A DNA stretch of 32,000 bases from NCBI GenBank assembly GCA_963704755.1, contig OY969938.1, positions 2,190,001 to 2,222,000 on the forward strand. The letters are read 5' to 3'. This DNA comes from an uncultured Chloroflexia bacterium (GTDB lineage: Bacteria > Chloroflexota > Anaerolineae > Anaerolineales > Anaerolineaceae). The translations under genes were made by a program, and so were the position numbers. This document shows, one piece after another, positions 1 to 32,000 of this stretch. The number at the start of each line of letters is the position of its first letter. The first letter of the stretch is position 1. The notes beneath the pieces are model-generated. The model did no database searches, was not told the DNA's origin, and worked only from the letters and a program-made list of their open reading frames with translations.

Positions 1-350
1 TCCGCCCGTAACCCAACAGAGGTAATACTGAGCGCAATATTGGGTTACGGGCAGAGCCTGGAATGTTACGCAATCCAGCAATTTATCGGCGTTCTGAATG
101 AGCCCGCAACCCAACCTACAGACTGTTAGCGATTAGCTCCTGTTCGTAGCCCGGCTTTCTAAGCCGGGGGGTAGCTGAACCTACCGGCCGGGAAAACCGC
201 GGCGTAGATTTTAGGGGAGGAATTTGTCTCTTCCCTCCAAATCGGTTTTTGATTTGAGCCCCTCTCCCAGAAGCGGGAGAGGGGCTGGGGTGAGGGCGAA
301 GCGCCGGCCAATACGCGAGTTCTTGACAGCCAACCGCTAATCGCCAATAG
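1..350. repeat. Mosaic of short hairpin-forming dispersed repeats (REP/MITE-like modules)
   Basis: Hairpin cccgtaaccca...tgggttacggg (5-51). gagcccgcaacccaacctac (about 100-119) is the reverse complement of a module in the 12497-13715 array. gtagcccggctttctaagccggg (about 146-168) matches the module-a hairpin of the 2691-4128 array. cccctctccc/gggagagggg hairpin plus ctggggtgagggc (about 256-297) recurs at 7281-7321. No credible ORF. Confidence 0.7.
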
Positions 351-382
351 CTAACAGCTACCCGCTAACCGCTATCAGCTAT

Positions 383-410
383 TTGACTTCCGCCCCGCTT
401 TTTCTATAAT
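383..410 (+). promoter_or_regulatory. Sigma70-like promoter for the protease-nuclease gene
   Basis: TTGACT (383-388), 16-nt spacer, TATAAT (405-410). GGGAGG Shine-Dalgarno lies just upstream of the ATG at 467. Confidence 0.6.
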
Positions 411-466
411 AAACGAAAACAAGCAACGATCCATAACCAGTACTTTTCGCTTATAGGGAGGCAGCC

Positions 467-2668
467 ATGCTCATCCATCCTGACGTCATCGCAGCAGCAG
501 AAAGGCGCATGCCGGCCGGGATGGCCGCGCCCGCCCCGCGCCGGGTCACCCCGGCCGCTGATTTATCCTTCGCTATCGCGCCTACCCCGGCGCCACCCCC
601 GCCGGTCGATACGGCTTCCTTCGCCGGGCGGGCGGCCAACCTGTCCTTCGGCGGCGCCCATCCCAGCACGATCGAGCTCGAGCGCCTGATCGGCAACAAC
701 GACCTGGTGGACGAGTTCTATCTCCAGCGCGCGCTGGTCGCCGCCGGGCCGGTGATGCGCATCACCTTGCGCGACCCGGCCGGCCGCGAGCGTGGCTGGG
801 CGACCGGGTTCATGGTCTCGCCCCACCTGCTGCTGACCAACTGGCACGTCTTCCCCAACCTGGATGAAGCCCAAAACGCCATCGCCGAGGCCAATTACGT
901 CCTGGATATCGCCGGCAACCCGGCACCCTCTTATCGCTTCGACGTCCACGCCGAACAGTATTACCTGGCCAATCAGCAGCTCGATTTTGCCCTGGTCGGC
1001 GTAACGCCGCTCGCCCAGGATGGCAGCACCCCGCTCAGCCGCTTTGGCTACCACCGCCTGGTAGCAGAGCCTAACAAGATCCGCGAAGGCGAATGTATCA
1101 CCATTATCGAGCACCCTGGCGGGGAGCGCCGCCAGTGCGCCATCCGCGAGAACAACCTGGTCAAAATTTTGGATCAGTTCCTCTGGTACCAGAGTGACAC
1201 CGCCCCTGGCTCATCCGGTGCGCCGGCCTTCAACGATTCGTTCCAGGTTGTCGCCCTGCACCACTCCGGGGCCGCCAAGCGGGATGAGGACGGCAAATAC
1301 GTGCTCAAAGACGGCAGCCTGCGCGATTCGTTGGACGGGGTGGACGAAAGCCAGGTAATCTGGGTGGCCAACGAAGGGCTGCGCATCAGCGTGCTGTGCA
1401 CCTACCTCCAGTCTACCCTCGACCCGGGCAAACCGGTCGAGCAGGAGCTGCTGCAAGCCATGCGCGGCGGGGACGTGCTGGCGGCTGCACTCAAAAATGC
1501 CGCTGTCACCCCCACCCCGGTCGAGGCCGGGCCGGCCCCTTCCGCCCCGGCGCATACCGACCTGCCGGCTGCTCCAGGTACTACCCTGACCATCCCCCTG
1601 CAACTGCAAATTTCGCTGGGCTGGGGCGGGCCGGTCGGGTTGACGGTCACGCCGCAGGCAGGCCAAACCCCGTCCAGCCTGAATCTCGCGCCGTCCGGCC
1701 TTATCGGCGAGGAAGCCCTGCGCTACCCGGTGGTGGACCGCGACTATTCCTCACGCACCGGCTACGACACCGGCTTCCTGGGGATCGATGCCCCGCTGCC
1801 CCAGGTCAGCGACACTTCCCTGGTGGCGGTCATGGCCGACGGGAAGTATGCCATCCCCTACGAACATTTCACCGTAGTGCTCAACAAAAAGCGCCGCCTG
1901 GCCTTGTTTACCGCCTCCAACGTGGATTACGCCCCGGCCAAACGCGAACCCGAGCCGGGCGATTACAGCCGCGACGGCCTGACCGGCCTTGGCCCGCACG
2001 ACCAGGAGAAATGGCTGACCGATCCGCGCATTCCCCAGTTGGACCAGTTGCCGGACGTTTTTTACACCAAAGACGGCGGCAGTTTCGACAAGGGCCACAT
2101 CGTCCGCCGCAACGACGTGTGCTGGGGCAGCACCCGCGCCCAGGTGGTGCGCGCCAACGGCGACACTTTTCACGTGACCAACTGCTCTCCCCAGGTGGCC
2201 GGGTTCAACCGCCCGACCAGCGGGGTGGACAACTGGGGCGACCTGGAGGTGGAAATTCAAAAGCAGAGCCAGGCCGAAAAGCACTGCATCCTGGCTGGCC
2301 CGATCCTGGCCGAGAGCGACCGCATCTTTGACGGCAAAGACGATTTTGGCCCGGTGCGCATTCAGATCCCGGTCCGCTTCTGGAAGGTCATCCTGGCCAA
2401 CGAGGAGGGTAAGCTGGCCGCTTACGGCTTTATCCTCCAGCAGGATCTGAGCAGTGTACCGGAAGAATTCAGCGTGAATGCTACCTGGAAGCCCTACCTG
2501 ATTGCGCTGGATACCCTGGAAGCCCAACTCAGCGGGTTCGTTTTTCCCCCGGAGATCCACAAAGCCGACCGCTCGGCAGTCAGTGCCGCGCGTAAGCTGG
2601 CCCGTTCCGCCGGTGCCGAAATACACCCCAGTTTGGAAAGGGACAAGCGCCCGCACCAGCCCAATTAA
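467..2668 (+). CDS. Fusion protein: N-terminal trypsin-like (chymotrypsin-fold) serine protease plus C-terminal DNA/RNA non-specific endonuclease (EndoG/NucA-like)
   Basis: 733-aa ORF with RBS. Protease triad contexts: LLLTNWHV (His), QLDFALVGV (Asp), DTAPGSSGAPAF (Ser). Nuclease motifs: FDKGHIVRRND (DRGH-type), TNCSPQVAGFN and NWGDLE. A Pro/Ala-rich linker joins the two halves. The N-terminus has no hydrophobic signal sequence. Confidence 0.85.
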   Translation: MLIHPDVIAAAERRMPAGMAAPAPRRVTPAADLSFAIAPTPAPPPPVDTASFAGRAANLSFGGAHPSTIELERLIGNNDLVDEFYLQRALVAAGPVMRITLRDPAGRERGWATGFMVSPHLLLTNWHVFPNLDEAQNAIAEANYVLDIAGNPAPSYRFDVHAEQYYLANQQLDFALVGVTPLAQDGSTPLSRFGYHRLVAEPNKIREGECITIIEHPGGERRQCAIRENNLVKILDQFLWYQSDTAPGSSGAPAFNDSFQVVALHHSGAAKRDEDGKYVLKDGSLRDSLDGVDESQVIWVANEGLRISVLCTYLQSTLDPGKPVEQELLQAMRGGDVLAAALKNAAVTPTPVEAGPAPSAPAHTDLPAAPGTTLTIPLQLQISLGWGGPVGLTVTPQAGQTPSSLNLAPSGLIGEEALRYPVVDRDYSSRTGYDTGFLGIDAPLPQVSDTSLVAVMADGKYAIPYEHFTVVLNKKRRLALFTASNVDYAPAKREPEPGDYSRDGLTGLGPHDQEKWLTDPRIPQLDQLPDVFYTKDGGSFDKGHIVRRNDVCWGSTRAQVVRANGDTFHVTNCSPQVAGFNRPTSGVDNWGDLEVEIQKQSQAEKHCILAGPILAESDRIFDGKDDFGPVRIQIPVRFWKVILANEEGKLAAYGFILQQDLSSVPEEFSVNATWKPYLIALDTLEAQLSGFVFPPEIHKADRSAVSAARKLARSAGAEIHPSLERDKRPHQPN

Positions 2669-2690
2669 TCCCCGGCCGGACTTAAGCCAC

Positions 2691-4128
2691 CCGTAGCCCG
2701 GCTTTCAAAGCCGGGAATGAGCTTGGCCGGCGCTGCCGACCGAACCGGTAGCAGCTAAAGCTGCACCTACAGGTACACAAAGACCCACCTGCGTGGGTCT
2801 CTATTCCGGCCCTGGCCGGCTCCATAACCAGAAATTTGTTTGGCCAGCGGTTCCTCGGGTTGGAAACCCGGGCTTTCTAAAGCAAGTTTCAATCAGGCGT
2901 TGAAGAGCGGGCTCGGTTCGGTCTGGAGACCGGCCCGATCGGCTGCCCGTAGCCCGGCTTTCAAAGCCGGGAATGAGCTTGGCCGTCCCTCCCTCGGGTT
3001 GGAAACCCGAGCTACCCTAGCGAAACGCTCCGGCTGGGCAGGCGTTTGCTTACCAAAGTGGATTCCTGTCAGGCATTGAAGAGCGGGCTCGGTCTGGAGA
3101 CTGGCCCGATCGGCTGCCCGTAGCCCGGCTTTCAAAGCCTGGAATGAGCTTGGCCGTCCCTCCCCTCGGGTTGGGAACCCGAGCTGCCTTACCGAAACGC
3201 TCCGGCTGGGCAGGCGTTTGCTTACCAAAGTAGATTCTCGTCAGGCGTTGAAGAGCGGGCTCGGTTTGGAGACTGGCCCGATCGGCTGCCCGTAGCCCGG
3301 CTTTCAAAGCCTGGAATGAGCTTGGCCGTCCCTCCCCTCGGGTTAGAAACCCGAGCTACCCTAGCGAAACGCTCCGGCTGGGCAGACGTTTGCTTACCAA
3401 AGTAGATTCCCGTCGGGCGTTGAAGAGCGGGCTCGGTCTGGAGACCGGCCCGATCGGCTGCCCGTAGCCCGGCTTTCAAAGCCGGGAATGAGCTTGGCCG
3501 GCCCTCCCCTCGGGTTGGAAACCCGAGCTACCCTAGCGAAACGCTCCGGCTGGGCAGGCGTTTGCTTACCAAAGTAGATTCCCGTCGGGCGTTGAAGAGC
3601 GGGCTCGGTCTGGAGACCGGCCCGATCGTCTGCCCGTAGCCCGGCTTTCAAAGCCGGGAATGAGCTTGGCCGGCCCTCCCCTCGGGTTGGAAACCCGAGC
3701 TACCCTAGCGAAACGCTCCGGCTGGGTAGGCGTTTGCTTACCAAAGTGGATTCCTGTCAGGCGTTGAAGAGCGGGCTCGGTCTGGAGACCGGCCCGATCG
3801 GCTGCCTGTAGCCCGGCTTTCAAAGCCGGGAATAAGCTTGGCCGGTGCTGCCGACCGAACCGGTAGCAGCTAAAGCTGCACCTACAGGTACACAAAGACC
3901 CACCTGCGTGGGTCTCCATTCCGGCCCTGGCCGGCTCCATAATCAGGAATTTGTTTGGCCAGCGGTTCCTCGGGTTGGAAACCCGGGCTTTCTAAAGCAA
4001 GTTTCAATCAGGCGTTGAAGAGCGGGCTCGGTCTGGAGACTGGCCCGATCGGCTGCCCGTAGCCCGGCTTTCAAAGCCGGGAATGAGCTTGGCCGGCCCT
4101 CCCCTCGGGTTGGAAACCCGAGCTACCA
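2691..4128. repeat. Tandem array of composite hairpin repeats: five 171-172-bp units flanked by two roughly 255-bp long-variant units and a terminal partial unit
   Basis: Unit starts (cccgtagcccgg) at 2691, 2946, 3117, 3289, 3461, 3633, 3805 and 4057. Each unit chains hairpins: cccggctttcaaagccggg; ctcgggtt-gga-aacccgag; aaacgc..gcgttt; cgggctcggtc-tgga-gaccggcccg. The long variants (2691-2945, 3805-4056) add agacccac-ctgc-gtgggtct and gctgc..gcagc hairpins. Confidence 0.9.
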
Positions 4129-4244
4129 CCCCTAAACCTCACGCCGGATAAGTTGTTTGCGGCTCAACGCGAAGACTGAAACACCGAAAAACGGGAACAC
4201 TGAAACACTTTTGACACCCGACACTTGACACGAATAGCTCTGCC

Positions 4245-4272
4245 TTGACAAACCCCTCCCAGCCCATATAAT
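4245..4272 (+). promoter_or_regulatory. Sigma70-like promoter for the 4346 membrane-protein gene
   Basis: TTGACA (4245-4250), 16-nt spacer, TATAAT (4267-4272). AAGGAGG RBS precedes the ATG at 4346. Confidence 0.6.
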
Positions 4273-4345
4273 CAGAAATTGGGCAGCAACACGTTCGCTG
4301 ATTTGCGCGGTTTGCGAGCCCGGTCTTTCACCAAGGAGGAATTCG

Positions 4346-4828
4346 ATGTCCACTTTGAATCTGGTCCTGGATACACTGCATAATCTCAACCGTTGGGTTA
4401 TTCTGGTCGTTGGGCTGATCGTCATCGTCCGCGGATTCACCGGCTGGTTTGGCAAACGGCGCTTCAACGCGGCCGATAATCGCTACGGAACGATCTTCAC
4501 CGCCGTCCTGGGAATACAATTCCTGCTCGGGGCTATTCTCTACTTTACCAAAGGCTGGTCAACGGTGATCGCCTCCGGCTTTGCCACCGCCATGAAAAAT
4601 GAGACTCTGCGTTTCTTCACCGTCGAGCATGTGGTCATGATGATCGTCGCCATCGGCGTGGCCAACATGGCGCGTTCGCTTTCGCGCAAGGCCAGCACGG
4701 ACAAGGCCAAACACCAGCGGGCAGCCATTGGCTACTTGCTTTCGATAATCATCATCCTGGCCGCCATCCCCTGGCCCGGGGCTCCCTATGGCCGGCCGCT
4801 GCTGCGCCTGTTCGGCCTTTCGATTTGA
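4346..4828 (+). CDS. Hypothetical integral membrane protein (about 4 TM helices)
   Basis: 160-aa ORF with a strong AAGGAGG RBS and four hydrophobic segments. No family recognised by eye. Confidence 0.75.
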   Translation: MSTLNLVLDTLHNLNRWVILVVGLIVIVRGFTGWFGKRRFNAADNRYGTIFTAVLGIQFLLGAILYFTKGWSTVIASGFATAMKNETLRFFTVEHVVMMIVAIGVANMARSLSRKASTDKAKHQRAAIGYLLSIIIILAAIPWPGAPYGRPLLRLFGLSI

Positions 4829-4839
4829 GACCTTCGGAT

Positions 4840-4883
4840 ATATAGTATATGGGGCCGGCATAAGCCGGCCCCATATACTATAT
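4840..4883 (+). terminator. 20-bp perfect-stem hairpin downstream of the 4346 gene
   Basis: atatagtatatggggccggc-ataa-gccggccccatatactatat, followed by a T-containing tract. Confidence 0.6.
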
Positions 4884-4894
4884 ATCTCTTATAA

Positions 4895-4920
4895 GTAACT
4901 GCTCAGGCCTGAGCAGTTAC
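4895..4920 (-). terminator. 13-bp perfect palindrome immediately after the HAD gene stop
   Basis: gtaactgctcagg/cctgagcagttac sits 2 nt from the stop codon of the convergent minus-strand gene. Confidence 0.5.
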
Positions 4921-4922
4921 TC

Positions 4923-5684
4923 TTACAACTCGATTTCGGCCACCGAGGTGAACACGCGCTGCGGCTGGTAGGGGAAACTTTCGATCATATCCCGGCTGGT
5001 GACGCCGCTCAAAACCAGGTTCGTGCCCAGCCCGGACTGGATCCCGGCGACCATATCGGTATCCATGCGGTCGCCGATCATGACTGTGTTCTCCGAATGG
5101 ACTCCCAGGTAATTCAGCGCGGCCCGCATCATAAACGGGTTGGGTTTGCCGATGAAGAACGGCGCCCGCCCGGTAGCCCGTTCCACCAGGGCGGCCATGG
5201 CGCCGCAGGCCGGCACGATGCCCTGGTCACTTGGGCCGTTGGGGTCCGGGTTGGTAGCGATGAAACGCGCACCGGCAGCCACCAGGCGGACCGCCTTGGT
5301 GATCATCTCGATGCTGTAGTTGAAAGTTTCGCCCAGGACGACGTAGTCCGGGTCAAAATCGGTCTGGATATAGCCGGTTTCGTGCAGGGCCACCTGCAAG
5401 CCGGTCTCGCCGACCACAAAGGCTTTGCCGTTCGGTTTTTGGATTTGCATAAACCGAGCGGTAGCCATGGCCGAGGTAAAAATTTCTTCTTTATCGATGG
5501 TCAGCCCGGCGCGCTGCAAGCGGTGCGCCAGGTCAACCGGGGTATACAAAGAGTTGTTGGTCAGGACCAGAAATTTAATGCCTTTTTTGTGCAGGCGTTC
5601 GATGAAACTATCCGCGCCCGGCACCATAACCTGCCCGCTAACCAGCACTCCGTCCATGTCAATTAAGTAATTATTTTTTTCCAA
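4923..5684 (-). CDS. HAD-superfamily subfamily IIA phosphatase (NagD-like)
   Basis: DxD motif in YLIDMDGVL, plus LTNNS, the C-terminal GKP and GDRMDTD motifs. I chose the TTG at 5684 because GGAGGAG lies 7 nt upstream and it gives the usual short N-terminus ([12 protein letters not shown]). The ORF track's longer form (TTG at 5771) adds 29 atypical residues. Confidence 0.85.
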
Positions 5685-6124
5685 GGTGCTGCTCCTCCAG
5701 GCAATGATTGCGCTTTTCCAATGTGAAGGTTTTAAAGAAAGGTCTTTCGAAAGAGGTATACACTTCTGCAAACAACACTTTCCCCATCGTCCTCCAAAGT
5801 TTATGCGATTGCCTGAGTCAGTATGATGGTCCGCTGCTCCTCGATTTGCCCGGCAGCGAAATTTTCTCCCGCCCCGGACTGAGCAGTCACGACGGTCAAA
5901 TTATAGCCTGTTCGAAACTAAAAACGGACTATTGAAATGTGTTTTTTAAATTATAGTGCAATCATTCTGGAGAATATGCTCTCCGCGTATTTTCTTTGTG
6001 ACTATTCGGGCTCATGGTAAGGAAGGGGCTGTCTAGAAAGGAATGGGCAGCCCCACACCTCAATTTAGGATCTCTTCCATAAGGTTGAACAAGTCAAAAA
6101 TCTGTGGGCTCCCTGCCTAATCAA

Positions 6125-7111
6125 CTAAACCACGAACGGCATTTCCAGCATCACCACATCCATCAGCAGGCGCGTATTGAGGTTGGCATCCAGCCCTTCC
6201 AGGGCCTGTTCCAGGGCAGCCACGCGGGCGTAGGCTGCGCCAAACCCAACCTGCCCGCCAATGTGGGCGATCTCGGCCCGGCGTTCCAGGTAGGTCAGCG
6301 GCGAAGCCGCTCCGCAGGCACTCAACATCACGTCACGCCAGTACACCAGCCAGGCCAACAGCACCTCGCGCAGTTGTTCTTTATCCTTCGATAACTTCTC
6401 CGAAAGGGCAAAACGCTCCACGCGGGAACTCCCCAGGGTCTTGACCAGGTCGTCCAGCCAGCCCTGCTGCACCGCCAGCGTCTCTGGCTCGTGGATCAGG
6501 CGTAAGGCCGTGCCCGGGCGCCCGCCGGACAGGTGCGCCAGGGTCTGCGCCTGCCCGCTCTCCACCTGGGTGCGCGCCTGCAAGGTTTCTGCCAGGGCGT
6601 CCACGGGGACGGGGCGGATGCGCAGCACCTCACAGCGGGAGGTGATCGTCGGCAGCAAGTTCTCCGGGCTGTCGGCGGTCAGCAGCAAGATAACCCGCCC
6701 GGGCGGCTCCTCGAGCGTTTTGAGCAGGGCGTTCTGGGCGCTGTCGGTGGCCTGCTCGAAGTTGAGCAGCAGGGCAATCCGGTAGTGCGATTCGTAAGGC
6801 GAAAGCGACAGGCTGTGCTGCAGCTCGCGGATCTGTTCGACTTTGATCGTCCGGCTGCTGTCGGCCTGCACCAGGCTCAGGTCGGCCTGCTGCATGGCGG
6901 CGGTCTGCCGGCAAATACGGCACTCGCCGCATGGCTCGCCCGGGCTGGGCGGCTGGGTGCAGTTGAGCGCCTGGGCAAACCGCAGCGCCAGCGAACGCCG
7001 GCCTACCCCGGCCGGCCCGCTGAACAGGTAAGCCTGGCGGGTTTCCTGGCGCATAATATGCTGCTTGAGCAGGTCAACGGCCCACTCCTGGCCAATCATA
7101 TCCCAATCCAT
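6125..7111 (-). CDS. holB: DNA polymerase III delta-prime subunit
   Basis: AAA+ clamp-loader features: YLFSGPAGVGRRSLA (P-loop-like), Zn module CGECRICR, LLLTA and SRC (TSRCEV). The start is uncertain: ATG at 7111 or 7099. The ORF-track start at 7162 looks like an over-extension. Confidence 0.85.
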   Translation of the reverse strand: MDWDMIGQEWAVDLLKQHIMRQETRQAYLFSGPAGVGRRSLALRFAQALNCTQPPSPGEPCGECRICRQTAAMQQADLSLVQADSSRTIKVEQIRELQHSLSLSPYESHYRIALLLNFEQATDSAQNALLKTLEEPPGRVILLLTADSPENLLPTITSRCEVLRIRPVPVDALAETLQARTQVESGQAQTLAHLSGGRPGTALRLIHEPETLAVQQGWLDDLVKTLGSSRVERFALSEKLSKDKEQLREVLLAWLVYWRDVMLSACGAASPLTYLERRAEIAHIGGQVGFGAAYARVAALEQALEGLDANLNTRLLMDVVMLEMPFVV

Positions 7112-7169
7112 GCCAGGGATTGTACTTGAAGGGGCAGGAATTGGCAACCAGATTGCAACCATAGATGGG

Positions 7170-7186
7170 CACGGATGGACACAGAT
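7170..7186. repeat. Solo copy of the CACGGATGGACACAGAT motif family
   Basis: cacggatggacacagat also occurs at 15405-15422. It is related to the aaccacggag(g/a)cac(g/a)gag motifs flanking the GxxExxY gene (17525-17905, 18463-18486). Confidence 0.6.
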
Positions 7187-7280
7187 AATAAATTTGGGCT
7201 TATCTGGCCAGCAGCACCCCTTACCTGGCCTCTCCCCGAAAGGGCGAGGGATTTTGCCGTAGCCTGATGATTATATTCTG

Positions 7281-7459
7281 AACCCCTCTCCTGTTTCTGG
7301 GAGAGGAGTTGGGGTGAGGGCACGGCGCAAGCCTGTGCTGAAGCCGGATTTGCGCCGAAGAGCGGGCTCGGTCTGGAGACCGGCCCGATCACCGTTAATG
7401 GTCTCGTTTGTGATCCGCATATTCATCTCCATACCCCCCGGCTTTGAAAGCCGGGCTAC
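7281..7459. repeat. Intergenic patch of dispersed hairpin modules
   Basis: cccctctcc..ggagagg + ggggtgagggc (7281-7321) as at 256-297. gaagagcgggctcggtctggagaccggcccgatc (7357-7390) equals module d of the 172-bp array. ccccccggctttgaaagccgggctac (7434-7459) equals module a in array-2 form. Confidence 0.75.
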
Positions 7460-7561
7460 TGGAACACTGAATCACTGTACCAGCTCCCCTGACACCCGAC
7501 ACTTGACACTTTCCTCCCCCATCTTCTTGTAGCTTCCGGTTCCCTATGTTAAACTGGACGT

Positions 7562-9451
7562 ATGTCGGTTGAAAACCCGATGCTCCAGGAAGCAATCAGT
7601 GCCATAGGACAGGGAGACCGGGCCCACGCCCGTGACCTGCTCACGCGCATGCTGCGCAACGACAAGGACAACCCGGACTGCTGGCTGTGGATGAGCGCTG
7701 TGGTGGAAACGCCTAAAGAGCGCATCTACTGCCTGAAGGAAGTACTGCGCATCGACCCGGAAAACCAGGTTGCCCGGCGCGGGCTGACTCTGTTCGGGGC
7801 CGCCCCGCTGGATAAAAGCCTGATCGTTCCGGCCAACCTTCAGCACCGCAGTTGGCAGGTCAAGATCGAAAAGTCGACTGAACCCCGTCCGCCAGTCTCC
7901 TGGCGGCGAGTGAGCATGTACGGGCTGGCCGGGGTGATGGTCATTGTCCTGTTTGCGGTCGGTATTTTCGGGACCCGGCTGGTCCGCCAACACCAGAGCG
8001 ATAATTTGCCCACCATCTCCTACCGGCCGCTCGACAGCGCCACACCGGTATCGGCCCTGGCCGAAAGGGTCAGCGATACCCCCACTTTGCTGGCACCTAC
8101 CGCACCCTGGGATGCACTTCAAGCCACCTACACACCCACGCCTGCCTACGGGCGTACCCCACACCCGGTGATCGAGGCCTATTCGATCGGCCTGCGTGCG
8201 TACGACCGAGGCGATTGGGCCACTGCCATTCCTTACTTCCAACAAGTGATCAACTCAGATCCCAACGCGGCAGACATGTATTACCTGATGGGCGAGGCCT
8301 ACCGCGTCGAGGGCAACGACAGCCAGGCCGTCTCGGCTTATAACTCCGCCCTGCACGTCAACAGTGATTACGCGCCGGCCTACCTGGGGTTGGTCCGCGC
8401 CGGCATGGACGATGGCAGCCTGGCTCCCTCCGACGCTTACAAGGATTTACAAACCGCCATCCAGCTCGACCCCGACCTGGCCGAGGCTTACCTGGAAATG
8501 GCTTCCCTGGACCTGAATGCGGCCCGGTACGACGATGCCGCCAACGACCTGTCCAAAGCCGCCGACCTGCTGCCGAATTCACCACTGGTGTATCTGTACC
8601 GTGCCCAATTGGAACTGGCCCAGCAGGAATACAACCAGGCCGTGACCGACGCCACCCGGGCCAACCAGTTGGATGTCACCCTGCTGCCGGCCTACCTGGA
8701 CCTGGGGCAGGCGCTCCAGGGTGCCGGCCAGATGGCCGCATCCATTGTGCCTCTGGAGATCTACACCCGCTACATCGACCCGCCCAGCCTGACCGCGCTC
8801 ATCAGCCTGGGCCAGGCCTACGCCGCTGCCGGCAACAACGATTCCGCACTGGCTGCCTTTAGCCAGGCCTTGGAGATCAACCCGCAAAATTTCGACGCCC
8901 TGATGCAGCGCGGCGCGCTGTATTTGCGGACCGGCCAGGCGCAGGAAGCCCTGGCGGATTTTGAAGATGCCCTGGCCCTGCAAAAAGATTCCTTCGATGC
9001 CGCCATGGCCCGCGCGCAGGCCTTGTTGGACCTGGACGAATATGGGGATGCCTACGTCCAGTTGAACAAAGCCGAAGGCGGCGCTAAAACAAACGAGCAA
9101 AAAGCCGAACTGTATTATTACCGCGCCCAATCGCTGGAAACACTCAACGCCTCGGCGTCGATCAACGACTGGGAACGCCTGCTGAGCCTGCCACCCGGAA
9201 CAGCCTCGCAAAGCTGGCTGGCCCAGGCCGAAGCCCATATCCAGGCTTTATATACCCCCACGGTAACCAGCTCGCCCAGTCGAACCCCCACGATCACCCC
9301 CACGCCGGTGCCCTCCCGCACGCCCACGGTAACCCGTACCGTGGCAGCCTCCCGTACGGCTACTGCCACGCGCACGCTCGTGCCCAGCGCAACCAATACC
9401 CTGCCTTCGGCCACGCGCACCCCGCTCGCCAGCCCCACCCGGACCCCTTGA
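7562..9451 (+). CDS. Membrane-anchored tetratricopeptide-repeat (TPR) protein with Pro/Thr-rich C-terminal tail
   Basis: 629-aa ORF with one TM segment (VSMYGLAGVMVIVLFAVGIFG). Many TPR-like A/Y/L repeats (YYLMGEAYR, AYLGLVRA, AYLEMASL and others). The last roughly 65 aa are TPT/SRTPT low complexity. Confidence 0.85.
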   Translation: MSVENPMLQEAISAIGQGDRAHARDLLTRMLRNDKDNPDCWLWMSAVVETPKERIYCLKEVLRIDPENQVARRGLTLFGAAPLDKSLIVPANLQHRSWQVKIEKSTEPRPPVSWRRVSMYGLAGVMVIVLFAVGIFGTRLVRQHQSDNLPTISYRPLDSATPVSALAERVSDTPTLLAPTAPWDALQATYTPTPAYGRTPHPVIEAYSIGLRAYDRGDWATAIPYFQQVINSDPNAADMYYLMGEAYRVEGNDSQAVSAYNSALHVNSDYAPAYLGLVRAGMDDGSLAPSDAYKDLQTAIQLDPDLAEAYLEMASLDLNAARYDDAANDLSKAADLLPNSPLVYLYRAQLELAQQEYNQAVTDATRANQLDVTLLPAYLDLGQALQGAGQMAASIVPLEIYTRYIDPPSLTALISLGQAYAAAGNNDSALAAFSQALEINPQNFDALMQRGALYLRTGQAQEALADFEDALALQKDSFDAAMARAQALLDLDEYGDAYVQLNKAEGGAKTNEQKAELYYYRAQSLETLNASASINDWERLLSLPPGTASQSWLAQAEAHIQALYTPTVTSSPSRTPTITPTPVPSRTPTVTRTVAASRTATATRTLVPSATNTLPSATRTPLASPTRTP

Positions 9452-9454
9452 GCC

Positions 9455-12319
9455 GTGCGCCCCATCCAGGCTTTTACGCTGGTAAGGGAGCGCGCCTACA
9501 GGCGTGAACACAGCAGCCGAAAGGCAAAAAGACTGCTGCGGAATTCGCTCGTAACCCTGCTGGCGCTGGCCAGCACGGCCGTGGCCCTGGCCGTCATAGT
9601 GCTGGCTTTCTATTACACCGGCCTGACGGCCAACCTGCCGCCGGTCGATGAACTGCCGGTGCTGCTCAACGCGCAAAACGGCAGCCTGTTGCAGCCCACC
9701 CAGTTGTACGACCGCACCGGCCAGCACCTGATCTACAGTCTGGAAAACCCCGGCATACCGCGGCGCTTCCTGGGCCTGGAATCCAGCCAGGGAGAAGCCT
9801 TCAGCCCGGTGCTGGTTCAGACCATCCTGGCCATCGAGGATCCCAATTACAACAACCAGCGCGGCCTGCGCTGGAGCCATCTGGCCGATTCCACCCCGTG
9901 TACCATCGCCGAAAAGCTGGTCAGCGACCTGCTGATGGGCGCTGACGCTTCGGCCGGGCTGCGCCGCTCGCTGCGGATGCGCCTGCTGGCCGACCAGGCC
10001 GTCTCGCGCTACGGCAGCGACCAGATCCTGGACTGGTATTTGAACAGCGCCTATTTTGGACACCTGGCGTATGGGGTCGACAGCGCCGCCTGGCTGTACC
10101 TGGGCAAGCCTGCCAGCCAGCTCAATCTGGCCGAGTCGGCCTTGCTGGCAGCCGTGCTGGATGCCCCGGCCCTCAACCCGCTGGACGCGCCTGCGGCCGC
10201 CCGGGAAAACCAGCAAAAAATTCTGCAATACCTGCTGGTCAGCGGCGCTATCAATACCGAAGAATACCAGGCTGCTCTAAATACGGCCCTGGTGCTGCGC
10301 ACTTCCCTGGATGCCTCGCAAAGCATCGCCCCGGCCTTCTCCAACCTGGTGCTGGACCAGTTGAACACACAGATCGAACGCGAGCGTCTGGAGCGGGGCG
10401 GGCTACGCATCATCACCAGCCTGGACTACGACCTGCAGGAACAGGCCACCTGCACCCTGCAGACCCAACTGGACCACCTGGCCGGCTCCTCGGCCGTTTC
10501 CAGCCTGTGCCCGGCCGCCAACCTGCTGCCCTCTTTGCCCCTCTCCACACCTCAGAACCTGGCCGATAAGCCCCTGGCGGCCAGTGCGGTGATCCTGGAC
10601 CCACAGAACGGCCAGGTATTGGCCCTGGTGGGCGATACCAGCCTGCAGACCGCCGGGGCCAGCCTGCACGATCACCCGGCCGGCTCGCTGCAAACACCTT
10701 TCCTGGCCCTGGCCGGCTTTGCCCGCAGCCTCAGCCCGGCCACCCTGGTCTGGGATATCCCCTCGTCCCTGCCAGGCTACACCGAGCCGGACGGCACTTT
10801 TCACGGCCCGCTGCGCCTGCGTACCGCCCTGGCCAACGATTACCTCGTCCCGCTGACCCAGACTTTGCTGCAGGTCGGCGCCGACACCCTCTCGGTCACA
10901 GCCCAAACCGTGGGACTGAACGATTTCAGCCTGCCCAAGAACGCCGAAGACACCTTTTTCAGCGGCCAGCCGCTCAGCCCACTGGAGATTGCCCATGCTT
11001 ATGGTGTTTTTGCCACCCTGGGGCAGCTCAACGGGCAGGCATCCTCTTCCCCCAGCGGGGTCGCACCGGTCTTGTTCCAGCGGGTGGAAGAGGATGCCTC
11101 CGGTACGGTGCTGCTCTCCAATCAAACAGTAGTCTCCCGGCCGGTGGTCAGTTCCCAACTGGCCTACCTGGTACACGACGTGCTGGCCGACGAATCCGCC
11201 CGCTGGCCCAGCCTGGGCTACCCTAACCCACTCGAAATCGGCCGGCCGGCCGGCGCCAAGACCGGTTGGGCCGACGCGGGCCAATCCACCTGGGCGGCCG
11301 GGTACACCCGCCAGTCGCTGGCGGTGGTCTGGCTGGGCTACGAAACCGAAGACCCGGCCTACCCCGATCTGGGCACTCTGCCGGCCGCCGGCATCTGGCA
11401 CGCCCTGATCCAATACACCAGCCGCAGCCAGCCGGCCCTGGTCTGGGAACAGCCGGCCGGCATCTCGCAGGTGCAGGTCTGCGATCCCTCCGGTCTGCTG
11501 CCCACCAGCGACTGCCCGAACGTGGTCAACGAATTATTCTTGAACGGCAACGAGCCCACCGGCCTGGATAACCTCTACCAGAGCTTCCAGATCAACCGCG
11601 AGACCGGCCGCCTGGCGACGGTGTTCACCCCGCCCGAACTGGTCGAGGAAAAGACTTACCTGGTGGTGCCGCCGGAGGACCAGGAATGGAGCAGCCTGGC
11701 CGACCTGCCGGCCCCGCCCAGCGATTATGATGCCATCCAGGCGCCGGCGGTCAATCCACAGGTCAATTTCAGCCAGCCCCAGCAGTTTTCTTTCGTGCAT
11801 GGCAAGGTCAGCCTGAGCGGCACGGCCACCGCCAGCGATTTTTCATCTTACAGTTTGCAAACCGGCCAGGGCATTAACCCCACCGCCTGGGTGACCATTG
11901 CGCAGAGCAGCACCCCGGTCCAGGATGGGGTTTTGGGGGAATGGGACACCAGCGGCCTGAATGGACTCTACGTGCTGCGCCTGCAGCTCGTCCATACCGG
12001 CCAGCGGGTGGAATATGCGCTCCTGCAGGTCACCGTGGACAATACGCCCCCGCAGGTGAAAATCAGCTACCCGCAGGACGGGCAGGTGTTCAGCGACCCG
12101 ACCCAACGCAGTTTGACCCTGCCGGCCGATGTCAGCGACAATATCGGCATCCAGCGGGTGGAGTGGTGGCTGGATGGCCAGAAATTAGGTGAGCGCAGCG
12201 CCGCCCCCTACGCCCTGGTGTACCAGGCCAGCCCCGGTCCGCACAGCCTGGTAGTGCGCGCCTACGACCAGGCCGGCAACGAGGCCGAATCGCAGAAAGT
12301 TACGTTTAGCGTGAAATGA
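9455..12319 (+). CDS. Class A penicillin-binding-protein-like protein (GT51 + transpeptidase fold) with C-terminal Ig-like domain; catalytic motifs degenerate
   Basis: N-terminal TM anchor. GT51-like stretch AIEDPNYNNQRG ... YLNSAYFG ... LNLAESALLAAVLDAPALNP. Transpeptidase-like AGSLQTPF (expected SxxK) and GAKTGWA (KTG). C-terminal VDNTPPQV...VVRAYDQAGNEA Ig-like module. The GTG start lies 3 nt after the TPR gene stop. Confidence 0.8.
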   Translation: MRPIQAFTLVRERAYRREHSSRKAKRLLRNSLVTLLALASTAVALAVIVLAFYYTGLTANLPPVDELPVLLNAQNGSLLQPTQLYDRTGQHLIYSLENPGIPRRFLGLESSQGEAFSPVLVQTILAIEDPNYNNQRGLRWSHLADSTPCTIAEKLVSDLLMGADASAGLRRSLRMRLLADQAVSRYGSDQILDWYLNSAYFGHLAYGVDSAAWLYLGKPASQLNLAESALLAAVLDAPALNPLDAPAAARENQQKILQYLLVSGAINTEEYQAALNTALVLRTSLDASQSIAPAFSNLVLDQLNTQIERERLERGGLRIITSLDYDLQEQATCTLQTQLDHLAGSSAVSSLCPAANLLPSLPLSTPQNLADKPLAASAVILDPQNGQVLALVGDTSLQTAGASLHDHPAGSLQTPFLALAGFARSLSPATLVWDIPSSLPGYTEPDGTFHGPLRLRTALANDYLVPLTQTLLQVGADTLSVTAQTVGLNDFSLPKNAEDTFFSGQPLSPLEIAHAYGVFATLGQLNGQASSSPSGVAPVLFQRVEEDASGTVLLSNQTVVSRPVVSSQLAYLVHDVLADESARWPSLGYPNPLEIGRPAGAKTGWADAGQSTWAAGYTRQSLAVVWLGYETEDPAYPDLGTLPAAGIWHALIQYTSRSQPALVWEQPAGISQVQVCDPSGLLPTSDCPNVVNELFLNGNEPTGLDNLYQSFQINRETGRLATVFTPPELVEEKTYLVVPPEDQEWSSLADLPAPPSDYDAIQAPAVNPQVNFSQPQQFSFVHGKVSLSGTATASDFSSYSLQTGQGINPTAWVTIAQSSTPVQDGVLGEWDTSGLNGLYVLRLQLVHTGQRVEYALLQVTVDNTPPQVKISYPQDGQVFSDPTQRSLTLPADVSDNIGIQRVEWWLDGQKLGERSAAPYALVYQASPGPHSLVVRAYDQAGNEAESQKVTFSVK

Positions 12320-12496
12320 GGGGAAGTGATTCGGTGATTCGGTGTTACTGTGTCTCGGTCGTTGGGTACCGAATGGGTAGCGCAGCCCTGACACCTGACA
12401 CCCGGCACTTGACACAAATCCTTGAACAGCGTAGCTCGGGTTTCCAACCCGAGAAAGCGCCGATCAAGCAATATCCTGGCCAAGAAACATGCCTTT

Positions 12497-13715
12497 GCCA
12501 AAAAGGAGCCCCACGCAGGTGGGGCTTTGTGTATTTGTAGGTGCAGCTTGAGCTACCACCGGTCCTGGTAAACGACGCCGGTCTCGCTACACCCCCCCCG
12601 GCTTTGAAAGCCGGGCTACAAAAGCCGGGCTACGGCTCGTAGGTTGGGTTGCGGGCTCCCTTATAAAATTTGCCATTTTCCAGGCCTTGCCCGAACCCAA
12701 CATCCTGGTGAAAGATGTTGGGGTGAGCTTGGCCGTAGGCGATGGAGCTATTGGTGATATCCGCTCAACCCAACCTACGTGGATTGCCCAACCGGGTAAG
12801 AGTATTTCTCCAGCTTGCCGGGCAAAATTTCGGCTATGGAATCAGGCAATGCCAAAAAGGAGCCCCACGCAGGTGGGGCTTTGTGTATTCGTAGGTGCAG
12901 CTTTAGCTGCCACCGGTCCTGGTAAACGACGCCGGTCTCGCTACCCCCCCCCCGGCTTCGAAAGCCGGGCTACAAAAGCCGGGCTACAGCTCGTAGGTTG
13001 GGTTGCGGGCTCCCTTATAAAATTTGCCATTATCCAGGCCCTGCCCTTCCAGGCCTTGCCCGCAAACCCAACATCCTGGTGAAAGATGTTGGGTTGAGCT
13101 TGGCCGTAGGCGATGGAGCCATTGGTGATATCCGCTCAACCCAACCTACGTGGATTGCCCAACCGGGTAAGGGTATTTCTCCAGCTTACCGGGCAAAATT
13201 TCGGCTATGGAATCAGGCAATGCCAAAAAGGAGCCCCACGCAGGTGGGGCTTTGTGTATTCGTAGGTGCAGCTTTAGCTGCCACCGGTCCTGGTAAACGA
13301 CGCCGGTCTCGCTACCCCCCGGCTTCGAAAGCCGGGCTACAAAAGCCGGGCTACGGCTCGTAGGTTGGGTTGCGGGCTCCCTTATAAAATTTGCCATTTT
13401 CCAGGCCCTGCCCTTCCAGGCCTTGCCCGCAAACCCAACATCCTGGTAAAAGATGTTGGGTTGAGCTTGGCCGTAGGCGATTGAGGCATTGGTGATATCC
13501 GCTCAACCCAACCTACGTGGATTGCCCTACCGGGTAAGAGTATTTCTCCAGCTTGCCGGGCAAAATTTCGGCTATGGAATCAGGCAATGCCAAAAAAGGA
13601 GCCCCACGCAGGTGGGGCTTCGTGTATTCGTAGGTGCAGCTTGAGCTGCCACAGGTCCTGGTAAACGACGCCGGTCTCGCTACCCCCCCCCGGCTTCGAA
13701 AGCCGGGCTGCGGGC
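12497..13715. repeat. Tandem array of about 354-371-bp composite repeats (3 full units plus a partial fourth)
   Basis: Unit starts (gccaaaaaggagccccacgcagg) at 12497, 12851, 13222 and 13589. Units contain hairpins agccccac-gcag-gtggggct, cccggcttcgaaagccggg and cccaacatcctggtgaaagatgttggg. They also share about 35 nt (cagctaaagctgcacctac..acacaaag) in inverted orientation with the long units of the 2691-4128 array. Confidence 0.9.
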
Positions 13716-13885
13716 GGCCCCAAACCACGTCCCCGTATCCGTGGTAATTTTTGGCCAAACTCATGGGGCGTCGAGGGCCAGACTCGGGTTGGCCAATTCC
13801 CTTTTTCCCCACCAGGCCACAATTCCGGCCCTCGACGGCACCCCACACCGGTGTCACAGAAACACTGCAACACCGTAACACTGAT

Positions 13886-15334
13886 TTACTGTAACAACTC
13901 TTCCAGAATCTTTTTCGCCAGCGCCGGATCGGCTTTGCCGCGCATCTTGCGCATCACCTGGCCGACGAACCAGCCCGCCAGGGTCACCTTGCCGGCCTTG
14001 TACGACTCGACTTCCTTGGGATTCTCGGCCAGCACCTCTTCCACCACTTTGCGGATGGCCGAATCGTCGCTGACCAGGCCCAGCCCTTCCGCCTCGACGA
14101 TCGCTTCCGGCGCTTTGCCGCTGCTTTCCACTTTCTGCAGCAGGCTCTTGCCGGTGGAAGTATTGATCGTGCCGGCGTCCACCAGCTTGAGGATCCCGGC
14201 CAGGTAAGCCGGGGTCAGCTTCAACTGGTCGGCGGTCATACCGGCGTCGTTGAGCATGCGCAGCACGTCGTTCATCAGGTAATTCGACACGCGCTTGACC
14301 TCGCCGCCGTAAGCCTTCACCGCCGTTTCGAAGTAATCGGACAGGTTGCGCTCGTTGGTGAGGATATCGGCGTCGTACTCGGGCAGGCCGTACTCGCGCA
14401 CAAAACGCGCCCGCCGGACCAGGGGCAGCTCGGGCAGCTCGCTCAGAATTTGGGCCTTCCATTCATCGTCCAGGCGGATCGGCAGCAGGTCCGGTTCGCG
14501 GAAGTAGCGATAATCGGCCTCGGTCTCCTTGGAGCGCATCTTGCGCAGCACACCGGCTTCCTCGTCCCACTCCAGCGTCCAGGCCTGGATGCGATGGCCG
14601 GCCTCGACCTCGCGGATCTGGCGCTCGATTTCCTTTTCGATGGCATCGCGCACGTTCTCGATCGAATTGACGTTTTTGATCTCAGTCTTGGGGTTGAGGT
14701 AATCCACTCCCCGCGGGCGAATCGAGACGTTGGCGTCACAGCGCAGTTGGCCCCGCTCCATATCGGCCTCGGAAATGCCCAACCAGCGCAGCAGTTGGCG
14801 CAGGCGCATCAGGTATTGGGCTGCCTCGTCGGCCGAGCGCAGGTCTGGCGCAGTGACCATCTCGACCAGCGGCACACCGCAGCGGTTGAAGTCGATGAAG
14901 CGCTTGCTGCCGGCGTTCTTGGTCTTTCCGGCGTCCTCTTCCAGGTGCAGTTTTTCGATGCCGATGTGGCGGACGTAAGCCGCCCGTTCAGCGGAGGCGG
15001 GGACGGGTAGGTCGATGTAGCCGCCAAAGGCCAGCGACTGGTCATATTGAGAGATCTGGTAACCTTTGGGCAGGTCGGGGTAGAAGTAGTTCTTGCGGTC
15101 GAAGAACGACAGCGGGCGCAGCTCGGCGTGCATAGCGGCCGCCAGGATGACACCTTTTTCTACGGCCGCCTTGTTGAGCACCGGCAGCACACCCGGCATG
15201 CCCGTACAGACCGGGCAGATGTTGGTATTGGGCGGGTCGAACCAAGAATCGGCCTTACACGAACAGAAAATCTTGGTGACGGTGTTGAGCTGGATGTGGG
15301 TTTCCAGGCCAATAACAGCTTCGTAATCAGTCAT
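13886..15334 (-). CDS. gatB: Asp-tRNA(Asn)/Glu-tRNA(Gln) amidotransferase subunit B
   Basis: 482 aa. Canonical GatB N-terminus (YEAVIGLETHIQL, KIFCSC, NTNICPVCTGMPGVLPVLN) and C-terminal YqeY-like tail. Confidence 0.95.
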   Translation of the reverse strand: MTDYEAVIGLETHIQLNTVTKIFCSCKADSWFDPPNTNICPVCTGMPGVLPVLNKAAVEKGVILAAAMHAELRPLSFFDRKNYFYPDLPKGYQISQYDQSLAFGGYIDLPVPASAERAAYVRHIGIEKLHLEEDAGKTKNAGSKRFIDFNRCGVPLVEMVTAPDLRSADEAAQYLMRLRQLLRWLGISEADMERGQLRCDANVSIRPRGVDYLNPKTEIKNVNSIENVRDAIEKEIERQIREVEAGHRIQAWTLEWDEEAGVLRKMRSKETEADYRYFREPDLLPIRLDDEWKAQILSELPELPLVRRARFVREYGLPEYDADILTNERNLSDYFETAVKAYGGEVKRVSNYLMNDVLRMLNDAGMTADQLKLTPAYLAGILKLVDAGTINTSTGKSLLQKVESSGKAPEAIVEAEGLGLVSDDSAIRKVVEEVLAENPKEVESYKAGKVTLAGWFVGQVMRKMRGKADPALAKKILEELLQ

Positions 15335-15404
15335 GATCGATACTCTCTCATAAATGGATACGCCTCTTTACACGCAAAGGTTCTTCTTGATGATTGTATT
15401 TTAA

Positions 15405-15422
15405 CCACGGATGGACACAGAT
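15405..15422. repeat. Solo copy of the CCACGGATGGACACAGAT motif
   Basis: Same motif as 7170-7186, located in the gatB upstream region. Confidence 0.6.
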
Positions 15423-15536
15423 GTACACAGACAAATTTCTCTAAAATCTCCAAAATGTGAAGAAGATCTCCGCAGAGAGCAGACATAGGAACTATCCTTC
15501 AAATTTGTGTTCATCTGTGGCAACTGCTCAGCCTAT

Positions 15537-15605
15537 CGGGAAAGAAAGCCGAATTTGAGGTGATTGCGGTCGAAGACTTCGCCCCCGCAAACACCTCAAA
15601 TTCGG
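15537..15605 (-). terminator. Intrinsic terminator after the DUF4870-like gene run
   Basis: 14-bp stem ccgaatttgaggtg/cacctcaaattcgg with an inner tgcgg/ccgca helix, followed on the minus strand by CTTTCTTTCC. Confidence 0.65.
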
Positions 15606-15643
15606 GGACTTTCTAAATTGCGCCTGAGTAGTGTAATTAAAGC

Positions 15644-16105
15644 TCATTCATCCATTTTTAGCCAGGAATGAACCCAGCCGCCCAGCAACGGGTAACGGAA
15701 TTCGCCCTTTTTGATGGTCTGCCAGCCGCCCACCAGGGCCAGGATGTAGTAGGCCGGCACCACGATCAAGCCAACGAACAAATTGAGCAGAAAAATGAGC
15801 ACGGCCGGGATGTAGAACATTCCGCTCAAGCCCATGTTATTGGTGATCCCCGAGAACATGACGCCGAAAAAGACGGCCCCAAACCAGCCGGCCAGCAAAA
15901 AGAAGATGTAAACCAGGCCCAGGACCACGCCAATCCCCTGGTAGATCAGAGCCTGCAGCGCCTGAAAGCGCAGCCGCGGCGAGCGGTCTTTTTGGGTGAG
16001 GTACACGATCAGGGGAACGATCAGGCCAAAAAAACGCAGCAGCACGCTGAAGTGGCATAAAGCCGCCATCCAGTTATCTTCACGGGTTTCATCGATCTCA
16101 GACAT
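15644..16105 (-). CDS. DUF4870-like small membrane protein
   Basis: 153 aa. N-terminal AALCHFSVLL..GLIVPLIVYLTQKDRSPRLRFQALQALIYQ pattern and 3-4 TM segments. Its ATG overlaps the upstream gene stop by 8 nt (ATGTCTGA). Confidence 0.8.
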   Translation of the reverse strand: MSEIDETREDNWMAALCHFSVLLRFFGLIVPLIVYLTQKDRSPRLRFQALQALIYQGIGVVLGLVYIFFLLAGWFGAVFFGVMFSGITNNMGLSGMFYIPAVLIFLLNLFVGLIVVPAYYILALVGGWQTIKKGEFRYPLLGGWVHSWLKMDE

Positions 16106-16583
16106 CGGCCACCTCCACCGCTGCAGCGGGTGTCCGCAGCAGGTATTTTTCCAGGCGCGGCCCCCAAATGGGGTAATGAAAATTTTTGCCGGTCAGGCAG
16201 AGGATGCCCCCAACCAACCCACCCAGGACGTACAAAGCGCTCATCCCAAAAATGAAGAGGAATCCCAGGGCTTCACCGCCAACGATGACCCAGGGCATGG
16301 CGTTCTGCGAGAGGGTTGCCGTCAGCGCAGCACCCAGGGCAACCATCGCCGCAATGAACCCGACCCCAAGGATGGTCACCAGCCAGTAGAACAGCATAAA
16401 CAAGAGCTGGTAGGCCAACGCCTGTAGAGATTGAAAGGTGGTGTAGGTCGTTTTCTTGCGCTGAGTGACCCAAATCAACAGCGGCACCAGGAACCCAAAC
16501 GGGAGAATGATCGCAGCATGCGCGGCAGCCGCCAGCAGCTTTTCATCGGATGATTCCGGCTGGAACCGAGATGGTTCGTTCAT
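16098..16583 (-). CDS. DUF4870-like small membrane protein (paralog)
   Basis: Trimmed to the ATG at 16583, which has an AGGAGGGG RBS. The product MNEPSRFQPESSDEKLLAAAAHAAIILPFGFLVPLLIWVTQRKKTTYTTFQSLQALAYQ matches the family pattern. The 309-aa ORF-track form overlaps the next gene out of frame. Confidence 0.8.
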   Translation of the reverse strand: MNEPSRFQPESSDEKLLAAAAHAAIILPFGFLVPLLIWVTQRKKTTYTTFQSLQALAYQLLFMLFYWLVTILGVGFIAAMVALGAALTATLSQNAMPWVIVGGEALGFLFIFGMSALYVLGGLVGGILCLTGKNFHYPIWGPRLEKYLLRTPAAAVEVADV

Positions 16584-16606
16584 AACAAATGTCCCCTCCT
16601 TTATAT

Positions 16607-17512
16607 TTACCGTCGGATGTAAAAAAGGTGGCTGCGCTTGCTCAACCACTTTCCCAGAAACGGATACAAATAATCGCGCCCACACAGAAAACGAGCCGTG
16701 GCGACGATGGGCAGCGTTTGAAAGACCGGCACGGCCAGGATGATCACAAAAGCACACAGCAGCGCCAGCAGGCCGAAGATCGCCGTGGCCAACCCGGCCG
16801 CCCCGCCAAATTCGCCCCGGTTGAGCGCCAGGGTGACCCCACCCATGGCCAGCAGCCAGGCCACGCTGATGGTGGCCAACAGTTCCACCACCAACCCGGC
16901 GGCCTGATAAAGGGCCGCCTGCTGGGCCTGGAAGCGCAGAAAAGCGTCCTCGTCCTTGCGCGAAACGTTCCACACCAGGATGCAGCCGGCTAATCCGGAC
17001 AGCCCGTTGAAGAGCCCCAGGTGACACAAGGAAGCCAGGCAGTTCTGCTCGTGTTCGTCCGGCTGTGCGTCCAGGTAGGCGGCCAGCCGGTTACCCAGCC
17101 AGGGGTAGCGGTAGCTGCGCCCCTGCCGGCAGGCAACGCCCGCAGCGATGCCCAGTCCGACGAAAGCCAGGCTGACCAGCAGGTACAGCCCGGCGATGTA
17201 GAGCAGGTACGGCCCCAGCAGCCCGGTCAATGACCGGGGCTCTCCGCCCGGAAACGCCCTGAGTTGTCCATCGACCAGCAGCCAGACCAGTTCGACAATT
17301 GCCAGGATCAGCCCGGCCAGCAGCGCCGCTACCGGCTGGATCACTTGCAGGGCCGCGGCCTGCAACAACTGGAAGCGCAGCCCACCCGAGCGCCGGTGGC
17401 CAATCGTCCACAGGATCAGCGGAGCCAGCAAGCCCAACCCCGGCAGCAGGATCGAAAGATGCCCCAGGAAAGCCAGGCTGCGGTCAGTGGAGGGAAGTGA
17501 GTCAGAATTCAT
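16607..17512 (-). CDS. Membrane protein with two tandem DUF4870-like modules
   Basis: 301 aa. The module signature occurs twice: LAFLGHLSILLPGLGLLAPLILWTIGHRRSGGLRFQLLQAAALQ and LASLCHLGLFNGLSGLAGCILVWNVSRKDEDAFLRFQAQQAALYQ. Confidence 0.8.
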   Translation of the reverse strand: MNSDSLPSTDRSLAFLGHLSILLPGLGLLAPLILWTIGHRRSGGLRFQLLQAAALQVIQPVAALLAGLILAIVELVWLLVDGQLRAFPGGEPRSLTGLLGPYLLYIAGLYLLVSLAFVGLGIAAGVACRQGRSYRYPWLGNRLAAYLDAQPDEHEQNCLASLCHLGLFNGLSGLAGCILVWNVSRKDEDAFLRFQAQQAALYQAAGLVVELLATISVAWLLAMGGVTLALNRGEFGGAAGLATAIFGLLALLCAFVIILAVPVFQTLPIVATARFLCGRDYLYPFLGKWLSKRSHLFYIRR

Positions 17513-17530
17513 AGCAATTAAGAATTAAAC

Positions 17531-17905
17531 CACGGAGGCACGGAGTTCACGGAGAAGAATTTTTGGAATGAGGCCCAGGTTAACAAGCAATCCTTTTAAT
17601 TTCACTTGATTTGTGCATGCAAAGAATCAAGAGTTTTAACCACGGAGACACAGAGTAACGGAGGCACGGAGTTCACGGAGAAGAATTTTTGGAATGAGGC
17701 CCAGGTTAACAAGCAATCCTTTTAATTTCACTTGATTTGTGCATGCAAAGAATCAAGAGTTTTAACCACGGAGACACAGAGTACACGGAGAAGTATTTTA
17801 ATATAGGGCTCAAGTAAACAAGCAATCCTATTGATTCTCCTGGTTTATGCAGGCAAAGGATGCGGAGATTTTAACCACGGAGGCACGAAGGGCACGGAGA
17901 AGAAC
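17531..17905. repeat. Direct repeats (two identical 125-nt copies, period 126, plus degenerate copies) carrying fossil GxxExxY gene 3-prime ends
   Basis: 17531-17655 and 17657-17781 are identical, and a diverged third copy follows. On the minus strand each unit encodes ...EIKRIAC-stop. This resembles the real gene end ...GIKRIVC-stop at 17920. Confidence 0.85.
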
Positions 17906-17919
17906 ATGAGTTTTTCGAG

Positions 17920-18294
17920 TTAACAAACGATCCTTTTGATTCCTTTAGTCAGCACAGGCACGTTGAAATTTATGATCAGGCCAACTTTGCAGCCGGTGAG
18001 TTTCAGGTAGGTTAACAATTGTGCCTCATGGATTGGCTGGATCGTCTCGACTGTTTTCAGTTCAACGACAACCTGTTGGTCGACTACGAAGTCCATCCGA
18101 TAGCCAAAATCAAGCCGGGCGCCTTTGTATACCACAGGTAAGGTCTTTTCGCGTTCAAAGGGAATTTCCAATAATGAAAGTTCTCTTGCCAGGCAGATTT
18201 GATAAGCCGATTCCAATAACCCTGGCCCTAGTACCTTATGCACTTCAATAGCGGCGCCAATGATTTGCCCTGTCAATTCTTCAGCGTATAGCAT
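17920..18294 (-). CDS. GxxExxY protein (PD-(D/E)XK nuclease-like family)
   Basis: 124 aa with the signature GLLESAY, VDFVVD-type ([14 protein letters not shown]) and the LLTYLK..GLIINF tail typical of the family. Confidence 0.85.
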
Positions 18295-18495
18295 CGTTGA
18301 TCCTCGATGGATTTTTCAAGTGCAATTTCAGCGACGAATTATTTCCTTTTCCTCAAAGGCGATTCTTTGCGTTTTCTATACCTCTATGATTCTTTCTTAA
18401 AAAGGTCTTCTCTGTGAACTCTCTGATCTTTTTTCTCTTTTCCTAAATTAAAGGTTTTCTCAGTGAACTCCGTGCCTCCGTGGTTTATTTCCTCT

Positions 18496-20082
18496 TCACC
18501 GTAAAACCATTGGCCTGACCTTACGCCAGGGGTCGTTTTCGGTGGCCTGTTCGTAGGCCCGGCCGATGCGCAGCAGCACATCCTCACGGAAGTCCGGCCC
18601 GAGCAACTGGATGCCGATCGGCAGCTTGTCCTTATCCAGGCCGCCCGGCAGCGAAAGCCCGGGGATGCCGGCGTGGTTGGCCGGCACGGTGAGCTGGTCG
18701 GCGTACTGCATCAGCACCGAATCGCCGTACACCGCGCCCATCTCGAAGGCTGTGGTCGGCGTGGTGGGGGTCAGCAGCGCGTCCAGGCGATACTCGCCCT
18801 GTTTATCGAAGGCCTGCTCGAAATCCCGGCGGATGAGCGTGCGCACGCGCAGCGCCCGGCGGTAATATTGAGCCGAGTATTGGGCTGCGCTGACGTACAT
18901 ACCCATCAGAATGCGCAGCTTGGGCTGGGGGCCAAAACCTTCGTTACGGGTCTTGCGGTACAGCTCGGTCAAGTCGTTGGTGCGGGTTGGCGTGCGATAC
19001 CCGTACTTGACCCCATCGTAGCGGTGCAGGTTGGAGGCGGCCTCAACCCGGCTGATCACAAAATAAGCCGGGACGCCGTACCGTGTATTCGGCATGGGCA
19101 CGTCCTCGACGATCTCGGCGCCCAGGTCGGCCAGCACACGCGCGGCGCGCTGCACGGCGGCCTCGATCTCGGCCGGCAGCGGCTGCTGGATGTACTCGCC
19201 CGTGTCCGGGTCGGGGATGGCAATGCGGAAGTAGTCCGGCGAAAGGCCGATACGCAGCCCTTTGACGCCCTGTTCCAGCGCGCTCAGATAATTGTGGACC
19301 GGCACGTTAGCGGTGGTGGCGTCGTGACGATCCGGGCCGGCCATGCCCCGCAGCATCAGGGCCGCATCGGTCACCGAGCGGGCCAGCGGGCCGGGGCAGT
19401 CCAACGAGGAGCCGAAGGCGATCAGCCCATAGCGCGAGACCCGCCCATAGGTGGGCTTGAGCCCCACCACACCGCAAAACGCGGCCGGCTGGCGGATCGA
19501 ACCGGCCGTATCGGTACCCAGCGAGAGCACCCCTTCTCCGGCGGCTACCGCCGCGGCGCTGCCGCCCGACGAACCGCCCGGAACGCGCCCGGGGTTCCAC
19601 GGGTTGCGCGGGCTGGGTTGAAATGCCGAGGACTCATTCGACGAGCCGTAGGTAAACTCGTCCAGGTTGGTCTTGCCCAGCACAATCGCCCCGGCCGACT
19701 CGAGCCGTTCGACCGGTGTGGCCGTGTAGGGAGCGGTGTAATTGGCCAGGATGCGCGAAGCAGCCGTCGAGGGCGTGCCGCGCACGCAGAAAATATCTTT
19801 TACCGTGAAGGGGATCCCAGCCAGCAGGCCGGGATCGTCCCCGTCGGCCAGCTTGTGATCCACCTCGCGGGCGCGGGCCAGGGCCCGTTCGGCCGTGAGC
19901 GTGATGAAGGCGTGAACTCGCTCGGGGTCCTCACCGCTACCATCTCCCGGCTCGAGCGAACCGGGGCGGCCATCTACCGCGGCGATGCGCTCCAGGCAGG
20001 ATTCGACGATTTCAACGGCCGAGACGCGCTTCTGGCGCAGCAACTGGCCAAGTTCGAATGCAGACAGGTCACAGAGTGTCAT
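18496..20082 (-). CDS. gatA: Glu-tRNA(Gln) amidotransferase subunit A
   Basis: 528 aa. Amidase signature GGSSGGSAAAVAAG, plus FTVKD and GTDTAGSIRQPAAFCGVVGLKPTYGRVSRYG. Confidence 0.95.
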   Translation of the reverse strand: MTLCDLSAFELGQLLRQKRVSAVEIVESCLERIAAVDGRPGSLEPGDGSGEDPERVHAFITLTAERALARAREVDHKLADGDDPGLLAGIPFTVKDIFCVRGTPSTAASRILANYTAPYTATPVERLESAGAIVLGKTNLDEFTYGSSNESSAFQPSPRNPWNPGRVPGGSSGGSAAAVAAGEGVLSLGTDTAGSIRQPAAFCGVVGLKPTYGRVSRYGLIAFGSSLDCPGPLARSVTDAALMLRGMAGPDRHDATTANVPVHNYLSALEQGVKGLRIGLSPDYFRIAIPDPDTGEYIQQPLPAEIEAAVQRAARVLADLGAEIVEDVPMPNTRYGVPAYFVISRVEAASNLHRYDGVKYGYRTPTRTNDLTELYRKTRNEGFGPQPKLRILMGMYVSAAQYSAQYYRRALRVRTLIRRDFEQAFDKQGEYRLDALLTPTTPTTAFEMGAVYGDSVLMQYADQLTVPANHAGIPGLSLPGGLDKDKLPIGIQLLGPDFREDVLLRIGRAYEQATENDPWRKVRPMVLR

Positions 20083-20088
20083 GGGCGC

Positions 20089-20409
20089 TTATTCCAGGGT
20101 GGTATGGGGAATATCCGGGACGACGATATAGCCATCCTGCGTGTCGGGCGCCTGGGCGAGGATCTCCTCCGGATTGGCGTTCGGCAGCCAGACGTCTTCG
20201 CGCAAACTGGGGCTGGTCTCCGCCGTGTAGGGCACCCCATGAGAGGTGGTCTGGACCGCATCGTCCAGGGGGATCGCTTCCAGTTCGTGAATCGACTTGA
20301 GCTGGTTGTTCAGCTCACGACGTAAATATTCGGCCTGCCCGGCGTCCAACTCCAGGGCGGCCAACCCGACCAGATGGTTGAAAGTTTCGACAGAAATTGG
20401 TTCGCTCAT
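20089..20409 (-). CDS. gatC: Glu-tRNA(Gln) amidotransferase subunit C
   Basis: Trimmed to the ATG at 20409 (MSEPISVETFNHLVGLAALELD...). At 106 aa it lies directly upstream of gatA with a 6-nt gap. The 185-aa ORF-track form is an upstream over-extension. Confidence 0.85.
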   Translation of the reverse strand: MSEPISVETFNHLVGLAALELDAGQAEYLRRELNNQLKSIHELEAIPLDDAVQTTSHGVPYTAETSPSLREDVWLPNANPEEILAQAPDTQDGYIVVPDIPHTTLE

Positions 20410-20577
20410 GAATATTCCAGGGAAAAGGATAGGTTTCCGGGTAACCGCGCCGCCGTGCTCGTCATTCAATCCTGGCTGTGCGGTTCCGTTTCCGCGATTA
20501 ATCGTACCATAAATCCCGTCCGCGGGATCGAAATATTGTTCGAGGCAGTCTCGGCGGGCCAAACCAGCATATTTAAA

Positions 20578-20630
20578 GGGTGTTATGGATGTTTTCGCGT
20601 GCTTCGCACGTGAAAACATCCATAACACCC
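20578..20630. repeat. Very stable roughly 25-bp hairpin
   Basis: gggtgttatggatgttttcgcgtgc-ttc-gcacgtgaaaacatccataacaccc, with a single G-T wobble. It lies between the DsbA-like gene terminator and gatC. Confidence 0.7.
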
Positions 20631-20639
20631 TAATTTGAA

Positions 20640-20674
20640 AAGGCACAAGAACGGCCTGAGCCTTCTTGTGCCTT
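20640..20674 (-). terminator. Intrinsic terminator of the DsbA-like gene
   Basis: 12-bp stem aaggcacaagaa/ttcttgtgcctt, followed on the minus strand by TTTCAAATT. Confidence 0.65.
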
Positions 20675-20705
20675 GATAACGCATGGGTAGGCTTAGTGGG
20701 CTAAC

Positions 20706-21443
20706 TCACCCGCCGTTCAAAGCCGCATTGATCGCCTTGGAAATGTCATCGAAGGAGGGGATGTAGTTGGGGCCGGCGCTGCTGACAACCATCTTGCCAT
20801 CCACAAAAATACCGGGAGTGGGCGGCACACCCAGGGCATCACCCGCCGTGACGTCTTTTTGAATCTCAGCGGCATAGGTGTCGGCCGCGAAGCACTTATT
20901 GAAATCGGTCATGTTCAGGCCAATATCCTGGGCAAAGGCGGTCAAACGGTCTTTGGTGTACGAACCGGCATTCTCGCCCAGCCAGTTGGCGAAAGCGATC
21001 GCGTGGAAGTCCCAGAACTTACCCTGCGCTGCCGCGCACATGGCCGCGTTGGCCGCATCGTGCGATTCGCCCTGGCCGCCATCGATGAAGGGATAGAAAT
21101 GGAAGGTGTAATAAACCTTACCGGTATCTACAAAGGTCTGGATGACCTGTGGCTCGAGGCTACGCGAATAGGATAAACAGCCTGAGCATTGAAAATCTTC
21201 CCAAACGTCCATTTTGACCGTCGCATTCGGATCCCCGACACTGGTCTGGTTGACCGGTACAGCGAAAGAAGGCGGTGTGATCTGGACGATCGAACTGGTA
21301 TCCGGACTGGCCGGCTTTTAACTCGTCACAATCAGCACCACTGCGAGCGCTATGGCGACGACCGCCACAGAAAAGATAACGATGAGCCGGTTGCGGCTCT
21401 TTTGTTTTTGAACACGTTTGCGATATTCCTGACGTTTGCTCAT
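20706..21443 (-). pseudogene. Membrane-anchored DsbA-family thiol:disulfide oxidoreductase interrupted by one in-frame TAA
   Basis: The ATG at 21443 encodes MSKRQEYRKRVQKQKSRNRLIVIFSVAVVAIALAVVLIVTS (TM anchor). A TAA follows at 21318-21320. The same frame then continues KPASPDTSSIVQITPPSFAVPVNQTSVGDPNATVKMDVWEDFQCSGC... through the thioredoxin-fold ORF 20706-21212 (CSGC active site). An extended -10 (TGTATAAT; the TATAAT hexamer is the complement of 21491-21496) lies upstream. Confidence 0.7.
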
Positions 21444-21655
21444 TTATTCCCTACCGTTGTAGATTTGACAAAACAGGTTGGCCGATCCATATTATACAAA
21501 TAATATTCCCGCTCAGCCACTAATTATGGCAAGGATATCCCCACCTGTGGTAAGCTGCAGCAGCGACCGAGAACTCAGCCTGTAAAATACGGAATGTCGT
21601 ATCATTGTAATCCAGATTTTATAGACCGAAATTAAAGGCTCTCTGAGAATCCAGG

Positions 21656-21718
21656 ACCTATCTTTTGAATAAAGAAACGGGTGGCGATGCCACCCGTTTC
21701 TTTTATTCAAAAGATAGG
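21656..21718. terminator. Bidirectional terminator: about 29-bp stem hairpin after cluster A
   Basis: cctatcttttgaataaagaaacgggtggc-gat-gccacccgtttcttttattcaaaagatagg with a 1-nt bulge. A/T-rich arm ends give U-runs on both strands. Confidence 0.75.
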
Positions 21719-21747
21719 ACCCGCCGAGCGGCCGTATCCGCGCCTTT

Positions 21748-23049
21748 CTATGATGAGGGGGTCTCCGACTGGGCCGGCTCGGGGGTGTTGCTGGCCAAAT
21801 CGGGGGAAGTGGGGGTCGGCTGCGGACTGGTCGGCGTGGGCGGCGGGCTGGTTGGGGCCACGGTCTCGGTTGGTGCCGCGGTCCAGGCCGGCGGCGTGGG
21901 AGTCGCTACGCTAAAGGTGGCCGTCGCTGCGCCTTCCTGGGTAGCGGTGGGCGTGCGCGTGCCGGTGGGAGGTGCTGTGGGCGTGGCGGGATGATCCCCC
22001 GGCAGAGTCAACATCACCCGGATATCCGGCCCGTACGGACAGGGGCTGCTGCCCGGGCAGGATGGGCTGCCGGGCTGCCAGCCGGTGTAGTTATCGATCC
22101 GCACCTGTACCTGCACCAGGTAGTGCTGGTCGCTTTGGGGAGTGAAAGTCAGGTCGAAGTAGTTGGTCATAACGTCTCCGGCCGGCATGGGCGAAGCGCT
22201 CGACCAATTCCAGGCGCTCGAGACGGCTTGCAGCGGCTGTCCGTTGCTGTCGGCGCTGAAGACCTGGCCTGTCAGGGTCAGTCCTTCGGCCGGCAGAACG
22301 CCGGAATTGAGCAGTTGCAAGTGGCTGGACACGTCCATATCCTGCCCGTTCGGGCCGACCGTGGCGTCTAGCAGTGCCTTGATTTCGGCCCCAGGGATGA
22401 GCGGCGCCGTTGGCGTGGCCAATGACAGGGTCGGCAGCAGGCTCGGGCTGTTGGCATCCAAAACGAATTCCGCTTGCGCGGCGGCGTCGGAATCGCAGGA
22501 GCCCTCGCTGCTGCAATCCGCCGACAAAACCCCAACGGCGGGTACCGCATTGCTGATGCTCACCTGGGCAATGTTGCGATAGCGGGTCACGCCGGCCCGC
22601 GGATTAAAGTCGAATTCGTAAGGGTAGCAGCGCATTCCGCCCGGATCGACCTGCTGATCGGGATTAATGATCTTGCTGGCCCCATCCAATGGTGTGTACA
22701 GGCCGCTCTCGTCCAGGTATTCCACCTGGTCGAGAATATTCAGGCTGCGGGTGCCAAATTCGCCGGTGTTGTGGACGCAAATTTCACCGCGGACCACGGC
22801 CGGCAAATTTTCCGACGCCATCCCGTTGCCTGTTTTCCAATAAGCCATGACCGATTTTTGGGCCTCGATGGTGGTATTGCCCCCGGCATTGGAGCTGTCA
22901 AGCTGGCCGGTGCTCACCTGGCCAGAAGTACCCAACATATGGGCCCACCAGGTATTCGCCACCGGGATCGAGATCAAAGCCACGCCAATCACCACAGCCG
23001 CCACGGCCACGTGCAGATAATGCGTTTGCAAGAAATTCTTCAGGTTCAC
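21748..23049 (-). CDS. Cluster A large secreted protein with SipW-type-like signal motif and Pro/Thr-rich tail (paralog of 26191-27546)
   Basis: The GTG at 23049 overlaps the peptidase stop (GTGA). N-terminal h-region then PVANTWWAHMLGTSGQVSTG. Blocks shared with the paralog: GEICV.NTG, LNILDQ.EYLD.SG.Y.PLDGASK, RYRNIAQVSI.N, VRIDNYTGW.PG.P.CPGS.PCP.GPD.R. The last roughly 85 aa are P/T/A-rich. Confidence 0.8.
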   Translation of the reverse strand: MNLKNFLQTHYLHVAVAAVVIGVALISIPVANTWWAHMLGTSGQVSTGQLDSSNAGGNTTIEAQKSVMAYWKTGNGMASENLPAVVRGEICVHNTGEFGTRSLNILDQVEYLDESGLYTPLDGASKIINPDQQVDPGGMRCYPYEFDFNPRAGVTRYRNIAQVSISNAVPAVGVLSADCSSEGSCDSDAAAQAEFVLDANSPSLLPTLSLATPTAPLIPGAEIKALLDATVGPNGQDMDVSSHLQLLNSGVLPAEGLTLTGQVFSADSNGQPLQAVSSAWNWSSASPMPAGDVMTNYFDLTFTPQSDQHYLVQVQVRIDNYTGWQPGSPSCPGSSPCPYGPDIRVMLTLPGDHPATPTAPPTGTRTPTATQEGAATATFSVATPTPPAWTAAPTETVAPTSPPPTPTSPQPTPTSPDLASNTPEPAQSETPSS

Positions 23050-24269
23050 CGCGCTCCTCGCAACCAATCCAGGAACCAGCGGAAGAGAATACTCACCCAG
23101 CCAATCTTGGGAATCTTCAGGATAACCTTGCCCTCGTATGCAGATGCCGGCACAGGCTCGTCTTCAACGTTGTTGTTATCACCACGGGTGATGAAAGTAA
23201 GCTGCCCGTTGTCATTATAGATCTGCTCGACCCGGTGGACGATTAAATCGCCATCCCGCTGGTAACGGATGATATCGCCGACCTTGACACTGGTCACCGC
23301 CACGTTGCTGGTGACCACCACATCGCCGGCATAGAGAGTTGGATTCATGCTGACCCCGCTCATCAAGAAGGGCCGCACACCGAACAGGCCGGTGTTGAAC
23401 CAGAGCAAAATAATCGCAAATACCGCGACGATGATCCAACCCAGCCAGCTCCCCTGACCGGCCGCCGGTTTTTGATTCGCTGCCGCTGGTTTCGTTTTCG
23501 GGTCGGCAGCCGGCGCGATCCAGATATTCAGGAGCGGGATGGCCAGGGCGGGGATAACCGTCTTGACGAATGCCGTCACCACCCAGGGCAGTTGCGGCAG
23601 GACGGGCGGCAGCCACTCACTTGCCGCCAGGGTAACCCGGTAAATAATAGCCGGCCAGGGCCCTACGGTAAGCACCATAAAAGTGGCCAGCATTTGTTCG
23701 GCCAGGGTGGGCAGGCCGTATTTTCCAACGAATTGGAAAAGACCTGCGACACTACTCACTGACCCAAATTGATTAGCCGGTAAAGCCAGTAAGGTAAAAG
23801 AGAATGAAAACAGGATGAGGGCTAAAAAAGCGTGGCCCTTCCCAAAACATTGTACCAGGAAGGCACGCGTGAATTCAAATGCCAGAATTGGGGTAACCGC
23901 ATAAATCAAATTGCCCAACAAGACCCAGCCGCTGTGGCTGTAGGGCGAGTGGCCGAAGCCATAGATGGCCCCGGCGCCCATCACCGCCAGGCTTTGGACC
24001 AACCCGATCAAAAAGGCGATCAGCAAAAAGCCGGCCTGGACGGTCTGCTTTCCGGCCAGGTAGGTCCAGATGAAGTAAGAAAGCCCGGCCAGCAGCAGCC
24101 ATAAGGCCGGCTGAATGAGATACAGGTCCCAATCAGATGGAAAAACGCCGGGCAGGGCGAAATTAACCAGCACATACACCACCACCAGCTCTAAAACGGC
24201 CAGGATCCACAGCCAGTTGAGCTTCTGGGATCCTGGATGAGGCACAACTCGATTCTCATTCCCAAGCAT
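23046..24269 (-). CDS. Cluster A ER/archaeal-type (SipW-like) signal peptidase I fused to an N-terminal polytopic membrane domain
   Basis: ATG at 24269 with GGAGGA 6 nt upstream. The C-terminal roughly 150 aa carry SGVSMNPTLYAGDVV, IVHRV and TRGDNNNVEDEP (Ser/His S26B-type motifs). The N-terminal roughly 250 aa have about 7 TM helices with a conserved GFGHSPY motif. Confidence 0.85.
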   Translation of the reverse strand: MLGNENRVVPHPGSQKLNWLWILAVLELVVVYVLVNFALPGVFPSDWDLYLIQPALWLLLAGLSYFIWTYLAGKQTVQAGFLLIAFLIGLVQSLAVMGAGAIYGFGHSPYSHSGWVLLGNLIYAVTPILAFEFTRAFLVQCFGKGHAFLALILFSFSFTLLALPANQFGSVSSVAGLFQFVGKYGLPTLAEQMLATFMVLTVGPWPAIIYRVTLAASEWLPPVLPQLPWVVTAFVKTVIPALAIPLLNIWIAPAADPKTKPAAANQKPAAGQGSWLGWIIVAVFAIILLWFNTGLFGVRPFLMSGVSMNPTLYAGDVVVTSNVAVTSVKVGDIIRYQRDGDLIVHRVEQIYNDNGQLTFITRGDNNNVEDEPVPASAYEGKVILKIPKIGWVSILFRWFLDWLRGAR

Positions 24270-24284
24270 TAATATCCTCCCGTT

Positions 24285-24311
24285 GTGGAGGGGGGCCGGG
24301 CTCCCCTCCAC
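24285..24311 (-). promoter_or_regulatory. 9-bp GC hairpin in the gap between the small-protein genes and the peptidase gene (cluster A)
   Basis: gtggagggg-(9 nt)-cccctccac lies directly upstream of the peptidase RBS. There is no U-run. Confidence 0.4.
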
Positions 24312-24325
24312 AGGCTGTTACAGGA

Positions 24326-24937
24326 TCAAGGTGAGGTCAGGGTAGTCAGACAACTTGCATAGTCCATCGGATGGTTCCATTGACTCAGGCAGGAATGCAC
24401 CGAAAACTGGTAATCCGTCAATTCTAGCGCGCCATCGTTGACCTGGACAACCATCTGGCTGCTGGATCCGTCTTGGGGGACGAATTCGCCATGGACGTTG
24501 TCCTTGAAGGTGACGGTGAGCTCGTTGCAGGCAATCGATTTGGTCCCAGTTGTGGGTGAACCTGTTACGGTGCAGCCGGTCAGGTTCCCGGCCGAAATCC
24601 CGTTTCCATTGACGACCCAGGGCAGCGTCCCGGTATTCAGGAAGTCAAAAGTACACTTCACCGAATAGCCGGGGTAGCCGTTGACGATGTTGAAGTGGAT
24701 GGTCGAATGATCCGCCGAGTCAATCGTTACAACCGTTGAACCGATGTCTTGCCCTTCCGGCTCCGTTTCGGTACAGGAATAGCCCGTCCAACTGGCGTCG
24801 AGATTGCCGGTCTGGACGACGCCGCTGACCTGCAACTGGTCGGTCCAGAAGCCATAGGCCAGGCCCATGCCGCCCAGGGTGGCCAGGAGGATCAGCGCTG
24901 CGGTGCCCATTAACCAGTGTGTGGATCGGTTCAACAT
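24326..24937 (-). CDS. Cluster A TasA/camelysin-like small secreted protein 2 (Cys-rich)
   Basis: ATG at 24937 with GAGGAA RBS. Signal region ...LATLGGMGLAYGFWTDQLQVSGVVQTGNLDASW. Core VNGYPGYSVKCTFDFLNTGTLP. Six Cys. Orthologous-looking to the frameshifted 29504-30065. Confidence 0.8.
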   Translation of the reverse strand: MLNRSTHWLMGTAALILLATLGGMGLAYGFWTDQLQVSGVVQTGNLDASWTGYSCTETEPEGQDIGSTVVTIDSADHSTIHFNIVNGYPGYSVKCTFDFLNTGTLPWVVNGNGISAGNLTGCTVTGSPTTGTKSIACNELTVTFKDNVHGEFVPQDGSSSQMVVQVNDGALELTDYQFSVHSCLSQWNHPMDYASCLTTLTSP

Positions 24938-25001
24938 GATGTTCCTCAATTCTTCTTCAAGGTTTTTATGATTCCCTGAAACAAGATCGAATCTGAAGGA
25001 A

Positions 25002-25550
25002 TTACGGGTTAACCTGTACGAAGGTCAGGGTGATGGTTCCAGAATACGATGCCCCTTCGGCTGCAGTGGCCGTTGGAGTAAGGGTGATCTCGCCGGTGAC
25101 CGATGCACCATCTTCAATGACGTCCACATTAGGAGCAGTGAAACCGGGCGCTTCAAAATCAAGGGCGGCCTTGCTTGCCAGGTCCGTCGGGTCAAATACA
25201 ACACTTGACAATTTAACAGGGATGGTGCCATTATTTGCGATGGTGCCGGTCAAGGTGCACGTGTAGCCGGGATAGGCATTCTCGATCAAAACCTCGACGC
25301 GGTCGGAATCATTCGCCTCCGGATCACTGGACTGATCTACAATATTTGCCGAGCAAGTACCGACCTCCTCCATGCCGGCAGTCTCGTTGTCAGTAGCTGT
25401 GACCTCGGTGAAATGGACATTCAACGTCCCGGTTGATGCAGTTCCATGGATCTCAAGGGAATCCGTCCAGGCCCCGTAGGCGATGGCCATGGTGGCCAGC
25501 ACAAACAGCGCCAGCACCGTGATCAACAGAGTTTGCTTTTTTGAAAACAT
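25002..25550 (-). CDS. Cluster A TasA/camelysin-like small secreted protein 1
   Basis: ATG at 25550 with GGAGGA RBS. MFSKKQTLLITVLALFVLATMAIAYGAWTDSLEIHGTASTGTLNVHF. Core ENAYPGYTCTLTGTIANNGTIPVK. Motif spacing matches B. subtilis TasA as I recall it (AAFND..ASGTLDL; LKPGD....FENNGSL). Confidence 0.8.
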   Translation of the reverse strand: MFSKKQTLLITVLALFVLATMAIAYGAWTDSLEIHGTASTGTLNVHFTEVTATDNETAGMEEVGTCSANIVDQSSDPEANDSDRVEVLIENAYPGYTCTLTGTIANNGTIPVKLSSVVFDPTDLASKAALDFEAPGFTAPNVDVIEDGASVTGEITLTPTATAAEGASYSGTITLTFVQVNP

Positions 25551-26003
25551 GATTTAATCCTCCAAAAAAATCTTGTAAAACAGATTGGAGGGTGGCATAA
25601 TCACAGTAGTGTAGGGTGAGTGATTACGCCACCCATGCTAGGGGCCCTGGCAACCTCAATTTGCCGGGGCCTGTTTTTTAATGGTCGGCCCTATCGAAAC
25701 GGATGGATCCCTCCTTTCACCCGCTGCTCTTCCAACTCAGATCCCTCCGAGGAAGAAACACGGATCGAAAACCTCCACTCCCCGGCGGGCCTGATCTGTT
25801 GTGCGCCGTTATGTTGGCCACGCGTTGTATTTTTCTGTGTTATCAGCCGGGATTTCGATTCTGGCCGGTTCTGTTTTTTCGCAAGGCGTTAAAACAAAAA
25901 ACCAGCCACTTTCGTGGCCGGTTTCGCCATTTGCTCTGCGCGAGGTAATTCCCTTATGGAAAGGCGATCCCCCGTTTCCCCCGCGCTTCATCGCATCCAC
26001 GTA
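25551..26003 (-). promoter_or_regulatory. Long (about 453-nt) 5-prime leader of cluster A with conserved structured ends
   Basis: The 5-prime roughly 110 nt (25891-26003) and the 3-prime roughly 120 nt (25551-25675) are near-identical to the cluster B leader, while the middle is diverged. The 3-prime end holds a 15-bp hairpin (25590-25604 / 25620-25634) and an anti-SD CCCTCCAA (complement of 25585-25592) able to pair with the SD (complement of 25558-25565). Confidence 0.6.
25891..26003 (-). ncRNA. Candidate structured RNA element (riboswitch-like leader or small RNA) ending in an intrinsic terminator
   Basis: It starts just downstream of the promoter. Helix GCGCGGGG (complement of 25979-25986) pairs with CCUCGCGC (complement of 25938-25945), and one base pair covaries in the cluster B copy. 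An internal UUCC-loop-GGAA hairpin is present. It ends in CCGGCCAC-GAAA-GUGGCUGG plus U6 (25891-25921). Confidence 0.5.
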
Positions 26004-26010
26004 TAAATTT

Positions 26011-26038
26011 ATTATAGGTATAGATCGCGATTTGTCAA
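26011..26038 (-). promoter_or_regulatory. Near-consensus sigma70 promoter of cluster A
   Basis: On the minus strand: TTGACA (26038-26033), 16-nt spacer, TATAAT (26016-26011). Confidence 0.65.
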
Positions 26039-26190
26039 TAAATTTTGGGGGATTCTAATGTTTTCTGTACCGTCTGGTAACTAAATTTAAACTAATCCGA
26101 ACGGAACCGGACCGGCGTCCGCCGCCAGCAGGCAAAAGTATTTTTTTTGGTATAAATTCCGATAGATTTCTGCAACCGGCCAGGGATCGA

Positions 26191-27546
26191 CTAGCCGGCC
26201 GGTGTGGCCGTCGGCGGGGGCGTCGCTGGGGTAGCGCTTGCCGGCGCCGGTGCAGTCGGCGTGGGCAGCGGATCGGTCGGCGCGGGTGTATCCGTCGGGG
26301 CAGGCGTAGGGTCAGCCGCAGTTGGGCTGGGTGTGACTGGGATATCCGTGGCCGCCTCAGCGGTCGCTGTGGGGCAGACAGTGGTCGCATCCGCGGTCGC
26401 GGTGGGGCTGTCCGCCGGTTGCGGAGGGGTCGGGGTTTCGGCCGGTCCGGCCGGCGTAGGAGCGAGCGTATCCGTCTGGCCGGGCTCCGACGTGGCCGTG
26501 GGAGTTGGGGTCGCCTCTCCCGGCAGGACCAACGCAATGCGCACGTCCGGTCCATTGGGGCAGGGGTCACTGCCCGGGCAGGCCGGGTCGCCCGGCAGCC
26601 AGCCGGTGTAATTGTCGATGCGCACCTGGGCCTGCAACAGGTAATGCTGGCCGGGTTGAGGGCTAAAGTGGATGAGGAAGTAATTATCCAGGGTATCGCC
26701 CGCGTTCAAAGGCGAATCGCTCGACCATTCCCAGGGTTCCGAGACGGCCTGGTCCGGCTTGCCATCCGCACCCGCGCTGAACAGTTGGGCCTTCACCGCC
26801 AAGCCTTCGGCCGGCAGTACGCCGGTATTGTGCAGTTGCAAGTGCCCGGACACATCCAGCCCATCCGCAACCGGGTCGATGTCGGCTTCCAGTTGAGCTT
26901 CGATCTCGGCCGCCGGTACGGAGGTACCCGTAAGGGCTGGGGCGGTGGGAGTCGGCAGCGGGCTCGGGGCAGCCAGCTCGAAATCTGCCTGGGCCATGGC
27001 TCCGTAGGCGCATTCGCCCGCGCTGCCGCAGTCGGCCGACTCGATGCCGGCGGTGGCGTGGTTGCGGATGCTCACCTGGGCGATATTGCGGTACTGTCTT
27101 ATGCTCTCCGGGGGGCGAAATTCGAACTCATACGGGAAGCAGGTTTGCTGGCCGGCCTTGACTTGCTGATCCGGTTGGATATTTTTGCTGGCGCCATCCA
27201 GGGGGACGTATTGGCCGCTCCCGTCCAGGTATTCGAGCTGGTCGAGAATGTTTAATCCCTGGGTGGCATACTTGCCGGTATTGCTGACACAAATTTCTCC
27301 GCTGACCACCGCTGTTCCGGTTTCAGCCGTCCCGTCGGCGCCGGCTTTCCAATGCGCCTTGGCGGATTTTTGCGCCTGAATGGAGGTATTGCCCTGTTGC
27401 GACCAATCGCCGGAAGCCGCACTACCGGTGACCCCCAGTATCTCGGTCCAAAACGCATTCCCGATCGGCAGGGTCACTAACGCGCCTGCGGCCAAAACTA
27501 TCATGGCCAGGATATTCAGCATCCTCTGGCGAATGAACTTTTTCAC
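26191..27546 (-). CDS. Cluster B large secreted protein with SipW-type-like signal motif and Pro/Thr-rich tail
   Basis: The GTG at 27546 overlaps the peptidase stop (GTGA), as in cluster A. N-terminal LPIGNAFWTEILGVTGSAASG. It shares the conserved blocks listed for 21748-23049. The last roughly 110 aa are P/T/A-rich. Confidence 0.8.
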   Translation of the reverse strand: MKKFIRQRMLNILAMIVLAAGALVTLPIGNAFWTEILGVTGSAASGDWSQQGNTSIQAQKSAKAHWKAGADGTAETGTAVVSGEICVSNTGKYATQGLNILDQLEYLDGSGQYVPLDGASKNIQPDQQVKAGQQTCFPYEFEFRPPESIRQYRNIAQVSIRNHATAGIESADCGSAGECAYGAMAQADFELAAPSPLPTPTAPALTGTSVPAAEIEAQLEADIDPVADGLDVSGHLQLHNTGVLPAEGLAVKAQLFSAGADGKPDQAVSEPWEWSSDSPLNAGDTLDNYFLIHFSPQPGQHYLLQAQVRIDNYTGWLPGDPACPGSDPCPNGPDVRIALVLPGEATPTPTATSEPGQTDTLAPTPAGPAETPTPPQPADSPTATADATTVCPTATAEAATDIPVTPSPTAADPTPAPTDTPAPTDPLPTPTAPAPASATPATPPPTATPAG

Positions 27547-28805
27547 AGCAGGCTCCCTACCCACCCCAGCGCCTGGCGCAGGTAAATACTCACCCAGCCA
27601 ATTTTCGGAAGGATCAAAATCACTTTCCCTTCGTACCGGCTGGCCGGGAAGGGATCATCATCGACGTTGTTGTTATCCCCGCGGGTAGTAAAGACGATCT
27701 GCCCGCCCTCGTTTTGAATGGCGACCACCCGGTGGACCACATCGATCGTATCCCGCCGAAAGCGGATGATATCCCCTACCTGGATGGTTGCGGGCGCCAC
27801 CTGGTCGGTGACCACCACGTCGCCGGTGTAAAGGGTGGGGTTCATGCTCGGCCCGCTCATCAGCGAGGGACGAACCCCTAGAAAGCCGGTATTCAACCAG
27901 ATCAAGAGAACCGCGAAAATGCCGGTCAAAATCCAGGCCAGCGGTGAGGCCGGTTCGTTCGCCTTTTTCTTTTTGGCGGCCAGCTTTTCAGCCGGCTTTT
28001 CAACCGGTTTTTCGGCCGGCGTTTCAGCCGCCGGGTCCGGGCGGTTCAAGACCAGCATGCCCAGGACCGGCACCACCACCCCGACCAAGGCCGCGGCCAT
28101 CCAGGGCAAATCCGGCAAGATGGGCGAGAGCCATTCGAAGGCCTGCAACACTCCCCGGTAGGCGATGCTGGCCAATGGGCCGCCCTCGATCACCAGGGAG
28201 GCCGCCAGCATCAATTCGGCCATCGCCGGGAGCAGGGTTTGCCCGGTGACGCTAAAAGCCGTACTTACCTGGCTTAACTGGGCGTACTGGCCCACCGGGA
28301 TCATCAGCGCCAGGGGCAGCAGCCAGGCCAGCAGGAAACCCCAGGGTTGGCTGCTCTTCCCCACCGATTTGCCCAGGTACCAGCGTCCCATCTCGATGCC
28401 GATCAAGCGGGTGCTGAAGAACCACAGGTTGAGCGCCACCATGGTCGCCTGGCGCGCATAGGGCGAATGTCCAAAACCGAGCAGCAGCCCCAGGATCACG
28501 CCAACCGCTAGTTGAATACCGCCCAGCATAAAACCGGTCAGGACTACGTTCCCCTGGATCAGTTTTAGCCCGGAACGGCCATCGACCTTCGTCAGGCCGA
28601 GCGCCAGCAGGGCCAGGGATATCCACACGATCGGCTGGAGGATGTATAAACTGAGGTCCGCCTGAACCACCGCCGGGAAAGCAAAATTAACCAGGACGAA
28701 TACCAGCCCCATCCAGGCCACCAGGATGAGCCAACCAAAACGCTGCAGCGCCGGTTGAATTTCTTCCAGGAAATGATTTGCCTGCCCCGACTTGATTTTG
28801 TCCAT
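27543..28805 (-). CDS. Cluster B SipW-like signal peptidase I fused to an N-terminal polytopic membrane domain
   Basis: ATG at 28805 with GAGGTG 6 nt upstream. SGPSMNPTLYTGDVVV, VVHRV and TRGDNNNVDDDP. N-terminal roughly 7-TM domain with GFGHSPY. A Lys/Pro/Ala-rich linker precedes the peptidase anchor helix. Confidence 0.85.
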   Translation of the reverse strand: MDKIKSGQANHFLEEIQPALQRFGWLILVAWMGLVFVLVNFAFPAVVQADLSLYILQPIVWISLALLALGLTKVDGRSGLKLIQGNVVLTGFMLGGIQLAVGVILGLLLGFGHSPYARQATMVALNLWFFSTRLIGIEMGRWYLGKSVGKSSQPWGFLLAWLLPLALMIPVGQYAQLSQVSTAFSVTGQTLLPAMAELMLAASLVIEGGPLASIAYRGVLQAFEWLSPILPDLPWMAAALVGVVVPVLGMLVLNRPDPAAETPAEKPVEKPAEKLAAKKKKANEPASPLAWILTGIFAVLLIWLNTGFLGVRPSLMSGPSMNPTLYTGDVVVTDQVAPATIQVGDIIRFRRDTIDVVHRVVAIQNEGGQIVFTTRGDNNNVDDDPFPASRYEGKVILILPKIGWVSIYLRQALGWVGSLL

Positions 28806-28844
28806 TAAATCCACCTCGTATTTTGAATCAACGTTCGCTTGGAA

Positions 28845-28874
28845 TAAAAAAGAAAAAGGCGAAGTCTTTCCGCC
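28845..28874 (-). terminator. Terminator/attenuator between the small-protein genes and the peptidase gene (cluster B)
   Basis: On the minus strand: GGCGGAA-agac-TTCGCC followed by TTTTTCTTTTTTATT. Confidence 0.5.
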
Positions 28875-28886
28875 GGATTTACTTTG

Positions 28887-29447
28887 TTAATGTCTCTTGC
28901 TATTTTTTTGTTCCAGTTTCACCTGGATCGAGAAGGGCAAGTCGATTTTCTCTTTGACCTGGGCTCCCAGGGTCAGGGTCACATGGATTTTCGACCAGCA
29001 CGAAGACGGCAATCGGGAAGGATTCTTGCCCCAGGCGGGGGTAGAACCACAGGGCTGGATGACCTTACCCTGCATCCCTGGACCCTCGACCGCCGTAAGG
29101 ATCAGATCGTGCGGACTACGGTTGATCAGGTTAATTTGATCCACGCCAATCGGAAATTGGCCGGTATTGGCAAAATAAAGGTCGCACTGCAACTGGTAGC
29201 CCGGGTAGGCATTTTCGACCTGGATTCCCAGCGATTTGGCCCCCTGCCTGGAAGAAACCAGCCCCACATCCCAACTGGCCAGCGTGCCGGGCTGGGAAAT
29301 CGAACAAGTCCGGTAAAACCAGACCGCATCGCCCCGGCCCGGATCCAAATTTATACAGGCGTCGGCGGGCTGTGTTTTGAACAGGGTGAGCCCCACGGCG
29401 AGCAGAATAACGATCACAGACAGAAGCGGCAAGAATTTTATGTGCAT
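28887..29447 (-). CDS. Cluster B divergent small protein with the NAYPGY core but no AYGxW signal motif
   Basis: 186 aa. N-terminal anchor MHIKFLPLLSVIVILLAVGLTLF. Core ENAYPGYQLQCDLYFANTGQFPIGV. No obvious SD. No counterpart in cluster A. Confidence 0.65.
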   Translation of the reverse strand: MHIKFLPLLSVIVILLAVGLTLFKTQPADACINLDPGRGDAVWFYRTCSISQPGTLASWDVGLVSSRQGAKSLGIQVENAYPGYQLQCDLYFANTGQFPIGVDQINLINRSPHDLILTAVEGPGMQGKVIQPCGSTPAWGKNPSRLPSSCWSKIHVTLTLGAQVKEKIDLPFSIQVKLEQKNSKRH

Positions 29448-29470
29448 TTTCGGTAAATGGAATAAGCTCG

Positions 29471-29499
29471 AAAAAGGGGGTAATTCCTTACCCCCTTTT
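29471..29499. terminator. Hairpin with flanking A/T runs after the frameshifted paralog
   Basis: aaaaa-gggggtaa-ttcc-ttaccccc-tttt. It can act on either strand. Confidence 0.5.
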
Positions 29500-29503
29500 C
29501 AAA

Positions 29504-30065
29504 TTACCGGCAACTGCTCGCATTCGCTTGCTCGAAGGTGTAATGAATGGCAAAGGTGTAAGAAGCGTTTGTTTCAGCCTGGTCCAATACGGTGACCCGC
29601 ATGTTAGAGCCTTCACTGCCGCCCGGGTTGAATTTGGTGCACAACCCATCTGTCCAAACGACCTTAAGCTGGTCGCAGGTGGCGGTGAAAGTGCCGGTGG
29701 ACATGTCCTCCGGATCGACGACACAACCGGTCAGGTTGCCCTGGTTGAAATCGATATCGTCCAGGTAGACAGGGATCGTCCCGCCAACCTTGAAGTCGGC
29801 TAAGCAGTAGCCCAGGTAGCCGGGATAGGCATTATCTACCGTGACCTGAATGGTGTGCGGATCGGTCTGGCTGCTGCTGATCGTCGCGTATGGCTCGTTA
29901 TCCCCGCAGAAATGATCGATCCAGGCCGCATCGACTTCGCCGGTGGTGACTGTGCCCTGAACAGACAGCGAATTCGGCCCATACGCCATAGGCGACCCCC
30001 AATGTCAGCAGAACCACAACTAACACCAGAGCGGATATCGTTGCCATGCTTTTTGAAATTCTCAT
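29504..30065 (-). pseudogene. Cluster B TasA/camelysin-like small protein 2, disrupted by a 1-nt frameshift
   Basis: The ATG at 30065 (AAGGAG RBS) encodes MRISKSMATISALVLVVVLLTLGVAYGVWAE. The mature part SLSVQGTVTTGEVDAAW...DNAYPGYLGYCLADFKVGGTIP continues in another frame (ORF 29504-29989). The span is 562 nt, i.e. 3n+1. The shift maps to 29969-29972. Confidence 0.7.
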
Positions 30066-30080
30066 ATCCGGCTCCTTGGT

Positions 30081-30114
30081 GAAAAGATCGGGGAGGCAGG
30101 TATCCACCTCCCCG
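30081..30114 (-). terminator. Terminator/attenuator after the first small-protein gene (cluster B)
   Basis: On the minus strand: CGGGGAGG-(10 nt)-CCTCCCCG followed by ATCTTTTC. Confidence 0.5.
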
Positions 30115-30139
30115 GTCTTTCCTTTATCGTGTCAAACTA

Positions 30140-30673
30140 CTACGGAACAGCCTGCTCGGCCAGCAAAGTGTAGGTGAAGCTGTAACTTTCGTCCATGTGG
30201 CCGGTTTCGGTCGCCGGGATGGTGAAGTTCCAATAAATCCCGCCGCCATAAGTTGCAGCAGCTAAAACGTAATTGCCGCTGGTGCTGATCTGGTTGCCCT
30301 TGGCGTCGGTCAAATACATGGAGAAGAATGGAATTGTGTCCGAAGATGTTTTGACCAATCCGTGGACCTTGGCCGGGATGGAGCTCAAATTATCGATCGC
30401 CGATCCGCCTTCGCAGAAATATCCAGGGTAGCCATTGGAAATGGTGACGGTAATGTCATGGCCGTCTTCCGATAATTGGGCCGCACAGGTCGCCACGCCC
30501 TGGGCATCATCATCGTACCAAAGCGGCATGAATTTGACATCGAAACTGCCGGTGTGGACCGTACCGCCGACGGTGAGGGTCTGTGACCAGGCACCGTAGG
30601 TCAGTCCGAGGGAGGCCAGGCCGATCAGCAGCACAAAGGCCAGGGTGATATGTAAAGTTTTCTTGGAAAACAT
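30140..30673 (-). CDS. Cluster B TasA/camelysin-like small secreted protein 1
   Basis: Trimmed to the ATG at 30673 (GGAGGA RBS). MFSKKTLHITLAFVLLIGLASLGLTYGAWSQTLTVGGTVHTGSFDVKF. Core SNGYPGYFCEGGSAIDNLSSIP. The ORF-track N-terminal extension runs into the leader. Confidence 0.8.
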   Translation of the reverse strand: MFSKKTLHITLAFVLLIGLASLGLTYGAWSQTLTVGGTVHTGSFDVKFMPLWYDDDAQGVATCAAQLSEDGHDITVTISNGYPGYFCEGGSAIDNLSSIPAKVHGLVKTSSDTIPFFSMYLTDAKGNQISTSGNYVLAAATYGGGIYWNFTIPATETGHMDESYSFTYTLLAEQAVP

Positions 30674-31134
30674 GATTAAATCCTCCAGAATAAATGTATT
30701 GTAAAAAGATTTGGAGGGTGGCATAATCACTACAGTGATGCGGTGATGCGATTGCGCCACCCATGTTACCGGCCCTGGCAACCTCAACTTGCCAGGGTCC
30801 CTTTTTTGTCGGCCAGCTTTCCAGTCGAGTAGATCTCCTCTCCTTCCCCGTGGTTCTTCCAGCGCGAACTACTCCGTGGGAGGTACCCGGATTGAACTCC
30901 GCGCTACCAGGCGTGGAAAATGACCCGATCCACACCGGTAGTTTGGCTGTTTGTGCAATTTTGCTTATTTCCGTGCTGAGAGTTTCTGCTCTGGCCGGTT
31001 TTTTCGCTTCGATGCGATTAAAATAAAAAACCAGCCACTTTCGTGGCCGGTTTCGCCATTTGCTCTGTGCGAGGTAATTCCTCTTCGGAAAGGCGATCCC
31101 CCATGTCCCCCGCACTTCATCGCATCCACGTTAT
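30674..31134 (-). promoter_or_regulatory. Long (about 461-nt) 5-prime leader of cluster B, including the second copy of the structured element (31021-31134)
   Basis: Same conserved ends as the cluster A leader. Terminator hairpin 31031-31050 plus U-run 31021-30. Helix GUGCGGGG (complement of 31108-31115) pairs with CCUCGCAC (complement of 31067-31074). Anti-SD CCCTCCAAA faces SD CTGGAGGA. Confidence 0.6.
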
Positions 31135-31140
31135 GAAATC

Positions 31141-31168
31141 ATTATATAAGATTTATTGAAATTGTCAA
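31141..31168 (-). promoter_or_regulatory. Near-consensus sigma70 promoter of cluster B
   Basis: On the minus strand: TTGACA (31168-31163), 16-nt spacer, TATAAT (31146-31141). It sits in a roughly 250-bp AT-rich divergent region. Confidence 0.65.
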
Positions 31169-31408
31169 TAAAAAAAACCTTGGAATCTTATGGTAAATTT
31201 ACCAAATAGTTATTATTTTCCACAAATCAATGGATCGGAAGACTAATTCAAGCCAATAAATCAGTTTTTAGTTTTTTAAAGTAATATAAGAATTTGTTTA
31301 TCCTATTTTATAACAATTTTTTCGAACAGAGCTGTGGGACAGCTAAACCCTACCTGGGCCGGGTATATCCGCCTGCTCCTGCTATAATCCACCTATGGAG
31401 TTGCACTG

Positions 31409-32000
31409 ATGGCCGGTCCCCACCCTCCTGCGGATGCGCTGCCGCTGCCCGATTGGGCCGTGGCGGCCCAGGCTGACGCTGCCGGCCGGCGCCCGGTTGG
31501 GGGAACCCTGCGGCGATCGCTCGGCCGCATCCGCTCCAACGCTGCCGCCTGGCTGCTGGGGCTCGCCCTGGCCCTTTACCTGGCCGTGCGCCTGATCGGC
31601 CTGGCGGACTTCCCCATTTACTTCTTCACCGACGAGGCGGTCCAATCGGTGCTGGCCGGCGACCTGGTTCAGGATGGTTTCCACGGTTATTCCGGCGAGC
31701 TGCTGCCTACTTATTTTCCCAACGCCTCGCAATATAACTTGAGCTTTTCGGTCTATCTACAGGTCATCCCTTTCCTGCTGTTCGGCCATTCGGTGTACGC
31801 CACCCGCGCGGCCTCGGTACTGGTGACCCTGCTAGCCGCCCTGGCCGCCAGCCTGGCCCTGCGGGATATCTTCAAGAGCCGCTACGCCTGGCTGGGAGCG
31901 CTGCTGTTGAGTGTGACCCCGGTCTGGTTCCTGCACTCGCGCACTGCCTTCGAAACCGCCCTGGGCAGCACTTTCTTTATCGTCTTTTTGTATTGCTACG
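31409..32000 (+). CDS. GT-C fold membrane glycosyltransferase (ArnT/PMT_2-like), 5-prime partial, runs off the window
   Basis: The open frame from the ATG at 31409 to the window end is absent from the ORF track because it has no stop. MAGPHPP...AAWLLGLALALYLAVRLIGLADFPIYFFTDEAVQS... then repeated TM segments (VLVTLLAALAASLAL, LGALLLSVTPVWFLHSRTAFE). The first-loop DE motif is typical of GT-C enzymes. Confidence 0.6.
   Translation, partial: MAGPHPPADALPLPDWAVAAQADAAGRRPVGGTLRRSLGRIRSNAAAWLLGLALALYLAVRLIGLADFPIYFFTDEAVQSVLAGDLVQDGFHGYSGELLPTYFPNASQYNLSFSVYLQVIPFLLFGHSVYATRAASVLVTLLAALAASLALRDIFKSRYAWLGALLLSVTPVWFLHSRTAFETALGSTFFIVFLYCY

Follow-up and report, generated by a model that had tools for sequence, protein, structure and literature searches.

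The two gene sets that lie in tandem on the minus strand of the window (the whole stretch of 32,000 nucleotides that was analysed, from a probable member of the Anaerolineae) raise the question of what extracellular structure they encode and how its production is controlled. An earlier note on this DNA had described them as SipW/TasA-like operons of non-canonical architecture, forming a dedicated processing and assembly system for fibres. We consider it probable that each module encodes extracellular matrix fibres of the AbpX type, a branch of the TasA superfamily, in an operon that a second messenger controls directly. We regard the module pair as a regulatory and accessory variant of the already known AbpX system, and its riboswitches tell more about the locus than any other feature.

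Organisation of the two modules

All nine expected ORFs were found on the minus strand, to which all the coordinates given here refer, and the two modules have a common layout, as the earlier note had described. A promoter is followed by a leader of about 455 nt, by two to three small secreted proteins, by a polytopic signal peptidase I of the ER/archaeal type and finally by a partner protein with a Pro/Thr-rich tail. The promoters (31141..31168 in module B and 26011..26038 in module A) both have the sequence TTGACA-16-TATAAT and match the sigma-70 consensus at 12 of 12 positions, and no other such site exists in the 10 kb scanned. The leaders run to the ATGs at 30673 (module B) and 25550 (module A), which agrees with the length first proposed. 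The two peptidases, pepA and pepB, are 43% identical and the large proteins, bigA and bigB, 50%; the duplication is therefore real and old, as had been claimed. The leaders, with 84% identity, are better conserved between the modules than the proteins.

Riboswitches and terminators in the leaders

The earlier note had rightly called the leaders structured and duplicated, but it missed their class: Rfam matches identify them as c-di-GMP-II-class riboswitches with terminators. Aptamer B (31036..31136) and aptamer A (25907..26007) reach 46.5 and 49.4 bits with the GAG-variant model RF03169 (gathering threshold 40), whereas the canonical model RF01786 (threshold 53.5) gives only 46.1 and 47.8 bits, and the variant model alone is passed. 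To our knowledge, no ligand has been established for RF03169. Helices P1 to P3 are backed by covariation among 82 distinct relatives. Across 89 related aptamers, 92% of the cells are paired (34-45% for slid controls) and compensatory changes occur in 14 of the 16 pairs. The pseudoknot strands, UCGCC and GGCGA, are mutually complementary.

An intrinsic terminator overlaps the 3' end of each aptamer as an expression platform. In module B (31027..31054) it is composed of a 12-bp stem, a GAAA loop and a T-run; in module A (25898..25925) it is present in the ligand-free minimum-energy structure. The terminators dominate the ligand-free fold. This arrangement points to an ON switch, for which c-di-GMP is the most likely ligand. 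The 3' part of each leader folds into further hairpins, one pairing of which covers the Shine-Dalgarno sequence, through CCUCCA/UGGAGG in module B (30674..30833; conserved with leader A and with a related version in locus L101) and through CCUCCAA/UUGGAGG in module A (25551..25700; minimum free energy -55.3 kcal/mol, z = -4.3). Elsewhere, the same aptamer subtype precedes genes for secreted proteins, glycosyltransferases, regulators and one TasA-like protein, and such gene sets are a typical c-di-GMP regulon.

Small AbpX-like subunits

Module A encodes sA1 (25002..25550; 182 aa, predicted mature N-terminus AWTDSLEI, pI 4.05), which is the first sequence of our profile A2 and probably the major subunit, and the minor subunit sA2 (24326..24949; 203 aa from the ATG at 24937, predicted mature N-terminus FWTDQLQV, six Cys). 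In module B, sB1 (30140..30673; 177 aa, predicted mature N-terminus AWSQTLTV, pI 4.25), also included in alignment A2, is probably the major subunit and is followed by an intercistronic hairpin (30089..30114) of 11 bp, 8 of them G-C, with a T-rich tail. The next gene, sB2 (29504..30065), has its signal peptide and mature part in different frames owing to a +1 frameshift at GAATTCG (29975..29969), and deletion of one T gives back AYG followed by VWAESLSVQGTVTTG. The two to three small secreted proteins announced for each module are present as ORFs, one of them being broken. The divergent sB3 (28887..29447) is basic (pI 8.6) and has an orthologue adjoining the peptidase in L003. Of the motifs noted before, the N(A/G)YPGY core is found in all five proteins and AYGxW..TGxL in four, sB3 being without the AYGxW donor motif.

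Compared with PDB structures, profile A2 matches AbpX of Pyrodictium abyssi (9sj2_C) with E=1.2e-14, and the predicted mature N-terminus lines up residue by residue with AbpX W2-SETLSLS. [quoted passage not shown] The mature subunits have a pI of 4.05-4.25 and contain 10-15% Asp+Glu; a low pI and a high Asp+Glu content are likewise reported for the AbpX clade (10.64898/2026.01.04.697558). Comparison with one Peptidase_M73 protein by hhalign gives a probability of 93%. Judged by sequence, the small proteins are members of the AbpX clade and not of the TasA/camelysin family to which they had been assigned, and they are predicted to adopt the TasA/AbpX jelly-roll fold.

Signal peptidases and large partner proteins

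Both peptidases, pepB (27543..28814) and pepA (23046..24311; in the database copy, which has 407 aa, the start is at 24269), exceed the TIGR02228 cut-off of 51.85 bits, with 81.4 and 83.2 bits respectively. The SMNP, HRV and GDNN motifs are present as noted, and S321, H359, D378 and D384 are invariant in 44 homologues. The attached domain is indeed polytopic, but the helices are not about seven: around eight precede the anchor helix and one is C-terminal, ten in all, in agreement with the AF2 model of pepA (pLDDT 87). In structure searches, the closest match of the pepA catalytic domain is human SEC11A/C, and its TM domain has no PDB match. The fusion had been considered non-canonical; it has 541 relatives in GTDB genomes and is the norm for AbpX loci, whose SPase I has ten TM helices in bacterial and archaeal members alike (10.64898/2026.01.04.697558).

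The partner proteins bigB (26191..27546) and bigA (21748..23049; 433 aa) each combine a signal and a donor strand of the AbpX type with two beta-sandwich domains and a tail rich in Pro and Thr, and bigB also has a Cys-rich GWxPGxxxCPGxxPCPxGP motif. Their GTG starts overlap the peptidase stops as GTGA (27546..27543 and 23049..23046), as first described; the lengths of 434 and 452 aa given at that time count codons including the stop. By hhalign, only residues 13-52, that is the signal and donor strand, align with the subunit family, and the bigA model, which is of low confidence (pLDDT 56), shows two beta-sandwich domains with a disordered tail. No SLH, LPXTG or C-terminal TM anchoring motif is present in bigA. 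We tentatively suggest that the large partner is a terminal or anchoring subunit.

Conservation and relation to known systems

The order of small subunit(s), peptidase and overlapping partner recurs in L001, L006, L007, L018 (Thermanaerothrix daxensis), L019, L111 and L158, and c-di-GMP-class aptamers precede the related operons of L003, L011, L013, L017, L018, L019, L101, L111, L153 and L158. The complete riboswitch-abpX-peptidase-partner unit also exists in T. daxensis and several metagenomic Chloroflexota, and the synteny of peptidase and small protein is conserved in many genomes. Together with the AbpX, hhalign and TIGR02228 matches, this synteny argues for a peptidase-fibre system of the TasA kind, as that note proposed, although not TasA/camelysin proper.

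A January 2026 preprint, whose main text does not contain the word "riboswitch", describes AbpX-type loci with a dedicated ten-TM signal peptidase from Archaea, Bacillota and Chloroflexota and reports that they are linked to c-di-GMP enzymes (10.64898/2026.01.04.697558). Such biomatrix loci (P. abyssi AbpX; PDB 9sj2, 9rhp) share with the present modules homologous subunits that agree in donor-strand signature and low pI, a co-located TIGR02228 signal peptidase of ten TM helices, minor subunits and, for the present modules tentatively, a donor-strand protein with a terminal or anchoring role. The modules differ in their cis control by a c-di-GMP-II-class riboswitch, in a partner with a Pro/Thr-rich tail rather than SLH or LPXTG, in the absence of the DUF5305 accessory gene and in their tandem duplication. 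In the literature, we found no paper linking a riboswitch to AbpX-type operons.

The Bacillus tapA-sipW-tasA operon is controlled by the repressor SinR and not by a riboswitch. In Bacillus subtilis, as here, an ER-type signal peptidase and a TasA-superfamily fibre subunit are encoded together, and the accessory protein TapA uses a donor-strand-like N-terminus (PMC9674648, PMC10151520). SipW, however, has about two TM helices and its model is not reached here, and the present subunits fall below Pfam Peptidase_M73. Haloarchaeal Tafi bundling pili are also TasA-superfamily donor-strand filaments, whose loci encode a signal peptidase, a tip/adhesin protein and a membrane anchor (PMC12337348), but they use Tat export, fall into another subfamily and are restricted to archaea. 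The eukaryotic signal peptidase complex (SEC11A/C with SPC12, SPC22/23 and SPC25; PDB 7p2p, 7p2q) has the closest catalytic domain, with the same Ser-His-Asp chemistry, and in both cases the catalytic subunit is part of a larger membrane-embedded assembly; here the extra helices are fused into one chain, and no similarity could be detected between them and the accessory SPC subunits or any entry of the PDB.

Concerning the leaders, c-di-GMP-II riboswitches (RF01786, clan CL00127) have the same P1-P3 and pseudoknot fold and the same aptamer-terminator arrangement, whereas the present aptamers stay below the canonical threshold, have a larger P3 loop and carry the pseudoknot strand GGCGA instead of GGUGC. 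A c-di-GMP-II ON switch precedes the type IV pilin gene pilA1 of Clostridioides difficile. There also, a surface fibre is turned on at high c-di-GMP, as would be the case here, but the present host phylum is Chloroflexota and the regulated genes are for TasA-superfamily fibres and not type IV pili.

Proposed mechanism

From the strong sigma-70-type promoter, transcription would enter the aptamer directly. Without ligand, the aptamer 3' strand (AACCGGCCAC) would join the terminator and stop transcription after about 110 nt; with ligand, most likely c-di-GMP, this strand would be held by P1 and the pseudoknot and RNA polymerase would read through. A further leader of about 330 nt, in which the final hairpins cover the Shine-Dalgarno sequence, may be a second checkpoint. 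The products would leave the cell via Sec and be cleaved after AYG by the operon's own ten-helix Ser-His-Asp signal peptidase, exposing an N-terminal donor strand in which mature residue 2 is aromatic and residue 4 is Asp or Glu. The subunits, acidic with a pI of about 4, would then polymerise by donor-strand complementation, Ca2+ probably helping, as was shown for P. abyssi AbpX. The large partner shares the signal and donor strand of the subunits, whereas its two-domain body is unrelated to them and its tail is rich in Pro and Thr; it could fill the free acceptor groove at one fibre end and tether the fibre to the cell envelope, and sB3, a subunit core without donor motif, may cap the opposite end.

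Alternative explanations

That the modules are bona fide SipW/TasA operons of the camelysin family, their architecture departing in a novel way from that of Bacillus, seems to us very improbable: TasA structures (5of1/8aur) are matched by profile A2 marginally (E about 0.025), SipW is the second-best NCBIfam match of the peptidase and sB1 weakly matches TIGR04088 (13.8 bits), but TIGR04088 remains below threshold, PF12389 (Pfam TasA/camelysin) is not reached (best E=0.12, one of 15 family members), the SipW model gives 48 bits where its cut-off is 190 and the relative E-values clearly favour the AbpX cluster. Moreover, a polytopic peptidase and accessory subunits are known for AbpX loci (10.64898/2026.01.04.697558) and are widespread. 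The small proteins could also be surface-layer, sheath or monomeric cell-surface proteins with the peptidase merely as their dedicated leader peptidase, since AbpX itself makes para-crystalline lattices and we found no polymerisation data for any bacterial AbpX homologue. Anaerolineae are, in addition, filamentous. The conserved donor strand, its direct alignment with that of AbpX and the matching donor strands of the minor and partner subunits make this improbable, and favour donor-strand fibres.

Regarding control, the leaders might be a specificity variant of the c-di-GMP-II fold for another cyclic dinucleotide or related nucleotide, the fibres then not being c-di-GMP-controlled; the exclusive passing of RF03169 speaks for it, and so does the c-di-GMP-I-GGC variant that the related L003 and L013 operons carry in place of canonical class I. 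We regard this as unlikely, because the diagnostic stretch is GGCGA-AACC, the residue deviating from the canonical consensus pairs with the pseudoknot loop U, the position at which the two named variants (GAG, GCG) have changed to G keeps the A of the canonical consensus, and the downstream genes resemble a c-di-GMP regulon. From the Rfam consensus sequences alone, the binding site would be a canonical GAA, its middle A pairing in the pseudoknot. Finally, module B may be partly decayed because sB2 is frameshifted, and sB1 has no acidic residue at mature position 4; that module B is a decaying duplicate and module A alone is functional is nevertheless unlikely. Long-read assemblies often err by one T in a short run, module B has an intact promoter, riboswitch and terminator as well as an intact partner and intact catalytic residues in its peptidase, and it is the leaders, more than the proteins, that have been conserved.

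Organisation of the two modules

The two minus-strand modules described in the earlier note are collinear and share one layout, all nine ORFs being present. Module A consists of two small subunit genes, sA1 (25550..25002) and sA2 (24949..24326), followed by the signal peptidase gene pepA (24311..23046) and the large partner gene bigA (23049..21748). Module B consists of three subunit genes, sB1 (30673..30140), sB2 (30065..29504) and sB3 (29447..28887), followed by pepB (28814..27543) and bigB (27546..26191). In both copies, the stop codon of the peptidase and the GTG start codon of the partner overlap as GTGA. The TTGACA-16-TATAAT promoters (31168..31141 and 26038..26011) are the only two 12/12 sigma-70 consensus sites in the 10 kb scanned, and the distance from promoter to first ATG corresponds in both modules to a leader of about 455 nt. 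The two leaders are 84% identical overall and about 95% identical over their first 170 nt. The proteins have diverged much more than the leaders, being 43% (pepA/pepB) and 50% (bigA/bigB) identical, which agrees with the previously proposed old duplication, diverged at the protein level.

Small subunits and the AbpX clade

A profile (A2) was built from the five small proteins of the window and ten database relatives. Against the PDB, this profile matched AbpX, the fibre protein of Pyrodictium abyssi that represents a branch of the TasA superfamily, with E=1.2e-14 (9sj2_C, profile positions 29-155 to chain residues 2-138) and E=1.5e-9 (9rhp_A), the mature AbpX N-terminus WSETLSLSATISTGSLDVD being aligned to (A)WTDSLEIHGTASTGTLNV of the subunit profile. 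Bacillus TasA chains gave E values of about 0.025, and hhalign of the subunit profile against the Peptidase_M73 protein of L001 (a locus in another genome) gave a probability of 93% (E=2.6e-7), that is, remote homology at the superfamily level. Taken together, these sequence comparisons place the small proteins in the TasA superfamily, as predicted members of its AbpX clade. Direct membership of Peptidase_M73/TasA (PF12389), which the earlier note had suggested, was not found for any of the five window proteins at E<=1 (one of the 15 family members reached E=0.12). Nor did the expected SipW-cognate signal peptide (TIGR04088) hold, its sole match being sB1 with 13.8 bits for a cut-off of 19 bits. 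None of the small or large proteins had a match above threshold in Pfam or NCBIfam.

A preprint that appeared in January 2026 describes Ca2+-dependent polymerisation of AbpX through donor-strand complementation, homologues in Bacillota and Chloroflexota, and a pI of about 4 for proteins of the clade (10.64898/2026.01.04.697558). The window proteins agree with this picture: after predicted cleavage, they would begin with AWTD (sA1), FWTD (sA2) and VWAE (repaired sB2), and mature sA1, sA2, sB1 and sB2 have a pI of 4.05-4.25 with 10-15% Asp+Glu, sB1 (AWSQ) carrying Gln at position 4 and thus no acidic residue there. The AYGxW motif had been described as shared by all small proteins; sB3, which is basic, lacks it and retains the NAYPGY core. 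We also observed that sB3 (28887-29447) and a protein of L003 (7459-7983), another related locus, belong to one conserved subfamily that is basic and keeps the NAYPGY core; it is encoded next to the peptidase gene in both genomes, and in it AVWFYRTC (window) or AAWFFRSC (L003) replaces AYGxW.

A +1 frameshift at GAATTCG (29975..29969) interrupts the otherwise intact AbpX-like gene sB2 between its signal peptide and its mature part; removal of one T restores AYG|VWAESLSVQGTVTTG. Either sB2 is a pseudogene, or the frameshift is an assembly error at a short homopolymer. On the minus strand, sB1 and sB2 are each followed by a strong intercistronic hairpin with a tail rich in T (30089-30114 and about 29470-29497); these hairpins may attenuate transcription past the major subunit gene, as is the case in many pilus operons.

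Signal peptidase

The SMNP, HRV and GDNN motifs are indeed present in the peptidases, and S321, H359, D378 and D384, which make up the Ser-His-Asp catalytic set, are invariant among 44 homologues. Both proteins exceed the cut-off of TIGR02228 (archaeal/ER-type signal peptidase I; 83.2 and 81.4 bits for 51.85), and their scores against the SipW model NF046067 (47.9 and 46.9 bits for an equivalog cut-off of 190) led us to abandon the SipW identity proposed before. Recognition by Pfam and NCBIfam is limited to the C-terminal part. Instead of the domain of about seven transmembrane helices announced earlier, ten helices were found in the peptidase: in the AF2 model of pepA (pLDDT 87), eight helices precede the anchor helix, and the catalytic beta domain that comes next is followed by one more helix at the C-terminus (helices at residues 30-52, 59-86, 93-117, 128-156, 161-182, 188-215, 218-233, 243-265, 289-307 and 405-420). 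In a Foldseek search of the PDB with this model, the catalytic domain alone was matched, best by human SEC11A/C, and the membrane domain gave no significant match. A GTDB scan gave 541 peptidase relatives, distributed in Chloroflexota, Bacillota and several archaeal phyla, the best representative being 41% identical. A signal peptidase with ten transmembrane helices has been described as AbpX-associated "in bacteria and archaea" (10.64898/2026.01.04.697558). The dedicated system for processing and assembly of fibres proposed in the earlier note stands in kind, the predicted fibres being TasA-like, and its supposedly new architecture does not, since a polytopic peptidase with accessory subunits is the published norm for the AbpX clade (10.64898/2026.01.04.697558).

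The N-terminal eight-helix membrane domain has no relative in Pfam, NCBIfam or the PDB. Across bacteria and archaea, its intramembrane residues E146 and R149 and several Pro and Gly are invariant. We consider it rather unlikely that this domain goes beyond a passive anchor and constitutes a module of a new type that selects substrates or couples cleavage to assembly. If it did, it could correspond, within one chain, to the accessory subunits found in the eukaryotic signal peptidase complex or, alternatively, be a platform passing freshly cleaved subunits to the growing fibre; with the c-di-GMP riboswitch acting in cis, the operon would in that case encode a complete machine for fibre secretion and assembly, gated by a second messenger.

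Large partner

For bigA and bigB, neither a Pfam match nor, with a partner profile, a meaningful PDB sequence match was obtained. The hypothesis that the partner body is a diverged AbpX subunit was rejected because the part common to the partner and subunit families in hhalign is restricted to the signal peptide and donor strand (residues 13-52). The partner model, which is of low confidence (pLDDT 56), contains two beta-sandwich domains and a disordered Pro/Thr-rich tail, and Foldseek retrieved only generic tandem Ig/FnIII matches with low TM-scores. An exhaustive partner-profile search gave 404 representative proteins at E<=1e-3, most of which share the first partner domain (profile positions about 80-168), often in multiple copies. 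In Thermanaerothrix daxensis and other loci, the peptidase gene is followed by a shorter orthologue whose start overlaps it in the same way; these orthologues have the GWxPGxxxCPGxxPCPxGP motif and the Pro/Thr-rich tail in common with the window partners. SLH and LPXTG anchors and tip proteins have been described in AbpX loci (10.64898/2026.01.04.697558). By analogy with these and with TapA (PMC10151520), we infer that bigA and bigB could be terminal or anchoring subunits, which is the weakest step of our model; the Pro/Thr-tailed family would thereby be a candidate anchor in bacteria without SLH or LPXTG systems. Directly 3' of module A lies a DsbA/Thioredoxin_4 gene (20706-21212, minus strand), for which a role in disulfide formation is conceivable since the secreted subunits and partners contain 2-7 cysteines.

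Riboswitch aptamers in the leaders

Each leader begins with an aptamer of the c-di-GMP-II clan on the minus strand (A, 26007..25907; B, 31136..31036), the 5' end of which coincides with the predicted transcription start. Both aptamers are above the gathering threshold of 40 for the c-di-GMP-II-GAG variant RF03169 (49.4 and 46.5 bits for A and B) and below that of 53.5 for the canonical RF01786 (47.8 and 46.1 bits, with local-search E=2e-9 and 6e-9). The 3' strand of the aptamer, GAAACCGGCCAC, also forms the 5' side of a terminator, which has a stem of 12 bp and a T-run behind it, and this terminator is the ligand-free minimum-energy fold. Ligand should thus prevent termination, and we infer that the c-di-GMP-II-class leader would act as an ON switch.

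The variant-defining stretch reads GGUGCAACC in the canonical consensus RF01786 and GGCGAGACC in the consensus of the GAG variant RF03169. Rather than GAG at the defining triplet, the window aptamers, those of T. daxensis (L018) and L019 and all 89 aligned relatives read GGCGAAACC. The C-to-A change relative to the canonical consensus concerns a residue that pairs with the U of the UCGCC loop in the pseudoknot, where this loop is complementary to GGCGA; at the position after it, the window aptamers have A, which the canonical class has as well. This canonical-type A and the pairing of the changed residue favour c-di-GMP as the probable ligand.

A covariance model was made from four aptamer copies and, with 68 metagenomic loci added through a 20-base pattern, 89 aptamers were collected. 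In these, 92.3% of the cells of P1, P2 and P3 are paired, compared with 34-45% in slid controls, and compensatory changes occur at 14 of the 16 aptamer pairs. They would represent a widespread subtype of the c-di-GMP-II fold that is under-scored by the canonical Rfam model. Tandem arrays of three to four aptamers of the same subtype were seen in five metagenomic loci (L120, L151, L144, L115 and L113).

In both leaders, the last 150 nt or so form three hairpins, and in one of these the Shine-Dalgarno sequence UUGGAGG is base-paired to CCUCCAA (z=-4.3). These hairpins are common to the window copies and one metagenomic locus (L101) only, and are absent from the T. daxensis group. A universally conserved second RNA element was rejected, the consensus fold being weak (-5.3 kcal/mol); as the 3' leader is conserved only within the lineage, no second RNA family is claimed. 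Antisense to both 3' leaders, on the plus strand (25573-25682 and 30699-30809), a TTGTAA-17-CATAAT promoter-like site with an upstream TG is followed by a terminator-like hairpin of 11-12 bp and a T-run, conserved between both copies, which could produce a short antisense RNA.

Association of aptamers and operons in other genomes

In ten loci, related operons are preceded by an aptamer of a c-di-GMP class that lies on their coding strand. The aptamers belong to class II in L018 (T. daxensis GNS-1), L019, L017, L011 and the metagenomic L101, L111, L153 and L158, and to class I-GGC in L003 and L013. In L017, an HExxH protein and a small signal peptidase come directly after the aptamer, and the abpX-like gene and polytopic peptidase come about 2.7 kb after these. 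Aptamers of AbpX operons group closely together and score highly (102-116 bits, with the exception of L101 at 56.6 bits), and all lie 430-480 nt before the first subunit gene. A subtype specific to AbpX operons was rejected: of about 34 metagenomic copies for which 1.5 kb or more of downstream sequence is available, only 4 are followed by abpX and the peptidase, and the genes behind most of the others encode secreted proteins, glycosyltransferases, regulators or a TasA-like protein, a set that fits a c-di-GMP regulon. An Rfam scan of four Bacillota loci (L004, L046, L054 and L059) revealed no aptamer, and the class II covariance model found none in any archaeal or Bacillota locus searched.

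Anaerolineae are abundant, filamentous bacteria of anaerobic digesters, granules and sediments and, to our knowledge, little is known of how they build their matrix; the putative assignment of the window to this group rests on the names of the nearest homologues. The locus would provide a complete and testable circuit in which c-di-GMP acts through a riboswitch on a TasA-superfamily fibre with its own processing enzyme. As the unit of riboswitch, abpX, peptidase and partner is present in the cultured T. daxensis GNS-1, this model is directly testable. AbpX loci have so far been tied only to nearby c-di-GMP enzymes, and the window locus would add a direct connection at the RNA level. Our literature search found no paper in which genes for TasA, SipW or camelysin are tied to c-di-GMP riboswitches, and none on c-di-GMP-II in Chloroflexi; the word "riboswitch" is absent from the main text of the AbpX preprint (10.64898/2026.01.04.697558). 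Relative to what could be found, three features appear to be novel: direct control by a c-di-GMP-II-class riboswitch, kept as a unit with the operon in genomes resembling Anaerolineae; the tandem duplication, which diverged long ago but has nearly identical riboswitches; and the conserved Pro/Thr-tailed partner in place of SLH or LPXTG anchors.

In L013 (3889-8164) and L001 (751-5859), a TasA/Peptidase_M73 gene and a small SipW-like peptidase lie immediately upstream of abpX-like genes with a ten-helix peptidase, and the L013 block with both systems is located entirely behind a c-di-GMP-I-GGC aptamer. The two TasA-superfamily systems, canonical TasA and abpX-like, appear to be co-regulated.

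Finally, elsewhere in the window, a 733-aa protein (467-2668, plus strand) combines trypsin-like peptidase and non-specific DNA/RNA endonuclease domains, and three adjacent or overlapping ORFs (15644-17512, minus strand) each contain a DUF4870 domain.

Follow-up and report, generated by a model that had tools for sequence, protein, structure and literature searches.

Fibres of the TasA superfamily, AbpX among them, form biofilm matrices in bacteria and archaea. The processing of TasA requires the ER-type signal peptidase SipW, since LepB is unable to cut TasA, whose junction carries Trp at P2 and Phe at P2' (PMC10269814). A bioRxiv preprint of January 2026 (10.64898/2026.01.04.697558) describes a type I signal peptidase (SPase I) with ten transmembrane (TM) helices as a usual feature of AbpX loci, bacterial and archaeal alike, and gives WP_338249487.1 of P. 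abyssi as its example of the dedicated enzyme; the ten helices receive one sentence there, and no function is proposed for them. The ten-TM architecture is therefore not new, as it has already been stated in that work.

The window, a stretch of 32,000 nucleotides from an uncultured Chloroflexia bacterium, holds two paralogous genes of this type, pepA and pepB, both on the minus strand. pepA (23046..24269) encodes 407 amino acids, starts at the ATG at 24269 with a GGGAGG ribosome-binding site, stops at 23046-23048, and is identical to a 407-aa public gene model on a 4.87-Mb contig. pepB (27543..28805; ATG at 28805, stop at 27543-27545) encodes 420 amino acids, as does its public gene model, and has its N-domain at about nt 28044-28805. 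The two open reading frames thus lie where the original prediction had placed them, with matching lengths, and in both copies the anticipated ~250 residues of polytopic N-terminal domain precede the anchor and the catalytic domain. The proteins share 43% identity across 403 residues (E=6e-96), an alignment spanning both domains. In pepA, the N-domain (23517..24269, minus strand; residues 1-251, delimited by AlphaFold2 (AF2) helices and K+R topology) is followed by a cytoplasmic, Lys-rich Pro/Lys/Ala linker (23448..23516, minus strand; residues 252-274, sequence APAADPKTKPAAANQKPAAGQGS; family mean of 6.8 K+R in this segment) and by the signal peptidase module (23049..23447, minus strand), comprising the TM9 anchor (275-293), the S26 catalytic domain (294-389) and TM10 (390-407). 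The full-length AF2 model of pepA (pLDDT 88.7, pTM 0.78; only 62-71 in the TM9 anchor) displays 8 + 1 + 1 = 10 TM helices, in agreement with the K+R distribution, and pepB has a like architecture.

The assignment of the peptidase to the ER type (SipW/Sec11) is borne out by TIGR02228 (archaeal-type signal peptidase I), which scores 83.2 bits for pepA (residues ~294-406) and 81.4 bits for pepB (residues 299-415), both above the cut-off of 51.85; the Bacillus SipW equivalog NF046067 gives 47.9 and 46.9 bits, below its cut-off of 190. Both proteins carry the Ser of S-M-x-P, a His (not Lys) as general base and the Asp residues of G-D-x-N...D, and the catalytic residues of pepA are S307 (nt 23349-23351), H345, D364 and D370. 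Among 94 homologs, S307, M308 and P310 are invariant, while H345-R346, D364, N366 and D370 are 96-99% conserved (99% for H345, D364 and D370). When the full-length pepA model was searched with Foldseek, the top match was human SEC11A (7p2p_A; E=4.9e-5, TM-score 0.65 normalised to the target) and the second SEC11C (7p2q_A; E=1.2e-4, TM-score 0.67). As read from the sequence, pepA and pepB are catalytically intact signal peptidases I of the SipW/Sec11 (ER/archaeal) type, dedicated to an AbpX-class TasA-superfamily fibre operon.

Judged by homology of the neighbouring gene products, pepA and pepB belong to duplicated operons that code for AbpX-class TasA-superfamily fibre subunits, and wherever the flanks of a related genome locus extend far enough, AbpX-like genes border the fused gene on the same strand. 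The first gene of cassette A (25002..25550, minus strand) encodes an AbpX-class subunit of 182 aa with a signal peptide ...MAIAYG followed by AWTDSLEIHGTASTGTLNV; it matches AbpX (PDB 9sj2_C) at E=7.1e-7, with W28 aligned to W2 of mature AbpX. A subunit of 207 aa follows (24326..24949, minus strand; ...LAYG then FWTDQLQVSGVVQTGNLD; PDB 9sj2_C, E=5.4e-5). The cassette also encodes a secreted protein of 439 aa (21748..23067, minus strand), whose N-terminus resembles a donor strand (..VAN TWWAHMLGTSGQVSTGQLD) and whose C-terminal tail is rich in Pro and Thr; its gene shares 22 nt with the end of pepA. No match to this protein was found in Pfam, NCBIfam or the PDB, and it is possibly a tip or anchor component.

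Cassette B also lies on the minus strand. Its first gene (30140..30676) encodes an AbpX-class subunit of 178 aa, counted from the ATG of MFSKK (...LTYG then AWSQTLTVGGTVHTGSFD), which scores E=1.4e-69 with the subunit HMM, the sequence itself being in the HMM seed. The next AbpX-class subunit gene (29504..30065) has a 1-nt frameshift near 29985 and is read in two frames, the signal peptide MRISKSMATISALVLVVVLLTLGVAYGVW in one and ...SLSVQGTVTTGEVDAAW... in another. A protein of 186 aa (28887..29447) possesses an AbpX-like core (ENAYPGY) and an N-terminal hydrophobic segment and is devoid of the GYA↓xWxD donor-strand motif (↓, cut); it is possibly a cap or tip subunit. The 457-aa paralog of the 439-aa protein (26191..27564; ...IGNA FWTEILGVTGSAASG, Pro/Thr/Ala-rich tail) is encoded by a gene that likewise overlaps the end of pepB by 22 nt.

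Each cassette is preceded by a riboswitch leader. That of cassette A (25898..26038, minus strand) consists of a sigma-70-like promoter (26038->26011, 12/12 match), a c-di-GMP-II-GAG aptamer (26007->25907; RF03169, 49.4 bits against a gathering score of 40, E=5.4e-7) and a terminator-like hairpin with a T-run (25925->25898), formed by the 3' end of the aptamer. The leader of cassette B (31027..31168, minus strand) has the like layout of promoter, riboswitch and hairpin (RF03169, 46.5 bits, E=3e-6), and the two leaders are 84% identical across ~570 nt. The c-di-GMP-II-type riboswitches indicate that the fibre system is embedded in second-messenger control.

In the pre-subunits the signal peptide is short, and the junction is strongly conserved as G-Y-A↓x-W-[T/S]-[D/E]-x-[V/L/I]; of 112 subunits, 83 have Tyr at -2, 89 have Trp at +2 and 89 have Asp/Glu at +4. 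AbpX-class subunits are characterised by an aromatic residue at mature position 2 and an acidic one at position 4; those of the window read A-W-T-D, F-W-T-D, A-W-S-Q and V-W-A-E after the predicted cut. The post-cut residues are the donor strand for fibre polymerisation. Aromatic residues at both P2 and P2' are likely to be poorly processed by ordinary LepB-type peptidases, which likely explains the use of an ER-type enzyme. The SipW of B. subtilis has two TM helices and no module of this kind, yet it cuts an aromatic junction that is very similar (PMC10269814); hence the module is not needed for cleavage-site specificity as such.

The N-domain of pepA folds into helices 20-38, 45-72, 79-103, 114-142, 144-162, 174-201, 204-219 and 229-251, and when modelled alone with AF2 it reached a pLDDT of 93.3 and a pTM of 0.90. 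The polytopic domain is thus real, but it has eight helices in the AF2 model rather than the roughly seven first counted. These eight helices are an autonomous membrane module with both termini cytoplasmic. The sequence elements noted earlier, namely FEFTRAFL/IEMGRWYL, LPQLPW/LPDLPW and the Pro/Lys/Ala linker, were all recovered in both copies. GFGHSPY spans residues 104-110 of pepA (nt 23940-23960) and 110-116 of pepB (nt 28458-28478), PPVLPQLPW is the second outer-loop motif of the pepA N-domain, and E132-x-x-R135 lies within TM4 (nt 23865-23876). GFGHSPY had been noted as a motif of a membrane-embedded domain; the positive-inside rule puts the motif itself outside the membrane, in the extracytoplasmic TM3-TM4 loop, and the topology from K+R counts leaves both conserved loops outside. 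In the family, these are the aromatic/Pro-rich loops F-G-x-S-P-Y and S-P-I-L-P-x-L-P-W, which pair on the outer face through a small beta-bridge in the AF2 model (residues 105-107 with 223-225) and share the membrane side with the peptidase active site.

The invariant residues of the N-domain are F105, E132, R135 and several Trp (W219, W229), Pro and Gly residues; Q92, N120 and Y210, within its helices, are invariant or nearly so, and E191 and R211 covary as a structural pair, which speaks against catalysis. Mean-field DCA of the module-peptidase interface, run on 279 fused sequences, returned intradomain couplings only, with inter-domain pairs at noise level. An internal 4+4 TM duplication, prompted by the two 'SP' loops, was rejected, as hhalign of the halves gave 0.2% probability.

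A second catalytic activity through the His of GFGHSPY had been entertained. pepA and pepB do share the motif, but its His is found in just 11 of the 94 homologs, the position being K in 47, R in 15 and N in 10, and the closest homolog (80% identity) reads GFGNSPY. Being variable, this His cannot be the catalytic residue of the family, and the location of the motif in an outer loop also contradicts such a role. No conserved His is present anywhere in the N-domain, nor is a conserved Cys-Arg-His or Ser-His set; its helices hold no invariant Cys, His or Ser nucleophile, and the invariant residues include no set resembling any known intramembrane protease. From these observations we infer that the module is not a second protease.

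No match to the N-domain (residues 1-253) emerged from sequence searches of Pfam, NCBIfam and the PDB, whether with single sequences or with profiles, and the best Foldseek hit of the domain-only AF2 model in the PDB had E=0.29, with every TM-score below 0.26. SPCS1/2/3 and DUF5305 gave no Pfam match and did not appear in the Foldseek results of the N-domain; exosortase, archaeosortase, rhombosortase and rhomboid families gave no Pfam or NCBIfam match at E<0.1. The original prediction, which by eye had matched the domain to neither CPBP, rhomboid nor sortase-like motifs, agrees with Pfam, NCBIfam and hhalign, all of which are without support for these families.

It is quite doubtful that the N-domain is nevertheless a second enzyme, namely an intramembrane hydrolase with an E132/R135 catalytic core that would clear or clip signal peptides remaining in the membrane after high-flux secretion of subunits; a glutamic protease of the Rce1/CPBP kind, though very divergent, would be one example. 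The invariant E132 and R135 and the nearly invariant Q92, N120 and Y210 inside helices fit such an enzyme, as do the eight TM helices, also present in MmRce1, and the Rce1 structure 4cad_C at rank 8 of the full-length Foldseek search (E=0.011, TM-score 0.50 normalised to Rce1). However, with the domain-only model, which has the higher confidence, 4cad_C is not among the 50 best matches, and hhalign of the N-domain profile against an Rce1 family profile gives 0.1% probability, this profile being narrow and yeast-type only, so that it could miss a very remote relationship (it was seeded with a yeast Rce1 sequence, which matched PF02517 and a 100% identical database protein). PF02517 (CPBP) matches no window protein and only one of 36 N-domains, at E=3.4, and a regular-expression search found no CPBP gene in the retrieved related loci. 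EExxxR, FxxxH and HxxxN/D are unmatched, E132-x-x-R135 alone being present, and the termini of MmRce1 are non-cytosolic, an orientation opposite to that of the N-domain (PMC5874806, also the source of the Rce1 residues compared). The reuse of the domain in a histidine kinase, described below, also speaks against the hydrolase. The invariant buried polar residues Q92, N120, E132, R135 and Y210, for their part, would also be compatible with an enzyme or with a site that binds ions or lipids, which weighs against the accessory role favoured below.

The N-domain profile retrieved 1014 clusters (50% identity) at E<=1e-3 and 255 at E<=1e-30, a similarity far beyond chance, and the module occurs across Chloroflexota, Bacillota, Actinobacteria and archaea, the archaeal relatives being of Thermoproteota type. 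The fusion proved genuine and conserved, and it ties the module functionally to the peptidase: a single ORF encodes both parts in 129 of the 153 best relatives and in 45 of 48 genome loci from several phyla, retrieved with a 5-sequence alignment. That adjacent genes were merged here through sequencing or annotation error has a next to negligible probability. A split arrangement does occur naturally, though rarely, exactly at the linker, where two contigs carry an N-domain gene of 263 aa and, behind it, an S26 gene of 133 aa, but the relatives show no artificial merger, the window holds two independent paralogs with uninterrupted frames, and the character of the linker is conserved. As to whether the N-domain is a well-known family routinely fused to S26 peptidases, its fusion to this S26 subfamily is routine, but no curated family describes it.

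Other fusions of the module bear on its function. In one protein (P0066), an N-domain that keeps all the motifs provides the membrane portion of a GAF-PAS-HisKA-HATPase-REC histidine kinase, which fits a binding or sensing module, and in another (P0123) a weak receiver-like domain precedes the N-domain (NCBIfam, E=6.8e-5). Together with the c-di-GMP-II-type riboswitches in front of both operons, these proteins favour a sensor or signalling module for envelope or fibre-secretion status, or a signal receiver, which would tune the peptidase or matrix production. The bifunctional SipW of B. subtilis offers a precedent, as a second, non-proteolytic role of this enzyme was reportedly described by Terra et al. 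in 2012. Such a role is nonetheless unlikely for the module, since signalling fusions make up just 1-2 of 266 inspected relatives, the peptidase and fibre subunits being the overwhelming context, and the peptidase fusion has no cytoplasmic output domain beyond the short Lys-rich linker.

Three further proteins (P0088, P0143 and P0097), found in AbpX-like loci, are devoid of an S26 domain; C-terminal to the module they carry a Lys-rich linker, a single TM helix, a donor strand of the form AY[P/S]↓xW... and a domain of Ig-like or dockerin type. In some AbpX-like loci the module is joined to a substrate-like protein, and the available flank contains no S26 gene; the module therefore has a role that needs no peptidase in cis, a point against the accessory role favoured below. 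Triple fusions also occur, with a substrate-like module of its own (AYS↓HWSE...) placed after the enzyme. The architecture of the three proteins resembles a membrane-tethered terminal subunit, and no TapA-like gene or sortase signal was recognised in a Pfam/NCBIfam scan of the cassette proteins. Both observations are consistent with the N-domain as a membrane anchor or base plate of the fibre, which would retain the proximal subunit or close off its open groove, and so keep the fibre attached to the cell, in place of TapA/AbpB-type anchors. This function is improbable for an eight-helix domain: one TM helix would suffice, the outer loops of the module are only ~10 residues long, and the two large Pro/Thr-tailed proteins of the window are alternative anchor candidates.

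The best explanation, to which we give about an even chance, is that the extra module is a non-catalytic docking or assembly accessory of the fibre-operon signal peptidase; of the functions originally proposed, a substrate-docking or polymerisation platform is therefore the favoured one. As an accessory subunit built into the enzyme, the module would bind the membrane-embedded signal peptide together with the nascent donor-strand region of the pre-subunit, or would hold the fibre base, so that cleavage would occur where the fibre is assembled and would be coupled to that site. It seems rather unlikely that the module represents a new membrane-protein family with an activity of its own, either a signal-peptide intramembrane hydrolase or a chaperone or 'usher' passing the cut donor strand to the fibre, with the ligand-binding core reused as a histidine-kinase sensor; if so, AbpX-type fibre assembly would be enzyme-coupled at the membrane and not spontaneous. 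The module readily suggests itself as a candidate for the assembly or anchoring factor still missing from the picture of AbpX-type fibres, and its invariant residues, the natural split, the kinase and substrate fusions, the G-Y-A↓x-W-x-D junction and the c-di-GMP-II-type riboswitch control provide experimental handles.

Among known systems, prepilin peptidase, exosortase/archaeosortase and rhombosortase are likewise polytopic enzymes whose genes accompany those of their substrates, all of which bear one sharply conserved processing motif; here, in contrast, catalysis resides in a classical S26 domain, and the polytopic part matches no HMM and lacks any conserved set of the Cys/Arg/His, Asp/Asp or Ser/His kind. 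The likeness to Rce1 and CPBP (Abi) proteins comprises the number of TM helices (eight), Glu and Arg as invariant residues of TM4 and one marginal Foldseek match, whereas the N-domain differs in orientation, in ExxR instead of EExxxR, in the absence of conserved His/His/Asn residues and in profile similarity. The eukaryotic signal peptidase complex (SEC11A/C with SPCS1, SPCS2 and SPCS3; 7p2p/7p2q) provides the closest structural match to the catalytic domain and also surrounds an ER-type peptidase with extra non-catalytic membrane helices, to which the module may be loosely comparable in function; the extra helices here form one 8-TM domain in the same polypeptide, with no similarity to SPCS1-3 found in sequence or fold. 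The SipW of B. subtilis (tapA-sipW-tasA) is likewise an ER-type Ser/His peptidase for TasA-superfamily subunits with an aromatic P2/P2' junction, but it has only the anchor and C-terminal helices, and no TapA homolog was seen in the window. The AbpX-associated ten-TM SPase I, as described in print, shares with pepA and pepB the TIGR02228 type, the AbpX-class neighbours, the ten predicted TM helices and a range covering archaea, Bacillota and Chloroflexota, with no essential difference; to this the window adds two paralogs in duplicated, riboswitch-controlled cassettes.

Two minus-strand genes of the window, pepA (ATG at 24269 to the stop at 23046-23048; 407 aa; a GGGAGG ribosome-binding site ahead of the ATG) and its paralog pepB (ATG at 28805 to the stop at 27543-27545; 420 aa), encode signal peptidases preceded by a membrane module of about 250 residues. 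The public gene models on the 4.87-Mb contig have identical lengths, and the fusion and the motifs that the original prediction had quoted, GFGHSPY among them, were all located in both genes at the positions it gave. Pairwise alignment revealed 43% identity between the two proteins over 403 residues (E=6e-96), with both halves alike. The last ∼125 residues of pepA and pepB match TIGR02228 (archaeal-type signal peptidase I) with 83.2 and 81.4 bits (cut-off 51.85), respectively, and score far below the cut-off of 190 with the Bacillus SipW equivalog (47.9 and 46.9 bits). S307, M308 and P310 are the same in all 94 homologs, and conservation is 99% at H345, D364 and D370. The nearest solved structures found by Foldseek are human SEC11A (7p2p_A, E=4.9e-5) and SEC11C (7p2q_A, E=1.2e-4). 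The peptidase part is, as predicted from its sequence, intact, ER-type and dedicated to its cassette, that is, the surrounding operon of fibre subunits.

The structure of full-length pepA was modelled with AlphaFold2 from the 94-sequence alignment (pLDDT 88.7, pTM 0.78), as was the N-domain by itself (pLDDT 93.3, pTM 0.90). The N-domain comprises eight helices (residues 20-38, 45-72, 79-103, 114-142, 144-162, 174-201, 204-219 and 229-251), followed by a Lys/Pro/Ala linker that is disordered (252-274), the anchor helix of the peptidase (275-293, with a pLDDT of only 62-71), the beta-rich catalytic domain (294-389) and a C-terminal helix (390-406). The protein has ten TM helices overall in the model rather than the approximately eight proposed at first. 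In the 94 homologs, Lys and Arg peak in the linker (6.8 per sequence), in the TM4-TM5 turn (2.3 in four residues), at the N-terminus and in the C-terminal tail, and the TM7-TM8 loop has none; this distribution places both termini of the module in the cytoplasm. The two best-conserved loops follow TM3 (F-G-x-S-P-Y) and TM7 (S-P-I-L-P-x-L-P-W) and are accordingly predicted on the outer face, where the active site of the peptidase also lies. A small beta-bridge between residues 105-107 and 223-225 joins them in both models.

The conserved positions of the module do not form a recognisable catalytic set. The (near-)invariant residues are W57, Q92, F105, G106, S108, P109, N120, E132, R135, P187, G203, P204, Y210, W219, P222, L224, P225, W229 and P240. 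The residues E191 and R211 covary (E/R in 75 sequences; Q/L, Q/M or Q/C in 16), form the second strongest coupling in direct coupling analysis (DCA) and have the appearance of a structural salt bridge linking TM6 with TM7. The same analysis revealed no interface between module and peptidase, the sequences being too few for that. A second enzymatic activity had been suggested by the His of GFGHSPY, taken as conserved because both paralogs carry it. That position is Lys in 47, Arg in 15, His in 11 and Asn in 10 of the 94 homologs; the nearest homolog (80% identity) has GFGNSPY, another has SFGKSPS, and 36 more diverse N-domains also show Ser, Leu, Tyr, Gln, Glu, Ala or Phe. Homolog alignments revealed no conserved Cys, His or Ser in the module helices, and a second active site in the module is considered quite improbable. 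The original prediction of an unusual and probably functional extra domain stands, without its catalytic His.

The module could not be assigned to a known family. Residues 1 to ∼253 of pepA and pepB have no match in Pfam or NCBIfam, and the 36 diverse members gave nothing in Pfam apart from one hit to PF02517 at E=3.4. The module profile found no match in the PDB, Foldseek with the domain-only model gave a best E of 0.29 with every TM-score below 0.26, and an internal 4+4 repeat was undetectable. With the full-length model, the eight-TM CAAX protease Rce1 (4cad_C) appeared at rank 8 (E=0.011, TM-score 0.50 normalised to Rce1). However, hhalign of the module profile against an Rce1 family alignment, comprising yeast-type Rce1 only, gave a probability of 0.1%; the module has ExxR in place of EExxxR, and the two His and the Asn of Rce1 are absent. 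The orientation is also opposite, as the termini of MmRce1 are non-cytosolic (PMC5874806) and those of the module cytoplasmic. On these comparisons the module would not be placed in CPBP.

An exhaustive profile search retrieved 1014, 587 and 255 N-domain clusters (50% identity) at E<=1e-3, <=1e-10 and <=1e-30, respectively. An S26 domain lies C-terminal to the module in 129 of the 153 best relatives, the remainder being mostly fragments; where a relative has a database name at all, it is 'signal peptidase I' and nothing more. A scan of one genome per species yielded 48 loci from Chloroflexota (Anaerolineae, Dehalococcoidia, Chloroflexia), Bacillota (Syntrophaceticus, Syntrophomonadaceae, Tissierella, Lutispora, Clostridiaceae, Moorellales), Actinobacteria, MAGs labelled Deltaproteobacteria, and the archaea Bathyarchaeia and Culexmicrobium. 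A single ORF holds both parts in 45 of them; one is truncated by a contig end and two are interrupted. In the interrupted genes (5944-7202 of locus L045, Syntrophaceticus schinkii Sp3, and 5382-6609 of locus L049) a frameshift or stop lies inside the N-domain. A natural split was found on two independent contigs: a 263-aa module-only protein ends in the linker, and 18 nt on follows a peptidase of 133 aa, which has an anchor helix of its own. The prevalence of the fused form, together with this split, indicates that the fusion is genuine and the module separable.

AbpX-like subunit genes flank the fused peptidase gene on the same strand in all related loci with sufficient flanking DNA. In cassette A, pepA comes after a pair of small secreted proteins (25550-25002 and 24949-24326, minus strand) and before a Pro/Thr-tailed protein of 439 aa (23067-21748, minus strand); in cassette B, three small proteins (30676-30140, the frameshifted 30065-29504, and 29447-28887, minus strand) precede pepB and a 457-aa paralog of the 439-aa protein (27564-26191, minus strand) follows. 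The small proteins match the AbpX structure 9sj2_C, an archaeal TasA-superfamily fibre protein, with E=7.1e-7 and 5.4e-5, and the Trp after their predicted cleavage site aligns with Trp2 of mature AbpX. In 112 subunits from all these phyla the cleavage junction reads G/A, Y (83/112), A | x, W (89/112), T/S, D/E (89/112), x, V/L/I.

Each of the secreted 439- and 457-aa paralogs overlaps the end of a peptidase gene by 22 nt. Their N-terminus resembles a donor strand, and their long C-terminal tail, rich in Pro, Thr and Ala, has neither a TM segment nor a recognisable sorting signal; no match to them was found in Pfam, NCBIfam or the PDB. The AbpX-like gene at 29504-30065 (minus strand) carries a 1-nt frameshift near 29985, seemingly one surplus T in GAATTCG, so that the signal peptide (...LGVAYGVW) and SLSVQGTVTTGEVDAAW... 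are read in different frames; either the gene is a pseudogene or the break is an error of assembly. The 186-aa protein at 28887-29447 (minus strand) combines an AbpX-like core (ENAYPGY, N.G..P) with a hydrophobic stretch at the N-terminus. The donor-strand motif GYA|xWxD, present in its neighbours, is missing from it, and it is unusually rich in Lys+Arg (9%); it might serve as a cap or tip, acting only as strand acceptor.

The leaders (25898-26038 and 31027-31168, minus strand) have a perfect TTGACA-16-TATAAT promoter match ahead of each cassette, and both contain a c-di-GMP-II-GAG riboswitch aptamer (Rfam RF03169; 49.4 and 46.5 bits against a gathering score of 40) whose 3' portion is a terminator-like hairpin with a T-run. 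Some 350 nt of conserved leader separate the hairpin from the first start codon, and the ∼570-nt leaders of the two cassettes are 84% identical. Immediately downstream of cassette A, and in the same orientation, is a DsbA/thioredoxin-like gene (20706-21212, minus strand; Thioredoxin_4, E=6e-20). Individual fibre subunits have 2-7 Cys, and a link of this gene to their disulfide formation is possible. Elsewhere, a 733-aa ORF (467-2668, plus strand) carries two domains, a trypsin-like peptidase (residues 112-264) and a DNA/RNA non-specific endonuclease (residues 460-696).

Other architectures of the module bear on its role. In a 955-aa hybrid histidine kinase (P0066; locus L052, 4001-6868), the module, with all its motifs, is the sole membrane part and is followed by GAF, PAS, HisKA, HATPase and receiver domains, with no AbpX genes nearby; a weak receiver-like domain is N-terminal to the module in P0123 (locus L055, 1466-3028). 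These proteins show that a signalling protein can use the module as its membrane portion; a mainly sensory role of the module is judged unlikely. In P0088 (locus L053, 4001-5425), P0143 (locus L054, 4001-5479) and P0097, the module is followed by a Lys-rich linker, one TM helix and a substrate-like subunit, which occupies the usual place of the peptidase, with the junction AYP|YWTETLNI.., AYS|HWTDTIDI.. or AYS|IWQQ.. ahead of Ig-like/dockerin domains. P0088 and P0143 sit within AbpX-like loci, and the flanks covered there contain no S26 gene. Four further proteins (P0128, P0131, P0136 and P0142) add to module and peptidase an extra TM helix, AYS|HWSE.. and CBM96 or SdrD-like domains, and would represent the enzyme joined to its substrate; LysM or RTX repeats are added in other module proteins. 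A mainly anchoring role is likewise judged unlikely. The fusions tie the module to the signal-peptide/donor-strand region of the subunits. Together with its use in signalling proteins, this suits a binding module better than an enzyme.

The analysis establishes an intact ER-type peptidase, AbpX-class substrates with a conserved aromatic junction, and an autonomous eight-TM module with its conserved loops outside, the three being linked by fusion, split and neighbourhood. The module may be a non-catalytic accessory part of the enzyme, docking the signal peptide within the membrane together with the emerging donor strand, or else the base of the fibre, beside the active site; cleavage would thereby be positioned and coupled to donor-strand polymerisation. 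This docking role is held with about even confidence.

The aromatic junction of the AbpX-class subunits resembles that of TasA (Trp at P2, Phe at P2'), a protein that ordinary LepB cannot cut and that requires the ER-type SipW (PMC10269814). This precedent explains the presence of a dedicated ER-type peptidase; it leaves the extra module unexplained, because SipW works without one. A preprint of January 2026 on AbpX of P. abyssi reports homologs in Thermoproteota, Bacillota and Chloroflexota and gives the extra helices no function (bioRxiv 10.64898/2026.01.04.697558); a full-text literature search found no other paper on these helices. The class, noted in print since 2026, has neither an assigned function nor a database entry. 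The ten-TM architecture is already published, first in 2026, and the window contributes two further members to it.

What the first reader, a model, noticed from the sequence alone, without database searches (positions are those of the whole stretch)
24326..25550. Shared N-terminal processing motif with TasA-like spacing across six proteins
Seen: A1 AIAYGAWTDSLEIHGTASTGTLNV, B1 LTYGAWSQTLTVGGTVHTGSFDV, A2 LAYGFWTDQLQVSGVVQTGNLDA, B2 VAYGVWAE-SLSVQGTVTTGEVDA. A related form occurs in the large proteins: VANTWWAHMLGTSGQVSTG and IGNAFWTEILGVTGSAASG. As I recall the B. subtilis TasA N-terminus, it reads ...GGGTWA/AFNDIKSKDATFASGTLDL. The aromatic-x-D to G-T-L-D spacing there is identical to A1 (AWTD + 10 residues + GTLN). 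The second block, PGY + 9 residues + NNGT in A1, matches TasA PGD + 9 residues + NNGS. This argues for homology and for cleavage near AYG/AW by the adjacent peptidase. The motif could serve as a search key for this family.
Basis: partly seen in the sequence, partly recalled or inferred. Interest (0 to 1): 0.65.

Follow-up and report, generated by a model that had tools for sequence, protein, structure and literature searches.

The report
Donor-strand N-termini of AbpX/TasA-like fibre subunits
The shared N-terminal motif is real, but it is the already-described signal-peptide cleavage site plus "donor strand" of AbpX-type (TasA-superfamily) biofilm-fibre subunits, here in two tandem operons that each carry their own signal peptidase and a c-di-GMP riboswitch.

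Summary
All six quoted N-termini are in the window, on the minus strand. The given coordinates cover only A1 and A2, and B2 reads through only if one extra T is removed. The recalled TasA sequence and both spacings are correct.

The small proteins are clear relatives of Pyrodictium abyssi AbpX (PDB 9sj2; E 1e-16 to 1e-20). AbpX is a TasA-superfamily fibril protein that polymerises by N-terminal donor-strand complementation. Direct similarity to TasA is weak: it covers only the PGx…NNG block, and the N-terminal motif alone scores at noise. Family-wide hits to Pfam Peptidase_M73 (43/149) and NCBIfam TIGR04088, the "SipW-dependent signal peptide" model (66/149), support superfamily kinship.

The motif is best read as a cleavage site (AYG↓xW) followed by the donor strand: aromatic clamp at mature position 2, acidic residue at 4, G-x-L-D at 15–18. 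This register is the same in TasA and AbpX.

The two large proteins carry a weaker version of the motif. They look like TapA-like primers, tips or anchors.

A seventh family member (B3) lacks the motif.

Both operons start with a consensus promoter, a c-di-GMP-II-GAG riboswitch and a terminator. That arrangement recurs in Anaerolineae relatives.

Verdict: a new member of a known kind.

The parts
31141..31168 (-). Promoter of cassette B (TTGACA-16-TATAAT, 12/12 match)
   Evidence: conserved with cassette A
31036..31136 (-). c-di-GMP-II-GAG riboswitch aptamer, cassette B
   Evidence: RF03169, 46.5 bits against a gathering score of 40
31027..31054 (-). Intrinsic terminator overlapping the 3' end of the aptamer (expression platform), cassette B
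30140..30676 (-). B1, fibre subunit (178 aa from MFSKK). Motif LTYG|AWSQTLTVGGTVHTGSFDV at 30536-30604.
   Evidence: 51.5 bits; 161 bits to the family HMM
29504..30065 (-). B2, Cys-rich subunit of the A2 type, interrupted by a +1 frameshift (extra T near 29972). Motif VAYG|VWAE / SLSVQGTVTTGEVDA.
28887..29447 (-). B3, a family member with a conserved core (ENAYPGY..ANTG) but no AYG-W donor-strand motif. It has a basic pI (9.0) and an N-terminal hydrophobic segment followed by ADA|C. Orthologues sit just upstream of the peptidase in related loci.
   Evidence: hhalign 95.5%, E 1.5e-8; 50.8 bits over the core only; pI; L002, L006, L019, L020, L029
27543..28814 (-). Signal peptidase I, cassette B: polytopic N-terminal membrane domain plus an ER/archaeal-type catalytic domain (SGPSMNPT, VHRV, RGDNNNVDD)
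   Evidence: TIGR02228, 81.4 bits against a cutoff of 51.85; Pfam S26; hydrophobic segments
26191..27564 (-). LB, large protein: signal peptide, motif IGNA|FWTEILGVTGSAASG (27409-27465), two beta-sandwich domains and a Pro/Thr-rich tail. Overlaps the peptidase gene by 22 nt.
26011..26038 (-). Promoter of cassette A (TTGACA-16-TATAAT, 12/12 match)
25907..26007 (-). c-di-GMP-II-GAG riboswitch aptamer, cassette A
   Evidence: RF03169, 49.4 bits against 40; canonical RF01786 scores 47.8, below its 53.5 threshold
25898..25925 (-). Intrinsic terminator overlapping the 3' end of the aptamer, cassette A
25002..25550 (-). A1, fibre subunit (182 aa, pI 4.05). Motif AIAYG|AWTDSLEIHGTASTGTLNV at 25416-25487.
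   Evidence: AbpX 9sj2_C E 7e-7 with the single sequence, 1e-16 and 1e-20 with profiles; AF2 model
24326..24949 (-). A2, Cys-rich subunit (6 Cys). Motif LAYG|FWTDQLQVSGVVQTGNLDA at 24794-24862.
23046..24311 (-). Signal peptidase I, cassette A (421 aa; polytopic; SGVSMNPT, VHRV, RGDNNNVED)
   Evidence: TIGR02228, 83.2 bits
21748..23067 (-). LA, large protein: signal peptide, motif VANT|WWAHMLGTSGQVSTG (22906-22962), two beta-sandwich domains (~66-202 and 229-353) and a Pro/Thr-rich tail. 50% identical to LB. Overlaps the peptidase gene by 22 nt.

Best explanation
The window holds two tandem, diverged copies of an AbpX-type (TasA-superfamily) extracellular-fibre operon, probably from an Anaerolineae-like Chloroflexota genome.

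Each copy has this order: sigma-70 promoter, c-di-GMP-II(-GAG) riboswitch with terminator, ~300-nt leader, two or three small acidic subunits, a dedicated polytopic ER/archaeal-type signal peptidase I, and an overlapping gene for a large two-domain protein with a Pro/Thr-rich tail.

The shared motif has two parts. First come the end of the signal peptide and its cleavage site (small residues at -3/-1: A-Y-G|, G-N-A|, A-N-T|). Then come the first ~18 residues of the mature protein.

After export and cleavage by the adjacent peptidase (inferred), the new N-terminus x1-W2-x3-[D/E]4-x-L6-x-[I/V]8-x-G10 would form an amphipathic donor beta-strand. It would insert into the open groove of the next subunit's beta-sandwich. 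W2 would act as the aromatic clamp and the acidic residue 4 (with D18 in G15-x-L17-D18) as a Ca2+ ligand, as shown for AbpX. This would give chaperone-free fibrils for a biofilm matrix.

The large proteins carry the same module. They most likely enter the fibre by donating their strand, acting as a TapA-like primer, tip or anchor (inferred).

B3 keeps the acceptor core but not the donor strand. It could terminate or anchor the opposite end (speculative).

The terminator shares the GGCCAC segment with the 3' side of the aptamer. Ligand binding should therefore prevent termination and switch the operon ON at high c-di-GMP (inferred).
For: **Shown here**
- The motifs are present as quoted.
- A1 and its family match AbpX chains 9sj2_C and 9rhp_A from W2 through the core, with E 7e-7, 1e-16 and 1e-20. 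In the self-complemented crystal construct 9rhp_A, the same peptide GQWSETLSLSATISTG is grafted to the C-terminus.
- W28 is the only invariant column in 149 family representatives.
- The signal peptide and donor region are about twice as conserved as the core: 0.37 and 0.48 mean pairwise identity against 0.25.
- The motif recurs in 114 of 157 representatives with fixed spacing.
- The AF2 model of A1 (pLDDT 79) is a beta-sandwich in which residues 27-44 are unstructured and of low confidence, as reported for the AbpX monomer.
- pI is 4.05-4.6 for the motif-bearing small subunits and the large proteins.
- The peptidases hit TIGR02228 at 81-83 bits and have 7-8 strongly hydrophobic segments by a crude hydropathy scan.
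- The family is large: 4789 representatives at E<=1e-3.
- A peptidase homologue lies within 8 kb in 44 of the 72 motif-found loci. Where the peptidase is present, above all in the Chloroflexota loci, the order is subunits, peptidase, then an overlapping large ORF whose N-terminus scores 7-19 bits against the motif HMM.
- LA and LB score 20.7 and 22.5 bits against the family HMM over the signal peptide and donor strand.
- Superfamily link: Peptidase_M73 is hit by 43/149 members, TIGR04088 by 66/149, and TasA is third in the PDB at E 1e-3.
- Riboswitch, promoter and terminator are present in both cassettes. The same riboswitch variant lies 450-550 nt upstream of the motif in L010, L011, L014, L016, L046, L065 and L072.

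**From the literature**
- AbpX donor strand W2-I12, Trp clamp, E4/D18 Ca2+ ligands, 10-TM dedicated SPase I, homologues in Chloroflexota, and minor, tip and anchor subunits (10.64898/2026.01.04.697558).
- TasA donor strand is residues 28-38, and the TapA N-terminus mimics it (PMC9674648).
Against: - No experimental data exist for these proteins. Cleavage site, polymerisation and Ca2+ dependence are all by analogy, and even the AbpX cleavage site is a prediction.
- Foldseek with the full A1 model (signal helix included) did not retrieve AbpX or TasA; the best E was 3e-3, to unrelated folds.
- Position 4 is Q in B1 and H in LA, and position 18 is N in A1, so the Ca2+ ligands are not all kept.
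- The motif in LA and LB is marginal on its own (E 0.05-0.23). The LA model is of low confidence (pLDDT 55), and Foldseek shows only generic tandem Ig-like similarity.
- The aptamer passes only the GAG-variant model, not canonical c-di-GMP-II. As far as I know, the ligand of that variant has not been shown experimentally.
- B2 is frameshifted, so cassette B may be partly decayed, or the assembly may carry an error.
Confidence: 0.8

Rival explanations
1. This is the first reader's reading: the conserved stretch is only a recognition and processing signal for the dedicated signal peptidase, with no structural role in the mature protein.
For: - A dedicated peptidase is encoded in both cassettes and in 44 of the 72 motif-found loci.
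- The signal peptide itself is unusually conserved, even MFSKK.
- TIGR04088 models this region as a 'SipW-dependent-type signal peptide'.
Against: - Conservation is highest after the cleavage point (0.48 against 0.37) and extends 18 residues into the mature protein. Signal peptidases I read mainly positions -3/-1.
- The homologous residues of AbpX and TasA are seen as inter-subunit donor strands in cryo-EM structures.
- The alternating hydrophobic pattern W2, L6, I/V8 is kept.
- The two roles are not exclusive.
Confidence: 0.1
2. The small proteins are TasA/camelysin-family (Peptidase_M73) members in the strict sense. On this reading they are secreted metalloprotease-like or spore-coat proteins rather than AbpX-type fibrils.
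For: The PGx+9+NNG block aligns to TasA. Relatives give weak Peptidase_M73 hits.
Against: - No window protein hits PF12389 even at E<=1.
- AbpX scores about 55 bits better than TasA.
- The proteins are ~155 aa when mature, like AbpX (163 aa) and unlike TasA (234 aa).
- They have a ~30-residue insert between the two blocks relative to TasA.
Confidence: 0.05
3. The resemblance of the large proteins' N-termini to the subunit motif is coincidental, arising from generic signal peptides plus low-complexity G/S/T sequence. On this reading they are unrelated secreted proteins that merely share the operon.
For: The motif-only HMM gives E 0.047 and 0.23. hhalign gives 17%. Position 4 is His in LA.
Against: - LA and LB rank directly below the true members among 636 sequences and score 20-22 bits against the full-family HMM.
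- Orthologous ORFs downstream of the peptidase in 10 other loci score 7-19 bits at the same position.
- In L046 the alignment runs on into the core block (ICVTNEG ~ ikNtG).
- The gene overlaps the peptidase gene in both cassettes.
Confidence: 0.1

Closest known systems
AbpX (archaeal bundling protein X) family of Pyrodictium abyssi, in the TasA superfamily (PDB 9sj2, 9rhp; Sleutel et al., bioRxiv 2026, 10.64898/2026.01.04.697558)
   Same: - Significant full-length sequence similarity (E to 1e-20).
- Same size and acidic pI.
- Same N-terminal donor strand register (x1-W2-x-E/D4...G15-x-L17-D18) and the same AYPG...N-x-G-T-I-P core block.
- An adjacent dedicated polytopic TIGR02228-type signal peptidase.
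- Loci with minor subunits and larger tip or anchor proteins.
- The paper already lists Chloroflexota homologues.
   Different: - The host is bacterial (Anaerolineae-like).
- The operon is duplicated in tandem.
- The Ca2+-ligand positions are only partly kept (Q4 in B1, N18 in A1).
- There is a motif-less B3-type subunit.
- Control is by a c-di-GMP-II-GAG riboswitch, which the paper does not mention.
- Nothing here has been tested experimentally.
Bacillus subtilis tapA-sipW-tasA operon (TasA, PDB 8aur/5of1; NCBIfam TIGR04088 'SipW-dependent-type signal peptide')
   Same: - Same logic: an ER-type signal peptidase encoded next to its substrates.
- The mature N-terminus (A1-F2-N-D4...G15-T-L17-D18) is the donor strand.
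- An accessory protein (TapA) carries a look-alike N-terminus.
- The PGx+9+NNG block is shared.
   Different: - Sequence similarity is only marginal, and the window proteins fail both PF12389 and the TIGR04088 cutoff.
- TasA is 80 residues longer. It self-complements as a monomer and lacks the ~30-residue insert.
- SipW has few TM helices, whereas the peptidases here are polytopic.
- TasA is regulated by SinR, not by a riboswitch.
Chaperone-usher pili of Gram-negative bacteria and other archaeal donor-strand filaments (AbpA, Saci_0406 threads, Tafi, cannulae)
   Same: Polymerisation by donor-strand complementation of an incomplete beta-sandwich.
   Different: There is no chaperone or usher. 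The folds and families differ, and no sequence similarity was detected here.

Membership tests
AbpX-like clade of the TasA superfamily | Significant sequence similarity to AbpX across the donor strand and core | tested here: met
   9sj2_C: E 7.1e-7 (A1 alone), 9.9e-17 (13-sequence profile), 1.3e-20 (149-sequence profile). Chain residues 1-146 of 163 are aligned.
AbpX-like clade of the TasA superfamily | [quoted passage not shown] | tested here: met
   W at position 2 in all six proteins. D/E at position 4 in A1, A2, B2 and LB; Q in B1 and H in LA. W28 is invariant in 149 relatives. The mature numbering assumes the predicted cleavage site.
AbpX-like clade of the TasA superfamily | Jelly-roll/beta-sandwich core with an open acceptor groove and an N-terminal extension that is disordered in the monomer | tested here: inconclusive
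   The AF2 model (pLDDT 79) is all-beta with residues 27-44 as low-confidence coil. Foldseek against the PDB did not return AbpX or TasA.
AbpX-like clade of the TasA superfamily | Low pI (~4) and acidic composition | tested here: met
   pI: A1 4.05, A2 4.46, B1 4.62, repaired B2 4.15. B3 is the exception at 9.0.
AbpX-like clade of the TasA superfamily | Adjacent dedicated polytopic (~10 TM) TIGR02228-type signal peptidase I | tested here: met
   TIGR02228 at 83.2 and 81.4 bits. The proteins are 421 and 423 aa, with 7-8 strongly hydrophobic segments before the catalytic domain by a crude hydropathy scan. The exact TM number was not determined.
AbpX-like clade of the TasA superfamily | Ca2+-triggered, chaperone-free polymerisation by donor-strand complementation | not testable with these tools
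   Needs biochemistry, cryo-EM or multimer prediction.
TasA/camelysin family proper (Pfam PF12389 Peptidase_M73; NCBIfam NF046066) | Match to the family model at or above its threshold | tested here: not met
   No window protein hits PF12389 at E<=1. Only 43/149 relatives give weak hits, the best at 5.8e-6. hhalign to TasA covers 32-37 columns only.
SipW-dependent-type signal peptide domain (NCBIfam TIGR04088) | Score at or above the 19-bit cutoff | tested here: not met
   B1 scores 13.2 bits and the other window proteins give no hit. Of 149 relatives, 66 match at E<=1, the best at 2.1e-7. The window motif is therefore a divergent form of this known domain.
ER/archaeal-type signal peptidase I (TIGR02228; SipW-like) | Model hit above cutoff, plus Ser/His/Asp boxes (SxSMxPT, HR, GDNN) | tested here: met
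   83.2 and 81.4 bits against a cutoff of 51.85. SGVSMNPT/SGPSMNPT, VHRV and RGDNNNV are read directly. The SipW equivalog NF046067 is not met (47-48 bits against 190).
c-di-GMP-II riboswitch (Rfam clan CL00127) | Covariance-model score above the gathering threshold | tested here: met
   RF03169 (GAG variant) scores 49.4 and 46.5 against 40. Canonical RF01786 scores 47.8, below its 53.5 threshold. Ligand binding is not testable here.
TapA-like accessory/primer protein | N-terminus mimicking the subunit donor strand, encoded in the same operon as the peptidase and major subunit | tested here: met
   This is a functional analogy only. The LA/LB N-termini match the family HMM at 20.7 and 22.5 bits. 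Sequence similarity to TapA itself was not tested.

The most novel reading that the evidence does not exclude
The c-di-GMP-II-GAG riboswitch variant may be a dedicated switch for AbpX-type matrix-fibre operons in Anaerolineae. This would give a one-step link from second messenger to fibre subunit. In addition, the unusually conserved signal peptide and donor strand may together be read by the polytopic peptidase, which would then act as an assembly platform. That platform would couple cleavage to ordered incorporation of a motif-bearing large primer or tip protein and a motif-less, possibly membrane-retained B3 terminator.
Probability: 0.15. Interest if true: 0.6.

Novelty: new member of a known kind. 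Interest (0 to 1): 0.3.

Why it matters
- It assigns a function and an assembly mechanism to nine unannotated genes in a filamentous-bacteria lineage (Anaerolineae) that dominates anaerobic granules and flocs, where matrix fibres matter for aggregation.
- It shows that the motif is a practical search key across bacteria and archaea.
- It adds a riboswitch-level link between c-di-GMP and TasA-superfamily fibres.
- The central observation, however, repeats what TIGR04088 and the 2026 AbpX study already describe.

Tried and rejected
- **Foldseek of the A1 model against the PDB.** It returned only noise, probably because the model includes the signal helix and an incomplete sandwich. It was not used as evidence either way.
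- **Foldseek of the LA model.** It gave generic tandem Ig-like hits (transglutaminase C-domains, RbmA, Cpe0147) at TM ~0.2, which says no more than 'two beta-sandwiches'.
- **The search for related loci in genome contigs.** The first attempt found nothing, because the pattern YGAW[TS]D[TQ]Lx[IV] was too narrow. With broader alignments the tool found no conserved stretch. It was replaced by a hand-made degenerate DNA pattern.
- **Word-indexed homologue searches.** They gave only 11 hits for A1 and 2-4 for LA. The Pro/Thr tail swamped the word index. The exhaustive search was needed.
- **Literature on the GAG riboswitch variant.** No gene-association or ligand data were found in the held library.
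- **Type IV or archaeal pilin reading.** NCBIfam UpsA hits appear in 25/149 relatives. I rejected this because the similarity lies in the hydrophobic N-terminus only, because cleavage here falls after rather than before the hydrophobic segment, and because the adjacent enzyme is a signal peptidase I, not a prepilin peptidase.
- **Closest relative of the window.** No close relative was found among the fetched loci. Only the peptidase gene aligns, at 66-74% nucleotide identity apart from one short 80% stretch. The organism remains 'Anaerolineae-like' by association (P0160 is labelled Anaerolineales; riboswitch synteny with Bellilinea and Thermanaerothrix).
Full report
**1. What is in the sequence**

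All genes of interest lie on the minus strand and form two tandem cassettes.

Cassette B, from upstream to downstream:
- promoter 31168->31141
- riboswitch 31136->31036
- B1 (30676->30140)
- B2 (30065->29504, frameshifted)
- B3 (29447->28887)
- a 423-aa signal peptidase (28814->27543)
- LB (27564->26191)

Cassette A, from upstream to downstream:
- promoter 26038->26011
- riboswitch 26007->25907
- A1 (25550->25002)
- A2 (24949->24326)
- a 421-aa signal peptidase (24311->23046)
- LA (23067->21748)

The six quoted peptides are present exactly as written, each right after an N-terminal hydrophobic segment. The finding's coordinates cover only A1 and A2.

B2 needs one T removed at GAATTCG (~29972).

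**2. Is it more than chance?**

I built a 28-position HMM of the motif from 110 relatives outside the window. Scored against 633 stop-to-stop segments of the window plus three reference peptides (636 sequences), it gave:

| Sequence | Bits |
|---|---|
| B1 | 51.5 |
| A1 | 47.8 |
| A2 | 44.7 |
| AbpX N-terminus | 27.3 |
| B2 (two halves) | 21.0 and 14.3 |
| LB | 8.5 (E 0.047) |
| LA | 6.3 (E 0.23) |
| next best segment (noise) | <=3.4 |

The full-family HMM, which also models the signal peptide, scores the LA and LB N-termini at 20.7 and 22.5 bits. ORFs at the same position in ten other loci, overlapping the 3' end of the peptidase gene, score 7-19 bits against the motif HMM. The motif is therefore solid in the four small proteins. 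In the two large ones it is weaker but real.

**3. The TasA comparison**

The mature TasA sequence as recalled is identical to PDB chain 8aur_A, which starts AFNDIKSKDATFASGTLDL.

With cleavage placed one residue before the aromatic residue, TasA, AbpX and A1 are colinear over mature residues 1-19:
- TasA: A1-F2-N-D4 … G15-T-L17-D18
- AbpX: Q1-W2-S-E4 … G15-S-L17-D18
- A1: A1-W2-T-D4 … G15-T-L17-N18

Statistically, the direct TasA link is weak:
- The TasA N-terminus scores 2.5-2.8 bits against the motif HMM, which is noise.
- hhalign of the 13-sequence profile against TasA gives 19.7%. The 149-sequence profile gives 79%, E 1.6e-5, but only over the PGx…NNG block.
- HMM searches of the PDB put TasA at E 0.08 and 1e-3.
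- No window protein hits Pfam Peptidase_M73.
- Only B1 touches TIGR04088, at 13.2 bits against a cutoff of 19.

The two blocks are also not jointly colinear. A1 and AbpX have 44-48 residues between GTLx and PGx, where TasA has 16.

At family level the kinship is clear. Peptidase_M73 is the most frequent Pfam hit among 149 relatives (43 members, best E 5.8e-6). TIGR04088, the 'SipW-dependent-type signal peptide' model, is the most frequent NCBIfam hit (66 members, best E 2.1e-7). TIGR04090 and the TasA model also appear.

**4. The closest family is AbpX**

A1 alone hits PDB 9sj2_C (AbpX) at E 7e-7. Profiles reach 1e-16 and 1e-20, aligned from W2 to residue ~146 of 163. The second hit, 9rhp_A, is a self-complemented construct in which the N-terminal peptide GQWSETLSLSATISTG is moved to the C-terminus. 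This marks that peptide as the strand that completes the fold.

The January 2026 preprint on AbpX reports the following:
- AbpX forms Ca2+-dependent, chaperone-free donor-strand-complemented fibrils.
- W2-I12 is the donor strand, W2 is a 'Trp clamp', and E4 and D18 are Ca2+ ligands.
- The family occurs in Thermoproteota, Bacillota and Chloroflexota.
- The associated SPase I is unusual in having ten TM helices.
- Loci often encode minor subunits, tip proteins and anchors.

For TasA, residues 28-38 are the donor strand, and the TapA N-terminus mimics it (PMC9674648).

**5. Features of the window proteins that fit this family**

- W28 is the only invariant column among 149 representatives.
- The signal peptide and donor segment are about twice as conserved as the core. 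Mean pairwise identities are 0.37 and 0.48 against 0.25.
- 114 of 157 representatives carry Y-[GA]-x-W-[TS]-[DE]+10+G-x-[LFV]-x-[VA].
- The AF2 model of A1 (pLDDT 79) is an all-beta sandwich. Residues 27-44 are coil with low confidence, as reported for the AbpX monomer.
- pI is 4.05-4.6 for the motif-bearing small subunits and the large proteins.
- The peptidases hit TIGR02228 at 81-83 bits. They carry SGxSMNPT, VHRV and GDNNN boxes behind a ~290-residue polytopic domain.
- The exhaustive search finds 4789 cluster representatives at E<=1e-3, so this is a large family.

**6. The motif as a search key**

A degenerate DNA version of Y-[GA]-x-W-[TS]-[DE]-x-L-x-[IV]-x-G-x3-T-G found 72 loci in species-representative genomes. 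Of these, 70 encode family members and 44 have a homologous peptidase within 8 kb.

The hosts include:
- Anaerolineae (Bellilinea, Thermanaerothrix), Dehalococcoidia and other Chloroflexota
- Clostridia and Syntrophomonadaceae
- free-living Mycoplasmatota
- the archaeal groups Hadarchaeota, Thermoplasmatales, Bathyarchaeia, Archaeoglobales, Thermoprotei and Nitrososphaeria

The gene order in the Chloroflexota loci is one to five motif-bearing subunits, then an optional motif-less B3-type protein, then the peptidase, then an overlapping large ORF that carries the motif.

**7. The other components**

*B3.* B3 is a family member in its core (hhalign 95.5%; 50.8 bits) but lacks the donor-strand motif. 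It is basic (pI 9.0) and has an AxA|C site followed by a conserved AxWFYRxCS segment. An orthologue is present in L002.

*LA and LB.* These two proteins are 50% identical. The LA model has low confidence (pLDDT 55). It shows a disordered N-terminal extension (residues 33-63), two beta-sandwich domains and a disordered Pro/Thr tail. Foldseek gives only generic tandem Ig-like matches. In L046 the family HMM aligns into the first domain, which suggests that this domain is a diverged subunit fold.

*Proposed roles.* I infer a TapA-like role for LA and LB: strand donation to the first subunit, acting as tip or anchor. B3 may be a groove-only terminator or anchor. This last step is speculative.

**8. 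Regulation**

Both cassettes begin with three elements:
- a perfect TTGACA-16-TATAAT promoter
- an aptamer that passes the Rfam c-di-GMP-II-GAG model (49.4 and 46.5 bits against 40) but not the canonical model (47.8 against 53.5)
- a terminator whose 5' arm (GGCCAC) is part of the 3' side of the aptamer

The two leaders are 84% identical over ~520 nt, although A1 and B1 share only ~31% of residues.

The same variant lies 450-550 nt upstream of the motif in seven Bellilinea, Thermanaerothrix or other Chloroflexota loci. A canonical c-di-GMP-II aptamer lies upstream in one Dehalococcoidia locus. L002 instead has a response regulator upstream and no riboswitch.

I infer an ON switch at high c-di-GMP. 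The AbpX preprint mentions c-di-GMP enzymes near bacterial loci but no riboswitch.

**9. Verdict**

- The conserved stretch is mainly the donor strand, not a processing signal.
- The closest family is AbpX rather than TasA proper.
- The feature is already curated (TIGR04088) and already described (AbpX preprint).
- This is a new, duplicated, riboswitch-controlled member of a known kind.

Noticed in passing
window 25907-26007(-) and 31036-31136(-); also L010, L011, L014, L016, L046, L065, L072: A c-di-GMP-II-GAG variant riboswitch (RF03169), with a consensus promoter and an overlapping terminator, precedes both cassettes. The same variant sits 450-550 nt upstream of the first subunit gene in seven Bellilinea, Thermanaerothrix or other Chloroflexota loci. 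The canonical model RF01786 is just missed (47.8 against 53.5 bits).
   Followed up: partly
window 25573-25680(+) and 30699-30807(+): On the strand opposite the A1 and B1 leaders there is a conserved promoter-like site (TTGTAA-17-CATAAT with TG) followed ~40 nt later by a strong terminator-like hairpin and a T-run. This could be a ~70-nt antisense RNA over the 5' UTR/RBS region, or simply leader structure read on the wrong strand.
   Followed up: no
window ~29965-29980 (B2): A +1 frameshift (extra T in GAATTCG) splits B2 exactly inside the donor strand. It is either a pseudogene or a sequencing/assembly error.
   Followed up: partly
window 28887-29447(-); L002 10578-11135: The B3-type protein has the family core but no donor-strand motif. 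It is basic (pI 9.0) and has an AxA|C site and a conserved AxWFYRxCS segment. It is placed just upstream of the peptidase in several Chloroflexota loci and is absent from cassette A.
   Followed up: partly
window 23046-23067 and 27543-27564: In both cassettes the large-protein gene overlaps the end of the peptidase gene by 22 nt. The same overlap is seen in L002 and other loci. This suggests translational coupling.
   Followed up: no
window 20706-21212(-): A DsbA/thioredoxin-like gene (CSGC motif) lies directly downstream of LA. It may be relevant to the Cys-rich A2, B2, LA and LB proteins, since AbpX has a disulfide.
   Followed up: no
L004 5402-7330 and L068 4211-6349 (Hadarchaeota): The peptidase-bearing stop-to-stop segment (643 and 713 aa) also matches the subunit N-terminal motif (30-32 bits). 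This could be a fusion, or two genes in the same frame.
   Followed up: no
L009, L032, L033, L045, L054, L067 (Mycoplasmatota strains WC44 and zrk6): There are several motif-bearing loci per genome in free-living Mycoplasmatota, a phylum not listed for AbpX homologues in the preprint.
   Followed up: no
window 15000-18000: AT skew is strongly positive (0.19-0.22). The region has two overlapping-frame DUF4870 ORFs (16098-17027 and 16607-17512, minus strand). A PD-(D/E)XK_3 gene lies at 17920-18294.
   Followed up: no

Follow-up and report, generated by a model that had tools for sequence, protein, structure and literature searches.

The two fibre operons present in the window, i.e., the whole stretch of 32,000 nucleotides that was analysed, are probably each preceded by a composite leader in which a c-di-GMP ON riboswitch, a convergent antisense RNA, and an orphan SD-like box are combined; the start sites, the termination, and the expression of the antisense RNA are predicted. 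The riboswitch is of a known kind, and the antisense unit and the orphan SD-like box are putative additions to it. With such a leader, high c-di-GMP would switch on matrix or fibre production, and c-di-GMP riboswitch control would be extended to the TasA/SipW-like fibre operons of Chloroflexota. Sludge and sediments commonly harbour the filamentous Anaerolineae-like Chloroflexota.

The proposed fibre operons and their duplicated leaders

Operon A (positions 21748..25550, minus strand) encodes two small secreted proteins of 182 and 207 aa, a membrane/SipW-type fusion protein (421 aa), and a secreted protein rich in Pro and Thr (439 aa), and operon B (26191..30673, minus strand) encodes three small secreted proteins of 177, 161, and 186 aa, a fusion protein of the SipW type (423 aa), and a Pro/Thr-rich protein of 457 aa. 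The products of both are proposed to be secreted, remotely TasA-like fibre subunits accompanied by their own SipW-type signal peptidase. The two fusion proteins match TIGR02228 (SipW-type signal peptidase) with 83.2 bits (421 aa) and 81.4 bits (423 aa), the cut-off being 51.85. The window subunits fall below the Pfam threshold for PF12389 (TasA/camelysin), one of the 14 aligned subunit sequences matching this family with E 0.12. Proteins of the PF12389 family are encoded in related clusters, and the sole link of the window subunits to the family is an hhalign comparison with the PF12389 protein of one of these, L002 (E 4.7e-4, probability 32%). The AlphaFold model of gene 1 is a beta-sandwich (pLDDT 82), for which a Foldseek search against the PDB gave nothing at E <= 0.001, a TasA fibre being placed at rank 38. 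No terminator was found after gene 1A. The set of genes can be compared with tapA-sipW-tasA of Bacillus subtilis (PMC9245690), which likewise combines a SipW-type signal peptidase of its own with small secreted subunits. Here, in contrast, the peptidase is fused to a polytopic membrane domain of ~290 aa. The tasA gene of B. subtilis is controlled by protein repressors, whereas regulation by a riboswitch is predicted for the operons of the window.

Both operons lie behind promoters on the minus strand composed of TTGACA and TATAAT separated by 16 nt, matching the consensus at 12 of 12 positions (26011..26038 for operon A, 31141..31168 for operon B). From the predicted start sites (near 26004 and 31134) to the ATG codons at 25550 and 30673, respectively, leader A spans ~454 nt and leader B ~461 nt. 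The initial annotation of this DNA described them as long, duplicated, and conserved at their ends, with near-consensus promoters, and every described feature was found at its place. The first ~110 nt, comprising the aptamer and the terminator, are 91% identical between A and B, and the last ~140 nt, called the 3' block below, are 80% identical. The ends are thus more conserved than the coding regions, in which the identity is 56–64% at the DNA level and 30–48% at the protein level, and the middle of the leader has indeed diverged (63%); over the 100 nt that precede the -35 element, the identity is 52%.

Gene conversion, considered earlier as a cause of this conservation provided that the similar tract extended equally into the coding sequence, was rejected on the basis of the identity profile across the leaders and the genes: the conservation of the leader stops before the genes, and hence there is no gene-conversion tract. 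It is also highly improbable that the conserved blocks are mere leftovers of a recent duplication or gene conversion, devoid of any function besides the riboswitch. Such an origin would agree with the adjacent, tandem, and paralogous arrangement of operons A and B, but the low identity of their coding DNA and mid-leaders points to an old duplication, the conserved blocks match the predicted functional elements exactly, and the same elements reappear in other genera.

The class II-type aptamer, its probable ligand, and the predicted terminator

Judging from its sequence, the 5' element is a member of the class II c-di-GMP riboswitch clan (CL00127). In an Rfam scan, aptamer A (25907..26007, minus strand) reached 49.4 bits and aptamer B (31036..31136, minus strand) 46.5 bits with RF03169 (c-di-GMP-II-GAG), both exceeding the gathering score of 40 bits, which is also passed by homologues in L004, L005, L006, L007, L010, and L214. 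With RF01786, the canonical c-di-GMP-II family, the scores of 47.8 bits (A, E 2e-9) and 46.1 bits (B, E 6e-9) lie under the gathering score of 53.5 bits, the alignment of the aptamer being full-length (model positions 1–84). The loose resemblance to the c-di-GMP-I (GEMM-I) core pointed out in the initial annotation did not hold up: neither leader was matched by a class I c-di-GMP covariance model up to E 10, and the fold is that of class II. A tandem of an aptamer and a group I ribozyme, as known from C. difficile, was discarded as well, no ribozyme or other Rfam family having been found in the rest of the leaders.

In aptamer A, P1 is formed by CGUGG/CCACG, P2 by UGC/GCA, and P3 by GCGCGGGG/CCUCGCGC; a GA-rich (k-turn-like) internal loop is present between P2 and P3, and the P3 loop can pair with the 3' single strand in a pseudoknot (UCGCC/GGCGA). 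The helix in which a compensatory change between the two copies had been noticed is P3, GCGCGGGG/CCUCGCGC in A and GUGCGGGG/CCUCGCAC in B, and the change is real; among 37 related aptamers, 16 have C-G and 15 have U-A at this position. Pairing of P3 amounts to 86.5% across these 37 sequences and to 60 +/- 2% once they are shuffled, and each position shows several pair types. The UCGCC/GGCGA pairing, put forward earlier as a possibility, corresponds to the class II pseudoknot; it is identical in A, B, L006, L007, and L010 and covaries to UCACC/GGUGA in L004 and most of the metagenome relatives. Further copies of the element therefore exist, with covariation of both P3 and the pseudoknot among them.

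The window aptamers have the P1-P2-P3 arrangement, the GA-rich internal loop, the pseudoknot, and the AACCG pocket strand in common with canonical c-di-GMP-II riboswitches (RF01786; structure 3Q3Z). They differ from the latter by scoring below 53.5 bits, by carrying GAA for GCA (C68 to A), by an additional small hairpin in the P3 loop, by their host, which belongs to Anaerolineae-like Chloroflexota and not to Clostridia, and by ~340 nt more leader after the terminator. With RF03169 they share the pseudoknot sequence GGUCGCC/GGCGA, but the model consensus GGCGAGACCG reads GGCGAAACCG in the window, and the name-giving triplet GAG (as read from the consensus lines) is replaced by GAA. GAA, not GAG, precedes ACCG in the window and in all six Chloroflexota homologues. 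The GAA form can be considered a common environmental class II aptamer, caught by RF03169 yet missed by RF01786 despite its kept pocket adenines, and its assignment in Rfam is relevant to the assignment of ligands in annotation. Another aptamer of the GAA type sits before a gene for a Pfam-confirmed PilT-type ATPase. It is also worth mentioning that two further ones were seen, by eye, before PilT-ATPase-like N-termini.

The most likely ligand of the 5' element is c-di-GMP, as had been suggested in the initial annotation; the kept AACCG nucleotides of the pocket, the c-di-GMP-linked related operons, and the PilT-type gene behind another GAA-type aptamer point to it. In 3Q3Z the ligand is contacted by C68–A74 (PMC7288161). 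Numbered via alignment to the model consensus, the pocket nucleotides C68 A69 A70 C71 C72 G73 become A-A-A-C-C-G in the window, five of the six being kept. Three wirings to c-di-GMP can be distinguished among the related operons: the class II-type switch described here, a class I-type switch in the orthologous operon of L002, which carries a c-di-GMP-I-type riboswitch instead (RF03167, 72.8 bits), and a PilZ gene (E 2e-8) adjoining the orthologous operon of L202. A ligand other than c-di-GMP, e.g., another cyclic dinucleotide, seems unlikely. The notion draws on the fact that the gathering score of the variant RF03169 is passed and that of the canonical RF01786 is not, on the replacement of C68 by A, and on the presence of a variant family (c-di-GMP-I-GGC) also in L002; a literature search yielded no binding data for these variants and no documented ligand of RF03169. 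However, the named variants turn GCA into GAG or GCG and thereby alter A69 (as read from the consensus lines), whereas the GAA of the window keeps A69, A70, C71, C72, and G73 of the solved c-di-GMP complex, and a U of the pseudoknot strand (GGUCGCC) appears to match its C-to-A change. The PilZ partner in one orthologous operon also argues for c-di-GMP, as do the fibres and the PilT-type ATPase, typical targets of this nucleotide.

The 5' element ends with a predicted intrinsic terminator, located on the minus strand at 25892..25925 in A (AACCGGCCAC-GAAA-GUGGCUGGUU followed by a U-run) and at 31021..31054 in B (stem and U-run recognized by consensus scan and fold). As in the earlier description of a GAAA-capped hairpin with U6, the GAAA loop and U6 are present, on a stem for which the fold gives 11 pairs and the consensus scan, in which G-T is allowed, 12. 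The 5' arm, AACCGGCCAC, is made up of the ACCGG pocket strand and the 3' strand of P1; according to the fold and the sequence anatomy, the terminator and the ligand-bound aptamer compete for this one strand. The minimum-energy fold, at -42.4 kcal/mol in A and -41.7 kcal/mol in B, contains the terminator and no P1, and masking of the terminator 3' arm restores the P1-P2-P3 aptamer fold at -27.0 (A) and -26.3 (B) kcal/mol. The arrangement ACCGRC...GYCGGU(U)n also occurs in relatives.

Since the 5' arm of the terminator coincides with the pocket and the P1 3' strand, the 5' element is predicted to be a transcriptional ON switch. The strong constitutive promoter would transcribe the c-di-GMP-II-type aptamer, and without ligand the ACCGG pocket and the P1 strand CCACG would pair with GUGGCUGGUU to form the 11-bp terminator followed by the U-run, stopping transcription after ~110 nt; a terminated RNA of ~110 nt is thus expected in the OFF state. 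With ligand, the pseudoknotted aptamer would keep the shared strand, no terminator would form, and RNA polymerase would continue. The earlier proposal of a riboswitch with an intrinsic-terminator platform gating both operons agrees with the class II aptamer and the strand-sharing terminator found in A and B, from which we infer the switching. In C. difficile, class II switches act as transcriptional ON switches of pilus and adhesin genes (PMC11477304), and the Cdi2 switches of its type IV pilus and adhesin genes likewise control surface fibres or adhesion through the terminator-based transcriptional ON logic that is predicted here.

The predicted antisense unit of the 3' block

The 3' block looks like the gene of a small antisense RNA, its conserved -35, -10, and U-run making sense on the opposite strand only. 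On that strand (plus), a putative antisense promoter composed of TTGTAA, a 17-nt spacer, and TGgCATAAT (an extended -10) is located at 25573..25601 in A, where it was aligned with seven homologous units, and at 30699..30727 in B. The predicted antisense RNA of copy A, ~72 nt (25608..25681, plus strand, ends predicted), consists of a 5' hairpin, a 12-bp terminator hairpin (25642–25672), and a U-run, with a z-score of -4.7; that of copy B (30734..30808, plus strand, z -3.6) has its terminator stem at 30771–30799, also followed by a U-run. It is this series of opposite-strand TTGnnn, 17–18 nt, extended -10, 5' hairpin, and terminator hairpin with a U-run that leads to the prediction of a ~72-nt antisense RNA.

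Homologous Anaerolineae operons carry the antisense unit in their leaders as well, whether or not a riboswitch is present. A script detected the unit in 5/5 riboswitch-bearing leaders of the fibre operon type and in 0/109 other aptamer-downstream regions, and more units are present in L002, L005, L203, L209, L211/L212, L213 (two copies), and L214. The distance from TTGnnn to the -10 is 17–18 nt in seven of the eight aligned units, and the predicted RNAs are all 68–75 nt long with two hairpins and z-scores from -3.6 to -6.0. In L007, the cultured Bellilinea caldifistulae GOMI-1, the predicted antisense RNA would run from about 8946 down to 8873. Between the window type and that of Bellilinea, the antisense RNAs agree in architecture but have little sequence in common, so that the homology of the units rests on their position and the promoter alignment. 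The folds were taken from single sequences; the aligned-consensus structure is weak because the MAFFT registers differ among the sequences. Neither the 3' block nor the antisense unit was matched by an Rfam family at the gathering score in the window and 21 related loci, and only chance-level matches were obtained, e.g., to sX12 (E 0.39).

The initial annotation had read the 3' block differently, as an element sequestering the SD. The SD of gene 1A, GGAGGA (25558..25563, minus strand), precedes the ATG at 25550–25548 and pairs in the minimum-energy fold with the anti-SD CCCUCCA (25586..25592, minus strand). The pairing of CCUCCA with UGGAGG stands, as it occurs in the minimum-energy folds of the 3' blocks of both copies; the anti-SD, however, falls within the 17-nt spacer of the antisense promoter and is conserved in none of the homologous leaders, and SD sequestration is therefore weakly supported. 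A sense-strand translational gate, with the long hairpin and CCCUCCA holding the SD until its release by temperature, a protein, or the ribosome, and with the antisense look-alikes as by-products, could also account for the 80% identity of the 3' block between the paralogues and for its hairpins folding on both strands, equally stably in copy B, which has no strand preference (+0.6 kcal/mol). It is nevertheless rather doubtful: besides the position of the anti-SD and its absence from all homologous leaders, what is conserved across genera is TTGnnn, 17–18 nt, and TATAAT, the GC hairpin is preceded on the sense strand by an A-run without a role there, and the fold is stronger on the antisense strand than on its complement in 7/8 units.

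Plasmid copy-control RNAs and type I antitoxins are examples of small cis-encoded antisense RNAs that combine a 5' hairpin with an intrinsic terminator. The predicted ~72-nt RNA resembles them in being short, two-hairpin, convergent with the 5' UTR of its target, and fully complementary to it. It differs from type I antitoxins and the like in that no toxin or leader ORF lies opposite the unit in the leaders inspected by eye, and from the known cis-antisense RNAs in its location downstream of a riboswitch terminator within one leader. In pairings of the Listeria AspocR type the riboswitch controls the antisense RNA, whereas here the antisense RNA faces the riboswitch.

A read-through transcript would cross the convergent unit on the opposite strand, whose extended -10 promoter adjoins the ribosome-binding site. 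The antisense unit, if expressed, would form with the riboswitch a compact pair on a single leader, and would most likely oppose or threshold leaky read-through via base pairing with the leader or via promoter interference. A more far-reaching interpretation, which is offered only tentatively, is that a c-di-GMP ON riboswitch facing a conserved convergent ~72-nt antisense RNA in one 5' UTR constitutes a novel composite switch that cancels leaky read-through, and that the antisense RNA represents a new family, absent from Rfam, in the leaders of Anaerolineae fibre operons. Were this the case, fibre production would be thresholded or bistable toward c-di-GMP.

The orphan SD-like box

An orphan SD-like box, GAAAGGAGGG, complementary to the 3' end of 16S rRNA and followed by no start codon, is located at 25709..25718 (minus strand) in leader A, and a degenerate one, GGAAGGAGAGGAG, weaker than that of copy A, at 30835..30847 (minus strand) in leader B. 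Comparable boxes are present in L002, L005, L006, L007, L010, L203, L205, L209, L211, L213, and L214. No start codon at a usable spacing after the box was found in the leaders inspected. A leader peptide and a type I toxin were rejected, visual inspection of ten leaders having revealed no conserved start codon or reading frame. Relative to the antisense unit, the box is placed upstream in the window and L211 and downstream in the other loci, and no single model of processing or stabilisation fits both orders.

By analogy, the GAAAGGAGG(G/U)G box may serve as a 30S-binding site that stabilises the mRNA. The analogue is the STAB-SD of Bacillus thuringiensis cry3A (PMC4113751), where a strong SD-like GAAAGGAGG is likewise found in a long leader with no ORF behind it. 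The present boxes differ from it in that the copy B box is only degenerate and the position relative to the antisense unit varies among the relatives. As in cry3A, the box is situated 75–170 nt upstream of the start codon.

Class II-clan aptamers in the two operon leaders

The two leaders, A (25551-26038, minus strand) and B (30674-31168, minus strand), end at the ATG codons of the first operon genes, 1A (25550) and 1B (30673), and are ~454 and ~461 nt long, respectively. Both promoters read TTGACA-16-TATAAT, matching the consensus at 12/12 positions in a consensus scan, in agreement with the initial annotation, which described near-consensus promoters, leaders of about 455 nt, and leader ends more conserved than the coding regions around a diverged middle. 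Pairwise alignment with identities counted by segment gave 91% between A and B for the aptamer plus terminator, 80% for the 3' block near the start codon, 63% for the mid-leader, 56-64% for the coding DNA of three paralogous gene pairs (30-48% for the proteins), and 52% for the 100 nt upstream of the -35 element. This profile rules out a gene-conversion tract: the two conserved blocks are islands within an old duplication.

When the whole window was scanned against Rfam at gathering thresholds, exactly two matches were obtained, one in each leader and both to RF03169 (c-di-GMP-II-GAG, threshold 40): 25907-26007 (minus strand, 49.4 bits) and 31036-31136 (minus strand, 46.5 bits). Under relaxed thresholds RF01786, the canonical class II model, aligned over its full length with 47.8 (A) and 46.1 (B) bits, which is significant (E about 1e-9) yet under its gathering score of 53.5, while the class I (GEMM-I) models gave no match on either leader. 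The resemblance to GEMM-I suggested earlier is therefore not supported, the match being to class II. The covarying helix noted at that time, with its compensatory C-G to U-A change between A and B, is P3 in the RF01786 alignment, and the UCGCC/GGCGA pairing then considered possible is the pseudoknot of class II; the inner UUCC/GGAA hairpin is a P3-loop insertion, a site occupied by other small hairpins in relatives, and the GAAA-capped terminator with U6 is also present. Further copies were collected from homologous genome loci and a metagenome pattern scan, giving 37 related aptamers for which P3 was not a selection criterion. P3 pairing in this set amounts to 86.5% versus 60 ± 2% with the 3' strands shuffled among sequences, several pair types occur at every position, and where A and B differ, 16 of the aptamers have C-G and 15 have U-A. 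The pseudoknot also covaries, alternating between UCGCC/GGCGA and UCACC/GGUGA. The 5' element is almost certainly an aptamer of the class II clan; the riboswitch is of an already known type and can be found by standard Rfam annotation.

The consensus lines of the canonical class II and GAG models read GUGCAACCG and GGCGAGACCG, respectively, and in the compared segment the window and every Chloroflexota homologue have GGCGAAACCG. We read the family names, from the model consensus lines, as denoting the triplet GCA, GAG, or GCG; under this interpretation the window aptamer would represent a fourth form, GAA, which is worth following up. In the solved complex 3Q3Z the ligand contacts include C68, A69, A70, C71, C72, and G73 (PMC7288161). 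By alignment, A69 to G73 are kept in the window aptamer and C68 to A is the sole change, the pseudoknot strand having a U at the corresponding place (GGUCGCC); we infer a G-C to U-A swap linking the two. On the same alignment A69, altered in the named variants, is unaltered here. GAA-type aptamers are common: the metagenome pattern scan returned at least 120 stretches, and most of those listed resemble complete aptamers with ACCGRC...GYCGGU(U)n terminators. Soil and sediment metagenomes are rich in such GAAACCG-type class II aptamers (loci L082-L201). One (L112) lies upstream of a Pfam-confirmed PilT-type ATPase, to which the N-termini following the aptamers of L179 and L187 are similar by eye; those of L116, L121, and L148 precede peptides that are Flp-pilin-like, by eye only, and those of L119, L140, and L171 precede proteins with AAFAYF(T/S)-type signal ends. 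P3-loop insertions of 60-70 nt occur in L095, L096, L117, and L152.

The 5' arm of the terminator (AACCGGCCAC) comprises the pocket strand of the aptamer and the 3' strand of P1. Folded alone, the 112-nt RNA forms P2, P3, and the 11-bp terminator and loses P1 (-42.4 kcal/mol in A, -41.7 in B); with the 3' arm of the terminator masked, the minimum-energy fold consists of P1 (CGUGG/CCACG), P2, and P3 (-27.0 and -26.3 kcal/mol). Transcription termination would thus be the default state, and a ligand capturing the 3' strand during transcription would permit read-through. A transcriptional ON switch is very probable, and its ON logic is that described for the class II switches preceding pilus and adhesin genes in C. 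difficile (PMC11477304). Given the perfect consensus promoter, control should be exerted mainly at the termination/read-through step, and the terminated RNA of ~110 nt is expected to be abundant at low ligand.

A predicted antisense small-RNA gene in the 3' block

The most plausible reading of the conserved 3' block is a predicted convergent small-RNA gene on the plus strand. Promoter-like sites found by a consensus scan at 25573-25601 (A) and 30699-30727 (B) both consist of TTGTAA, a 17-nt spacer, and TGgCATAAT (an extended -10), and about 40 nt beyond them lie GC-rich hairpins with a T-run behind them, at 25642-25672 (followed by GTTTTTT) and at 30771-30799 (followed by CCTTTTTT). In the sense orientation an A-run, without sense-strand meaning, stands ahead of the hairpin. 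The initial annotation noted an anti-SD in the block, with the potential to sequester the SD. The CCUCCA/GGAGG pairing does occur in the minimum-energy folds of the block, and CCCUCCA (25592-25586 in A, 30718-30712 in B, minus strand) may have a local translational effect in the window genome; however, in both copies it sits inside the spacer of the antisense promoter and has no equivalent near the SD in the homologous leaders inspected, and the pairing does not explain the conservation of the block.

An antisense unit (promoter, 5' hairpin, and terminator) is also present in homologous leaders: L006, L007, and L010 (TGCTATAAT, then hairpin and terminator), L005, L002, and L203, L209 (promoter TTGACA-17-TATAAT), L211/L212, L214, and L213, with two tandem units at about 950-1250. 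The L213 leader acquired its two antisense promoters through a tandem duplication (unit ~173 nt) of the riboswitch terminator 3' half and the whole antisense unit. In an antisense-strand alignment TTGnnn stands 17-18 nt from the -10 box in 7/8 units, the RNA bodies being different. All the predicted RNAs are 68-75 nt long (z-scores -3.6 to -6.0) and fold in the same order of 5' hairpin, short linker, terminator hairpin, and U-run; pairing in the terminator stems is kept despite sequence change, e.g., CCCUUGCC/GGCAAGGG versus CCCUCACC/GGUGAGGG. In 7/8 cases folding is more stable on the antisense strand than on its complement. The difference, 1 to 12 kcal/mol, arises from G-U pairs, which become C-A mismatches in the sense sequence. 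A script whose criteria were a -10 box, a terminator, and 50-95 nt spacing detected the unit in 5/5 GAA-aptamer leaders of this operon type and in none of 109 other aptamer-downstream regions; in the whole window (64 kb, both strands) it returned five sites, only the two in the leaders having a -35 element. The unit matches no Rfam family in scans of the window and related loci. We lean towards predicting that the antisense RNA is expressed; that it thresholds read-through is a tentative prediction, less likely than not. Since the unit is also present in leaders without a detected aptamer (L209, L211, and L214), it seems to belong to the operon leader itself, the riboswitch having been added in some lineages. 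A conserved antisense unit facing a riboswitch is worth following up.

Leader A also contains an orphan SD-like box (GAAAGGAGGG, 25718-25709, minus strand) without a usable start codon after it; in B the box is degenerate. Such boxes, e.g., GAAAGGAGGUG, whose match to the 16S 3' end is better than that of the genuine SDs, precede the start codon by 75-330 nt (mostly <170 nt) in L002, L005, L006, L007, L010, L203 (two), L205, L209, L211, L213, and L214. The nearest known parallel is the cry3A STAB-SD, at which a box-bound 30S subunit blocks RNase J1 (PMC4113751). In the window and L211 the box precedes the antisense unit, whereas elsewhere it lies downstream of it, so one processing-and-protection model does not fit all cases. 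The parallel is an analogy, and a STAB-SD-like role seems rather unlikely.

Probable fibre operons and their c-di-GMP-type inputs

The products of each operon include two or three small secreted proteins, their signal ends having the form A-Y-G-x-W-[ST]. A larger protein (421 or 423 aa) carries a SipW/archaeal-type signal peptidase I (TIGR02228, 83 and 81 bits) as its C-terminal third, and each operon also codes for a secreted Pro/Thr-rich protein about 450 aa long. The small proteins do not reach PF12389, and a structure model, a beta-sandwich (pLDDT 82), has no significant PDB match. Their profile aligns with a PF12389 protein of L002 (E 4.7e-4), the aligned region including the signal, GTLD, and N-x-PG motifs, and bona fide PF12389 genes are present in related clusters. 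The identity of a "TasA-like fibre operon" is therefore likely, not proven; the Chloroflexota fibre-operon context of the riboswitch is worth following up.

The peptidase fusion protein has its nearest relatives in Anaerolineae and other Chloroflexota. RF03169-type aptamers lie upstream of the operon in L004, L005, L006 (Thermanaerothrix), L007 (Bellilinea caldifistulae), and L010, and L203 and L213 have divergent class II-like aptamers below threshold. In L214 an RF03169-type aptamer immediately follows the operon at the contig end (8897-9002), which suggests a tandem arrangement of riboswitch-controlled operons like that of the window. In L002 the operon is preceded by a c-di-GMP-I-GGC aptamer (RF03167, 6889-6968, 72.8 bits) rather than a class II aptamer. 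L202 has a six-subunit operon belonging to this family but lacking a riboswitch, and the gene immediately upstream of it codes for a 138-aa PilZ-domain protein (3405-3821, E 2e-8). Three different c-di-GMP-type inputs to one operon family support both the biological logic and the ligand assignment. No binding data for RF03169 were found in the literature; c-di-GMP is predicted as the most likely ligand, with good probability.

L002 is a Chloroflexota MAG in which the antisense unit and SD-like box lie downstream of the aptamer and the first operon gene encodes a PF12389 (TasA/camelysin) protein. Fusions of a polytopic membrane part with a SipW-type peptidase also occur in Bathyarchaeia, Thermoproteota, and other archaeal MAGs (L016-L025, L059), with 26-34% identity over nearly the full length. 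Between genes 1B and 2B a GC-rich hairpin with a T-rich tail (CGGGGAGGTGGATACCTGCCTCCCCG; 30089-30114, minus strand), for which no counterpart was found in copy A, could act as a transcription attenuator behind the first subunit gene. Operon A is followed directly by a DsbA/thioredoxin-like gene (20706-21212, minus strand) and then by gatC, gatA, and gatB; the fibre subunits contain Cys.

Elsewhere in the window there are three tandem repeats: an array at 2893-3844 (172-nt unit, 5.5 copies, 94% matches) with staggered 85-aa ORFs throughout on the minus strand, and two in non-coding stretches, at 17531-17904 (about 126 nt, 2 copies) and at 12678-13709 (371 nt, 2.8 copies), the latter with a recurring 14-nt motif, AAAGCCGGGCTACA.
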